DNA from: Gammaproteobacteria bacterium
GTDB lineage: Bacteria; Pseudomonadota; Gammaproteobacteria; GCA-001735895
Direction of reading: 5' to 3'
Assembly (NCBI GenBank): GCA_047622345.1
Contig: JBLHOA010000002.1
Coordinates: forward strand, 1-51,649
Length of the DNA stretch: 51,649 nucleotides
The position numbers and the translations under genes were made by a program. This document shows positions 1-51,649 of the stretch, piece after piece. Within the stretch, counting starts at the first letter, position 1; the number at the start of each line of letters is the position of its first letter. A model generated the notes under the pieces. That model made no database searches and was not told the origin of the DNA. It saw only the letters and a program-made list of their open reading frames with translations.

Positions 1-425
1 AAAGCATCCATAACGAACACATCACACAGCGATGCATATTGTCGTGACAAAGAATCGTCGTTAGCTTTTTCGCCGACATTAAAGCGAACATTTTCCAGCA
101 GCACGACATCACCATTTTTCATGGCCGGAGGTTTATGCAGATAGTCAGCCACCAGTGCCACGTCCCGGCCGAGTAACCCGGACAGGTAGTTGGCCACCGG
201 TTGCAACGAAAATTCGGCCTCGGAATTGCCTTCAACGGGCCGCCCCAGATGCGACATGATCATCAGCTGCGCGCCGGCATCGATACAATGCTGTATCGCC
301 GGCAATGACGCTTTGATGCGCTGGCCGCTAGTGACTTCGCCATCGCTTATCGGGACATTCAAGTCCTGTCGAATCAATACCCGCTTACCGGCCAGATCCA
401 GGTCGGTTAATTTGGTGACGATCAT
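1..425 (-). CDS. pgk: Phosphoglycerate kinase, 5' part (runs off the window edge)
   Basis: Not in the ORF track. Manual translation from ATG at 425 on the minus strand gives [25 protein letters not shown], the typical Pgk N-terminus; it lies directly downstream of gapA. Confidence 0.95.
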
Positions 426-437
426 ATAAGAGCCTGC

Positions 438-1436
<999 letters not shown>

Positions 1437-1486
1437 TTATTTCTCCAGTAAAAATATCAAGTTAAATTGGTTTATTGATCAACTGG

Positions 1487-3481
1487 TTAATTGATCAGAC
1501 CGTTTACCGCTTCTGCAACCTTATCCACGGTAAATCCAAAATAGGCAAAAAGTTCCTTCGCCGGTGCCGACTCGCCAAACGTATCCATGCCGATCACCCG
1601 TCCCTGCAAGCCGACATATTTATACCAGCCGTCACTCACTGCGGCCTCAATGACCAGACGGGCAGAGACTTCGGGCGGAAGCACCGAATCACGGTATTCC
1701 TTGTCCTGACTATCAAACACCGAAGTACAGGGCATCGACACGACACGAATATTCAGATCTTTCAGGGCTTCTGAATTGAGCGCTGCCATGGCCAGTTCAA
1801 TTTCGGATCCGGTGGCAATAATGATCGCCTCAGGAGTACCCTCGCTATCGCGCAGAATATACCCGCCCCGGCGAATCGCTTCGATTTGTTCGGCACTACG
1901 GGGCTGATGCTTCAGCGTTTGGCGTGAGAACACCAGGCAACTCGGGCCGTCTCTGCGATCAATAGCCGCTTTCCAGCTAACCGCCGACTCAACCGCATCG
2001 CAGGGTCGCCAGACTTGCATGTTAGGGATCATGCGCAAGGTTGGCAGTTGTTCGACAGCCTGATGGGTCGGCCCGTCTTCGCCCAGGCCGATGGAGTCAT
2101 GGGTATAGACGAAAATACTTTGTATTTTCATCAAAGCCGCCATGCGCAGTGCATTTCGCGCATATTCGGAAAACATCAAAAAGGTGGCGCCAAAAGGAAT
2201 AAAACCGCCGTGCAGAACAATACCGTTGAGCATCGCCGACATGCCGAACTCGCGCACTCCGTAGTTGACGTAGTTGGCGTCGGGTAATTCGGCACGCATG
2301 GGTTTGAAACCGGACCACTCGGTCAAATTTGAGCAACCCAGGTCGGCGGAACCACCAAAAAGCTCAGGCAACAGCGGCGAGAAAGCTTCGATCGCGGCCA
2401 ACGATGCCTGCCGGGTGGCTTTATCTGCGCCAGCCTCATCGACTTCGGCGATGAATGCATTCGACGTTTCTTCCCAGTCGGCCGGCAATTCACCACTACT
2501 GCGGCGGGTGAATTCGGCCGCCAGTTCGGGGTGAGCTTCGCCGTAAGCTGAAAATTTTTCGTTCCATGCATCTTCCTGAGTCTGGCCCTTTTCGTGATGA
2601 TTCCAGCCTTTATAGACCTCTTCCGGTATATCAAAAGGTCCCTGCTCCCAGTTCAGTTCGATCCGGGTCAATGCGATTTCGTCTTCGCCCAGTGGCGCAC
2701 CATGACAACCATGCGTTCCTGCCTTATTCGGTGAACCGAAGCCAATCGTTGTTTTACAACAAATCAGCGAGGGCCTTGCGGTAATAGCGCGTGCGGCTTC
2801 AATTGCAATCTTGAGGGCATCGGGGTCGTGCCCGTCAACTTCGATAACGTGCCAGCCGTAAGCCTCGAAACGCTTAGGCGTATCGTCTTCGAACCAGCCT
2901 TCGACATGGCCATCGATCGATATCCCGTTGTCATCCCAGAAAGCGATCAACTTGCCCAGACCCAGAACACCGGCTAAGGAGCTGGCCTCGTGGGAAATCC
3001 CTTCCATCATGCAGCCATCACCTAGGAACACATAGGTGAAATGATTAACGATTTGATGACCTTCCTGATTGAATTTTGCACCCAGCACGCGTTCGGCGAT
3101 GGCCATACCGACGGCGTTGGCAAGGCCCTGCCCGAGCGGCCCGGTGGTGGTCTCTATGCCCGGAGCATAGCCATATTCGGGGTGACCCGGCGTCTTCGAA
3201 TGCAGCTGGCGAAAGTTTTTCAGATCATCGATATTGACCTGATAACCGGTCAAATGCAGCAGCGAGTAGGGCAGCATAGAGCCATGCCCATTGGACATCA
3301 CGAATCGATCGCGGTCGACCCATTCGGGATTTGTCGGGTTGTGGCGCATGAAGTCGTTATAAAGCACTTCGGCAATGTCAGCCATGCCCATCGGCGCCCC
3401 GGGATGGCCTGAATTGGCGCGTTGCACTGCATCCATGCTCAGCACACGAATAGCATTGGCGAGCGTCTTACGTGATGGCAT
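1487..3481 (-). CDS. tkt: Transketolase
   Basis: [27 protein letters not shown] motif, GEDGPTHQ; 664 aa. Confidence 0.98.
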
Positions 3482-3754
3482 ACAATTCTCCGCAGGTCGA
3501 ATATTTCATAAATATATGATTTATATAATTATTTTTACTATTTCGCCGATTACAATCCGGTCCAGCTCGTGTCAAATGCGCTTCATAGCGCTTCCTGCCT
3601 TGGACGAGGCGCGATATTCTCTCGTAAATGCAAAACAACGGCAACTCAATTTCGAGATATCGGTTGAAGAGCCGTGAACGGTGAAATCAGAGCTGTTAAT
3701 TTCGAATGTCTTACCTATAATACTTTTTTTCTAATTTTTTGCCGAGGCTTCTAC

Positions 3755-4921
3755 ATGTCGGGATCATACATATTTACTTCTGAATCAGTTTCGGGTGGGC
3801 ACCCAGATAAAATGGCTGACCAAATTTCTGATGCCGTTCTCGACGCTTTGCTCGAACAGGACCATCGATCACGGGTGGCCTGCGAAACGCTGGTGAAAAC
3901 CGGAATGGTGATGCTGGCCGGAGAAATCACTACTAATGCAGAAGTCGATCTGGAAGCGCTGGTGCGCAAGACGGTCACTGATATCGGCTACGACAATCCA
4001 GAATGCGGATTCGACGGCAAGACCTGTGCGGTATTAACCGGTCTCGGCAAACAGTCCGGCGATATCGCCATGGGCGTCGATGAATCGGACGACAAGGAAC
4101 AGGGAGCTGGCGATCAGGGCTTAATGTTCGGCTTTGCCAGCAATGAAACCGATGTGCTAATGCCGGCGCCTATCACCTATTCCCACCGACTAGTTCGTCG
4201 TCAATTTGAATTGATGAAATCGGGAGCCCTCGACTGGCTACTGCCCGACGCAAAAAGCCAGATCACTTTCCGCTATGAAAATCATAAGCCGGTGGCCATT
4301 GAAGCGGTCGTTCTGTCTACCCAGCACAAAGAATCAGTCGACCTGGCAACGCTGCGCGAAGCGGTCATGGAAATGATACTCAAACCGGTGCTACCCGAAG
4401 CCTGGTTTTCGCAATGCAAGAGCGAAAATATCCATATTAACCCAACCGGCCGATTTGTCGTTGGTGGCCCGGTTGGTGATGCCGGATTAACCGGGCGCAA
4501 GATTATTGTCGACACTTACGGTGGTATGGCGCGCCACGGCGGCGGCGCATTTTCCGGGAAAGATCCCTCTAAGGTTGATCGTTCTGCAGCTTACGCCGCG
4601 CGCTATGTGGCAAAAAATATCGTTGCTGCCGGAATTGCCGATCGATGCGAAATCCAGGTCTCTTATGCAATTGGTGTCGCCGAGCCGACTTCGATCAGTG
4701 TAGAAACTTTCGGCACTGGAAAAATAGACGACGCCAGGCTTGATCAATTAGTTCGCCAACACTTTGACTTACGCCCGAAGGGCTTGATCGCCATGCTTGA
4801 CCTGCTCAAACCGATTTACCTGCCCACCGCAGCCTATGGCCACTTCGGCCGTGATGATCTGGACCTGAGCTGGGAACGTACCGATAAAGCCGAAGCATTG
4901 CGCGCCGACGCCGGACTTTAA
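3755..4921 (+). CDS. metK: S-adenosylmethionine synthetase (start moved to ATG 3755)
   Basis: FTSESVxxGHPDK, GAGDQG and [16 protein letters not shown] signatures; GAGG upstream of ATG 3755. Confidence 0.97.
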
Positions 4922-4962
4922 TCACATAATCGCCCGATAGCCTAAAAATCGGTCGGACAAAA

Positions 4963-4990
4963 TTGACAGTGGTTGAAATTTAGCTAAAAT
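4963..4990 (+). promoter_or_regulatory. Sigma70-type promoter for the SAH riboswitch-ahcY transcript
   Basis: TTGACA (4963-4968), 16-nt spacer, TAAAAT (4985-4990), just upstream of the riboswitch leader. Confidence 0.7.
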
Positions 4991-5020
4991 ATGCCTCCCC
5001 GATATCGCAGAGGTGTCGGG

Positions 5021-5092
5021 CGCGGGTGATTGAGGAGCGTTGCGACAGCTAAAGCTGCCAGGCTTGACACCGCGTGATTCGAACGGCGCTCA
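5021..5092 (+). ncRNA. SAH (S-adenosylhomocysteine) riboswitch
   Basis: Hallmark GAGGAGCGTTGC...CCAGGCT...AACGGCGCTCA. Outer stem CGCGGGTG-a-TTGAG pairs with CTTGA-CACCGCG; inner hairpin CAGC-TAAA-GCTG; pseudoknot GAGCG (5035-5039) with CGCTC (5087-5091). It sits directly 5' of ahcY, the canonical context. Confidence 0.92.
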
Positions 5093-5113
5093 TAAATAGA
5101 TTGGAGTTTATTT

Positions 5114-6532
5114 ATGAATGCTAATGCCGATAGTGCAGTCGCACAGGACTATATAGTCGCCGACCTGTCCCTCGCCAGCTGGGGACGCAAAGAAATGAAT
5201 ATCGCCGAAACCGAAATGCCGGGATTGGTGTCTTTACGCAGTAAATACGGAACTGAAAAGCCGCTGAAAGGCGCCCGTATCGCCGGTTCGTTACACATGA
5301 CGATTCAAACTGCGGTACTCATCGAAACACTAACCGCCCTTGGTGCCGAAGTACGCTGGGCTTCCTGTAATATCTTTTCAACCCAGGACCATGCCGCGGC
5401 TGCGATTGCCGAGTCAGGCGTACCGGTATTTGCCTTCAAAGGCGAAACTCTCGAAGACTACTGGCAATACACCCACCGCATCATGGAATGGCATGACGGT
5501 GGCACTCCGAACATGATTCTTGACGACGGTGGCGACGCAACCATGTTGATTAATCTGGGCACCAAAGCCGAACAGGATATCTCGGTTCTGGACAACCCCG
5601 GCACCGAAGAAGAAACCATTGCCTTTGCTGCGATTCGCGCCAAACTTGCCGAATCACCGAACTGGTATTCAACTATTCAGAAAAACATCCGTGGTGTTAC
5701 CGAAGAAACCACCACCGGTGTTCATCGTCTTTACCAGATGCAGGCACGCGGCGAGTTACCTTTCCCTGCCTTCAACGTGAATGATTCAGTGACCAAATCA
5801 AAATTTGACAACCTCTACGGCTGCCGTGAATCACTGGTTGATGCTATCAAACGCGCTACCGATGTGATGATTGCCGGTAAAGTAGCACTGGTGCTCGGCT
5901 ACGGTGATGTTGGTAAAGGTTCGGCACAATCGCTGAAAGGCCTCGGCGCGACTGTAATGGTTTCCGAAATCGACCCGATCTGTGCTTTGCAGGCGGCGAT
6001 GGAAGGATTTCGTATCGTAACTTTGGATGATGTCTGTGACCAGGTGGATATTTTTGTCACCACCACCGGCAACTTCAACGTTATCCGCGAAGAGCACATG
6101 CTAAAAATGAAGAACCAGGCAATCGTGTGCAATATCGGACACTTTGATAACGAAATCGAAGTGGCCGAACTAAAGAAATACGAATGGGAAAATATCAAAC
6201 CACAGGTTGATCACATCATCTTCCCCGATGGCAAGCGCATTATTCTGCTCGCCGAAGGTCGACTGGTTAATCTCGGTTGCGGCACCGGTCACCCAAGCTT
6301 TGTCATGTCCAACTCCTTCACCAACCAGACACTCGCGCAAATGGAGATCTTCTGTAACCCCGGAAAATACGGCAACGAAGTCTACGTATTGCCGAAGCAC
6401 CTGGACGAAGAAGTAGCACGATTGCACCTGGATAAAATTGGCGCCAAACTGACCAAGCTGACACCAGAACAGGCCGCTTACATCGACGTTAGCGTTGATG
6501 GCCCTTACAAGCCTGAGGCCTACCGCTACTAG
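5114..6532 (+). CDS. ahcY: Adenosylhomocysteinase
   Basis: [58 protein letters not shown]; C-terminal YRY. Confidence 0.98.
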
Positions 6533-6558
6533 GCCGCATTAATGCAGGTTTTCCGCTA

Positions 6559-7290
6559 ATGCGCATTTCACGGGTTTTTTGTGGAGAAAAATTAGCGCTT
6601 AAGGTCGACATCAAACTCGACAAACCTGCCTTTCACTACCTCAAACATGTGTTGCGTCTGGAAACAGGCGCAACCCTTGTTTTGTTTAATGGTGAGGATG
6701 GAATAGATTATCAGGGAACGATAAATATGGGCGCTAAATCCGCCAGCGTTTTCATCGATAGCCAGACCGCGAACGGCCTCGAATCTCCGCTACACAGTGA
6801 AATTATCCAGGGCCTTGCGCGCTCGGATCACCTCGACTGGATGATCCAGAAATCGACCGAACTCGGTGTGCGCAACATTTCCCTGTTTAATGCAGTTAGA
6901 ACCCAAATCCCGCTAAAACCGAAGCAACTCGAAAAGAAATTAAATCACTGGAAATCCGTCGCTAGCAGCGCCTGTGAACAATGCGGACGCAGTGTTGTAC
7001 CATCGATCAATTTCTACAAGTCGCTGCAACAAGCACTGTTGTCATCGACGCCTACGCAACGGATTGTCCTCGACTTTTCAGGCCTGCCTATGCGTGATTG
7101 CCTACCGGATAAGCCTCCGCAAAACCTTGCCATACTGCTGGGGCCGGAAGGAGGTTTGGATGCCACTGAAATCGAGCAGGCTTCGCAGGCGGGGTTTCTA
7201 GCGGCGAGCCTCGGCCCACGGGTTTTACGAACCGAAACGGCGGCGGTTGCTGCACTTACGCTCGCGCAGGCTTACTGGGGGGACATTTAA
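6559..7290 (+). CDS. rsmE: 16S rRNA m3U1498 methyltransferase
   Basis: HVLR, QKSTELGV, ACEQCGR, GPEGG and LGPRVLRTETA SPOUT motifs. Confidence 0.95.
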   Translation: MRISRVFCGEKLALKVDIKLDKPAFHYLKHVLRLETGATLVLFNGEDGIDYQGTINMGAKSASVFIDSQTANGLESPLHSEIIQGLARSDHLDWMIQKSTELGVRNISLFNAVRTQIPLKPKQLEKKLNHWKSVASSACEQCGRSVVPSINFYKSLQQALLSSTPTQRIVLDFSGLPMRDCLPDKPPQNLAILLGPEGGLDATEIEQASQAGFLAASLGPRVLRTETAAVAALTLAQAYWGDI

Positions 7291-7319
7291 AACACAACCC
7301 TGCGGCTATAGCGCAAACG

Positions 7320-7805
7320 CTACCTACTGAGCTCCGCGATGCGCTCAGGGGTAAACTCAATCTTCAGGTCGACGATTATTTTATCCAGGTCGGGAATAGC
7401 GCGTACGAGTTGATCTTCATCGATTTGACAAAGCAGATACTCACTTATGGGGGCGTCACCGGTGCTTTCAATGGTATTGCTATCCGCTAGATAAGCCCGT
7501 GGAATATCCTGCATGTGTATGCCGAGATAGGGTAGGTCGGCATCTTTTTCGGGGTTATAGATTATCGCTATTCGAGCCCTTGGGCCGACGCCAGCAACGC
7601 CCAGACCGCACATCTGTTCAACCGACACCACAGGAATATAAACGCCTCGCCACAGGACTGCGCCAGAAAACCAATCGCTGGTAGCGGATATTTTGCGGGG
7701 AGTTGAAAAACCGATAATCTCAGCCACGGCCGAGTTGGGTATCAATAAACTAATCGAGGTAAGTGGCAACAACATGCAACGAACTGAACCATTATTCTCA
7801 CTCAT
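7320..7805 (-). CDS. chpC: CheW-like coupling protein ChpC
   Basis: LLIPNSAVAEII and GAVLWRGVYIPVVS CheW-like motifs; last gene of the Pil-Chp cluster. Confidence 0.8.
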   Translation of the reverse strand: MSENNGSVRCMLLPLTSISLLIPNSAVAEIIGFSTPRKISATSDWFSGAVLWRGVYIPVVSVEQMCGLGVAGVGPRARIAIIYNPEKDADLPYLGIHMQDIPRAYLADSNTIESTGDAPISEYLLCQIDEDQLVRAIPDLDKIIVDLKIEFTPERIAELSR

Positions 7806-7821
7806 AAATCGATCCTGTTAA

Positions 7822-10800
7822 TTAGACAGCTGCCAGAGCGGACTGGATATTTTCGATTAACTCATCTTCCTGGTATGGCTTACCCATATAATTAGCTACG
7901 CCAATTTCAAAGGCTCGGTCGCGATGTTTTTCGCCGGTTCGTGAGGTAATCATAATAATCGGTATTTTCGAATAATTTGGCTCATTTTGCATATGAGTTG
8001 CCAGTTCAAAGCCATCCATCCGCGGCATTTCAATATCGAGTAGCATCACATCAGGACGAACATCTTCCAGTTGTGCCAGGGCATCAACACCGTCTTTTGC
8101 GGTAACGACCTCATAGTTATGACGCAACAATAACTTACTCGCCACGCGGCGCATAGTTATCGAGTCATCGACCACCATGACGGTGGATCGGGCATTTTGT
8201 TTGCTTAGGGCCTCATCGCTCTGGTAAACAATCTTCACTGGGCTGCTAACACTGTGACGAACCAGGCCGTTGACATCGAGGATCAAAACAATGCTGCCGT
8301 CAGCAAGTATGCTGGCTCCCGACAGACCTTTCACCTGACTCAATTGTTTACCCAGCGTTTTTACCACAATTTCCCGGTTACCCAGCACTTCGTCGACGTG
8401 AACAGCGACCCGTACATCGCCTGACCGGCTAAATATTATCGGTTGTTTTTGATCTTCCGCATGGGACTTGTAACCGTCACTCAGACCGACCAGTTTTGAC
8501 AGGGAGTGCAACGCAAATTTTTGCCCCGCGTATTCAAGCACAGGTTCGCTCTGCTTAAAGTGTTCGACCATTGCCTGGTTTTCGATACGGCTTATGCCCT
8601 CGATACTGATCAGCGGAATGGCATATATTTCATCGCCGCTGCGAATCAGAATCGCCTGGTTGATCGATAAGGTAAACGGTAAGCGCGCGATAAACGACGT
8701 ACCCTGAGAATTGGTTTCGATCTGCAAGATACCGCCCAGTTGTTTGATTTCAATATCAACAACATCCATGCCAACACCGCGACCGGATAACTGGGTAACA
8801 TGCTCGGCAGTGCTAAATCCCGGTTCAAGAATATACTGCACCAGGTCGGCGTCGGCGACATGATGCTCTTTTTCAATCAAGCCTAATTGCAGTGCACGAC
8901 TTCGTACTTTTTCAATATTGACGCCGGCGCCATCGTCAGACACCTTGATGACTATATCCGAACCATCCCGACTGATATCAATCGAAATCGATCCGGCCTC
9001 TGCCTTCCCCTTTTTGACGCGTTCCACCGGGGTTTCGATGCCATGCGACAATGCATTTCGCAGAATATGTTCGAGCGGGGCGACCATGCGATCGAGTACC
9101 TTGTTATCGACTTCGTTTTCTTCACCGGTAATGATCAGGTCGGCCTTTTTGCCCAGTTCCTGACTACTTTGTCGAACCAGACGCCGCAGCCGCGATAGCA
9201 AGCCGGAAAACTTAACCATGCGGCTTTTAATCAGTCCATCCTGCAATTCGGTGCTTACCCGCGATTGCTGTAACAACAAGGTTTCAGAATCCTTTACCTG
9301 TTCGCCGAGCATGCCCTGCAAGCTGGACAAATCATTCACCGACTCACTGAGTGACTTTGATAGTTCCTGAATAAGGGTGTATCGATCCAGTTCAAGCGGA
9401 TCGAATTCGCTACCAGCGCTGGCATCGACCCGGTGGCTGAAATGAACCTGCGCATCGGTTTCGGCTTCAAGACTACGCAATTGACCTTTTAAACGTGCAA
9501 TGGTCTGGCCTAACTCGCCAAGATAAGTGCCAAGGCCGGATACCTGTTGCTCCATTCGAGCACGATAAATACTAACTTCGCCGGCTGAATTGACCAGATT
9601 ATCCAGTAAATCCGCACGCACCCGGATCACGTCCTGGGTTTGCCTTTCAGTCCCGGCCAGAGGTTCCCCGGGTAAGTTGGCGCTGACAATATCAATATCT
9701 TCACTATCAATGTTAATACTGTCATCAAAAATTTCATTGGCGGATTTACCCGATTCACCACGACGCAATTGCTTCAATAACTCGACCTGCGCCGCCGAGT
9801 CGCTCAATGGCTGTCCTAGTTGCGCCTCTAATACCTGCCTGTGGAGTAAATCAAAACTGTTTTTCAGGAGATCGATCACATCGTCATTTTTCTCAACGCG
9901 ACCATCGATTATGGCGATGAACATCGACTCCATTTCATGTGATAAATCGCTGATTCCATTGAGTTCCGCCATTCTGGCGCCACCTTTCAAGGTGTGCAGA
10001 TAGCGCTGCAGTTCCATTACCGAGGTGTAGTCGTAAGAACCGGACTCATCGACTCGCTGAATCGACCAGGCATGCAGAGTATGATCGCTCATCTCAAGCA
10101 ATTCACTGGCTTCTTCAAAGAATATACCCAATAACTCACCATCCTGTGCAGGATCGCCCCCGTCGCTCATCATGGTCAAGGTATCGATAAACTCGCCTGA
10201 CTGTTGCTCCGCCTCCGGGATTTCAACCGTGTGCTCTTCCAGGTCTTCGGCAAATGCGCGTAAGCTGATTTCCAGATCTTTCGGTATCGGGGGCAGCGAT
10301 CGGCTTTCGACCAGTTCGCTGGTCATTTCATGCATCGCTTTGTGTCCTTCGCGATAAAGCGCAATTATTTCGTGGTCGAGCGCCAATCTCTGTGCAATCG
10401 CCGACTTCAATGGTTTTTCTAATAGTCCTGCGAGCTCACCAATGGAGGAGATATCGGCGGTGCGCGATGCGCCGTGGATGGTGTGTAAGGCGCGGTAAAT
10501 TTCTTCGCCGGGAATAAGTTCGCCTATTTGATCGGCTCGATCAAGGGCGGAATTTATTGTGCTTAGGTGCTGTTCGACTTCTTGTTGATAAATTATCAGC
10601 AGGTCCGGATCGAAGGAGAGGGCGATTGGTTTTGCTGCGTCCGGTATTGCGGGTGCGCTCACCCCTACCCCTTTTCCAGGCACCGGGCTCTTTGTCGTAT
10701 CTACGAAAGGGTCGGGGGGGGACTCCTCTGGTTCGACAGACTCAGACGCTGCCAGATTCCGGTAATCGTCGGTCAATGAATGATCTTTGCCGGTCGCAGC

Positions 10801-13800
10801 AGCATCGCCAGTTTCTAAAGTGGGAGCTGCGGGGATAGCCCCGGTATTAAAACTGCTTTCCTCGACTACTTCGATCGCATCGTCTATTTCGATCGCATCG
10901 TCTATTTCGATCGCATCGTCTATTTCGATCGCATCGTCTATTTCGATCGCATCGTCTATTTCGATCGCGTCGATTTCTTCACCTTCGAGGTCTATTTCCT
11001 GAGCCAGGTTTTCTAAAATGACCTCTTCTTCAAGATCCGCCAATGATTCTTCAGTTTCAAATAATTGTATTTCAGGAATGTCATCGTCATCCTCAGCAAA
11101 TACGCCAAAGTCATCATCATGTTCAGCAGCTTCCAGGAATTCGATCTGCTCAATTTCGGCCTCTGCCGCAATCACTGACTGCTCATCCAGGTCGATGGGC
11201 TGTGCTGAGCTATCGGCGTAGTCGACCGCAGCAGTGAACGCTTCTTTGTCGGTCGAAGTCATATCTTCGGGGCTTAGCGGGGGTATCGGCGGGACTATCG
11301 ATTCCTCAGCCTCGGCTACGTCGGATTTATCAAGGTCAGCTTCCGGAAAAATGGTATTGTCGAAATCCAGAGGGCTTGCCAGAACAGTGTCACTAAATGA
11401 ATCTGCCGCCGCTTTCTCGCCGGGAGCTACCTGCTCGAAAACCCTTGGGTCAACACGCATCGTATCCGGTTCTATTTGATCAAGTAATCCGCCCAGATTT
11501 AAAGACGGTGGCATAATTTGCGTATCTGCCCCTACACTTTCATTGCTTGAATCGACCTCATCGTCTTCAATAATGCGATCATAAGGCGACTCTACAACGG
11601 ACATTTGCTGGGTGTGTTCGATCAAAACCTGCGCGGCCTTAAACTCGGACAGGGTGCGAGCTACCCCCCGCAAATAGCCGATATTCTTTTCCACCGGTTT
11701 ATTTGTTTTTAACTCTTCAACCAATTGCATCAAAGCTTCGGCGGCTTTGCCAACGGCTTTTATTACCTGCCCCTCAGGCGCTACAGTCTTCTCAATTACC
11801 CGATTCAGCAGTTGCTCGTAATCCCATGCAAATTCACCAATTTTCATCGCGCCGACCAAGCGACCACTACCCTTAATGGTATGAAAAGCACGGCGAATAT
11901 TTTTAATTGCATTCTCATCTTCAGGATGCAGCTTCCAGTCCTGTTGTAGTCGCGCAATATTGATCGATTCTTCTTCTGCTTCCTCAAGGTATATTTCCAG
12001 AATTTCCGGATCACAGCCCGGTCTCAACACTTCCAGTTCTTCTTCTATAGCAACGACATTTATCAGATTCGCCGGGCTAACCGGCTGTGCTGGAGTTTCA
12101 ACCTCATCCCCTACAACAGTATCTTCTAAACTCGCCACATCGAAAACAGCATGAACCGTGTCATCGTGATCGAAACCCGTGGAAGCTTCGTCGACCGGCT
12201 CATCTGCGACCACGTCCTGCGGCTTTTCTCCGACTTCCGGCTCATCTTCAATGCCCGGGCTCACCAGATCGACCTCTATCGATTCTTCAGTGGCAACCAC
12301 CGGAGGTAAATCACCAGGGGGCAGGTTCTCAGAATCGACTACGGGTTCAATCGTGACATTTGTCGCGCCTGCATTGTTGTCGGAAGGCTGGGTTACAGCC
12401 CCGGGAGCTTCCTGCAATTCGACTTGATCAAGGACGCCAGTTTCGATATTTACAGGGTCCGACTCAACTTCAATCTCGACTTCTTCAGCATCGGCGTTAA
12501 CCTGCGCGTTATTCGACAATAAATCCTGCAATTGAATATCGGCAAAATCGAGAATACCAGCCGCATCATTCCGGTGTTCGCCAAGCGCTTCGAGATAATA
12601 CTCAAGGCTTGCGACGACCTGCGACAAGGAATCCAGTCGGCTGCTCTCCATAAATGCAACAATGTCATATCCCTGCAGGTAGTTGAGCAAACCATCCACA
12701 ACGTCAACCGCTCTGGGCTTATTGAGCAGTACCAGCGCACCTTTCGATTCTTTCATCAAGGTGATGCATAACTGTATGTTTTCAATCTGACTGGGATCTT
12801 TTATGAATTCAAGAAGCGCGTTTTTAGTCTTTTGTATATCGTCCAATGCCGCCGTTACAACTGCCGTTAAGACACTGTCCAATTCGTAATCTTTCGATAC
12901 GTCACTTTCCGATCTAGGTTCGTCTTCACTGACCGGTTGCCGTTTTTGCATCTGGTCGAGCGCCTGCTCAATCTGGAGCAATTCAGCGGCCATTTGTAAC
13001 AGATGGTCCTCGCTGGCTTTCTTACTTCCATCGATAATTTGCTTGACTGTTTCAATCTGCGATTCGACTAGCTGGCGCTGCGAACCGAGGCCAATCATCG
13101 CCAGGGTGTCAGAAATAATATGCATTTCCTGAGGAAGATCGCTAAGTAACTCAACCTTGCCTAAATCGCCATTGACATAAACTTCTAGCGTAGACTTCAC
13201 CGATTCGATATCAGACTTCATTGCTTCGGCGACGGTTTTCAACAATGCCTGATTCGGGCCGGCAATGTTATCCAGCACCCGGCTTCGTGCGGCTTCGCTC
13301 GGTAAGAACTCTTCTAAACGATAGGCGGTTTTTATCGCCTGGGTTTTAGGTCCGTCGCATTGCGGTTGCGCGATGTAATAGAGGAAGTTTTTAATCAGCT
13401 CTAACGGTTGCCGTTTGGCCAGACCGCGTTCACCTATAATCAAAATTACCCGAAATAATGCATCTATTTTTCCAAGCAAGCTCTTGATAGATACGCCCAG
13501 TTCGAGCTGTTGGCGGGATACCGATTCGATTAATGCACCGACAATCCACCAAATTCTTGCCACCTGCTCGGACAAAGATCTCTCTTCCAAAGCGGCACAA
13601 ACCATTTCAAGCTTTTTCAGGCTTTCTTCGATGTCTCTATCGCGGATGACGTTGACCAGCGCAATCTGATAAACCGGACGCAATCGCTTCGCCAGAAGTC
13701 TGGAAGCCTGGTTATCATTTTCACTGATTGCATCTACTTCGCTATCTTCCTGATGAACCGAAAGGTCGGGTAAAAACAATAACTTTTCAGAAAATAAATC

Positions 13801-14196
13801 CTCGTTACGGACCGCGCGAATATCATTCAACAACGGCAGGATCGCGATAGGAATATCCCTGTGCCCGGATTGAATATGTTCGAGATAGTCGGGTAGTTGC
13901 AGTACCGCTCTTAGCAGGACTTCAAGCGCAGATTCGTTATGCCGCTCTTCGCCTTCAGTGATAAATTTGGTGAGTGATATCATTTCCTCGGTCAACATGG
14001 CCGCGCCATATTGCTCGATCATCATCAACACGCCTTGAATTACGACGAGCTTTTCTTTAACCGAGAATAGCAACTGTTCTTCGCCGTCCTCCAGATAATG
14101 ATTGAGGTCAGTTTTAATTTCGAACAGATTATCGTCGATGGATGTCTTAACCCATCCGAGAGCACTATGCTTAATTGATAATTGTTGGGAAATCAT
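7822..14196 (-). CDS. chpA: Pil-Chp hybrid histidine kinase ChpA/PilL (multiple Hpt, HATPase, CheW, receiver)
   Basis: Hpt motifs AFHTIKGSG, ALHTIHGAS and YLHTLKGGA; EHILRNALSHGIE, DDGAG, SGRGVGMDVV; C-terminal receiver VVDDS...LLDIEMPRMDG; 2124 aa. Confidence 0.95.
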   Translation of the reverse strand: MISQQLSIKHSALGWVKTSIDDNLFEIKTDLNHYLEDGEEQLLFSVKEKLVVIQGVLMMIEQYGAAMLTEEMISLTKFITEGEERHNESALEVLLRAVLQLPDYLEHIQSGHRDIPIAILPLLNDIRAVRNEDLFSEKLLFLPDLSVHQEDSEVDAISENDNQASRLLAKRLRPVYQIALVNVIRDRDIEESLKKLEMVCAALEERSLSEQVARIWWIVGALIESVSRQQLELGVSIKSLLGKIDALFRVILIIGERGLAKRQPLELIKNFLYYIAQPQCDGPKTQAIKTAYRLEEFLPSEAARSRVLDNIAGPNQALLKTVAEAMKSDIESVKSTLEVYVNGDLGKVELLSDLPQEMHIISDTLAMIGLGSQRQLVESQIETVKQIIDGSKKASEDHLLQMAAELLQIEQALDQMQKRQPVSEDEPRSESDVSKDYELDSVLTAVVTAALDDIQKTKNALLEFIKDPSQIENIQLCITLMKESKGALVLLNKPRAVDVVDGLLNYLQGYDIVAFMESSRLDSLSQVVASLEYYLEALGEHRNDAAGILDFADIQLQDLLSNNAQVNADAEEVEIEVESDPVNIETGVLDQVELQEAPGAVTQPSDNNAGATNVTIEPVVDSENLPPGDLPPVVATEESIEVDLVSPGIEDEPEVGEKPQDVVADEPVDEASTGFDHDDTVHAVFDVASLEDTVVGDEVETPAQPVSPANLINVVAIEEELEVLRPGCDPEILEIYLEEAEEESINIARLQQDWKLHPEDENAIKNIRRAFHTIKGSGRLVGAMKIGEFAWDYEQLLNRVIEKTVAPEGQVIKAVGKAAEALMQLVEELKTNKPVEKNIGYLRGVARTLSEFKAAQVLIEHTQQMSVVESPYDRIIEDDEVDSSNESVGADTQIMPPSLNLGGLLDQIEPDTMRVDPRVFEQVAPGEKAAADSFSDTVLASPLDFDNTIFPEADLDKSDVAEAEESIVPPIPPLSPEDMTSTDKEAFTAAVDYADSSAQPIDLDEQSVIAAEAEIEQIEFLEAAEHDDDFGVFAEDDDDIPEIQLFETEESLADLEEEVILENLAQEIDLEGEEIDAIEIDDAIEIDDAIEIDDAIEIDDAIEIDDAIEVVEESSFNTGAIPAAPTLETGDAAATGKDHSLTDDYRNLAASESVEPEESPPDPFVDTTKSPVPGKGVGVSAPAIPDAAKPIALSFDPDLLIIYQQEVEQHLSTINSALDRADQIGELIPGEEIYRALHTIHGASRTADISSIGELAGLLEKPLKSAIAQRLALDHEIIALYREGHKAMHEMTSELVESRSLPPIPKDLEISLRAFAEDLEEHTVEIPEAEQQSGEFIDTLTMMSDGGDPAQDGELLGIFFEEASELLEMSDHTLHAWSIQRVDESGSYDYTSVMELQRYLHTLKGGARMAELNGISDLSHEMESMFIAIIDGRVEKNDDVIDLLKNSFDLLHRQVLEAQLGQPLSDSAAQVELLKQLRRGESGKSANEIFDDSINIDSEDIDIVSANLPGEPLAGTERQTQDVIRVRADLLDNLVNSAGEVSIYRARMEQQVSGLGTYLGELGQTIARLKGQLRSLEAETDAQVHFSHRVDASAGSEFDPLELDRYTLIQELSKSLSESVNDLSSLQGMLGEQVKDSETLLLQQSRVSTELQDGLIKSRMVKFSGLLSRLRRLVRQSSQELGKKADLIITGEENEVDNKVLDRMVAPLEHILRNALSHGIETPVERVKKGKAEAGSISIDISRDGSDIVIKVSDDGAGVNIEKVRSRALQLGLIEKEHHVADADLVQYILEPGFSTAEHVTQLSGRGVGMDVVDIEIKQLGGILQIETNSQGTSFIARLPFTLSINQAILIRSGDEIYAIPLISIEGISRIENQAMVEHFKQSEPVLEYAGQKFALHSLSKLVGLSDGYKSHAEDQKQPIIFSRSGDVRVAVHVDEVLGNREIVVKTLGKQLSQVKGLSGASILADGSIVLILDVNGLVRHSVSSPVKIVYQSDEALSKQNARSTVMVVDDSITMRRVASKLLLRHNYEVVTAKDGVDALAQLEDVRPDVMLLDIEMPRMDGFELATHMQNEPNYSKIPIIMITSRTGEKHRDRAFEIGVANYMGKPYQEDELIENIQSALAAV
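10870..10968. repeat. In-frame 18-bp tandem repeat (TTCGATCGCATCGTCTAT x5.5) encoding (AIEIDD)n in a ChpA linker
   Basis: Five exact copies starting at 10870, 10888, 10906, 10924 and 10942, plus a 9-nt partial copy. Confidence 0.97.
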
Positions 14197-14202
14197 TTCC
14201 AG

Positions 14203-16359
14203 CTAGCTCCGAACCTCATCGTCGTCAATCCCGAAACCACCAGGATCATTAGAGTTCTGGACCATCGTGCTTTCGGCCTTCTGCATTCCCGGCAGCTTGA
14301 AACCAGCCACCGACTTCTGCATTTCCTGAACCATTTTTGATAGCTCGCCGATAGACCCGGATGCCTGGTTTGAACCCTCTGAGGTTTTGACGGTAATCTG
14401 CTGAATGACATCCATAACTTCTGTAATCTGAACACTCTCCCGCGCCTGCTCCCTGGTAGAATCAGATATCTCCAGAATTCTCTGCGCCAGGTTCATTGAA
14501 ACCTGTTCAATTTTATCGAGGGCGCTACCCGCATTTTCCGTTAGTTTTGCACCCTTAACTACGTTTGCGGTGCTCTGCTCCATCGATACGGTGGCTTCAT
14601 TTGTGTCCGCCTGGATAGTTTTAACCAGCGCTTCAATCTGTTTGGTCGCATCACCGGTACGCTCTGCAAGGCGTTGAACTTCATCGGCAACAACCGCAAA
14701 GCCGCGCCCGGCCTCTCCTGCCATCGAAGCCTGTATGGCGGCGTTCAAAGCCAGTATATTGGTCTGGTCAGAAATTTCTGTAATCAGATTTACTATGTCC
14801 CCGATTTCCTGAGACGATTCTCCAAGTCGCTTAATGCGCTTAGACGTTTCCTGAATCTGTTCACGAATAGTTTCCATGCCTTTAATCGTCTGGCGAACGG
14901 TTTCTCCACCGTTGTGGGCAATGCTCACCGATTTCCTGGCCACTTCCGCAGAGTCGGCAGCACGTTCCGAAACCAGAGACATGGATTTTGAAATCTCGGT
15001 TATCGCATTACTGGCTGCGGTAATCTGGCTGGTTTGGGCATCACTCGCCTCGGTCAACTGACCGGTAGTATTTTGCGTCTTTCGCACCGCAGTTCGAACT
15101 TGATTCGCAGTATTATTAATCGTCCCGACCAGGTCCCGCAAAGCGTCTATGGAATAGTTAACCGAATCGGCGATTGCCCCGGTAATATCTTCAGTTACTG
15201 TGGTATGGGTAGACAGGTCACCGTCGGCAAGATTCGTCATTTCGTCCAACAACCGAAGTATTGCACGCTGGTTTTTCTCATTTTGATCCTGCGACTCGGT
15301 CAGATTATGCTGATATTCACGAACGATGACGATAATCAGAACAATCAGTAACAACACCGCGAGCAAACCGAAGCCGAAACCGATTAAATCGAAAGCCTTA
15401 CTGGTTTCATCATCTCTAGCCAGCGCAGTAATCAACAGATTTGAGGACGATAAAATCCGCGGGCTGACCGCCTGAATGTCCAGTGCTGCTTCATGAACTT
15501 TGAAAATTTGTGGCGAATTATCCAGAATTTCGCGAATATTTTTCCGTACCACCGAATACAGGTCGGCAAACTTCAACAGATTTGCGACCGCCCCGTTACC
15601 CGTTATCTTTATAATCCCGAGCTCGGCGTTACCTTCAAGCATACCGAGCAACTGGGCTTCGACACTACCCGCAGCAGTGGTAAACCGGTCCGCTGCGGAC
15701 ATAACCATTTTTCCATCGTTTAATATTTGATCCAGGCTGTGCTCGATGCTATGAATCAAGGCCAATTGCCGCGCAGCAATGGCTATGCTTTCCCTGGCTG
15801 AGTTCGTTTTTACGAGCTCAGTTATCAGGTCTTCAGACAGCGAAACCAGTTCTGGAATCGATTCGTTAATCTGGGTGACAAACTCACTGACGGTTCTAAT
15901 CGCAGCTTTGGCTCTGACAACAGTCGATATGCTTCGGCTGTACTCATCCCAACCAAACTTCAGATTAGAATACTCAATATTGAATTTTGCTGGTAAGGGC
16001 GGCAAGTCCTGCTCCGGATCACCATTATCGAACTTGTCGAGGTTTTCGTTAAAGCGCCGTTGATTCAGCGCAAGACGATTGAAGGCTAGATCCTCACCCG
16101 AGGAGGCTTCAAGTGCATTAACGGCAATTTGCTGCGATATCACCTGCTGCTCGGAGGCAATCGTGGTGTAAAGTTTATTTTCATGGGCCAGGTTGGCCTT
16201 GATACTGAACATGACGACAACGGTAATCACAGATGCAATTAACAATAACCCGACTATGAGAGTCTTTTTATTTATCGACTTGCTCACCTTAGTCGCCGGA
16301 GTGCCAGACTTTGATGAACGCTTCGGCAGCAGGTTTTTGAATTTATCTAAAAATGCCAT
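14203..16359 (-). CDS. pilJ: Methyl-accepting chemoreceptor PilJ
   Basis: Two TM helices, [11 protein letters not shown]...LADGDL HAMP, MCP core [35 protein letters not shown]. Confidence 0.95.
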
Positions 16360-16383
16360 TGGTATCTCTAATTTCTCACTTAT

Positions 16384-16917
16384 CTAAACTACACGAAGGA
16401 ACTGTTCGTCATTCGCGAGTCTGGCAACACTGAAAATATTCCAACGATTGACCTGGTCGACAAATATCCCACCCAGGTATTCGGCCAGGTTTCCAGCATT
16501 GCTTACGGTTTCATCTAATTGTTCTTCCGGTTTAAAGCGACGTAGCCCGTAGACTTCATCGACAATCAAACCAGCCGACACACCCGACTTGTTGATAATT
16601 AACACACGCGTTTCTTTTTTGATCGTACTAGCCTCGCCAAAAAAGAAAGCATTCATATCGAGTACTGGCATCAAGTTACCCCTGATATTTGCCAGACCTC
16701 TAACCCAGAACACGACACCAGGCACTCGAATGGTGTCGGGCAAAGGCAGTATTTCGCTGACTTCATCCATTTTTGCCAATAACGGTACGCCGTTGATCGA
16801 AAAACCAATTCCTATCCAGTCATCGATAACTGATTTAGCGACCGGTAGACCCGATGAGTTGCTACGACATCGTCTATCCAGCTTTCGAAGTATTTCAAAT
16901 GGTGAAGCTATCGGCAT
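16384..16917 (-). CDS. pilI: CheW-like protein PilI
   Basis: RVPGVVFWVRGLANIRGNLMPVLD; position between pilH and pilJ. Confidence 0.9.
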   Translation of the reverse strand: MPIASPFEILRKLDRRCRSNSSGLPVAKSVIDDWIGIGFSINGVPLLAKMDEVSEILPLPDTIRVPGVVFWVRGLANIRGNLMPVLDMNAFFFGEASTIKKETRVLIINKSGVSAGLIVDEVYGLRRFKPEEQLDETVSNAGNLAEYLGGIFVDQVNRWNIFSVARLANDEQFLRVV

Positions 16918-16934
16918 AATGAATGAATCAGACG

Positions 16935-17318
16935 TTAATCTTCATAACGACGTTCAAACCCCAGGACTTTATTAATTCGGTCAATCAGGTCACGTTCTAC
17001 CGCAGGTTTAACGATGTAATCTTTGGCACCCTGGCGCATCCCCCAAATTTTGTCCGTTTCCTGATCCTTGGTCGTAATGATAATTACCGGAATTCCAGAA
17101 GTTACCGGGTTGCGGCTTAAATCCCGGGTCGCCTGAAACCCATTTTTTCCCGGCATAACCACATCCATTAAAATACAGTCGGGCATAATTTCGATCGCTT
17201 TTTCGATTCCCTCTTCCCCATTTTTGGCAACTGACACTTCGATATCATTGTTTAGCAGCATGTTTTTGAACACATGCACCTCTGTGGGCGAATCATCAAT
17301 TATCAGAATATGGGTCAT
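16935..17318 (-). CDS. pilH: Single-domain response regulator PilH
   Basis: IIDDSPTE, LMDVVMPGKNGFQATR, TTKDQETDKIWGMRQGAKDY. Confidence 0.93.
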   Translation of the reverse strand: MTHILIIDDSPTEVHVFKNMLLNNDIEVSVAKNGEEGIEKAIEIMPDCILMDVVMPGKNGFQATRDLSRNPVTSGIPVIIITTKDQETDKIWGMRQGAKDYIVKPAVERDLIDRINKVLGFERRYED

Positions 17319-17364
17319 TTGGAAACTACCTCTTTAATATGCCGTTTCGATCGGGCTCGAATTC

Positions 17365-17781
17365 TCATTTGCCCACGTGGGTCGTGATGGCATTAATTAA
17401 ATCTTCCTTGGAAAATGGTTTTGTTAAATATTTTTCAGAGCCAACAATTCTTCCCCGGGCACGATCAAAAATACTGTCTTTACTGGATAACATAATGACC
17501 GGAGTGGATTTAAAATTTTGATTGTTTTTGATTAACGCACAGGTTTGGTAACCGTCCAGGCGCGGCATCATAATGTCGACAAAAATGATATCGGGTTTAT
17601 GTTCGGTGATCTTTGCCAGGGCTTCGAAACCATCAATAGCGGTAACCACTTCGCAGCCAACCTTCTTCAGAAGCGTTTCTGCACTACGCCGTATAGTCTT
17701 ACTATCATCAATTACCATGACTTTGACGTTCAGATTGGCTGCCGCTGGCACCACTTCTGCTGTTTGAGACTCGTCGTTCAC
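17365..17781 (-). CDS. pilG: Single-domain response regulator PilG
   Basis: KVMVIDDSKTIRRSAETLL, FVDIMMPRLDGYQTCALIK; GTG start with GGGGGA RBS. Confidence 0.95.
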   Translation of the reverse strand: MNDESQTAEVVPAAANLNVKVMVIDDSKTIRRSAETLLKKVGCEVVTAIDGFEALAKITEHKPDIIFVDIMMPRLDGYQTCALIKNNQNFKSTPVIMLSSKDSIFDRARGRIVGSEKYLTKPFSKEDLINAITTHVGK

Positions 17782-18120
17782 ATATCCCCCAAAGGATTAA
17801 AAGTGGGCTTCCCCCACTGTGCACCAAAATAGATTATATTTATTTTATCAAGTAAAACCAGTAATTTATTTAAACTTAGTAATGTAAATTCTAAGTTCTA
17901 AATGGAATTAACTCGCATCAAATTCGACTACCTACATCTATAGAAACTAGTCGAGAAATCGAAGATCAGCAAGGGTAATCATTTCACTAAGCGATTATTG
18001 CACCAAGAATTTGATGTGCGTGGACATTAGATTTAAGTACTATCCCCGAAATTACATCAACGAATACAGGTTTAACCACTTGTAAAGTCATCAAGAATAT
18101 AGCAGATAACCGGACATTCT

Positions 18121-19077
18121 ATGCCTAAACTTCGCAAACTTGGAATCGTTATGGATCCCATTGAGTCGATCAAACCCTGGAAAGACTCAAGTTTCGCCAT
18201 GATGCTTGAAGCGCAGGCCCGCCATTGGCAACTATTTTATTTCCAGATATCTGATCTCTATATGGACGACGGTATAGCCATGGGCCAGTATCAAACCTTG
18301 CAATTGACGGATGCGAATGAGGACTGGTTTGAGATTTTAGACTCTGGAATCTGTCGGCTGGACCAACTCGATGCAATTTTAATGCGCAAGGACCCGCCTT
18401 TTGATCTCGAGTATATCTACGCGACCTATATTCTCGAACAGGCTGAGGAAAATGGTGCGCTAGTCGTTAACAAACCCTCCAGCCTGAGGGATTGTAATGA
18501 AAAGATGTTTACCCGTGCTTTTCCACAGTGCTGCGTGACCACGCGAGTCAGTCGCGATCAGGGCCTGCTCAAGGATTTCATCGAAACCCATAAAGATGTC
18601 ATTATCAAGCCGCTCGACGGCATGGGTGGGCAATCCATTTTCCGCATTAAGGCGGGCGACCCCAACACTAATGTCATCATAGAAACCGTTTCGAAACGCG
18701 GTCATTCACAAACTATGGTTCAGCGCTATATTCCTGAAATTATTGCTGGGGATAAACGCATACTTTTGATAGACGGCAAACCGGTAAAATACGCGCTCGC
18801 ACGCGTCCCTGCCGAAGGTGAGCTGCGTGGGAATATTGCCGCCGGGGCGAGCACGCGCGGGCAGAAACTCAGCGAGCGTGATTTCTGGCTGTGCGAACAA
18901 ATCGGCGAGGAATTGCGTAAAAGAGGGTTATTGTTTGTCGGCATCGATGTTATTGGTGACTACATTACGGAAATCAATGTCACCAGTCCAACCTGTATTC
19001 GCGAACTTGACCGCGAATTTAATCTCAACATCAGCGCAGATTTATTCGAGTGTATCGAGCAGCGCTTAAGCAACTAA
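18121..19077 (+). CDS. gshB: Glutathione synthetase
   Basis: MRKDPPFD, KPLDGMGG, RGNIAAG, EINVTSPT; divergent from pilG as in Pseudomonas. Confidence 0.97.
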   Translation: MPKLRKLGIVMDPIESIKPWKDSSFAMMLEAQARHWQLFYFQISDLYMDDGIAMGQYQTLQLTDANEDWFEILDSGICRLDQLDAILMRKDPPFDLEYIYATYILEQAEENGALVVNKPSSLRDCNEKMFTRAFPQCCVTTRVSRDQGLLKDFIETHKDVIIKPLDGMGGQSIFRIKAGDPNTNVIIETVSKRGHSQTMVQRYIPEIIAGDKRILLIDGKPVKYALARVPAEGELRGNIAAGASTRGQKLSERDFWLCEQIGEELRKRGLLFVGIDVIGDYITEINVTSPTCIRELDREFNLNISADLFECIEQRLSN

Positions 19078-20069
19078 CAGGGCTCCTGCTATTAAGCTGG
19101 ACGCTGTCGAGCTGCAGTCAACAAGACTATATCATCGAGCAAAGCCTGCTCGATTTCGGCACCGTGATCGAAATAACCCTGATTGTCGATCATCCGAAAA
19201 CAGCCGAAAATATTTTACTGGAAATCGAAACCCGACTGGCTAGTTATCGACAGCAATGGCACGCATGGGAAGACAGTGATCTCACCCGTTTCAACGCTCA
19301 ACTGGTGCAATCGAAGGCCGTTCAAATTCCGCAGTCGCTCGAACCACTGTTACTGTTAAGCAAGCAATATCATCAGAAAACGCTAGGGCTATTCAACCCT
19401 GCGATGGGGAAATTAATCGCTGCTTACGGATTTCACGACAGGCCTGCAAATCTTGAGAGTATTGCCCGATATCGAAGCCATATCCCGACTATGGGTGATT
19501 TAAAAATTGAAGATCGCCGGGCCCGTGCAATGCATCCTGATTTGCAGATTGACCTGGGCGGCATCGCGAAGGGCTATGCGGTTGGATTGCTAAGTGACTA
19601 TCTCGATCAGGCGGGAATCACTGATTACATCGTCAATGCCGGCGGTGATTTACAAACGTCGGGGAGCAAGCGGGGCAAACCCTGGCGGCTTGGCATCCAG
19701 AACCCATTTGCTCCCGGAGCTATTGCTGAAATTGAGTTAAAAGGCCGATACAGCCTGTTCACTTCCGGCAATTACCGGCGCAGTTACTACCAGGGAAGTC
19801 GACGAGTTCATCATATTATCAACCCGGAAAATGGCAGTGCATCGAAAGGTCAAAGCTCGGCGACTGTGCTTGCGAACAATCCGGTGCTGGCCGATGTAGC
19901 GGCCACAGCGCTGATGATCGATGGATGGCAACGGCACCGGCAACTGGCGCAGTCGTTACCGGTTTCCGATTATTTAATTGTCGGCGAGGGTCGCGAAATC
20001 ATTCTTAGCCGGGCATTAGCCGATAAATTAAATCTGCTTGTCGATTGGCCGATAACACTGGTGGATTAG
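19050..20069 (+). CDS. apbE: FAD:protein FMN transferase (ApbE family lipoprotein)
   Basis: Lipobox-like LSSC after a hydrophobic stretch; DLGGIAKGY, NAGGD, TSGNY, HHIINP, ADVAATA. Start codon uncertain (GTG overlapping gshB). Confidence 0.9.
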   Translation: MYRAALKQLTGLLLLSWTLSSCSQQDYIIEQSLLDFGTVIEITLIVDHPKTAENILLEIETRLASYRQQWHAWEDSDLTRFNAQLVQSKAVQIPQSLEPLLLLSKQYHQKTLGLFNPAMGKLIAAYGFHDRPANLESIARYRSHIPTMGDLKIEDRRARAMHPDLQIDLGGIAKGYAVGLLSDYLDQAGITDYIVNAGGDLQTSGSKRGKPWRLGIQNPFAPGAIAEIELKGRYSLFTSGNYRRSYYQGSRRVHHIINPENGSASKGQSSATVLANNPVLADVAATALMIDGWQRHRQLAQSLPVSDYLIVGEGREIILSRALADKLNLLVDWPITLVD

Positions 20070-20129
20070 CTGCTAGATTAAAAGTGCCTCTGGCACATCA
20101 ATAACAAACTTGGCACAATCATCCTCTAA

Positions 20130-21020
20130 ATGACCTCATCCCAAGCATCACCTCCCCGTATTTCAGCCAGTGACCGACTTGGATTCACCTTGTTCCTGGC
20201 TTTGGCCCTGCATGCCATCGTTGTGCTCGGTGTGGGTTTCACCCGGCAGCAGGGCAATCAACAGGATCAGCTTCCGAGCCTTGACATCATAGTAGCCAAT
20301 TCGAAATCTTTCGAAGCGGTAGAAGATGCCGACTTCCTCGCTCAGGAAAATCAACAAGGCGGCGGTAACCTGGATGATAAGGCACGCCCCAGCGCGCCGG
20401 TGTCAGCGGATACCCCAATCGATCAGAAAGGATTATCTGACCAGGCTCGTGTTGAATTGCACAAGCAACAACTGAGCGTCAATAAGTTGTATTTCCTGAC
20501 CCAGAATGAGGCCGACGAGCAGACCAGCCTCGAGCGACAACAAAGAACAAAGGATTCTAGCTCTAAAGATGCCAGTGAGGTCGAGCAGCGACAAAGCAAG
20601 ATCGCCCGCCTACAGGCTGAAATACGGCAGATGGCGATTGACTATGCCAAAAGACCCAAGGTGATCACGCTTACCGCGAGTACGCGTAAGGCGATTGAGG
20701 CCAGTTATCTCGCAACCTGGGTTAAGAAAATCGAACACACCGGGAATTTGAACTATCCTTCCGAAGCCCGACTCCAAAACCTGGAAGGCCGTTTGCGCAT
20801 GAGCGTTCGCCTCAATTCCAGGGGCGAAGTGGTCAAGGTGAAAATTACCAGCTCCTCAGGAACCACCGTGCTCGATGAAGCAGCGAAGCGTATACTTCGT
20901 ATGGCCGAGCCTTTTGCGCCATTTTCAGATGCATTGAAGGAACGCGCTGATCAAATCGTAATCATTCGAACCTGGGACTTTAACAGTAACCGGCTCGATA
21001 CCAATGACGAGATAAGCTAA
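20130..21020 (+). CDS. tonB: TonB-family energy transducer (TonB3-like)
   Basis: TM with ALALHAIV, ADFLAQENQQGGG, C-terminal GNLNYPSEAR...SSSG...LDEAA...IIRTW; syntenic with Pseudomonas tonB3. Confidence 0.85.
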   Translation: MTSSQASPPRISASDRLGFTLFLALALHAIVVLGVGFTRQQGNQQDQLPSLDIIVANSKSFEAVEDADFLAQENQQGGGNLDDKARPSAPVSADTPIDQKGLSDQARVELHKQQLSVNKLYFLTQNEADEQTSLERQQRTKDSSSKDASEVEQRQSKIARLQAEIRQMAIDYAKRPKVITLTASTRKAIEASYLATWVKKIEHTGNLNYPSEARLQNLEGRLRMSVRLNSRGEVVKVKITSSSGTTVLDEAAKRILRMAEPFAPFSDALKERADQIVIIRTWDFNSNRLDTNDEIS

Positions 21021-21589
21021 TGATTTCAAAACAAAATAATAGCCTGGTCAATAAATGTCTAATTGCAACTCCGGCCATCAAGGACCCCCTTTTTGCTGCC
21101 AGCCTGGTGTATATGTGTGAGCATAATACCGAGGGCAGTATGGGGCTGGTCATTAACCATCAGACCTCACAAATTCTGCAGGATATATTTGTCCAGTTGG
21201 ACATTGAATGCGAAGACCCCGTCGTGCGTAATCAACCGGTGTATCTGGGCGGCCCGGTAAAACTGGATCAGGGTTTTGTTTTGCATCATTCGAGCAAGGC
21301 CTGGCAGAACACAGTAGAAGTTTCATCAGGTATTCAAGTGACCAGTTCGCTGGATATCCTCGAATCCATTGCCAATCGTAGCGGCCCGGAAGACTACCTG
21401 GTAATTCTGGGTTTTTCCGGCTGGGCCTCGGGACAACTTGAGTCCGAGCTGCATGAAAACTCCTGGCTGACTTCGGCTAGCAGCAACGAATTAATTTTCC
21501 ATCAAAACTCGGAAGATAAATGGCAAATGGCCTTCGATACCCTGGGTTTCGATCTCAGCAGTCTTTCCCCCGTGAGCGGGAATGCCTGA
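21020..21589 (+). CDS. yqgE: YqgE/AlgH family protein
   Basis: LIATP, CEHNTEGSMGLVIN, GGPV, GFSGWASGQLESE..ENSWL. Confidence 0.93.
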   Translation: MISKQNNSLVNKCLIATPAIKDPLFAASLVYMCEHNTEGSMGLVINHQTSQILQDIFVQLDIECEDPVVRNQPVYLGGPVKLDQGFVLHHSSKAWQNTVEVSSGIQVTSSLDILESIANRSGPEDYLVILGFSGWASGQLESELHENSWLTSASSNELIFHQNSEDKWQMAFDTLGFDLSSLSPVSGNA

Positions 21590-21992
21590 CCCGGTTAAAA
21601 CCGTTATCGGTTTCGATTTTGGCAGTCACTGGATAGGCGTCGCCGTCGGCCAGACCTTTACCCGCCAGGCAAGTCCTTTAATTGCGGTGAAAGCGGGTGA
21701 CTGGCGCCAGATCGAAAAGATTTTGAAAGACTGGCAACCACAACGGGTAATCGTCGGGCTACCACTCAATAACGAAGGCGGCCCTCAGGAAATGACCGCC
21801 AGCGCCAGGCGTTTCAGCCGTCGACTGGAAGGCAGGTTTGGCATCAAGGCCGAGCTCATCGACGAGCGATTGACTACCCGCGAAGCCTATCAAGTCGCCA
21901 TCGCGAGCAATAAGATGAAAAGCAAACAGGAAATTGACAGCCTGTCAGCGGCATTGATCACCGAGTCATGGTTGCGCGCCTACCAGGACTAA
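21582..21992 (+). CDS. yqgF: YqgF/RuvX pre-16S rRNA nuclease
   Basis: GFDFG..IGVAVG, VGLP, DERLTT, IDSLSAALI. Confidence 0.93.
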   Translation: MPDPVKTVIGFDFGSHWIGVAVGQTFTRQASPLIAVKAGDWRQIEKILKDWQPQRVIVGLPLNNEGGPQEMTASARRFSRRLEGRFGIKAELIDERLTTREAYQVAIASNKMKSKQEIDSLSAALITESWLRAYQD

Positions 21993-22122
21993 TTTAAATA
22001 ATCGCTGAATTAATCAGAGTTTTCTTAACCATGCTATCCAGCGAGGGATAAGCGCGATTTCCTGCTGTATTGAAAGTCTATTTATGCTATAAAACCTGCG
22101 CAATCCTGACGCTGGAGAATTT

Positions 22123-22635
22123 GTGTCCCTACCCGCTGTAGAACCGCTTATAGAAAAGCTAACCCAGGCACTAATTCCCTATTTTTCTTCATCGAAGCCA
22201 CATCCTATTATTGTCGGCATTGGAACCGGTGGTGTCTGGATCGCCGAGCATTTACATCAGCGCCTGAAACCAGACACCGAGCTGGGGCGACTCAACATAT
22301 CTTTTTACCGCGATGATTTTACCCGAATCGGCCTTCATCCCGCCGTCAGTCCGTCGAGCCTGCCGGTCGACATCGATGACCGGGTAGTGATACTGGTCGA
22401 TGACGTGCTCCATACCGGGCGAACCGTTCGCGCAGCCATGAATGAAATTTTCGACTATGGTCGCCCGAAGCAAATTCTGCTCGCCATTTTGATTGATCGT
22501 GGCGATCGGGAAATTCCGATACAGGCCGATTTCATTGGCGCAGCTATGACGCTGGAAAAAACTAACCACGTCAAGCTGGAAGGCCCTGAAGATCTCTCTC
22601 TCAGCATAAAAGTTCTGGACCACCATGCAGGATAA
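22123..22635 (+). CDS. pyrR: PyrR (pyr regulator / UPRT fold)
   Basis: [12 protein letters not shown] loop [25 protein letters not shown]. Confidence 0.93.
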
Positions 22636-23605
22636 CAATTTACAACTGGACGAAAATGGCAACCTCCGCCATTTTCTCAGTATCGAAGGTCTTAACCAAT
22701 CGATACTGAACGAAATACTCGATACTGCCGAAACCTTTACCTCAGTCTCTGACCGCACCATCAAAAAAGTTCCTATTTTGCGTGGCAAGACTGTCGCAAA
22801 CCTTTTTTTCGAGGCAAGCACGCGTACCCGCTCTACCTTTGAACTGGCCGAACAACGTCTTTCTGCCGATATTCTCAGCTTGAATGTCAGCACCTCGGCA
22901 ACGGTTAAGGGCGAATCGCTACTCGATACCATTCACAATCTTGAAGCCATGCAAATCGATATGTTTGTCATTCGCCATCAAGACAGCGGTAGTGCTTATT
23001 TTTTTGCTCAGCATGTGCGCCCCGGCGTATCGGTACTGAATGCGGGTGATGGCCAGCACGAGCACCCGACTCAGGCGATGCTTGATATGTATACGATTCG
23101 GCATTACAAGAAGGACTTCACCCAACTGCGCGTTGCTATAGTCGGAGACATTCTTCACTCCCGCGTCGCGCGTTCACAAATTCATGCACTCAATTTGCTT
23201 AATACCGCCGAGATTCGAGTAATCGCGCCACGAACGCTGTTACCGGTTGCCACTGAATCTCTGGGGGTGGCTGTTTATGAAGACCTCGAGAAAGGACTAA
23301 AAGACGTCGACGTAGTGATCATGCTGCGCCTGCAAAAAGAACGCATGCGCGGGGCATTTCTGCCCAGTGAGAAAGAGTATTTTCGAAAATACGGCCTCAC
23401 TGAAGAGCGATTGAAACTGGCTAAAGCCGATGCCATAGTGATGCATCCGGGTCCGGCAAATCGCGGCGTGGAGATTGAATCCAGCGTAATGGACGGCAAG
23501 CAATCGGTCATTCTTCAGCAGGTCAGCTTCGGCATCTCGGTGCGTATGGCGGTGATGTCGATGATCGTCGGACAGTCCGCGGCACAAACCGGAGCTGAGC
23601 GGTGA
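22625..23605 (+). CDS. pyrB: Aspartate carbamoyltransferase catalytic subunit
   Basis: [35 protein letters not shown]. Confidence 0.97.
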
Positions 23606-24879
23606 AAGTCTGTATCCGGGGCGGGCAGCTGGTAGACCCACAATCGAATAGCATGGTTACGGCCGACCTGTTTATCGACCAGGGTAAGATTTGCTCAATT
23701 GCCACGGCGCCGGCCGATTTTGTTGCTGATGAAGTTATCGAGGCCGATGGATTTTGGGTAATGCCCGGCATAATCGACATCCAGGCGCGTCTGCGCGACC
23801 CGGGCCAACCCGAAAAAGCCAACATACAGAGCGAAACCGAAGCCGCGATTAAAAATGGCATTACTTCGCTTTGCATCCCTCCAGATACCCAACCGGTAAT
23901 CGATAACTCGGCAACCGTCGAATTAATCCATCACCGTAACCATATGTTTGGTCAAAAGGCGCGTGTCTATCCCATCGGCGCGATTACCCGCGGCCTTGAG
24001 GGTGAGCAGTTGAGCAACATGGCGAGCCTGAAAGACAATGGTTGTATCGCTTTCAGCAATGCTACTCAACCCCTGGCCAATAATCTGGTGCAGCGCAGAG
24101 CCATGGACTATGCCAGCGGCCAGCATTCACTGGTGATCATTCAACCCATCGATCATGATCTGCAGGCAAATGGTTGCGCCCACGAAGGTGCGATTGCTAC
24201 ACGACTGGGGCTCAGTGCAATCCCTGAAGCAGCCGAAACAGCTGCACTTGCCAAGGATATAGAGCTAGTTGTACAAACCGGGGCCAGAACACATTTCGGT
24301 CAATTATCCTGTGCACGTTCGGTCGATATGATTAGGCGCGCAAAAGCCAGGGGGATACCCATTACCGCGGATTGCGCTATACATCAACTATTTCTAACCG
24401 ATCATGATATTGGTAATTTTGACAGCCTTAAACTCACTATGCCCCCGTTACGCAGTCAATACGATCGTGATGCGCTACGCGAAGGCCTGGCCGATGGCAC
24501 GCTGGACTGTATTTGCTCAGACCACCAGCCCCACGAAGTCGATGCAAAACTGCGACCCTTCCCTTCGGCCGAGCCCGGAATTAGCGGCCTCGACACATTG
24601 CTCGCACTCGGCCTTCGCCTGGTCGACGAAAAAGTTATCACGCTGCCCGAACTAATGGCCAAACTAAGCTTCAACCCGGCCTCCATTCTGGAACTTCCCG
24701 GGGGTAAATTAGCGGTTGATGAAGTTGCCGACCTGATCATCGTCGACCCACAGGCACACTGGATATGCAGGGGTTCTGAGTTTGTCTCGAAGGGTAAGAA
24801 CACCGCCTTCGAAGGTTGGGACTTTAATGGCCGGGTGCGGCGCACCCTGATCGATGGAAAAACCGTCTTTCAGGTCTAA
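23602..24879 (+). CDS. pyrC: Dihydroorotase-like protein, probably the inactive PyrC' subunit of a class A ATCase
   Basis: Amidohydrolase fold (PPLR, SDHQPH), but the metal-binding DxHxH reads DIQAR; overlaps pyrB by 4 nt. Confidence 0.88.
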
Positions 24880-24913
24880 GTAGTCGTTCTATGCAAAACA
24901 GTAAGGCATTGCC

Positions 24914-26074
24914 CTAGTCTTCTTCAGACGGTAAAGACAGTTCTTCGAGGTCACCCTGCTGATTGAGATTATGCCGGGTATCCTGCGTTTTCTGCTCACC
25001 ACCGAAGTTGATTTTCCATTCAAGATTAGTGCTCGAATCGGCGTAGGCCAAGGCGGATTTAATGGTGATTTGATCCGATTTATAAAGATTGAATAAAGAT
25101 TGGTCGAAGGTTTGCATTCCCGTCGAATCCCCCTTCTCCATAATTTCCTTTATTTCATTGAAATTACCGTCGCGCAGCAATTCAGATATATACGGCGTAT
25201 TCATCATGATTTCCACCGCGCAGGCGAGCTTGCCGTCCATCCCGGGAACCAGCCGTTGTGAAATTACCGCTTTCAGGTTGAGCGACAAATCCATCAATAA
25301 CTGTTCACGCATATCGGATGGAAACATATTCATAATCCGGTCCATCGCCTGATTTGAGTTAACCGCATGCAGCGTGGTCAGACACAAATGTCCGGTATCG
25401 GCAAAATTTATCGCGGCCTTCATCGTTTCCGAATCACGCGCCTCACCAATCATGATGACTTCAGGTGCTTCGCGCAGGGCTTCTCGCAGGGCGTTTTGAT
25501 AACTGAGTGTATCTATGCCCACCTCGCGTTGCGAGATGATCGATTTATTGTGCTTGAAGACGAATTCGATCGGATCTTCGATGGTTAAAATATGCCCACC
25601 GACACTCTTGTTTCGATGATTGAGCATCGATGCCAGCGTCGTTGATTTACCCGAACCGGTTGATCCCACCACCAACACCATTCCGTTTTTATTCATCACG
25701 ATATCTTTCAGAACTGGTGGTAGACCAAGTTCATCAATTGATGGAATTTCCCATTTGATATAGCGGATGACCATCGACACTTCGGAGCGCTGGACAAAGA
25801 TGTTGACCCGGAAACGGCCGACATCACTCAGCGTAAAACCCAGATTTAGCTCATGATTAATTTCAAAGTCGCGCACCTGTTCGTCGTTTAACAAACTATA
25901 GGCAAGCTTTTGCACCTGACCGCCCTGAAAAGGGTTTTTTGCAATCGCCGTGGTGTGCCCCTGGGTTTTCATATTGGGCGGAGCGCCGGTAACAAAAAAC
26001 AGATCTGAGGCCTGCTTTTCGACCATTATTTTCAAATAAGGCTCAAGCAGGTTAGTGGTGGGTTCGCGACTCAT
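24914..26074 (-). CDS. Second PilU-like type IV pilus retraction ATPase
   Basis: ASDLF, GRFRVNIF, Walker A GSTGSGKSTT, TIEDPIE, IMIGEARD, TGHLCLTTLHA, GMQTFDQSL. Confidence 0.9.
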   Translation of the reverse strand: MSREPTTNLLEPYLKIMVEKQASDLFFVTGAPPNMKTQGHTTAIAKNPFQGGQVQKLAYSLLNDEQVRDFEINHELNLGFTLSDVGRFRVNIFVQRSEVSMVIRYIKWEIPSIDELGLPPVLKDIVMNKNGMVLVVGSTGSGKSTTLASMLNHRNKSVGGHILTIEDPIEFVFKHNKSIISQREVGIDTLSYQNALREALREAPEVIMIGEARDSETMKAAINFADTGHLCLTTLHAVNSNQAMDRIMNMFPSDMREQLLMDLSLNLKAVISQRLVPGMDGKLACAVEIMMNTPYISELLRDGNFNEIKEIMEKGDSTGMQTFDQSLFNLYKSDQITIKSALAYADSSTNLEWKINFGGEQKTQDTRHNLNQQGDLEELSLPSEED

Positions 26075-26168
26075 TGAAAGACCTCAGTAATTTTGAGTAA
26101 ACCGAAGTCAACGGTGGTGAGCGGTAGCAATGCCCCACCATTTTGATCAAGGTTCAATCCCGAGCGCA

Positions 26169-27338
26169 CTAGATCATACCCCCGGGGGAACTATCATCGG
26201 ATTCTTCGAGCTCGAAATCACGATGGTCTTCTACGATGCCCGTCTTACGCGCGGTATCACTTTCCAGTTTAATGCGTAGTCGTATATCGTTCACCGAATC
26301 AGCATTTCGAAGTGCATCTTCAAAGGTTATTTTCTCTTCTTCGAATAAATCAAATAACGCCTGATCAAAGGTTTGCATTCCAGCTTCATTTGATTTGGCA
26401 ATCAAGGACTTCATTTCGTGCACGTCACCCTTGAAGATCAGATCGGCCATCAATGGGGTATTCAGCATAACTTCAATCGCCGGGATTCGTCCGACGCCGT
26501 CAATTTTCGGAATCAAACGCTGCGAGATCAAACCTTTCAGATTGAGCGACAGGTCCATCAGCAACTGCATACGTCGCTCATCCGGAAAAAAGTTAATAAT
26601 TCGATCGAGTGCCTGATTGGTACTGTTTGCGTGTAATGTAGACAGACATAAATGACCGGTTTCGGCAAATGCTATGGCGTGTTCCATCGTTTCGCGGTCA
26701 CGAATTTCGCCGATCAGAATAACGTCGGGGGCCTGACGCAGTGTATTTTTCAGCGCGATTTCGTAGGTTTCGGTATCGACCCCTACTTCGCGCTGAGTAA
26801 CCAGGCAATTTTCATGGTCGTGGACAAATTCAACCGGGTCTTCAATGGTAATAATATGGCCATGACTGTTTTTGTTACGATAATTGACCATCGATGCCAA
26901 GGATGTCGACTTACCCGAACCGGTACCCCCGACAAAAATAACCAGGCCACGCTTGGTCATCGCAATATCTTTTAGCACCGGTGGAAGGCTCAACTCTTCG
27001 AAACTTGGAATGATGGAATTGATAATCCGCAGTACCATTCCCGAGCTTCCACGCTGCACAAAGGCGTTAACACGAAAACGGGCGACACCGGGAAGGGCTA
27101 TAGAAAAGTTACATTCCTGTTTTTCTTCAAACTCAGACACCTGCTTATCGTTCATTATCGACCGCGTCAGCATCTGTGTGTGATTGGGCGATAATTTCTG
27201 CTTCGAAACCGTGGTCACCTTACCGTCAATTTTCATCGCCGGCGGAGAACCCGTAGTGATAAACAAATCTGAGCCGTCTTTACTCACCATCATACGGAGC
27301 AAATCATGCATGAAACTTATTGCCTTATTACGATCCAT
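26169..27338 (-). CDS. pilU: Type IV pilus retraction ATPase PilU
   Basis: GGTGSGKSTS, KNTLRQAPDVILIGEIRD, HANSTNQALDRIINFFP, NADSVNDIRLRIKL. Confidence 0.95.
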   Translation of the reverse strand: MDRNKAISFMHDLLRMMVSKDGSDLFITTGSPPAMKIDGKVTTVSKQKLSPNHTQMLTRSIMNDKQVSEFEEKQECNFSIALPGVARFRVNAFVQRGSSGMVLRIINSIIPSFEELSLPPVLKDIAMTKRGLVIFVGGTGSGKSTSLASMVNYRNKNSHGHIITIEDPVEFVHDHENCLVTQREVGVDTETYEIALKNTLRQAPDVILIGEIRDRETMEHAIAFAETGHLCLSTLHANSTNQALDRIINFFPDERRMQLLMDLSLNLKGLISQRLIPKIDGVGRIPAIEVMLNTPLMADLIFKGDVHEMKSLIAKSNEAGMQTFDQALFDLFEEEKITFEDALRNADSVNDIRLRIKLESDTARKTGIVEDHRDFELEESDDSSPGGMI

Positions 27339-27368
27339 TGCTTATTCCCGTGTTTCGCAGCGGTTAGA

Positions 27369-28403
27369 TTATAAAGAATCCGGATTAGCGGCTTTTTTCT
27401 TAGCTTCTTCCTTGGCGACCAAACCCTGGCCCAATAAAGTTTTCAAATTTTGATCCAGGGTCTGCATGCCGACATTTTGCCCAGTTTGAATCGCCGAATA
27501 CATTTGTGCAATCTTGTCTTCACGAATCAGGTTACGAATGGCCGGTGTTCCGATCATGATTTCGTGGGCAGCAACCCGCCCACCGCCGATTTTCTTCAAA
27601 AGGGTCTGCGAGATAACCGCTTTAAGTGATTCTGACAACATCGAACGCACCATCGCCTTTTCGGCTGCTGGAAACACGTCGACTATCCGGTCGATCGTCT
27701 TTGCCGCCGAACTGGTATGCAGAGTTCCAAACACCAGGTGTCCGGTCTCGGCCGCGGACAAAGCCAGCCTGATAGTTTCCAGATCACGCATCTCGCCGAC
27801 CAGTATGGTATCGAGGTCTTCACGAAGCGCCGAACGCAAGGCCTCGCTGAAGCCGAGTGTGTCGCGGTGTACTTCGCGTTGATTGACCAGACAACGCTTA
27901 CTTTCATGAACAAATTCTATCGGGTCTTCTACGGTAAGAATATGGCCATATTCAGTGTCATTCTTGTAATCAACCATACCCGCCAGGGTGGTCGATTTTC
28001 CCGACCCGGTTGGCCCGGTCACCAGCACTATGCCGCGCGGATATTCTGATATTTCCTCGAAAATCTTGGGCGCGCCCAGATCGCCAAGGCTTAAAATCTT
28101 GGAAGGTATGGTTCGAAATACAGCACCGGCACCCCGATTGTGATTAAAGGCATTGACTCTAAATCGAGCCAGACCGGGTATTTCAAACGAGAAATCCGTT
28201 TCCAGAAACTCTTCGTAATCCTTACGCTGTTTATCACTCATGATGTCATAAATCATGTCGTGAACCTGTTTGTGATCCATTTCGGGCACATTAATCCTGC
28301 GTATATCGCCGTCGACCCGGATCATCGGCGGTAGCCCCGCAGAAAGATGCAAATCGGAGGCGCCCTGTTTAACGCCAAAGGCAAGGAGTTGCGCTATATC
28401 CAT
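27369..28403 (-). CDS. pilT: Type IV pilus retraction ATPase PilT
   Basis: MDIAQLLAF..KQGASDLHLSAG, GPTGSGKSTT, AIRNLIRE motif; 344 aa. Confidence 0.97.
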   Translation of the reverse strand: MDIAQLLAFGVKQGASDLHLSAGLPPMIRVDGDIRRINVPEMDHKQVHDMIYDIMSDKQRKDYEEFLETDFSFEIPGLARFRVNAFNHNRGAGAVFRTIPSKILSLGDLGAPKIFEEISEYPRGIVLVTGPTGSGKSTTLAGMVDYKNDTEYGHILTVEDPIEFVHESKRCLVNQREVHRDTLGFSEALRSALREDLDTILVGEMRDLETIRLALSAAETGHLVFGTLHTSSAAKTIDRIVDVFPAAEKAMVRSMLSESLKAVISQTLLKKIGGGRVAAHEIMIGTPAIRNLIREDKIAQMYSAIQTGQNVGMQTLDQNLKTLLGQGLVAKEEAKKKAANPDSL

Positions 28404-28491
28404 GGAATTTCCTTCAAATGAGAATCGGTTATTAAAATTTTCACAGGTTTATGGTGAACTCTGCAGTTTTACGTTACGGCACGAGGCCAAA

Positions 28492-28505
28492 CGAATTATA
28501 ATTCG
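28492..28505. promoter_or_regulatory. Perfect 14-bp palindrome carrying TATAAT on both strands between divergent pilT and yggS
   Basis: CGAATTATAATTCG; TATAAT at 28497-28502 (+) and 28495-28500 (-). Matching -35 boxes are weak. Confidence 0.45.
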
Positions 28506-28590
28506 GACTATCTTGCACTTTTAAATTGCGTCGCTTTTCCACCGACAGTCCGAATAGCGTTATTTGTTGGGCTAAACTATAGCAAACCCT

Positions 28591-29274
28591 ATGCAGAACA
28601 TCGAAAAAAATCTCAGCCATTTACAAAGCCTGATTGAAACCGACGCAAACAAATATGGGCGCCAGGCAAATTCAATTTTGCTACTCGCGGTAAGCAAGAA
28701 AATGCCGGCGGACGCAATACGAGCCGCGCAGCGGCTTGGACAACGTGATTTCGGCGAAAACTATTTGCAGGAAGCTCTCGAAAAGATCGATGAATTAGGG
28801 AAGCTTGACCTGATCTGGCACTTTATCGGCGCAATTCAATCCAATAAAACACGTAATATCGCGGAGAACTTCGCCTGGGTACATTGCGTTGACCGGCTCA
28901 AAATCGCGCAACGACTAAGCGAGCAACGACCGGCATCACTGCCGGCTTTGAACGTCTGCATCCAGGTCAACCTGGATGACGAGGCCGGTAAAGCTGGCAT
29001 TCCTGTCGACCAGATCCAGGAACTGGCCGCCTCGATTAGTCCGTTGAAAAACATTCGCCTGCGTGGATTGATGGCGATACCGGAAAAACGCAGCGATATT
29101 TCAGCCCAGCGTGAAGCCTTTGCCCGGCTCAGAACTGCACTTCAGGAGCTACAACAACAGGGTCTTAATTGCGACACCTTGTCGATGGGAATGAGTGGAG
29201 ACCTTGAGGCAGCGATTGCAGAAGGTTCGACACTGGTTAGAATAGGCACAGCTATATTCGGGGAAAGGACATGA
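28591..29274 (+). CDS. yggS: PLP homeostasis protein YggS
   Basis: LLAVSK, FGENYLQE, WHFIG.IQSNK, LSMGMSGD, VRIGTAIFG. Confidence 0.96.
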   Translation: MQNIEKNLSHLQSLIETDANKYGRQANSILLLAVSKKMPADAIRAAQRLGQRDFGENYLQEALEKIDELGKLDLIWHFIGAIQSNKTRNIAENFAWVHCVDRLKIAQRLSEQRPASLPALNVCIQVNLDDEAGKAGIPVDQIQELAASISPLKNIRLRGLMAIPEKRSDISAQREAFARLRTALQELQQQGLNCDTLSMGMSGDLEAAIAEGSTLVRIGTAIFGERT

Positions 29275-30089
29275 GTCAGAAAATTTGTTTTGTCGGCGGC
29301 GGCAACATGGCTGCCAGTTTGATCGGAGGGTTGATTGCTGATCAATATAGCCCCGAGGATATTTGCGCCAGCGATATCGATCAGCAGCAATTGGCCAGTC
29401 TAAGCGATCGATTTGGTATCGAAACTTCGACTGACAACATTGAACTGGCTTCTTCGTCCGACGTAATAGTGCTGGCGATCAAGCCACAAGTGATGCGTGA
29501 GGTCTGTGAAAATCTGTCGATGCTTGGCACCAGTTCGAAACAACTATTCATCAGCATCGCCGCCGGAGTGCCGGCAACTGCCATCGATAAATGGCTCGGA
29601 GCAAACCGTCCAATCGTGCGCTGTATGCCCAATACCCCGGCGTTGTTACAACTGGGTGCGAGCGGCCTGTTTGCCAATGCCAGGGTCGATGCAGAGCAGA
29701 AAGAGCTGGCACTGCAGATAATGCAGGCTGTGGGTATCGGTTTGTGGGTGGACAGCGAAGATCAACTCGATGCAGTAACGGCTATATCCGGCAGCGGGCC
29801 AGCCTATTTCTTTTATTTTATTGAACTGCTGGTAGCTGCCGGAACGAAACTGGGCTTACCGGCCGACACTGCCGCAAAGCTGGCGCGGCAAACCGCACTC
29901 GGCGCGGCAAACATGGCCATCGATGGCGACGTCGTCGAACTTCGCGCGCAAGTGACCTCAAAAAAAGGAACAACCGAACAAGCCATTCTTTCATTTCAGC
30001 GCAACCACCTCGATCAACTGGTTAACCAGGCAACCGAAGCTGCCCGGCACCGATCGCAGGAACTGGCTGAAGAATTGACCAAACCCTGA
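29271..30089 (+). CDS. proC: Pyrroline-5-carboxylate reductase
   Basis: GGGNMA, RCMPNTP, SGSGPAY, VTSKKGTT. Confidence 0.96.
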   Translation: MSQKICFVGGGNMAASLIGGLIADQYSPEDICASDIDQQQLASLSDRFGIETSTDNIELASSSDVIVLAIKPQVMREVCENLSMLGTSSKQLFISIAAGVPATAIDKWLGANRPIVRCMPNTPALLQLGASGLFANARVDAEQKELALQIMQAVGIGLWVDSEDQLDAVTAISGSGPAYFFYFIELLVAAGTKLGLPADTAAKLARQTALGAANMAIDGDVVELRAQVTSKKGTTEQAILSFQRNHLDQLVNQATEAARHRSQELAEELTKP

Positions 30090-30097
30090 GTAAAACA

Positions 30098-30703
30098 ATG
30101 AATTCAAGCTATCTCATTTCACCGTTTATGTTGATCATTAACACCCTGTTCGACCTGTATGTTCTGTTGGTGTTATTGCGTTTTTTATTACAATTGCTGC
30201 GCGCCGACTTTTACAACCCGGTATCCCAGTTTATTGTCAAAGTGACCGCGGCCCCGCTGAAGATTTTGCGGCGCTTCATTCCAAGTATTGCGGGCCAGGA
30301 TAGCGCCTCAATTGTTCTGTGCCTGTCGATCATTTACCTGAAATTCATCATTCTGCGCGCCCTTTCGATTCCCGCGGTTCAAATCGGCGCCGCGGTAGCT
30401 CCGATCGGCGGAGTCAGCTATGCCGGTCTATTCGTCATCAGCATCGCCGACCTGGTTGCGCTGACGATGACCGTCTTCCTGATCGCTATCATCATCCAGG
30501 TTATCCTGAGCTGGATTAGCCCGGGCCAATATAATCCCGTAATCGGGCTGGTTCAGAAAATTGCCAGTCCGGTGCTCAAACCTATAAAGAAATTAATCCC
30601 GTCGATTGGTGGGCTGGATTTGTCACCGCTGCTCGCGACGCTGGCATTGATGGTTGCCAAGATGCTCATCATTCCACCGCTGGTCCTGCTCGGCAGCTTT
30701 TGA
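30098..30703 (+). CDS. yggT: YggT family membrane protein
   Basis: RADFYNPVSQF, ILSW, GGLDLSP; follows yggS-proC. Confidence 0.92.
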   Translation: MNSSYLISPFMLIINTLFDLYVLLVLLRFLLQLLRADFYNPVSQFIVKVTAAPLKILRRFIPSIAGQDSASIVLCLSIIYLKFIILRALSIPAVQIGAAVAPIGGVSYAGLFVISIADLVALTMTVFLIAIIIQVILSWISPGQYNPVIGLVQKIASPVLKPIKKLIPSIGGLDLSPLLATLALMVAKMLIIPPLVLLGSF

Positions 30704-30712
30704 TTGCTTACA

Positions 30713-31156
30713 TCATTCTTCGGCTTTATGGCGTGCTTGAATGAATTCAGCATGCGAGAGATACAGCAGTTCGGCTACCTGACGAATCAAATGTTCTTCG
30801 TAATGATCTTTTTCGCCATCCGCGTAAATCAGCTGCCACAGCATTTCAACTACCCGAAGCTTCATTGCATGATCAAAATTCTCATTCAACAATCGGGTTA
30901 TGTGTTGCAGCGAAATCAGCTTGTCGGCACCTTCGACCGCCTGCTCCAGCAGGGCTGTCAATTCATCTTCGTCGAGCTGAAATTGTTCGCGCAGCAATTG
31001 TTTCAAACGGGCGATTTCGACGTCCTGAACAATAAAATCGGCTCTAATCGTTTCCACCATCAAGGTCGCCGTAGCCACTCGCAGTGCATGCTCAAGATCG
31101 ACGGGTGACAGTTCTTCCCGCTTCACCTGTAGAAATTTAAGCAGTATTTTTTTCAT
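30713..31156 (-). CDS. TerB-family (tellurite resistance / DjlA N-terminal-like) protein
   Basis: ATATLMVE..RAD, LWQLIYADG..DHYEEHLIRQVAELL..SH.EFIQAR. Confidence 0.8.
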   Translation of the reverse strand: MKKILLKFLQVKREELSPVDLEHALRVATATLMVETIRADFIVQDVEIARLKQLLREQFQLDEDELTALLEQAVEGADKLISLQHITRLLNENFDHAMKLRVVEMLWQLIYADGEKDHYEEHLIRQVAELLYLSHAEFIQARHKAEE

Positions 31157-31247
31157 AGTTATTTTTCATCATAAGTTAAATATTAATTGTAGGATTGGGT
31201 GAAGCTATGCCAGAATCTGCTTCCCCTTTTTATCGTTTGAAACCGAC

Positions 31248-32177
31248 ATGACTCTCACCGAATTACGATACATTGTCGCGGTAGCGCAAAAAAATCACTT
31301 TGGTAAAGCAGCCAAGTCCTGTTTTGTCAGCCAACCCACCCTCAGTATCGCGATCAAGAAACTCGAAGAGGAGCTAGGTATTCGTCTGTTTGAACGCAGC
31401 TCTAAAAACGAAATTCGCATCACTGAAATCGGACAACAGGTCATCAATCAGGCGCAAATCGTTCTGCAGGAAGCGCAGATTCTAGCCGAAATAGCGCAAC
31501 AGGGTAAAGACCCACTGCGGGGTCAGTTCAAACTTGGCGTAATCTACACCATCGGCCCGTATTTGCTACCCAGCCTGATTCCCAAACTGCGCGTCAATGT
31601 GCCGGATTTAAAGCTGATTATCGAAGAAAATTTTACCGCCAATCTTTTCCAGTCACTGAAACAGGGCTCGTTAGACGCGATTATTATTTCCTATCCGTTT
31701 GACGAGCCCGGCATCGAGACAGCCCCGCTTTATGACGAACCATTTGTCGTAGCCATACCCCAATCCCACGAATGGAAAGATCGCGACTTCATCCCTCCCG
31801 CGGATCTGACCGGGCAGGATTTAATGCTATTGGGCGCGGGCCACTGTTTTCGGGACCAGGTGATTAAGGCCTGCCCTAACTGCATGGCCGGTAACAGCGA
31901 CCTAACCCGCACGCTTGAGGGAGGCTCGCTGGAAACCATACGCCACATGGTTGCCGCGGGCACCGGAATTACAGTCCTGCCGCGTACCAGTGTCCTACAA
32001 AGTCAGCAACACGAGTCATTGATTAAAACTATTCCATTCGCCGATCCAGCACCGGTCCGTACCGTCGCTATCGCCTGGCGCAAACACTTTCCAAGAAAAG
32101 AAGCCATTGCAATAATCCGCGACACGATTCAATCAACCCCTCTGGAAGGGGTGAACATTGTGGGTGCGGTAGCATGA
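31248..32177 (+). CDS. oxyR: Hydrogen peroxide sensor OxyR (LysR family)
   Basis: MTLTELRYIVAVA..HFGKAA..CFVSQPTLS HTH; redox cysteines GHCFRDQVIKACPNC; SLETIRHMVA. Confidence 0.93.
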   Translation: MTLTELRYIVAVAQKNHFGKAAKSCFVSQPTLSIAIKKLEEELGIRLFERSSKNEIRITEIGQQVINQAQIVLQEAQILAEIAQQGKDPLRGQFKLGVIYTIGPYLLPSLIPKLRVNVPDLKLIIEENFTANLFQSLKQGSLDAIIISYPFDEPGIETAPLYDEPFVVAIPQSHEWKDRDFIPPADLTGQDLMLLGAGHCFRDQVIKACPNCMAGNSDLTRTLEGGSLETIRHMVAAGTGITVLPRTSVLQSQQHESLIKTIPFADPAPVRTVAIAWRKHFPRKEAIAIIRDTIQSTPLEGVNIVGAVA

Positions 32178-32488
32178 TTGAAGAACTTATCAAACAGGAT
32201 CAGGAATTAACCCGCGCCAAAATCAACAGTGAAACTGCAAAAATCGCCTGGAGCGAACTGCAACGTCATTTCGCTTCCGGAAATATGCTGTTTGTCAGTG
32301 CCCAGCTCGACCTGGTCGAAGTTGCCTTTGCCTTTCATGAAGACGATGCACAAGCGGTCGAACAATGGATGTCCGCAGGCTCGCTGTCGCCTGCCAATGA
32401 TGAACAGGCCAGAAACTGGTACCAGCAGGATAGTTCGATTTGGGCCGTAGTGGTCAAACCATGGGTTCTGGTGCAGGACGTCAAGTAA
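32174..32488 (+). CDS. DUF2288-like protein
   Basis: ETAKIAWSELQRHFASG...LDLVEVA...WAVVVKPWVLVQ; overlaps oxyR by 4 nt (ATGA). Confidence 0.8.
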   Translation: MIEELIKQDQELTRAKINSETAKIAWSELQRHFASGNMLFVSAQLDLVEVAFAFHEDDAQAVEQWMSAGSLSPANDEQARNWYQQDSSIWAVVVKPWVLVQDVK

Positions 32489-32519
32489 AAGCGCGGCGCT
32501 TTGCCGAAGCGCTTTACTT
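32483..32519 (+). terminator. Stem-loop after oxyR-DUF2288, possible terminator
   Basis: AAGTAAAAGCGC pairs with GCGCTTTACTT (one bulge) around an inner GGC-GCTTT-GCC; no long U tract follows. Confidence 0.45.
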
Positions 32520-32608
32520 ATGGCCATCTAACTTATCGAATCATCGCTATGATGACACCGGAATACTGGTGTAGAATTGCGCGGCTTCCCTGATACACTC
32601 CAACTACC

Positions 32609-32869
32609 ATGCCTAGAGTCACCGTTTACAGTACCGCCAGTTGCATGTTCTGCAGCCGGGCAAAATCGATGCTTGAAAAATGGGCGATCGAATTTGATGA
32701 AATTCGTATTGACCAGGATCAGGCTGCCTTGCTCGAGTTTAACGAAGTAACGAACGGCGCACGCACCGTTCCACAAATCATTATCGACGGCAAAGTCATT
32801 GGTGGTTTCACCGAATTAACCGAGCTTCACATGGATGGTGAGCTTGACCATTTAATGCCAGTACAATAA
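32609..32869 (+). CDS. Dithiol glutaredoxin (GrxC-like)
   Basis: CMFC active site, RTVPQI, IGGFTEL. Confidence 0.9.
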   Translation: MPRVTVYSTASCMFCSRAKSMLEKWAIEFDEIRIDQDQAALLEFNEVTNGARTVPQIIIDGKVIGGFTELTELHMDGELDHLMPVQ

Positions 32870-32877
32870 CAATCATT

Positions 32878-33210
32878 ATGGCCAAATCTACCGAAAAAAC
32901 TTTTCGCATCCAGTTTCATAATAATAATAAAATTTATGAACTCTATGCCCACGAAGTCAGTCAATCGGAAATGATGGGGTTTATCGAAGTAGGCAGGTTT
33001 ATTTTTGGTGAGCAATCGAAAATACTCATCGACCCGGCCGAAGAAAAATTAAAGATCGAATTTGGCAACGTTAAACATACCTTTATTCCACATCACTCGG
33101 TGATTCGTATTGATGAAGTTGATCAAAGTGGTAAGAATCGGATTATCGACAACGATGGCTCGACCGTCACCAGCTTTCCGGGAACAACGAGCATCCCTGG
33201 CAACCAGTAA
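32878..33210 (+). CDS. DUF1820-like protein
   Basis: FRIQFHN..KIYELYA, GFIEV, IDPAEEKLK.EF..V..TFIP.HSVIRIDEV. Confidence 0.78.
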   Translation: MAKSTEKTFRIQFHNNNKIYELYAHEVSQSEMMGFIEVGRFIFGEQSKILIDPAEEKLKIEFGNVKHTFIPHHSVIRIDEVDQSGKNRIIDNDGSTVTSFPGTTSIPGNQ

Positions 33211-34073
33211 TGCCGGATCTTGCAGCGATGCAAATTTCCGCTGTTATCCCCAGCTTCAACCGCGCTTATAGTCTGGAAAGGGCAGTGACATCGGTACTCG
33301 ATCAAAAATCTTCAGTTGAAGAAATAATTCTGGTCGACGATGGCTCCACCGATCGCAGCTGCGATGACCTCGTGGCCAAATACCCGCAGCTGAAATTGAT
33401 CAAACAATCGAATCAAGGCGTCAGCGCCGCCAGAAACACAGGCATTGCAGCCGCCGCTTACGCCTGGATAGCACTACTGGATTCCGATGACAGCTGGCTT
33501 CCGAACAAGATCGAAAGCATTCGTCGGGCACAGCACCAGCACCCCGGCTATGTGCTGTATCATTCCGACGAAATATGGGTGCGCAATGGTAAAAGGGTCA
33601 ATCAAATGAACAAACATCAAAAAGCTGGCGGCTGGATTTTCAATCAGTGCCTATCTTTGTGTGCCATATCCCCATCGGCTGCAGTAATGCAAAAATCGAC
33701 CATTGAGGATCTCGGCATGTTCGACCCTGATCTGCCCGCCTGCGAGGACTATGACCTATGGCTACGCCTTTGCCATCGCTTTCCGGTCTACTATATCGAA
33801 CAGGCTTTGATCACTAAATTCGGCGGCCATGCGGATCAACTGTCGCAAAAATACTGGGGCATGGATCGATTTCGCATTCGTTCGCTTAACCGTTTACTGG
33901 AACAGGAATCGTTGACCGCCGAAAACTTTGCGCCGGCGGTGGCGACTATTGTCGCCAAGCTTGGGATACTGCTGGCTGGCGCCCGTAAACGCGAAAATCA
34001 GCAGGTGCTGGACGAGTTCAAGCCATTACTGCAAAAATGGGAACGGCAAATTAGCGAAGCCATGCCATGTTGA
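33210..34073 (+). CDS. Family 2 (GT-A) glycosyltransferase
   Basis: VIPSFNR, VDDGSTD, NQGVSAARN, LDSDD (DxD), EDYDLWLR, GGHADQLS. Alternative start at 33228. Confidence 0.9.
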   Translation: MPDLAAMQISAVIPSFNRAYSLERAVTSVLDQKSSVEEIILVDDGSTDRSCDDLVAKYPQLKLIKQSNQGVSAARNTGIAAAAYAWIALLDSDDSWLPNKIESIRRAQHQHPGYVLYHSDEIWVRNGKRVNQMNKHQKAGGWIFNQCLSLCAISPSAAVMQKSTIEDLGMFDPDLPACEDYDLWLRLCHRFPVYYIEQALITKFGGHADQLSQKYWGMDRFRIRSLNRLLEQESLTAENFAPAVATIVAKLGILLAGARKRENQQVLDEFKPLLQKWERQISEAMPC

Positions 34074-34876
34074 TCTGGGTATGCGCACTTCATTGCGAAG
34101 CAAAACCAATCATCGATTTTTATCGCCTTAAAAAGTCGCATGAGGAATCAGCCTTCGACCTGTATAGCAATACTGATATGGCTTGCATTATCAGCGGGGT
34201 CGGGAAAATGAACAGTGCGATTGCCACCGCCTGGGTTGCCGCCAAATACTCTGACTGTCGCTCAATTGCCTGGGTTAACCTCGGAACAGCAGGCGCTAGA
34301 GATGCGGCTATAGGGTCTATTTATGCAATCAATCAGGTTTTACAGGCCGCCAACGACAAATCATTTTATTCCCCCTTGATGAAAGTAAATCGAATGGCCA
34401 CCGCCAGCTGTATTACCATCGATCAGGAGCGCGATGATTACCATGCCCAACATCTGTTTGATATGGAGGCCGCTGGATTTTATCAGGCGGCAACCCGCTT
34501 CAGCAGCTTGGAGTTAATCCAGTGTATCAAGGTCATTAGCGACAATAGTAATCATCCCCGCCACCGTGACCGGCAGGCGATTAGCGACTTGATTTACGGC
34601 AATATTGAAGCGATCGATCAGGTTTTCCGGCAATTGATGGTAATCAATCAGGGCATGATAAACCGCGACATCGGCGCACAGGACTGGTTATCGATTTCAG
34701 GTCTGGCGTCATTCAGCCAAACCCAGAAAAACAAACTGCGCGGGCTGTTGCGATACCTACTCAACCGTCAGCATTCAGTGGAAGACATCCAGTGCCAACT
34801 CAAACAATACAGCACGGCTGCGGCAATGATAAAAGCGTTAGAGTTGCTCAGCTTCGACGACAGCAGCAGGCTATAG
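34067..34876 (+). CDS. MTA/SAH nucleosidase-like (PNP/UDP superfamily) protein with a C-terminal extension
   Basis: ALHCEA, SGVGK, NLGTAG, DMEAAGF and KVISD correspond to the MTAN motifs AMEEE, SGIGK, NTGSAG, EMEA and RAISD. Confidence 0.78.
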   Translation: MLIWVCALHCEAKPIIDFYRLKKSHEESAFDLYSNTDMACIISGVGKMNSAIATAWVAAKYSDCRSIAWVNLGTAGARDAAIGSIYAINQVLQAANDKSFYSPLMKVNRMATASCITIDQERDDYHAQHLFDMEAAGFYQAATRFSSLELIQCIKVISDNSNHPRHRDRQAISDLIYGNIEAIDQVFRQLMVINQGMINRDIGAQDWLSISGLASFSQTQKNKLRGLLRYLLNRQHSVEDIQCQLKQYSTAAAMIKALELLSFDDSSRL

Positions 34877-34877
34877 C

Positions 34878-35876
34878 ATGACCAGTTCTGTGTATATCGA
34901 ATCGGATTTACTCGAGCACCCGGTTGCCAGACAGCTACTCGATCGCCTGAAAAACCGGCCGATTGTAGAAATCAAACACTACGGCGAAGTATTCAACCCG
35001 AAGGCACAGAACTTCCGCCTGCAAAAAGCCAACCCTGCAATTATCATCGCGCGTAAAGAGAATCGACAGGTGCTGGCAATCCCCGAAGGCTACGGTCTGG
35101 GGGGTGATCACAACTATTATTTTTCGCATATGTTGAATTGCGTTTACGATTGCCGCTATTGCTTTTTGCAGGGGATGTATCGATCGGCTAACCAGATAAT
35201 CTTCGTTAATTTCGAAGACTTTGCCGCACAGATTGACACTATCTCAGAGCAGCATCGCGGGGAATCCGTCTGGTTTTATTCCGGTTACGACTGCGACAGC
35301 CTGGCTTTCGATCCGATGACAAAATTCAGTGACTATTTTATTCCGGTGATCGAGGCGAATGAAAATGCCTGGCTGGAATTGCGCACCAAAAGCACGCAGA
35401 TTCGATCCCTGCTGAATCGTGAACCGGTACCCCGCGTTGTCACCGCTTTCAGTTTTACCGATCAGCATAGCCACGAAAAGTTAGAGCACGGCGTGCCCAC
35501 GATAGCAAAGCGAATCGATGCGATGAAACGACTGATCGATGCCGGGTGGCCGGTGGGCCTGCGACTCGATCCGGTGATATATCATGATGATTATCAGAAC
35601 GCCTTCCGCCAGTTGCTCGAAAACATGTTTGCAGTGATCGACCCGTTGGCATTGCACTCAGTCAGCCTTGGGAATTTTCGTCTGACTAAAGACCATTACC
35701 GAAAAGTCACCCGCCTCTACCCCGATGAGCCACTATTTGCACAACAGCTCGAACTCAATAATGGCTTAGTCAGTTACCCCCAACAGCTGGAACAGGAAAT
35801 GATCGGCTTCTGCGAGAGTGAACTATTGAGATACATTCCGGCTGAAATTTTTCATCCCTGTGAATGGCATGATTAA
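34878..35876 (+). CDS. Spore photoproduct lyase-like radical SAM enzyme
   Basis: CVYDCRYC (CxxxCxxC) followed by FLQ; ELRTKS; LEHG....KRI.A; GLRLDPVI. These resemble SplB family blocks. Confidence 0.85.
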   Translation: MTSSVYIESDLLEHPVARQLLDRLKNRPIVEIKHYGEVFNPKAQNFRLQKANPAIIIARKENRQVLAIPEGYGLGGDHNYYFSHMLNCVYDCRYCFLQGMYRSANQIIFVNFEDFAAQIDTISEQHRGESVWFYSGYDCDSLAFDPMTKFSDYFIPVIEANENAWLELRTKSTQIRSLLNREPVPRVVTAFSFTDQHSHEKLEHGVPTIAKRIDAMKRLIDAGWPVGLRLDPVIYHDDYQNAFRQLLENMFAVIDPLALHSVSLGNFRLTKDHYRKVTRLYPDEPLFAQQLELNNGLVSYPQQLEQEMIGFCESELLRYIPAEIFHPCEWHD

Positions 35877-36585
35877 AGTAAAGCGTGCCCTGGTTACCGG
35901 TGCGAGTTCGGGAATCGGGATGGCAATCTGCAATCGATTATTAGCGCAGAAATTCGCAGTCGTAGGCCTCAGCCGTAGAGGTATGGTTGATCAACTCGAC
36001 GACCCGAATTTTAGTGGATACTCAATCGACTTAGAAGACATCGATAATCTTGCTAAACAGTTATCACCGGTCATTGATGGCAAGGAATTCGATTGCTTTG
36101 TCCACTGCGCCGGCAGTGGCCGTTTCGGGTCGGTCGAACAATTTTCGGTAGCACAAATCGATCAGTCAATCCGCCTCAATCTGACCAGCGCATTAATATT
36201 GAGCCGCGCCATAATCCCGGGATTTCGTCGAAATAAAAAAGGCCGGGTAATATTTATAGGTTCTGAGTCATCACTTACTGCCGGTAAAAAAGGCGCTCTC
36301 TACTCAGCGGCAAAATTCGGCCTGAGGGGATTTAGCCAGGCACTGCGTGAAGACTGCGCCAAAGATGGTATTCAAGTCAGTTTGATCAACCCGGGAATGG
36401 TTCGCAGCCCATTTTTTGATTCGCTTTCATTTCGCCCCGGCGACTTAGCCGAAAATGCAATCAGCCCCGACGATGTTGCCAGGGTTGTGACCCAGATACT
36501 TGAATCGAGTACCGATATCGTCTTCGACGAAATAAATTTGTCACCCCGCGTCAAATCGATAAATTTTTCCAAAAACGACGATTAA
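35869..36585 (+). CDS. Classical short-chain dehydrogenase/reductase, likely NADP(H)
   Basis: TGASSGIG, basic SRR after beta2, GSES, YSAAK, NPGMV. ATG 35869 overlaps the radical SAM stop by 8 nt. Confidence 0.9.
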   Translation: MIKVKRALVTGASSGIGMAICNRLLAQKFAVVGLSRRGMVDQLDDPNFSGYSIDLEDIDNLAKQLSPVIDGKEFDCFVHCAGSGRFGSVEQFSVAQIDQSIRLNLTSALILSRAIIPGFRRNKKGRVIFIGSESSLTAGKKGALYSAAKFGLRGFSQALREDCAKDGIQVSLINPGMVRSPFFDSLSFRPGDLAENAISPDDVARVVTQILESSTDIVFDEINLSPRVKSINFSKNDD

Positions 36586-36690
36586 ATTTTGACCCGGGCA
36601 CGCCCGAACAACCCAAAATCTGCTTGTTATAGGCAATTTTCCTTGTAAACTCTGAATTCAATTTATAAGCAGAGCTAACAAAAACCCAAG

Positions 36691-37704
36691 GTGAAACTTC
36701 AACAGCTGCGCTTTCTGGATGCCGTCGTACGAAATAATCTAAATGTTTCTTCGGCAGCAGAAGAACTGTACACCTCGCAACCCGGTGTCAGCCATCAAAT
36801 AAAATTACTCGAAGACGAACTTGATATTCAGATTTTCGAACGCTCCGGCAAAAAATTAACCGCCATTTCGCCCGCAGGTAATGCAATTCTCGAACACGTT
36901 GTCGATCTGCTGAATAGTGCAAAAAACATAAAGCAGGCAGCGCATGAATTCAGCAAAAGCAATCGCGGCAGCCTGACCATTGCAACCACGCATACCCAGG
37001 CTCAATTTATCCTGCCACCAATTCTGCAGCGTTTTTCTGAAAAATACCCTCATATTGAATTGCGCGTTCACCAGGGAAACCCAAAATCAATGTGCAAACT
37101 GGCGGCAAATAATCAGGTTGATTTTGTCATTGCCTCCGAAGTTATCGACGAATGGTCCGAACTGGTTACTATCCCGGCCTACCGCTGGAATCGGTACATA
37201 GTAGTCCCGCATAATCATGAGCTAACCAGAATGTCTGATATTACGCTTGAGCAACTCGCCAGCTTTCCGATTCTGACCTATATGCTTGGGATGACGGGCC
37301 GATCGCAGTTGGACAAGACTTTTCATGCCGCCAATCTTGAACCTCGAGTGGCTTTTACCGCTACCGATTCAGATGTTATCAAGACCTATGTTCGCCTCGG
37401 AATGGGTGCCGGCATAGTCGCTGAGATGGCCTGTCGCGATGAAGATTCCGACCTCGCTTTTATCAATGCCAGCCATTTATTTCCGAATAGTATGATTAAA
37501 ATCGGCTTTCGACACTCACGACATATCTCTGCTTATCAGTATGATTTTTTACACATGGTTGCGCCGTATCTATCGATGGAATCGATAAAGCTTATTGCGA
37601 GTAAACGTGCAGCTGATGACCGGAAATCGATGTTTGAACCCGACGATATCCCCGACTTTCAGGACATGCGCAGTTCGCTTTTGAAATTGAAGGCAGTCGT
37701 TTAA
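36691..37704 (+). CDS. cysB: CysB/Cbl-family LysR sulfur regulator
   Basis: MKLQQLR..NLNVSSAAEELYTSQPGVS, IATTHTQA, TGRSQLD, FTATDSDVIKTYVRLGMG. Confidence 0.9.
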   Translation: MKLQQLRFLDAVVRNNLNVSSAAEELYTSQPGVSHQIKLLEDELDIQIFERSGKKLTAISPAGNAILEHVVDLLNSAKNIKQAAHEFSKSNRGSLTIATTHTQAQFILPPILQRFSEKYPHIELRVHQGNPKSMCKLAANNQVDFVIASEVIDEWSELVTIPAYRWNRYIVVPHNHELTRMSDITLEQLASFPILTYMLGMTGRSQLDKTFHAANLEPRVAFTATDSDVIKTYVRLGMGAGIVAEMACRDEDSDLAFINASHLFPNSMIKIGFRHSRHISAYQYDFLHMVAPYLSMESIKLIASKRAADDRKSMFEPDDIPDFQDMRSSLLKLKAVV

Positions 37705-37712
37705 GTCGCTGA

Positions 37713-40430
37713 CTATCCGGCGGTTACCCGCTTATCGAGTAGCGTCGACATTTTAACCGGCTTGCCGACAACATAGCCCTGAATGTAGTCAACATTGGCT
37801 TCGCGCAATCGATCAAACATAGTATCTGACTCGACAAACTCGGCGATCACTTTTATATTCAGACTATGGCCAACTTCGGTCATCGAGCGAACAAAAACGT
37901 AACTGGTATCATCTTCGTTAATATTACGCACAAATTCTCCGTCGATCTTCAGAAAATCAACAGGAAACTGTTTCAAATAACTGAAGGATGACAATCCTGT
38001 GCCAAAATCATCCAGCGAAAATTTTGCACCCAGAGCCTTTATCGAATTGATGAATTCAATGGAGCGCGCAACATCATTAACTACCGCCGTTTCGGTGATT
38101 TCAAAACAAAGTGACGCCATATCTACATAGCTTTCAGCCAGGAACTGGTGTAAGAATTTATGAAACGAATGCGATCCTATACTTCTGCCGGACAGGTTTA
38201 TCGAAAACATAACATCGTCCATGCGTTCCGGGTTGTCTTGCAACCATCCGATTACCCGGGTCACTACCCAGATATCAATCTTCTCAATCAAATTATAACG
38301 CTCGGCAGGCGGCAGAAAATCATTCGGATAAATGAGCTCGCCTTCGGGACTGTTATAACGGATTAAAACTTCGAAATGCGCACGATGCTCATCTTCATCG
38401 AGGGATACTATAGGTTGAACATAGAGACAAAATCTATCTTCGCTAAATCCTTTTAAAATACCGGCAACCCAGTCCATCGACTCTTGCTGGGCCATTACTT
38501 TTTTATCATTTTCATCGATAAAATTGTATTGATTGCCACCATTTTGCTTGGCCAGGAAACAGGCGGTGGTGACTTTCGAGTAAAACTCAGAATATTCGTC
38601 GCTCAGTTGACCGAAGGCCATCACACCGATACTGGAGGTTATTTGATACTCTTTATCATTCCAGATAAAACCCGCTTGCTGAATTTCTATAATGATTTTC
38701 TGAATTGATTGCAATGCTCGTTCCATTTCAAAGAATGGCATGATCACACCGAATTCATCACCGCCAAGCCTGGACATAACATCAGACTTACGCACATGGG
38801 ACTTTATGATTGACGCGATCTGTTTGAGCAACAAATCGCCCGCGGCGCTTCCACAGGTGTCGTTCACCACCCGGAATTGATCAATATCGACATAAGCCAA
38901 AACATGCTGCGGGATCGAATTATTATTTTCCGTAATCAGATTATCAAATTTCTGCTCGAAGGCGACCCTATTTAAGAACCCGGTCAGTTGATCGTGACTG
39001 CCCTCATAGCTTAATTTTCGACGTAGCTTTCGATCCTCCGAAACGTCCTTGAGGATAATAACGTAACCCACATCTTCAGCTTCCATATCGATCATCGGAG
39101 AAGCTGAAAATTCGAGCTCAACGATGACCTTGTCTGGATCGAAGAAATACATGCTGTCCAATGTCTGTTTGTTCTGCAACAGTTGTGACACATCGACAAT
39201 CCGCGTTGTTTCCCGGTTTGAATAGAGGATCAATACTTCATGTATGGACAGATCAATCAGGTCGATTTCCTTGTCGCCAAATAGCTTTTCCGCCCCTGGG
39301 TTAGCGAGTTTGATTCTATCCTTTGAATCAATGACCACGACAGCATTAGTAATCGAGTCCAGAGTTGTTGATATGAATTCCTTTTCTGAACGCAGTTTTT
39401 CTTCCATCTGACGTCGCGAAATAGTTTCAGTTTCGAGGCCCTCAACCATTTCGTTATAGGCGATCACCACATCTTTCAACTCGCTGGGTAATTTTTCTTC
39501 GCTAATCGATGCATATTTACCGGTCAACAAAGCACCCACCGAGTTCCGCATTTTATTCATCGGACGAAAAGCGCGATTTAAAAATAGCATTATCAAGGTA
39601 AGCGCTGAAATTGTCGCGAGGAGAACCAGCAGGGTAAAGTTCGATTTGGTTCTCGAAAGCCTGTTAAGGAATGCCTGCTGGTTAAATGCGGCCGAGATAT
39701 TGGCCCCAAGGAACAAATCGTCGCCGTAGAGTTTAAACACGGGGTACAAAAAGCTATCCTCATCTGCGCCGACCAAGTCGTTCGAACGATAAAGCTCTTT
39801 CCCGGACATTGTCGAAATTAACACCGGCATATTGAGATCGGTTTCAATTTGCGACAGCGCATCGACTGCGTAGCCGACGACATGCAAATAGGCCCTCGGT
39901 TCAAATACTCCAACCGGGACAAGTACTTCGCTAAACAGGTCATCGTTATAACTGCACAGCGCGTAGATCGGTTTATTGGGGCGAATAAAATCCCCCCCTA
40001 TCGATTCGAGCGCGATGGGACAGCCACTATAAGCAATTAGCTCGCCATCCGAACTTTGCGCAAATACTTCACCTTGCAAATTTCGTACAATTATCGACTT
40101 CAGTCGCATTCGTTTTGGTGAGGCTTGCAGGCGTGCATAACTAGCGTTCAACCAGCTTTCCATTAAATCAACGTCATTCGACTTCAACGCTTGTTGAAAG
40201 GTGGACTCGTGCTGAAGTTTGTAGGCAAAACGCTTCTGCTGGTTATACAAATCATTGATTACTTCGTTGCTTTTGATTTTGAGAATCGACTGCAAGGTTT
40301 CGGTTTGATTTTCTATCGCCAGTTTGCTGTAAATATGAGTACTGTACAGTGCCAGTCCAAGCGCAAGGGCACCAAGCCAGACTAGGGCGATTGTGATAAT
40401 AAATTTAAAACTGTATAGGCGGGTTAACAT
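37713..40430 (-). CDS. Membrane sensor diguanylate cyclase/phosphodiesterase (2 TM, periplasmic domain, HAMP, PAS, GGDEF, EAL)
   Basis: HDQLTGFLNR, RKSD I-site, RLGGDEFG; EVLIR, EITET, DDFGTGLSS, KIDG, IAEFVE, QGY. Confidence 0.93.
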   Translation of the reverse strand: MLTRLYSFKFIITIALVWLGALALGLALYSTHIYSKLAIENQTETLQSILKIKSNEVINDLYNQQKRFAYKLQHESTFQQALKSNDVDLMESWLNASYARLQASPKRMRLKSIIVRNLQGEVFAQSSDGELIAYSGCPIALESIGGDFIRPNKPIYALCSYNDDLFSEVLVPVGVFEPRAYLHVVGYAVDALSQIETDLNMPVLISTMSGKELYRSNDLVGADEDSFLYPVFKLYGDDLFLGANISAAFNQQAFLNRLSRTKSNFTLLVLLATISALTLIMLFLNRAFRPMNKMRNSVGALLTGKYASISEEKLPSELKDVVIAYNEMVEGLETETISRRQMEEKLRSEKEFISTTLDSITNAVVVIDSKDRIKLANPGAEKLFGDKEIDLIDLSIHEVLILYSNRETTRIVDVSQLLQNKQTLDSMYFFDPDKVIVELEFSASPMIDMEAEDVGYVIILKDVSEDRKLRRKLSYEGSHDQLTGFLNRVAFEQKFDNLITENNNSIPQHVLAYVDIDQFRVVNDTCGSAAGDLLLKQIASIIKSHVRKSDVMSRLGGDEFGVIMPFFEMERALQSIQKIIIEIQQAGFIWNDKEYQITSSIGVMAFGQLSDEYSEFYSKVTTACFLAKQNGGNQYNFIDENDKKVMAQQESMDWVAGILKGFSEDRFCLYVQPIVSLDEDEHRAHFEVLIRYNSPEGELIYPNDFLPPAERYNLIEKIDIWVVTRVIGWLQDNPERMDDVMFSINLSGRSIGSHSFHKFLHQFLAESYVDMASLCFEITETAVVNDVARSIEFINSIKALGAKFSLDDFGTGLSSFSYLKQFPVDFLKIDGEFVRNINEDDTSYVFVRSMTEVGHSLNIKVIAEFVESDTMFDRLREANVDYIQGYVVGKPVKMSTLLDKRVTAG

Positions 40431-40434
40431 CGAT

Positions 40435-40893
40435 TTACTCGATCACGAATGGATAATCCTTATCCTTCCATTCGGAGAAGCCACCCCGAAACCAGAATAA
40501 TCGTTGATATCCACATTCGGAGGCGATTTTTATAGCATCCACACTGGCCTCAGCGGCATTGCCGTAAAACACAAGAGCATTACTATAATTTGCAGCATGC
40601 ATCGATAAACTCGCACAGTTTGTATCAGCGACCGGTAAGCTAATCGACGATTCTATATAACCAAATGGCCGGTCTTCGTGGTAGCGGGAATCAAAAATTT
40701 TTAAATCTGCGACCGATTGATACAACTCAATCAGGTTTTCCGAGTCGATGCCAAGCGCCAGCGACTGGATTTCAACTATCGAACTGGATTCAACATCCCT
40801 GTTTGCCCACAGCGGTGGCGCCGATAATATCGCTAGAGAAAATAATACAGTCGAACCCAAGCTTGCGGTTCGGCAAAATTCCATCGAAGTCAT
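40435..40893 (-). CDS. Exported rhodanese-like protein lacking the catalytic Cys
   Basis: Signal-peptide-like N-terminus, FDSR, GYIESSISLP, WFRGGFSEW...YP; the active-site loop reads FYGNAAEAS. Start may be 40905, 40893 or 40884. Confidence 0.78.
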   Translation of the reverse strand: MTSMEFCRTASLGSTVLFSLAILSAPPLWANRDVESSSIVEIQSLALGIDSENLIELYQSVADLKIFDSRYHEDRPFGYIESSISLPVADTNCASLSMHAANYSNALVFYGNAAEASVDAIKIASECGYQRLFWFRGGFSEWKDKDYPFVIE

Positions 40894-40985
40894 AGCATTA
40901 CGCAAAAAATGGCTGAAATTCGGGAGATGATTTATAGTTTATTTATTATTTATCACAGACTTAGGTGACTTACTTAAATAAAGTA

Positions 40986-41609
40986 TTAGCACGATACTCC
41001 TGTACCACCCAAACCACAATAGCCCGCTGGATTTTTTTCCAGATACTGCTGGTGGTACTCCTCTGCATAGTAAAATGGCCCCGCCGACGTTATTTCGGTG
41101 GTAATCGCAGGGTATCCGGCCTGTTCGAGTTTTTGCCGATATTGCAGCAGACTGCGTTTTGCAAATTCGCCTTGCTGGTCATCACAGTAATAAATTCCCG
41201 AGCGATACTGGGTACCCTGGTCGTTGCCCTGACGCATCCCCTGGGTCGGGTTATGCGACTCCCAGAAGGTTTTTAACAGTGAACCAAGGCTGATTTTCTG
41301 CGGATCATAAACCACCAGAACAACCTCATTGTGACCGGTCATTCCGCTGCAAACTTCCTGATAGCTGGGATTGGGTGTATGCCCGGCCGCGTAGCCGACC
41401 GCGGTGGTATAAACACCCTCCAGATTCCAGAATTTTCGCTCTGCCCCCCAAAAACAACCGAGCCCAAAAACAATCTGCTCGCAGTTTTCAGGAAAAGGGC
41501 TGACCATAGAGGTCCCCAGCACAACATGAATCGCATTAAAATCAATGGCTTGCTCGCGACCTGGCAGTGCCTGATCGGCCGCCGGAATTTCTTTTGCTTT
41601 GGCAAACAT
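40986..41609 (-). CDS. msrA: Peptide methionine sulfoxide reductase A
   Basis: [47 protein letters not shown]. Confidence 0.97.
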
Positions 41610-41670
41610 AATCGTTCTCTCTATTAGCTAGTGTCTTAGTAAAACGCTGCAACAGTACTCTAGTGCTTCG

Positions 41671-42486
41671 TCAATCCAGTTGCAAATCGATCCATGCGGG
41701 CGCGTGATCGGAAGGCTTTTCCATACCTCGAATTTCGTAATCGATACCCGCCTGTTTAACCCTATGTTTAATCTGGTCCGACACCAGTAAATGATCGATG
41801 CGCAGCCCTCGGCGGGGTTCCCGTTCAAACCCCCGACTTCGATAATCAAACCAGCTAAAAAGTTCAGCCTCATCGGCATGGCATAATCGAAAACCATCGG
41901 ATAATCCGAGCGCGGTCAATTGCTCAAACCATTCACGCTCCTCGGGCAGAAAACTGGATTTCCCGGTTGTCAGCCAGCGTTTCATATTGTCAGCACCAAT
42001 GCCTATGTCCAGGTCCTGCGGCGCGATATTGTAATCACCCATAACGACTACGCTAGAGCTGGCCATATCATGGCCGGATAGATAGTCATTCAGGTCACGA
42101 TAATATTTTTCTTTGGCTGGAAACTTGACTGGATGATCTCGGCTTTCACCCTGAGGAAAATAACCATTGTAAACGTGTAAGGGACTGCCATTGATTTCGA
42201 ATTCGCCACCTATAAACCGCTTTTGTGCCTCGTCGTCATCACCCGGAAAACCATACCTCGGTTTACGGCATTTCTGCTTCGACATCAACGCGACACCATA
42301 ATGAGTTTTCTGCCCCATATACAGAGCCTGGTAACCCATTTCATTGATCACCTCTAATGGAAAGTCATGGTCCTGTACCTTGGTTTCCTGCAACCCTATA
42401 AATTCGGGATCATACTTATCGATTACCGCCTGTAACTGATGCAAACGTTGACGAATACTATTAACGTTGAATGACACTACTTTCAT
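41671..42486 (-). CDS. xthA: Exodeoxyribonuclease III (start moved to 42486)
   Basis: SFNVNS, GLQETK, YFPQGESRDHPVKF, GDYNIAP, GLRIDH, PSDHAP. Confidence 0.95.
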   Translation of the reverse strand: MKVVSFNVNSIRQRLHQLQAVIDKYDPEFIGLQETKVQDHDFPLEVINEMGYQALYMGQKTHYGVALMSKQKCRKPRYGFPGDDDEAQKRFIGGEFEINGSPLHVYNGYFPQGESRDHPVKFPAKEKYYRDLNDYLSGHDMASSSVVVMGDYNIAPQDLDIGIGADNMKRWLTTGKSSFLPEEREWFEQLTALGLSDGFRLCHADEAELFSWFDYRSRGFEREPRRGLRIDHLLVSDQIKHRVKQAGIDYEIRGMEKPSDHAPAWIDLQLD

Positions 42487-43804
42487 AATCTTCCAGATTC
42501 TCAAATTTTAGTAAAAAATCAGCCAGACTCAGAGGCCCGAGATGCGAGTCAAAGGCATCATTTAAGCCGTCAAGCAGCCGTTCGACGGGTTCATCAATGC
42601 GAAAGCTGAGCGGTGGCCCCCTGTCTTCGGCATCACGGGCACTGCGTAATATATCGACTATTTGAATTCGATGGATAGCGGTAACAGGGAGATAACGTAC
42701 TGGCAGATCACCACTCTTCAAAATCAATTTATCGGCTTCCAGTGCATTCAACATACGCTCCAGAACTTCCTGAGGCAGTTGCTGGTATTTGGACAGGTTT
42801 TCCAGAGTAGCGGGCATGGTTGACTGCTGATCGTGCGACTGACCAATATTAACCATTGCCTGCAAACCTATTTTCTCACGCATTCGAGCACTCAAATGAA
42901 TGCCCTGCCTGCGCCAGTTTAGGCGCTCAGGACGCTGATGATAAAATGAAATACTGGCACCGACCAGCAGTATAAACCAGCTTAAATATATCCAGATCAA
43001 CGAAGTCAAAACGAATGCAAAACCCGAATATATCGCGGTATAACCATTTGATCCGCCCACCAGGGCGGCAAATACTATACCGCTGGTTTGCCAGATGGTC
43101 CCGGCGAAAAACCCCCCATAGAAAGCGGATGAAAACTTTACTCGGGTATTGGGTACCAGCAGGTAAACAAGTGTGAACGCGCTTATCGCCAACACAAAGG
43201 GCAGGACTTTTCCTACTAATCGAAGCACATCATTCATATAGCTCAGCTGGTTCAGGCCCTCGATAATTTCGTTATTGGCAAGCGAAGCGGTAATCGCAAT
43301 TGCCAGGGTCACTAAAACGGGGCCAATCAGAATGACGCTGAGATAGTCACTAAACCGGCGCAGCAGATTGCGGCTGGCCTTCAGCTGCCAGGTATTATTA
43401 AACGCTGAATCAATTTTATAAATCAATGAAACCGCAGTAAATACCAGGAAACTCAGCCCGAGCACGCCCAGCACGCTAATATCCATGGCCTTGACCAGTT
43501 CGACTACTGTGGCACTTATTTCAATGCTGTTTTCACCCAGTGGTTCCAGCAATCGAATCAACACCGGTTGTAACAATTCCTGCATGCCGAGCCCGTTCAC
43601 CACCCACAGGCTTACCGCGAACAGGGGCACCACTGATAGCAGGCTGGTATAAACCAGGCTCATCGCCCAGAGATTAATCATGCCGCCCACCAGATCAGCA
43701 ACCACGGTCACCATAATTTGTAGAAATTTTCGCCAGAATGACTGGATAGAATGAGTGTCCCAGGCATTATAGCCCCAGACATAATCAGATATTTTTCTGC
43801 GCAT
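42461..43804 (-). CDS. YihY/BrkB family membrane protein with a C-terminal soluble domain
   Basis: SLVYTSLLSVVP, AFNNTW, VPNTRV, IYSGFA..WIYLSWFILLVGA; about 150 aa hydrophilic C-terminal extension. Confidence 0.85.
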   Translation of the reverse strand: MRRKISDYVWGYNAWDTHSIQSFWRKFLQIMVTVVADLVGGMINLWAMSLVYTSLLSVVPLFAVSLWVVNGLGMQELLQPVLIRLLEPLGENSIEISATVVELVKAMDISVLGVLGLSFLVFTAVSLIYKIDSAFNNTWQLKASRNLLRRFSDYLSVILIGPVLVTLAIAITASLANNEIIEGLNQLSYMNDVLRLVGKVLPFVLAISAFTLVYLLVPNTRVKFSSAFYGGFFAGTIWQTSGIVFAALVGGSNGYTAIYSGFAFVLTSLIWIYLSWFILLVGASISFYHQRPERLNWRRQGIHLSARMREKIGLQAMVNIGQSHDQQSTMPATLENLSKYQQLPQEVLERMLNALEADKLILKSGDLPVRYLPVTAIHRIQIVDILRSARDAEDRGPPLSFRIDEPVERLLDGLNDAFDSHLGPLSLADFLLKFENLEDYESSVIQR

Positions 43805-43852
43805 GTTTTTACGTTTATATCGGCGTAGCGTTTTTCATTTCATTTGAACCAG

Positions 43853-44392
43853 CTAACCCGTAAACGCTTCTTTCGAATTCAAATATTCGATTTCCTCAAC
43901 CCTGCTTTCCCGGCCAAGGATTTTATTACGATGAGGGAATCGACCGAATCGTTCGACAATCGATCGATGATGCTGAGCAAAGCGCAGGTGTCCGTCGAGG
44001 CCCGGAGCCGAAAGTAACGATACCGATTTTTCCTGATCGTCGATATTTTCGCTGTGCATAAAAGGCATATAAAGAAACGATCGATATTCATCTCTCAACC
44101 CGACATCCAGACCCTGCTGAATCGCTTTGCGCACAATTTCAATTGACTGTGCTTCGCTGGAAAAACTTTTTGCCTGCCCGCGGAACATATTCAGTGGAAA
44201 CTGGTCCAGCACAATCACCAAAGCAACACAGCCTTCGCCAGTTTCACTCCAGTGATCCAGCTCCCCACGGGAGGCCTGCGACCAGACATCCTGATAACGC
44301 TCGCTTAACAAGCGGTCAAATTCAGGCGTGGACTTAAACCAGAGCGCAGTGACTTCGGTGGAAAACCAGAAATCGAGAATTTCCTGATACAT
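43853..44392 (-). CDS. DUF924-like protein
   Basis: ILDFWF, LDQFPLNMFRG, FLYMPFMHSE, RFGRFPHRN.ILGR.S. Confidence 0.88.
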   Translation of the reverse strand: MYQEILDFWFSTEVTALWFKSTPEFDRLLSERYQDVWSQASRGELDHWSETGEGCVALVIVLDQFPLNMFRGQAKSFSSEAQSIEIVRKAIQQGLDVGLRDEYRSFLYMPFMHSENIDDQEKSVSLLSAPGLDGHLRFAQHHRSIVERFGRFPHRNKILGRESRVEEIEYLNSKEAFTG

Positions 44393-44431
44393 AGTGGCCT
44401 CAAGTGAGACTATCGACGGCCAACCATACTA

Positions 44432-46486
44432 TCAATCTTTTGTCAGGTCCGCGACCAAACCACGTAAGCGCAGCTGGAGCTGCTTTCGCCCTTCCGAACC
44501 ATCCCCCCGCGGGATCATTTGCCAGTGACGATTCTGTACGGCTTTTTCAATTAACAGGGGGTCTATGTCACCAGTTGATGATGCGATTTTTCCCATCACA
44601 TGAGCCTGCAAACAGGCAAAACAAAGTTCAAAGCCCCTATTTCCAAGAGTGAATGCGTCTATTTCAGTTTTGCAGCGAGCTTCTTCGTTATTGCAAAACC
44701 CGCTATAGCGAAGAAGCGCAACCACATCCGGTGCATTCATTTCTTTTAGAAACTGGGTCATCCAGGTCGTCAATTGAAAATTAAACCGCTTTATCAATTG
44801 TCCTTTTACTTCGCTCAAAGCTTCGTTCAGGGGCTGGATAACGGCCACCGAGTGCAAGCCACTCGACTTTCCCGCCGCATAGCTGATATGCACCAGGTCA
44901 AATTTCAACTGCCGCCAGAACGCGGCGTTATGGTGGTTAAAAGCAAAACTGGCCCCGATATAATCGAGTTTTTTTTGTCTCGCGAATTTTACTGCCTGTT
45001 CAATTAACTGCGATCCAAGACCCTGACGCCTTCGATTTTCCTGCACTGCGACGCGCTGTACGCGTAAGCCTCGATAACAGGCGAACCCACGGTAAGCCGC
45101 CTGTGCGGTTATCATTTGCGCCAGTAAATGCCCGCGCGGTCTGCGTTTTCCCATGAACACATCGTCGCTTAACTGATGCTCAAACCCGCCCTCCAGGTTT
45201 AACAATGCAGCCGCAATAATTTCATCGTCCTGCTGCGCAGTAATCATCACCAGATCCGGGTTTTCCATCATCATGCGCAAATCTGACGGTCGCGTTCGGT
45301 AGTGAGCGTCACTCAATAACCGATAAACCCGGCAAACCAGTAATTGTCGCTCCCGCTGCGACAGCTGTTGGTGAACCGTTATGGTCCAATTCTTGTCGGA
45401 TAGAGTTTCCGGTGGCAACGCCTTCGAAACCTCGTCCATTAAAAGCGTCTGATTGATCCATTGTTCCAGTAGGTCACCTTTACACCAGCGCACCGGGTCG
45501 AGTAGCGACAAATGCAAAAGCGCCTCGGCAGAATGATCGGCGACAAAACGCAGCAGAAAGCCCTGGCCGGTTCCTTCGTAACCTCCGAGCGTGGTCGCCA
45601 TAGCCACTTTCGGAAAGATCCGACAAATCTGGCGCAGCATCGATTGCGGCAGCATCGCGGCTTCGTCGACGATAACCAGATCTGCGTCAACCGCGGACAG
45701 GATTAACTCATCGGCGGAGCGGTAACTGACTTGCCCGGCAACCGCTAGTAGTTGCGCCACAGACTTCCTGGATGCCGAAGTAACGACAATATTGAAGTCG
45801 CCTTTATGCTGAAATTGATTTTGCAATTGTCCTGCAAACATACCCAGACAGGTACTCTTGCCCCGCCCCCTGTCAGCCGATATTAAGGCCGTACCGGCGA
45901 CAGAATAGTCAAACCATTGCTGCAGCGCTTGCAGTGTTTTCGATTGCTCGGTGGTACAATCATTGACGACCGGAGTCCGGTGCAATTCGGGTAAACTGGG
46001 CATTGCAGTCATAGTCGACCCGGCATCAATGACAATTCCGACCAGCGGGTCGTTTTTTATTGCCGACAGAAAGTAATCAACAAATACAGGGTAGGCAGAA
46101 CGGGACCCATCCTGCCATTGTGCATAGCGATCATCGTCGTTGACCCATTCCTCGATACCGGGAGATATCAATATCAGCACCCCTCCCGCAGCAAGCAATC
46201 CACTCGCGATACAAAATACATCGGCGTTTAGCCCGGTGAATAAATCAACAATGACCAGCTGGCATTCGCTTCCGAGGGTGGTATCAGCCGCGGAAAATAA
46301 AACCGCCTGTGAACAAATAGCTCGATTTGAAAAAACTCGGGTTGATTCTGCGCTCAGATCAAGTTGGCTGATTAGATCATCGCAGTATTTTTTTGTTCCT
46401 TGAATACTAACCAACTGTCGCTGCTGGCTTTGCTCTAACTGAGCGGATAATTGCGACATCCATCGATCAATATCAAATTGGGACAC
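44432..46486 (-). CDS. tmcA: tRNA(Met) cytidine acetyltransferase
   Basis: ADRGRGKST, VDEAA, GYEGTGQGF, HYRTRPSDL, RRPRGHL, GNAT RVQRVAV..RRQGLGS. Confidence 0.92.
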   Translation of the reverse strand: MSQFDIDRWMSQLSAQLEQSQQRQLVSIQGTKKYCDDLISQLDLSAESTRVFSNRAICSQAVLFSAADTTLGSECQLVIVDLFTGLNADVFCIASGLLAAGGVLILISPGIEEWVNDDDRYAQWQDGSRSAYPVFVDYFLSAIKNDPLVGIVIDAGSTMTAMPSLPELHRTPVVNDCTTEQSKTLQALQQWFDYSVAGTALISADRGRGKSTCLGMFAGQLQNQFQHKGDFNIVVTSASRKSVAQLLAVAGQVSYRSADELILSAVDADLVIVDEAAMLPQSMLRQICRIFPKVAMATTLGGYEGTGQGFLLRFVADHSAEALLHLSLLDPVRWCKGDLLEQWINQTLLMDEVSKALPPETLSDKNWTITVHQQLSQRERQLLVCRVYRLLSDAHYRTRPSDLRMMMENPDLVMITAQQDDEIIAAALLNLEGGFEHQLSDDVFMGKRRPRGHLLAQMITAQAAYRGFACYRGLRVQRVAVQENRRRQGLGSQLIEQAVKFARQKKLDYIGASFAFNHHNAAFWRQLKFDLVHISYAAGKSSGLHSVAVIQPLNEALSEVKGQLIKRFNFQLTTWMTQFLKEMNAPDVVALLRYSGFCNNEEARCKTEIDAFTLGNRGFELCFACLQAHVMGKIASSTGDIDPLLIEKAVQNRHWQMIPRGDGSEGRKQLQLRLRGLVADLTKD

Positions 46487-46565
46487 AGAATTCCTTAAAC
46501 TTTAATTGGACGGGCTGGTGAATCTTTGCTTAAATTTCCGCCCTATTATAGATGAGTCAATCCGC

Positions 46566-46880
46566 ATGACCAAAGACCAGCAAACCGAAATCGAGGCTGC
46601 CGCATTTCGCGGACTGATAGCCCATTTGCAAAAACGCAGCGATGTCCAAAACATCGACTTGATGAACCTTGCCGGGTTTTGTCGCAATTGTTTATCGAAA
46701 TGGTATTCGGCAGAGGCTAAAAATCTTGGCCTTGAAATGGATTATTCCGAGGCCCAGCAACATGTCTACGGAATGAGTATCGAAAACTGGAAAAAAGACC
46801 ACCAGCTCAAAGCCAGTGACGAACAATTGAAACAGTTTGATGCAAGCAAAAATAAACACGCTATTATTAACGGATACTGA
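46566..46880 (+). CDS. DUF1244-like protein (start moved to 46566)
   Basis: EIEAAAFR.L..HL..R.DVQNIDLMNLAGFCRNCLSKWY...VYGM..WK. Confidence 0.85.
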   Translation: MTKDQQTEIEAAAFRGLIAHLQKRSDVQNIDLMNLAGFCRNCLSKWYSAEAKNLGLEMDYSEAQQHVYGMSIENWKKDHQLKASDEQLKQFDASKNKHAIINGY

Positions 46881-46996
46881 TAGCACGGCAAGATTCAAAC
46901 CTGCTATAAATAGTATTTAACGGAACTGCTAATTTGAACTCGGCTTACTGAGCCGGGTCCTGCCTGCAGACTCTGAATCACGTTATGGAGAAACCA

Positions 46997-47263
46997 ATGT
47001 CCACTTTTTCGAAAACTTTAATCGCGGCAATCGCGACTTTCACCCTACTCGCTTCAACAACATCCGCCGCAGCTGCGGGGCGCTATCAAGCCGAGTGGAA
47101 CGGCAAGTCATACCTGATCATCGATACCGCTAACGGAAATTTGTGGACCTTTCAAGGGGATAGCATGATTTATAACGGGCGCATAGACGGCGACGAATTT
47201 GAACCCCCGGAACTTCCCCAGATTTGGCAACAAAGCCATGGGAAATGGACTCTGCGAAAATAA
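46997..47263 (+). CDS. Small exported hypothetical protein
   Basis: GGAG RBS before ATG 46997; Sec signal peptide ending in AAA; beta-rich mature part; fills the intergenic gap. Confidence 0.7.
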   Translation: MSTFSKTLIAAIATFTLLASTTSAAAAGRYQAEWNGKSYLIIDTANGNLWTFQGDSMIYNGRIDGDEFEPPELPQIWQQSHGKWTLRK

Positions 47264-47295
47264 GGTCCGTCCTAGCTGGAACCCTCTAATCGGCG

Positions 47296-48951
47296 CTAGC
47301 GAAGCTCGCGCCGTAAAATCTTACCGACATTTGTTTTTGGCAGTTCATCTCTAAATTCGATAATTTTCGGCACTTTGTAACCGGTTAACTCTTTGCGGCA
47401 ATGCTCCCGTATGGCATCGGCGGTCAAATTCGGATCTTTTTTGACGATTACCGCCTTGACCACTTCGCCGCAAGTTTCGTCGGGCTGCCCGATGACCCCG
47501 ACTTCAAGTACCCCCGGATGCCCGGCAATGATGGCTTCGATTTCATTGGGGTATACATTAAACCCGGAAACCAGAATCATATCTTTAAGGCGGTCAACAA
47601 TCCTGAAAAAACCCTGCGCGTCCATTTTGGCGACATCACCCGTTTTCAGCCAACCGTCGCTGGTAATGATTTTTGCGGTTTCGTCGGCACGCTTCCAATA
47701 ACCTTTCATTACCTGCGGACCCCGAACACATAACTCGCCCGATTTTCCCTGGGGCAGCATATTCCCGTCTTCGTCCTGGATAGACACCTCGGTCGACGGA
47801 ACCGGTAACCCGATACTGCCATTGAATTCAGCCAGATTTAATGGATTGATACACACTGCCGGCGAAGTTTCGGTCAAACCATAGGCTTCGAGTAAGGGCG
47901 CACCGGTCATCTTCTTCCAACGCTCGGCAACCGGTTTCTGCACGGCCATGCCACCACCGAGGGTTAATTTTAATTTCGAAAAATCGATTTCTTCGAAACC
48001 CGGAGTGTTCATCAGTCCGATAAATAAGGTATTAACGCCGGTAATAGCGGTAAAAGGATGATTTTTCAACTCTTTTATAAACCCGGGCATATCGCGCGGG
48101 TTTGTAATCAGATAGTTCAGGGCACCGAATTTCATGAAAGTCAGGCAGTTCGCCGTCAACGAAAAAATGTGGTACAGCGGCAAGGCAGTAATGATTATCT
48201 CCTTACCTTTATCGATCGAATCGCCGATCCAGGCAGAAGCCTGCTGCATATTCGCTATCATGTTTCGATGGGTCAGCATGGCACCCTTAGCAACCCCGGT
48301 GGTGCCACCGGTATATTGCAAAAAGGCAATATCATCATGCCCTAAAGGAATCAGTTTATGCGGCTGCCTTGACCCCGCCTTAAGCGCATCTTTGAAGGTC
48401 ACCGCGGTAGGGATAGAAAACTTTGGCACCATTTTCTTCACGTGCTTAATGACCAGATTAACGATCAAAGACTTGGGGAACTTCAACATATCGCCGAGCT
48501 GCGTGGTAATCACATGTTGAATTGGAGTCTCGTCAATCACTTCCTTCAGCGTGCTGCAAAAGTTTTCCATCACGATGATGGCTTTGGCTCCCGAATCGGT
48601 CAGTTGATGCTTGAGTTCGCGAGGCGTGTATAGCGGATTGGTATTAACTACGGTAAATCCGCCGCGTAAGATCGCAAAAATTGCAATGGGGTTCTGCAAA
48701 ACGTTCGGCATCATGACGGCAACACGATCGCCTTTCCCCATGTTGGGCAGGCTCTGTAAATAACTAGCCAACTGATCGGTCAGGACGTCCATCTGGTTAT
48801 AACTTAAAGTAGTTCCCAGATTGGTAAACGACGGCTTTTCACCGTATTCAGAAATGGCCTGTTCGAACACCTGATTTACCGACTTATAAGCGTCGATGTC
48901 GATTTCTTCAGGCATTCCCGGTGGATAGCTCTTTAACCAGACTTTATCCAT
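47296..48951 (-). CDS. fadD: Long-chain fatty acid-CoA ligase (start moved to 48951)
   Basis: KVWLKSYP, QYTGGTTGVAKG, YGLTETSP, GWLKTGD, PKTNVGKILRRELR; GGGAGAG RBS before ATG 48951. Confidence 0.95.
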   Translation of the reverse strand: MDKVWLKSYPPGMPEEIDIDAYKSVNQVFEQAISEYGEKPSFTNLGTTLSYNQMDVLTDQLASYLQSLPNMGKGDRVAVMMPNVLQNPIAIFAILRGGFTVVNTNPLYTPRELKHQLTDSGAKAIIVMENFCSTLKEVIDETPIQHVITTQLGDMLKFPKSLIVNLVIKHVKKMVPKFSIPTAVTFKDALKAGSRQPHKLIPLGHDDIAFLQYTGGTTGVAKGAMLTHRNMIANMQQASAWIGDSIDKGKEIIITALPLYHIFSLTANCLTFMKFGALNYLITNPRDMPGFIKELKNHPFTAITGVNTLFIGLMNTPGFEEIDFSKLKLTLGGGMAVQKPVAERWKKMTGAPLLEAYGLTETSPAVCINPLNLAEFNGSIGLPVPSTEVSIQDEDGNMLPQGKSGELCVRGPQVMKGYWKRADETAKIITSDGWLKTGDVAKMDAQGFFRIVDRLKDMILVSGFNVYPNEIEAIIAGHPGVLEVGVIGQPDETCGEVVKAVIVKKDPNLTADAIREHCRKELTGYKVPKIIEFRDELPKTNVGKILRRELR

Positions 48952-48996
48952 AACTCTCCCCATATGAGTGATGAAACTAAAAATTATTCATTTTTC

Positions 48997-51543
48997 TTAT
49001 TGTTTTGACTTCTTCACGGCCGTTTTCTTCACGGCCGTTTTTTTTGCAACCGCCTTTTTAGGGCTGGCCGCTTTTTTCTTACTCGCTGCTTTTACCGTTG
49101 ATTTAGCTACATTTGCCCCTACGAGCATCTCAGTCGTAGTGAAATCGTCGACCATAATAACATTGCGAGTAGCCACATGAGCAAGTTTTAAAATTTCGGC
49201 TTCTTCACGAGTAATTTTTTCTGCTTTCATCAATCCATCAACCCACTCTTCGTAGTCGAGCAATTCGGACTGGAATATCTCCCGATGTCGCAGGCGTCGC
49301 TCGATCGGTTCGGCTTTCACCACTTTTATAAGGGCATCTTCAAGGCAACCGGTTATGTCATTGATGTCATCGGAATGATAAATCGCACTGGTCAGCCGGT
49401 TCCGGGTATCACCCGGCTTGATCAACAAGGCCGATACGCGATGGCTCAGCGAGTCATTCGGCAAACGCAAATTTAAACCCAGCGGAAAGATAATCATGCG
49501 CACGAATACCCCAAGCCACTTGATTGGGAAATTGCGTAATATTTCGTCCAGCGCCATTTGAATTTGATAGAGGCTATATTTTGCCGACCATTCAACCAGC
49601 GGTAGATCACCCCGTGGACGACCATCGGCCTCAAACTTTTTCAACGCGGCCGAGGCATAAAACATATACCCGAGTGCATCGGCAAAGCGACCGGATAATT
49701 TTTCTTTTCGTTTGAAGGCGCCGCCTAGAATCATCAGTACAAGGTCGGCGGTTACTGCAAAGGCAGAACTCATCTGGTTGAGTCGTTTATAGTAGCTACC
49801 AATTCGACCGGGATATGGTGACGGCGCTAAATGGCTCGCACTAATACCATAGATAAATGACCGGCAAAGGTTAGTTAAAAAATAACCCGCATGGCCGCTT
49901 AATGCTTTATCAAAAGATTTAAGACTGCTTGCAGGATCATTGTCGTTCGCCGCTTCCATTTCCTTCATCAAGAACGGATGACAGCGGATCGCTCCCTGGC
50001 CGAAAATGATCATTGTTCGGGTAAGAATATTGGCGCCTTCGACGGTAATGCCAACCGGTACGGTCTGATAGGCACGACCGATATAGTTCGACGGCCCCAT
50101 GCATATCCCTCTGCCACCATGAATATCCATAGAGTCATTGATTACCTGACGCATGAACTCGGTATTGTAGTATTTCAGGATGGCGGTTATTACCGACGGT
50201 TTTTCGCCCAGCTCGAGTCCTGACAAGGTCAATAAACGACCGGCATCCATCATATAAGTCAGGCCGCCGATTCTTGCTAACGCTTCTTCAACGCCTTCAA
50301 ATTTTCCAATTGAAGTATTAAATTGCTTTCGAATTCGCGCATAAGCACCGGTCGTACGGGCACAGGCCTGACCTGCGGCAACACCAACGGCGGGTAGCGA
50401 AATCCCCCGTCCAGTTGCCAGGGACTCAACCAGCATGCTCCAGCCTTTGCCGATGTTATCCTGGCCGCCGATGATGTAGTCCATCGGTATAAAGACATCT
50501 TTGCCCTGGTTGGGTCCATTTTGAAACGCGGCATTGAGCGGGAAATGGCGGCGACCGATGGTAACCCCGTCGGTATCGGTTGGAATAAGCGCACAGGTAA
50601 TGCCGAGCTCTTTCGTTTCACCAATTAAGCCATCGGGATCGAATACTTTAAATGCCAGGCCCAGTACGGTTGCTACCGGGCCGAGGGTGATATATCGCTT
50701 ATCCCAGTTCAGCCGTAACCCTAATACCTGCTGCCCTGAATGCTCACCCATACAGACTATCCCGGTATCGGGAATAGCACCGGCATCGGAACCCGCACTG
50801 GGTCCGGTTAAGGCGAAGCAGGGAATATCCGTACCTTCGGCTAGTCGTGGCAGATAGTGGTTTTTCTGTGCTTCGGTACCATAGTGCAATAACAATTCGG
50901 CCGGCCCTAAGGAGTTAGGGACCATCACCGTCACCCCGAGCGAATTACTGCGCGCGGACAGCTTGATGACGATGCAGGAATGGGCATAATCGGAAAACTC
51001 CAGACCACCATATTGCTTTGGAATAATCATTCCAAAAAACCGATGCTTTTTCAGAAACGCCCACATCTCAGGGGGTAAATCCATACGCCGATGGGTAATG
51101 TCCCAATCATCAACAACCGCGCAGAGCTCTTCTACCGGACCATCAATAAATTCCTGCTCTTCTTGGGTGAGCGTCGGCATCGGGTAGTTTTTTAACTTAT
51201 CCCAATCGGGTGAACCCCGAAACAACTCCGACTCCCACCAGACAGTACCCGCTTCGATAGCATCTCGTTCGGTTTCGGACATCGGCGGTAAAATTGCTTT
51301 AACGCGCTTGAGTAAAGGTTCGGACAGAAACTGCATGCGTATCCGGGGAATGGCAAAAAGCAGTGTGGGTACCAGAAAAACGGTCCAGACGATCAGTCCC
51401 CAGAAGAAACTAAAGCCACCGTTCAGCGTGAAGATCAATAAAATTAGGGTTGTCGAGAATGCGATGATACGAAGAGTTGTTAACTGGCGGGCGACCAAAT
51501 ACGCCAGCAGCAACAGCGCGCCTAGAAAAAATATAATATTCAT
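48997..51543 (-). CDS. fadE: FadE-type acyl-CoA dehydrogenase with a Lys/Ala-rich C-terminal tail
   Basis: N-terminal TM segments, MSETE..AIEAGTVWWE, VPNSLGP.ELL, FALTGP.AGSDA, ITVEGANILTR, FGQGAIRCHP. Confidence 0.94.
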   Translation of the reverse strand: MNIIFFLGALLLLAYLVARQLTTLRIIAFSTTLILLIFTLNGGFSFFWGLIVWTVFLVPTLLFAIPRIRMQFLSEPLLKRVKAILPPMSETERDAIEAGTVWWESELFRGSPDWDKLKNYPMPTLTQEEQEFIDGPVEELCAVVDDWDITHRRMDLPPEMWAFLKKHRFFGMIIPKQYGGLEFSDYAHSCIVIKLSARSNSLGVTVMVPNSLGPAELLLHYGTEAQKNHYLPRLAEGTDIPCFALTGPSAGSDAGAIPDTGIVCMGEHSGQQVLGLRLNWDKRYITLGPVATVLGLAFKVFDPDGLIGETKELGITCALIPTDTDGVTIGRRHFPLNAAFQNGPNQGKDVFIPMDYIIGGQDNIGKGWSMLVESLATGRGISLPAVGVAAGQACARTTGAYARIRKQFNTSIGKFEGVEEALARIGGLTYMMDAGRLLTLSGLELGEKPSVITAILKYYNTEFMRQVINDSMDIHGGRGICMGPSNYIGRAYQTVPVGITVEGANILTRTMIIFGQGAIRCHPFLMKEMEAANDNDPASSLKSFDKALSGHAGYFLTNLCRSFIYGISASHLAPSPYPGRIGSYYKRLNQMSSAFAVTADLVLMILGGAFKRKEKLSGRFADALGYMFYASAALKKFEADGRPRGDLPLVEWSAKYSLYQIQMALDEILRNFPIKWLGVFVRMIIFPLGLNLRLPNDSLSHRVSALLIKPGDTRNRLTSAIYHSDDINDITGCLEDALIKVVKAEPIERRLRHREIFQSELLDYEEWVDGLMKAEKITREEAEILKLAHVATRNVIMVDDFTTTEMLVGANVAKSTVKAASKKKAASPKKAVAKKTAVKKTAVKKSKQ
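49010..49039. repeat. 15-bp tandem duplication (TTCTTCACGGCCGTT x2) encoding the KKTAV repeats in the FadE tail
   Basis: Two exact copies at 49010-49024 and 49025-49039. Confidence 0.9.
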
Positions 51544-51619
51544 CTTGCTTGTCCTTAGTCGCAGGTCATTAAAAAGTAAAGGCAGACATTATAATATATT
51601 GGCCCGATCATCAATAACT

Positions 51620-51636
51620 AGTTTCATTTTGAAACT
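51620..51636. promoter_or_regulatory. 7-3-7 inverted repeat upstream of fadE-fadD, candidate operator
   Basis: AGTTTCA-TTT-TGAAACT, just upstream of a weak minus-strand promoter (TTGATG 51614-51609, 15 nt, TATAAT 51593-51588). Confidence 0.45.
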
Positions 51637-51649
51637 TTTTACGGTTGGA

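Follow-up and report, generated by a model that had tools for sequence, protein, structure and literature searches.

An MTAN-fold nucleosidase, a radical SAM enzyme with the fold of spore photoproduct lyase (SPL) and a classical SDR form a core that is inherited together across phyla, the first two often being fused, and a GT2 subfamily has been added to this core in Gammaproteobacteria. These three genes close the four-gene operon described here, and in the literature searched no description of what they make, or of any other function of the module, was found, just as the initial annotation knew of no characterised function for the combination. By analogy with known routes, the module may represent a conserved small-molecule pathway, not DNA repair, that is built on adenosylation followed by depurination, reduction and glycosylation; this reading is offered tentatively.

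Operon and transcription unit

The window, that is, the whole stretch of 51,649 nucleotides that was analysed, carries the four genes on the plus strand at 33210-36585. The features of this region are the following:

32495-32513, plus strand: terminator-like hairpin after the DUF2288 gene, with an 8-pair stem containing 4 G-C pairs
32609-32869, plus strand: glutaredoxin gene grx (86 aa; PF00462 64.8 bits; TIGR02181 85.1 bits, cut-off 90)
32878-33210, plus strand: DUF1820 gene (110 aa; PF08850 128.4 bits)
33210-34073, plus strand: GT2 (GT-A) glycosyltransferase (287 aa; PF00535 94.2 bits)
34067-34876, plus strand: MTAN-fold adenine nucleosidase-like protein (269 aa; PF01048 28.7 bits, cut-off 25.1)
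34878-35876, plus strand: SPL-fold radical SAM enzyme (332 aa; PF20903 SPL 79.7 bits)
35869-36585, plus strand: classical SDR (238 aa from ATG; PF00106 129.5 bits)

The junctions of -7, +1 and -8 nt given in the initial annotation were all reproduced: as read from the sequence, the GT2 and nucleosidase genes overlap in ATGTTGA, the nucleosidase and radical SAM genes meet as TAG-C-ATG, and the radical SAM and SDR genes overlap in ATGATTAA. For the SDR, an alternative GTG start at 35860 is likewise in open frame. The core motifs, which had been described as intact, are found in all four translations, namely VDDGS and LLDSDD in the GT2, HCEAKP, DMEAAGF and KVISDN in the nucleosidase, a single CX3CX2C cluster site (C88-x3-C92-x2-C95) in the radical SAM enzyme, and TGASSGIG and YSAAK in the SDR. 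The operon is real and its arrangement exceeds chance, since the whole set or part of it was found again at 80 loci in genomes and 80 in metagenomes, and its four gene families share a phyletic pattern in 201 genomes.

Since grx and the DUF1820 gene lie directly 5′ on the same strand after the hairpin, the transcription unit probably begins at grx, with the hairpin as its upstream limit; the hairpin comes from a consensus scan only, in which 10 such sites in the region against 7.9 expected make it weak alone. The DUF1820 stop and the GT2 start overlap by 1 nt (TAATG), and the DUF1820 gene is probably co-transcribed with the module. It has no phyletic link to the module, being present in 100 of the 201 gammaproteobacterial genomes (14/27 with the radical SAM gene and 86/174 without it). 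The gene grx adjoins the module in the window's genus and lies 3′ of the SDR in loci L031, L033 and L041; it too is probably co-transcribed, yet it is no specific partner.

Co-occurrence and gene fusions

The phyletic sample comprised 201 gammaproteobacterial genomes, with roughly one genome for each family, and the thresholds were E <= 1e-40 for the GT2 subfamily and E <= 1e-35 for the SDR subfamily. The radical SAM gene was found in 27 genomes. The nucleosidase occurred in 26 genomes (24 of the 27 radical-SAM-positive ones and 2 of the 174 others), the GT2 subfamily in 27 (23/27 and 4/174) and the SDR subfamily in 20 (19/27 and 1/174). That is to say, at the thresholds used, the SDR subfamily is missing from 8, the GT2 from 4 and the nucleosidase from 3 of the 27 positive genomes, which counts against the adenosylation reading.

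The quartet in the order GT2-nucleosidase-radical SAM-SDR, or subsets of it, was found in 80 genome loci with a radical SAM identity of 45-69%. Among the 63 loci with all flanks there were 16 quartets, 10 with GT2 and nucleosidase, 3 with nucleosidase and SDR, 33 with the SDR only and 1 with the GT2 only. The SDR gene lies directly 3′ of the radical SAM gene in 61/75 genome loci, and in Methylococcales with a locus of radical SAM and SDR only, the nucleosidase was encoded elsewhere in the genome in four of the five genomes searched.

Moreover, the radical SAM family occupies the C-terminus of larger proteins of about 560-760 aa, which were sampled at 80 metagenome loci. PF01048 was detected at the N-terminus in 3 of 10 scanned fusion proteins, and the N-terminus of fusion P0188 matches the window nucleosidase at E 5e-23. 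At the fusion loci the SDR is again directly 3′ (56/71), and no other neighbour family recurs there beyond single lineages. The set of nucleosidase, radical SAM enzyme and SDR occurs in bacteria whose habitats range from marine sediments to the human gut, including Fusobacterium and gut contigs, so that the co-occurrence across phyla for which the initial annotation had proposed a neighbourhood analysis is borne out. Its four-gene cassette holds for this core, whereas the GT2 joins only in Gammaproteobacteria: the gene is upstream in 28/67 genome loci and near none of the 59 fusion loci of other phyla, and for this reason, set against the 23/27 positive gammaproteobacterial genomes above, it is placed outside the core.

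The enzymes of the module

The model of the radical SAM enzyme (pLDDT 92.9) superimposes on SPL, i.e., SplB (EC 4.1.99.14; G. thermodenitrificans, 4FHC-4FHG), with a TM score of 0.84 to 4FHC and related entries at 17-18% identity, and the second-nearest fold is PFL-AE with a TM score of 0.46. Both enzymes have the CX3CX2C site with an aromatic residue preceding the third Cys. According to the available part of the SPL report (PMC3467042), Cys140 is the hydrogen donor, and Arg193 and Glu268 bind the lesion. In the alignment with the residues named in that part, Cys140 corresponds to Tyr137, Ser76 (the position of the Clostridium-type Cys) to Gly71, Arg193 to Ala190 and Glu268 to a gap, and Tyr98 is replaced by Phe; on the other hand, the SAM-binding Lys174, Ser195 and Arg273 are retained as K171, S192 and R268, and Asn114, Asp143, Glu206 and Arg215 as N111, D140, E203 and R212. 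By this alignment, the enzyme retains the site for SAM and the cluster but lacks the hydrogen-donor and lesion-binding residues of SPL. With 86.7 bits to TIGR04070, the SplB model (cut-off 400), and 48.9 bits to TIGR03886 (cut-off 437.55), the enzyme is not a true SplB, as had been proposed, and it differs from SplB also in its usual partners, a nucleosidase and an SDR. The family has invariant residues of its own (Y35, F39, Q49, Y81, N87, E167, R169 and D231). Cys is absent from both candidate regions in 28 of 130 family representatives, and as judged from these sequences no protein hydrogen donor is conserved across the family. The window clade has C139, two residues off the position of SPL Cys140, and given this residue an SPL-like hydrogen-return step may occur there, which counts against the adenosylation reading.

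In the nucleosidase, the MTAN catalytic residues E11, M133-E134 and D159 match the motifs AMEQE, EMEA and SD in the alignment with solved MTANs, and they are invariant in 28/28 unfused relatives. The Foldseek matches of its model (pLDDT 91.5) listed through rank 48 are all MTANs or futalosine hydrolases, and the first other enzyme, at rank 50, is uridine phosphorylase of the same superfamily. Like MTA/SAH nucleosidase (Pfs/MtnN), it has the MTAN fold with all three catalytic motifs (acidic or Met-Glu), but it reaches only 19.7 bits to NF004079 (cut-off 169), its model shows about 100 additional, helical residues at the C-terminus, and in many bacteria it is joined to a radical SAM enzyme in one protein. 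In the fusion proteins Glu11 is retained in 13/18, the Glu of the ME motif in 17/18 and the Asp in 14/18 domains, so that catalysis by this domain is not always needed. In genome G000 no canonical MTAN was found, only an MTA/MTI phosphorylase; therefore, the module nucleosidase could be its 5′-deoxyadenosine hydrolase.

The module SDRs retain TGxxxGxG and S-Y-K, and 115 of 117 carry an Arg after the second strand, which is typical of NADP(H)-binding SDRs. Hence, the SDR is probably NADP(H)-dependent.

Proposed chemistry and competing explanations

In the proposed pathway, the radical SAM enzyme would cleave SAM, and the 5′-deoxyadenosyl radical would join an unsaturated, probably polar, acceptor. 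The partner nucleosidase would then hydrolyse adenine off this 5′-substituted adenosine to leave a C5-linked ribosyl group, the NADPH-type SDR would yield a polyol by reducing the aldehyde or hemiacetal thus freed, or else a keto group, and in Gammaproteobacteria only, the GT2 would attach a sugar. The nucleosidase accompanies this one radical SAM family and is even fused to it, which suggests the adenosyl product of this partner as its substrate. The adenosylation reading is further supported by the synteny, the unlinked copies, the phyletic pattern, the fusions and the SDR 3′ of them, by the MTAN fold with its invariant catalytic residues, by the lack of a conserved hydrogen donor in the family, by the NADP(H)-type Arg and by the hopanoid (Hpn) precedent. 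Against it stand the degenerate nucleosidase domains of some fusions, the lack of a canonical MTAN in G000 and the different fold of known adenosylating radical SAM enzymes.

MqnE, ArsS and HpnH are radical SAM enzymes that transfer an adenosyl group in their pathways, and in the futalosine route an MqnB/MTAN-type hydrolase removes adenine after the transfer by MqnE. Solved futalosine hydrolases are among the structural matches of the module nucleosidase, which also weakly matches the futalosine hydrolase model TIGR03664 (28.7 bits, cut-off 124.7), but MqnE has another fold than the module radical SAM enzyme (TM 0.38-0.44). The GT2 weakly matches the arsenosugar-associated TIGR04283 (54.9 bits, cut-off 182). 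Hopanoid synthesis is not known from Fusobacterium or from the bacteria of the gut contigs, where the module is also present. Models of HpnH, HpnG and HpnI gave no match to the module at E <= 0.001, HpnB matched with only 22.3 bits, and a search of G000 (88.5% complete) gave no squalene-hopene cyclase. In the available part of the hopanoid review (PMC13459092), HpnH adds the adenosyl group, HpnG removes adenine, HpnI (a GT2) glycosylates, and the enzyme of the reduction step is left unassigned. The module matches that part in the types of enzyme and in their logical order (radical SAM enzyme, adenine remover of the PNP/MTAN superfamily, reduction of the ribosyl end, GT2), but its radical SAM enzyme, with the SPL fold, is not HpnH-like, and an SDR is its regular partner.

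MTAN relieves the product inhibition of radical SAM enzymes, and the nucleosidase might only clear inhibitory 5′-deoxyadenosine, while the radical SAM enzyme abstracts hydrogen from a small polar substrate (as a lyase, isomerase or dehydratase) and the SDR and GT2 act on the real product. This explanation, though rather unlikely, agrees with the degenerate fusion domains and with G000, and the residues shared with SPL (K171, S192, R268) belong, by the part of the SPL report available, to the SAM site; SPL, whose fold the module enzyme shares, is described there as using hydrogen abstraction and beta-scission (PMC3467042). However, cells contain many radical SAM enzymes, and only this family was found both paired with and fused to a nucleosidase in the searches run. 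Genomes with the module have a canonical MTAN no less often (2/27) than the others (10/174), 164 of the 189 genomes without it also lack the radical SAM gene, and the invariance of the unfused catalytic residues fits adenosylation equally. It is improbable that the module instead salvages MTA, SAH or 5′-deoxyadenosine, with the nucleosidase acting before or after radical cleavage of the 5-substituted ribose (C-S scission, for instance, which would release methanethiol or homocysteine), and with the SDR reducing a keto sugar. MTAN-type enzymes, by the names of solved relatives, act on such substrates, the trio is self-contained across phyla, and a leaving thiyl radical needs no protein hydrogen donor, consistent with the missing Cys. 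The gene cysB lies directly 3′ of the module, but in the window's genus only; G000 already encodes the MTA/MTI phosphorylase and has an SAH riboswitch 5′ of a long ORF at 5114-6532; and the GT2 has no role in the scheme, yet tracks the module in Gammaproteobacteria. The scheme itself is pure inference, and we know of no enzyme that performs such chemistry.

Repair or modification of DNA (or RNA), which the names of the homologues in databases ("DNA photolyase", "spore photoproduct lyase") imply, has very little probability. SPL is the sole close structural relative, residues 292-300 are predicted to form a beta-hairpin that is followed by a conserved Tyr, and the family median pI is 8.4; the window protein, however, is acidic (pI 5.6), its SPL scores and residues fail as described above, and it is regularly accompanied by a small-molecule nucleosidase and an SDR. 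Those relatives that carry names belong to the Gammaproteobacteria, a class not known to form endospores. There is barely a chance that the module makes a pterin glycoside or some other compound related to folate or queuosine. The pterin-glycoside alternative of the initial annotation finds no folE- or queD-type gene (GTP cyclohydrolase or PTPS type) among the annotated recurrent neighbour families, and no riboswitch was found 5′ of the module in the window or at 8 fusion loci. Two unrelated lineages, L014 and Fusobacterium, have a 5-formyltetrahydrofolate cyclo-ligase gene close to the module, which is missing at the other loci searched, and the solved SDR relatives include sepiapterin reductase 2bd0 (E 5.9e-18), which ranks only twelfth among generic FabG-like matches.

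Module genes and their products

The GT2 glycosyltransferase, nucleosidase, radical SAM (rSAM) and SDR genes of the window belong to a co-inherited and sometimes fused enzyme set, the radical member of which is not the spore photoproduct lyase (SPL) SplB. The features of this module and of its surroundings are as follows.

Genes and signals of the module and its flanks (window coordinates)
31248–32177, +, OxyR-like LysR regulator gene, upstream of the module
32174–32488, +, DUF2288 gene, upstream of the module
32495–32513, +, terminator-like hairpin between the DUF2288 and glutaredoxin genes
32570–32577, TGn-TAGAAT resembling an extended −10 element, read by eye and absent from the list of the scan that gave the hairpin
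32609–32869, +, glutaredoxin gene (grx), upstream of the module
32878–33210, +, DUF1820 gene, the last A of its TAA stop being the first A of the GT2 ATG
33210–34073, +, GT2 gene, 287 aa, PF00535 at 94.2 bits
34067–34876, +, nucleosidase-like gene, 269 aa, PF01048 at 28.7 bits (cut-off 25.1)
34878–35876, +, radical SAM gene, 332 aa, PF20903 SPL at 79.7 bits
35869–36585, +, SDR gene, 238 aa from the ATG, PF00106 at 129.5 bits, an in-frame GTG being present at 35860 too
36691–37704, downstream of the module, CysB-type regulator gene, 416.2 bits against a cut-off of 436

The junctions of −7, +1 and −8 nt given in the initial annotation agree with the letters of the sequence at all three places: the GT2 and nucleosidase genes overlap by 7 nt (ATGTTGA), a single base stands between the nucleosidase and rSAM genes (TAG-C-ATG), and the rSAM and SDR genes overlap by 8 nt (ATGATTAA). 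The core motifs described there as intact are present in all four translations, that is, VDDGS and LLDSDD (acidic, DxD-type) in GT2, HCEAKP, DMEAAGF and KVISDN in the nucleosidase, C88-x3-C92-x2-C95 in rSAM, and TGASSGIG and YSAAK in SDR; all four proteins stay below every NCBIfam equivalog cut-off. In view of the hairpin, the extended −10-like TGn-TAGAAT and the same-strand order, the transcription unit probably begins at grx and probably reads grx-DUF1820-GT2-nucleosidase-rSAM-SDR. Downstream, on the opposite strand, there are genes for a PAS-GGDEF-EAL protein, a rhodanese, MsrA and an EEP-family protein.

The AF2 model of rSAM (pLDDT 92.9) has the SPL fold, for which the only close Foldseek match is to 4FHC, 4FHF and 4K9R (TM 0.83–0.85, 17–18% identity); the next folds are the PFL-activating enzyme (TM 0.44–0.47) and MqnE (TM 0.38–0.44), and the Protein Atlas contains only SPL-family clusters for it. 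In PMC9477430, SPL corresponds to Megacluster-5-3 of RadicalSAM.org, and PMC8989533 reports an SPL-like isomerase of phage that acts on DNA. All 26 sequences and all 110 representatives have the three cysteines of CX3CX2C (C88, C92 and C95). The protein scores far below the SplB equivalog cut-off (TIGR04070, 86.7 against 400 bits) and below that of the sister model TIGR03886 (48.9 against 437.55). The roles of the SPL residues, as stated by Benjdia et al. 2012 (PMC3467042), were mapped through a phmmer alignment to 4K9R, whose chain numbering offset of 27 was checked against CMGHCHYC starting at residue 90 in PMC8989533; this mapping covers the aligned part, which does not extend to Tyr339, Arg304, Tyr305 and Lys309. 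The SAM-site residues Lys174, Ser195 and Arg273 of SplB are kept as K171, S192 and R268. By contrast, the hydrogen-donor Cys140 aligns to Tyr137, Ser76 (the position of the Clostridium-type Cys) to Gly71 and the lesion-binding Arg193 to Ala190, the likewise lesion-binding Glu268 lies opposite a two-residue gap, and Tyr98 aligns to Phe96, a position at which 290 family sequences have F in 152, Y in 137 and W in 1. The absence of the donor and lesion-binding residues, together with the low TIGR04070 score, upholds the earlier claim that this is an SPL-like rSAM and not a true SplB.

A cysteine (C139) does occur two residues from the Cys140 position, in the window clade only, and many distant family members have Cys in the Ser76 loop or at position 134. 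The idea that C139 or the loop Cys is always present, in the complementary manner of Bacillus and Clostridium SPL, was given up, as Cys is found in neither candidate region in 28 of 130 representatives (36 of 290 sequences). Y35, F39, Q49, Y81, N87, E167, R169 and D231 are each shared by 85% or more of 110 full-length representatives, and SPL has other residues at these positions; because such family-specific residues are mostly polar or aromatic, they hint at a polar substrate. Charge was uninformative as a proxy for DNA binding, the pI of the family ranging from 5.2 to 9.7.

The nucleosidase model (pLDDT 91.5) shows an MTAN core, after which the stretch of residues from about 169 to 267 forms helices. 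Every Foldseek match listed to rank 48 is an MTAN or a futalosine hydrolase (target TM 0.55–0.65), and not until rank 50 does a different enzyme appear, a uridine phosphorylase from the same superfamily. Residues conserved without exception in 28 sequences include E11, G44, G46, N71, G73, A75, G76, M133, E134, K155, D159 and N160, and the family profile finds only MTANs in the PDB, its catalytic motifs aligning to AMEQE, EMEA and SD; the catalytic residues of E. coli MTAN are numbered 12, 174 and 197. Only PF01048 is passed (28.7 against 25.1), the equivalog scores being below their cut-offs (NF004079, 19.7 against 169; TIGR03664, 28.7 against 124.7; NF004168, 43.3 against 129). When rSAM and the nucleosidase were predicted as a complex, the score was 0.77, but one control reached 0.60, and the score is counted neither for nor against an interaction. 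In 117 module SDRs, TGxxxGxG and Ser-Tyr-Lys are conserved, and Arg36, after the second strand, occurs in 115; an Arg at this place usually indicates NADP(H), so the sequences indicate NADP(H) as the likely cofactor of SDR. GT2 is a generic GT-A enzyme, whose solved relatives are polysaccharide, teichoic-acid and glycan transferases.

Co-inheritance and fusion of the gene set

One draw of 201 gammaproteobacterial genomes, approximately one per family, was searched with each module protein; related genomes are not independent, and therefore only counts are given, without a test statistic. The rSAM gene (E ≤ 1e-30) was found in 27 genomes. The nucleosidase (E ≤ 1e-10) was found in 26, 24 of them among these 27, with rSAM alone of the two in G075, G140 and G220 and the nucleosidase alone in G177 and G182. 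For the GT2 subfamily (E ≤ 1e-40) the count was 27, with 23 common to the rSAM set (rSAM without GT2 in G096, G117, G128 and G188; GT2 without rSAM in G082, G133, G177 and G182), and for the SDR subfamily (E ≤ 1e-35) it was 20, with 19 in common. In several genomes, e.g., G093, G097, G026 and G134, the module genes are co-present yet unlinked. DUF1820 occurs in 100 of the 201 genomes, 14 of the 27 with the rSAM gene and 86 of the 174 without it (a tally that takes in G170 and G068, both flagged unpublished); since its frequency is alike in both groups, grx and DUF1820 were rejected as specific partners for want of phyletic association, and are treated as co-located genes only.

A word-indexed search gave 5250 relatives of the rSAM protein at E ≤ 0.001, and an exhaustive one gave 1958 cluster representatives at that threshold, 338 of which reach E ≤ 1e-30. 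Within the same genus, a match with E < 1e-80 is present in 21 of 24 genomes, three being partial or contig-split; G005 and G010 have only an rSAM paralogue at 27–28% identity, and in G022 rSAM appears as fragments with two in-frame TGA codons (G022:C207:7053-7836), which may be a pseudogene or an assembly error. A distant second SPL-like paralogue (26–28% identity, open frames of about 421–432 aa) was seen in G005, G010, G013, G020 and G022. Among the relatives with a name are the Olavius algarvensis Gamma 3 endosymbiont (69% identity) and numerous Methylococcales, for instance Methylomonas, Methylobacter and Methyloglobulus.

Among 80 genome loci, SDR comes immediately after rSAM in 61 of the 75 with enough flank; immediately before rSAM stands the nucleosidase in 35 of 76, and GT2 is on the upstream side in 28 of 67. 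Where all flanks are present (63 loci), the content is SDR only (33), all four genes (16), GT2 + nucleosidase (10), nucleosidase + SDR (3) and GT2 only (1). The 33 SDR-only loci are those of Methylococcales, adjoining a divergent proC-yggT pair; the nucleosidase was found elsewhere in the genome in four of five Methylococcales genomes searched, with GT2 nearby in one of the four regions. Globin, ferredoxin reductase, APH, Rsd and other genes beside the unlinked nucleosidase are not common to these four genomes; in Methylobacter tundripaludum (L105:6523-8789, +), for example, truncated-globin and 2Fe-2S/FAD/NAD reductase genes lie 5′ of it and are absent from the other three regions. DsbB, TrkA, a K+ channel, PriA and an amino-acid kinase recur as Methylococcales neighbours. 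In one complete gammaproteobacterial genome (L014:10990-11952, +), a dihydrouridine synthase gene overlaps the end of rSAM at the usual place of SDR; as a substitute for SDR it was dismissed and taken as chance, being beside rSAM in only 1 of 169 sequences. The locus G182:C133:6916-9047 has GT2, a short nucleosidase ORF (207 aa) and SDR, with about 100 bp where rSAM is expected, and no rSAM match at E ≤ 1e-30 in that genome; it looks like a decayed or rearranged module.

In other phyla the nucleosidase and rSAM are often one protein. Among the 150 best representatives, many of about 560–760 aa carry the rSAM family C-terminally; in ten longer ones that were scanned (425–756 aa), PF01048 was N-terminal in three, and one 491-aa representative ends in the start of an SDR domain. 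The N-terminus of the representative P0188 matches the window nucleosidase at E 5e-23 and that of P0174 at E 2e-08; in P0229, Pfam sees PF01048, and there is no BLASTP match to the window nucleosidase. By their source names, fusions come from candidate division TA06, WOR-3, Bacillota and Eubacteriales, and all are named hypothetical protein. A word-index search for longer fused forms gave only one, a gammaproteobacterial protein of 657 aa. The three catalytic positions of the nucleosidase are kept in 13, 17 and 14 of 18 fusions, and a 506-aa protein has only a degenerate first half of the domain. In P0174, P0204, P0215 and P0190, the catalytic Glu, Met-Glu or Asp is lost, or only the first half remains; the domain may have a structural role too.

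An alignment of 18 fusions led to 80 metagenome loci. Of those with enough flank, an SDR related to that of the window directly follows the fusion in 56 of 71, and a nucleosidase match is upstream of, or fused to, the rSAM part in 53 of 71; GT2 was near none of 59. The other annotated recurrent neighbours (CobW, peptidase C69, MatE, MYG1 and an ABC ATPase) are lineage-specific in these loci. A search for riboswitches in front of the module gave none in the window, nor in the 8 of these 80 loci that it covered. Taken together, the phyletic overlap in the 201 genomes and the synteny counts in the 80 + 80 loci answer in the affirmative the check proposed earlier, namely whether the genes co-occur.

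Fusobacterium vincentii has a 623-aa fusion together with SDR (L190, NZ_CP084075.1 1186666-1199607), on a replicon labelled plasmid that is probably the chromosome, because it is circular and of 2.1 Mb. The flanks of this locus contain YjbR, an MBL hydrolase, a UDG-superfamily gene and a 5-FTHF cyclo-ligase gene; these four, along with SIS-CBS and an FAD protein, were discarded as partners, being almost confined to Fusobacterium-like loci. A link to phages was also set aside, the two matches being unannotated "UNVERIFIED Bacteriophage sp." fecal contigs. One of them (L191, MT835514.1 19494-38441) shows the order SDR, 160-aa ORF, rSAM, and carries bacterial housekeeping genes (cation efflux, PLD-type synthase, FGGY kinase and helicase), and it does not look like phage. 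Across the loci, the gene order varies and the gene set is kept.

Possible chemistry and its alternatives

The reading that we prefer, which is that of the initial annotation, is held tentatively and at somewhat less than even confidence. At the rSAM enzyme, an adenosyl radical would add to an unsaturated acceptor; the nucleosidase would then remove adenine, SDR would reduce the freed ribosyl end, and GT2, in Gammaproteobacteria only, would glycosylate the product. It is preferred because a nucleosidase of the 5′-substituted-adenosine class is dedicated and fused to this one rSAM family, because the family has no conserved protein hydrogen donor, because the enzyme set matches the hopanoid side-chain route, and because the roles of MqnE, MqnB and ArsS point in the same direction, toward adenosyl transfer. 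In the hopanoid route, according to PMC13459092, HpnH adds the adenosyl group, HpnG removes adenine and HpnI is a GT2, and the step from ribosylhopane to tetrol has no assigned enzyme there. The tailoring logic of rSAM plus nucleosidase is of a known kind, and here it would run on a different enzyme fold. The module is not the hopanoid pathway itself: no HpnH, HpnG or HpnI model matches at E ≤ 0.001 (only HpnB, 22.3 bits against 379), squalene-hopene cyclase PF13243 was not found in the genome containing the window (88.5% complete, absence thus not proven), and the module is also in Fusobacterium and gut contigs.

As the main rival, rSAM would carry out ordinary hydrogen abstraction and the nucleosidase would be its private 5′-deoxyadenosine scavenger, which we regard as possible, if rather doubtful. 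The genome containing the window has no canonical MTAN, and carries an MTA/MTI phosphorylase; however, carriers of the module have a canonical MTAN about as often as the other genomes do (2 of 27 against 10 of 174), and 164 of the 189 genomes without it are also without the rSAM gene. The notion that the module replaces a missing MTAN was given up, there being no association in the 201 genomes. A salvage scheme for MTA, SAH or 5′-deoxyadenosine is considered unlikely. DNA repair is what the database names imply, thousands of family entries being called "spore photoproduct lyase" or "DNA photolyase"; the residue evidence does not support these names, and this explanation is very improbable. A pterin product is the most improbable of all.

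If the preferred adenosyl transfer holds, rSAM would be a fourth, structurally unrelated enzyme family for that rare reaction type, and the module would offer a candidate enzyme type for the unassigned ribosyl-to-polyol reduction in hopanoid synthesis. More specifically, but with considerable doubt, the SPL-fold rSAM with its bound or fused nucleosidase might build a new metabolite, in which a SAM-derived C5 ribose polyol or sugar chain would be placed on a common polar acceptor and glycosylated in Gammaproteobacteria. Such a reaction would be of a type new to the SPL family, and such products would form a new SAM-derived class, with makers ranging from relatives of marine sulfur-oxidisers and methanotrophs to Fusobacterium and human-gut Bacillota. 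The finding itself is real, widespread and misnamed in databases, and the constant company of rSAM, its own nucleosidase and a reductase, often fused, points to an unexplored use of the ribose of SAM or of its by-product. Since the module occurs in cultivable methanotrophs (Methylomonas, Methylobacter) and Fusobacterium, the chemistry is directly testable. No description of it was found in the literature on SPL with glycosyltransferase, SDR, nucleosidase, uncharacterized neighbourhoods, queuine or rSAM adenosylation, in a search with most subscription journals outside its coverage, which accords with the earlier statement that no characterised function is known for the combination; for QueL (queuine lyase), no paper with both "spore photoproduct lyase" and "queuine" was found.

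Other features of the window

An SAH riboswitch (RF01057, 5025–5098, +) scores 44.3 bits against a gathering score of 37 and lies just 5′ of a 472-aa ORF (5114–6532). At 7822–14196 (−) lies a very long ORF of 2124 aa, after which that strand has two more ORFs, of 718 aa and 177 aa. At 27369–30703, a PilT-like ATPase gene is divergent from yggS-, proC- and yggT-like genes; the proC/yggT-like genes here and the proC-yggT pair beside rSAM-SDR in Methylococcales may be a remnant of shared ancestral synteny.
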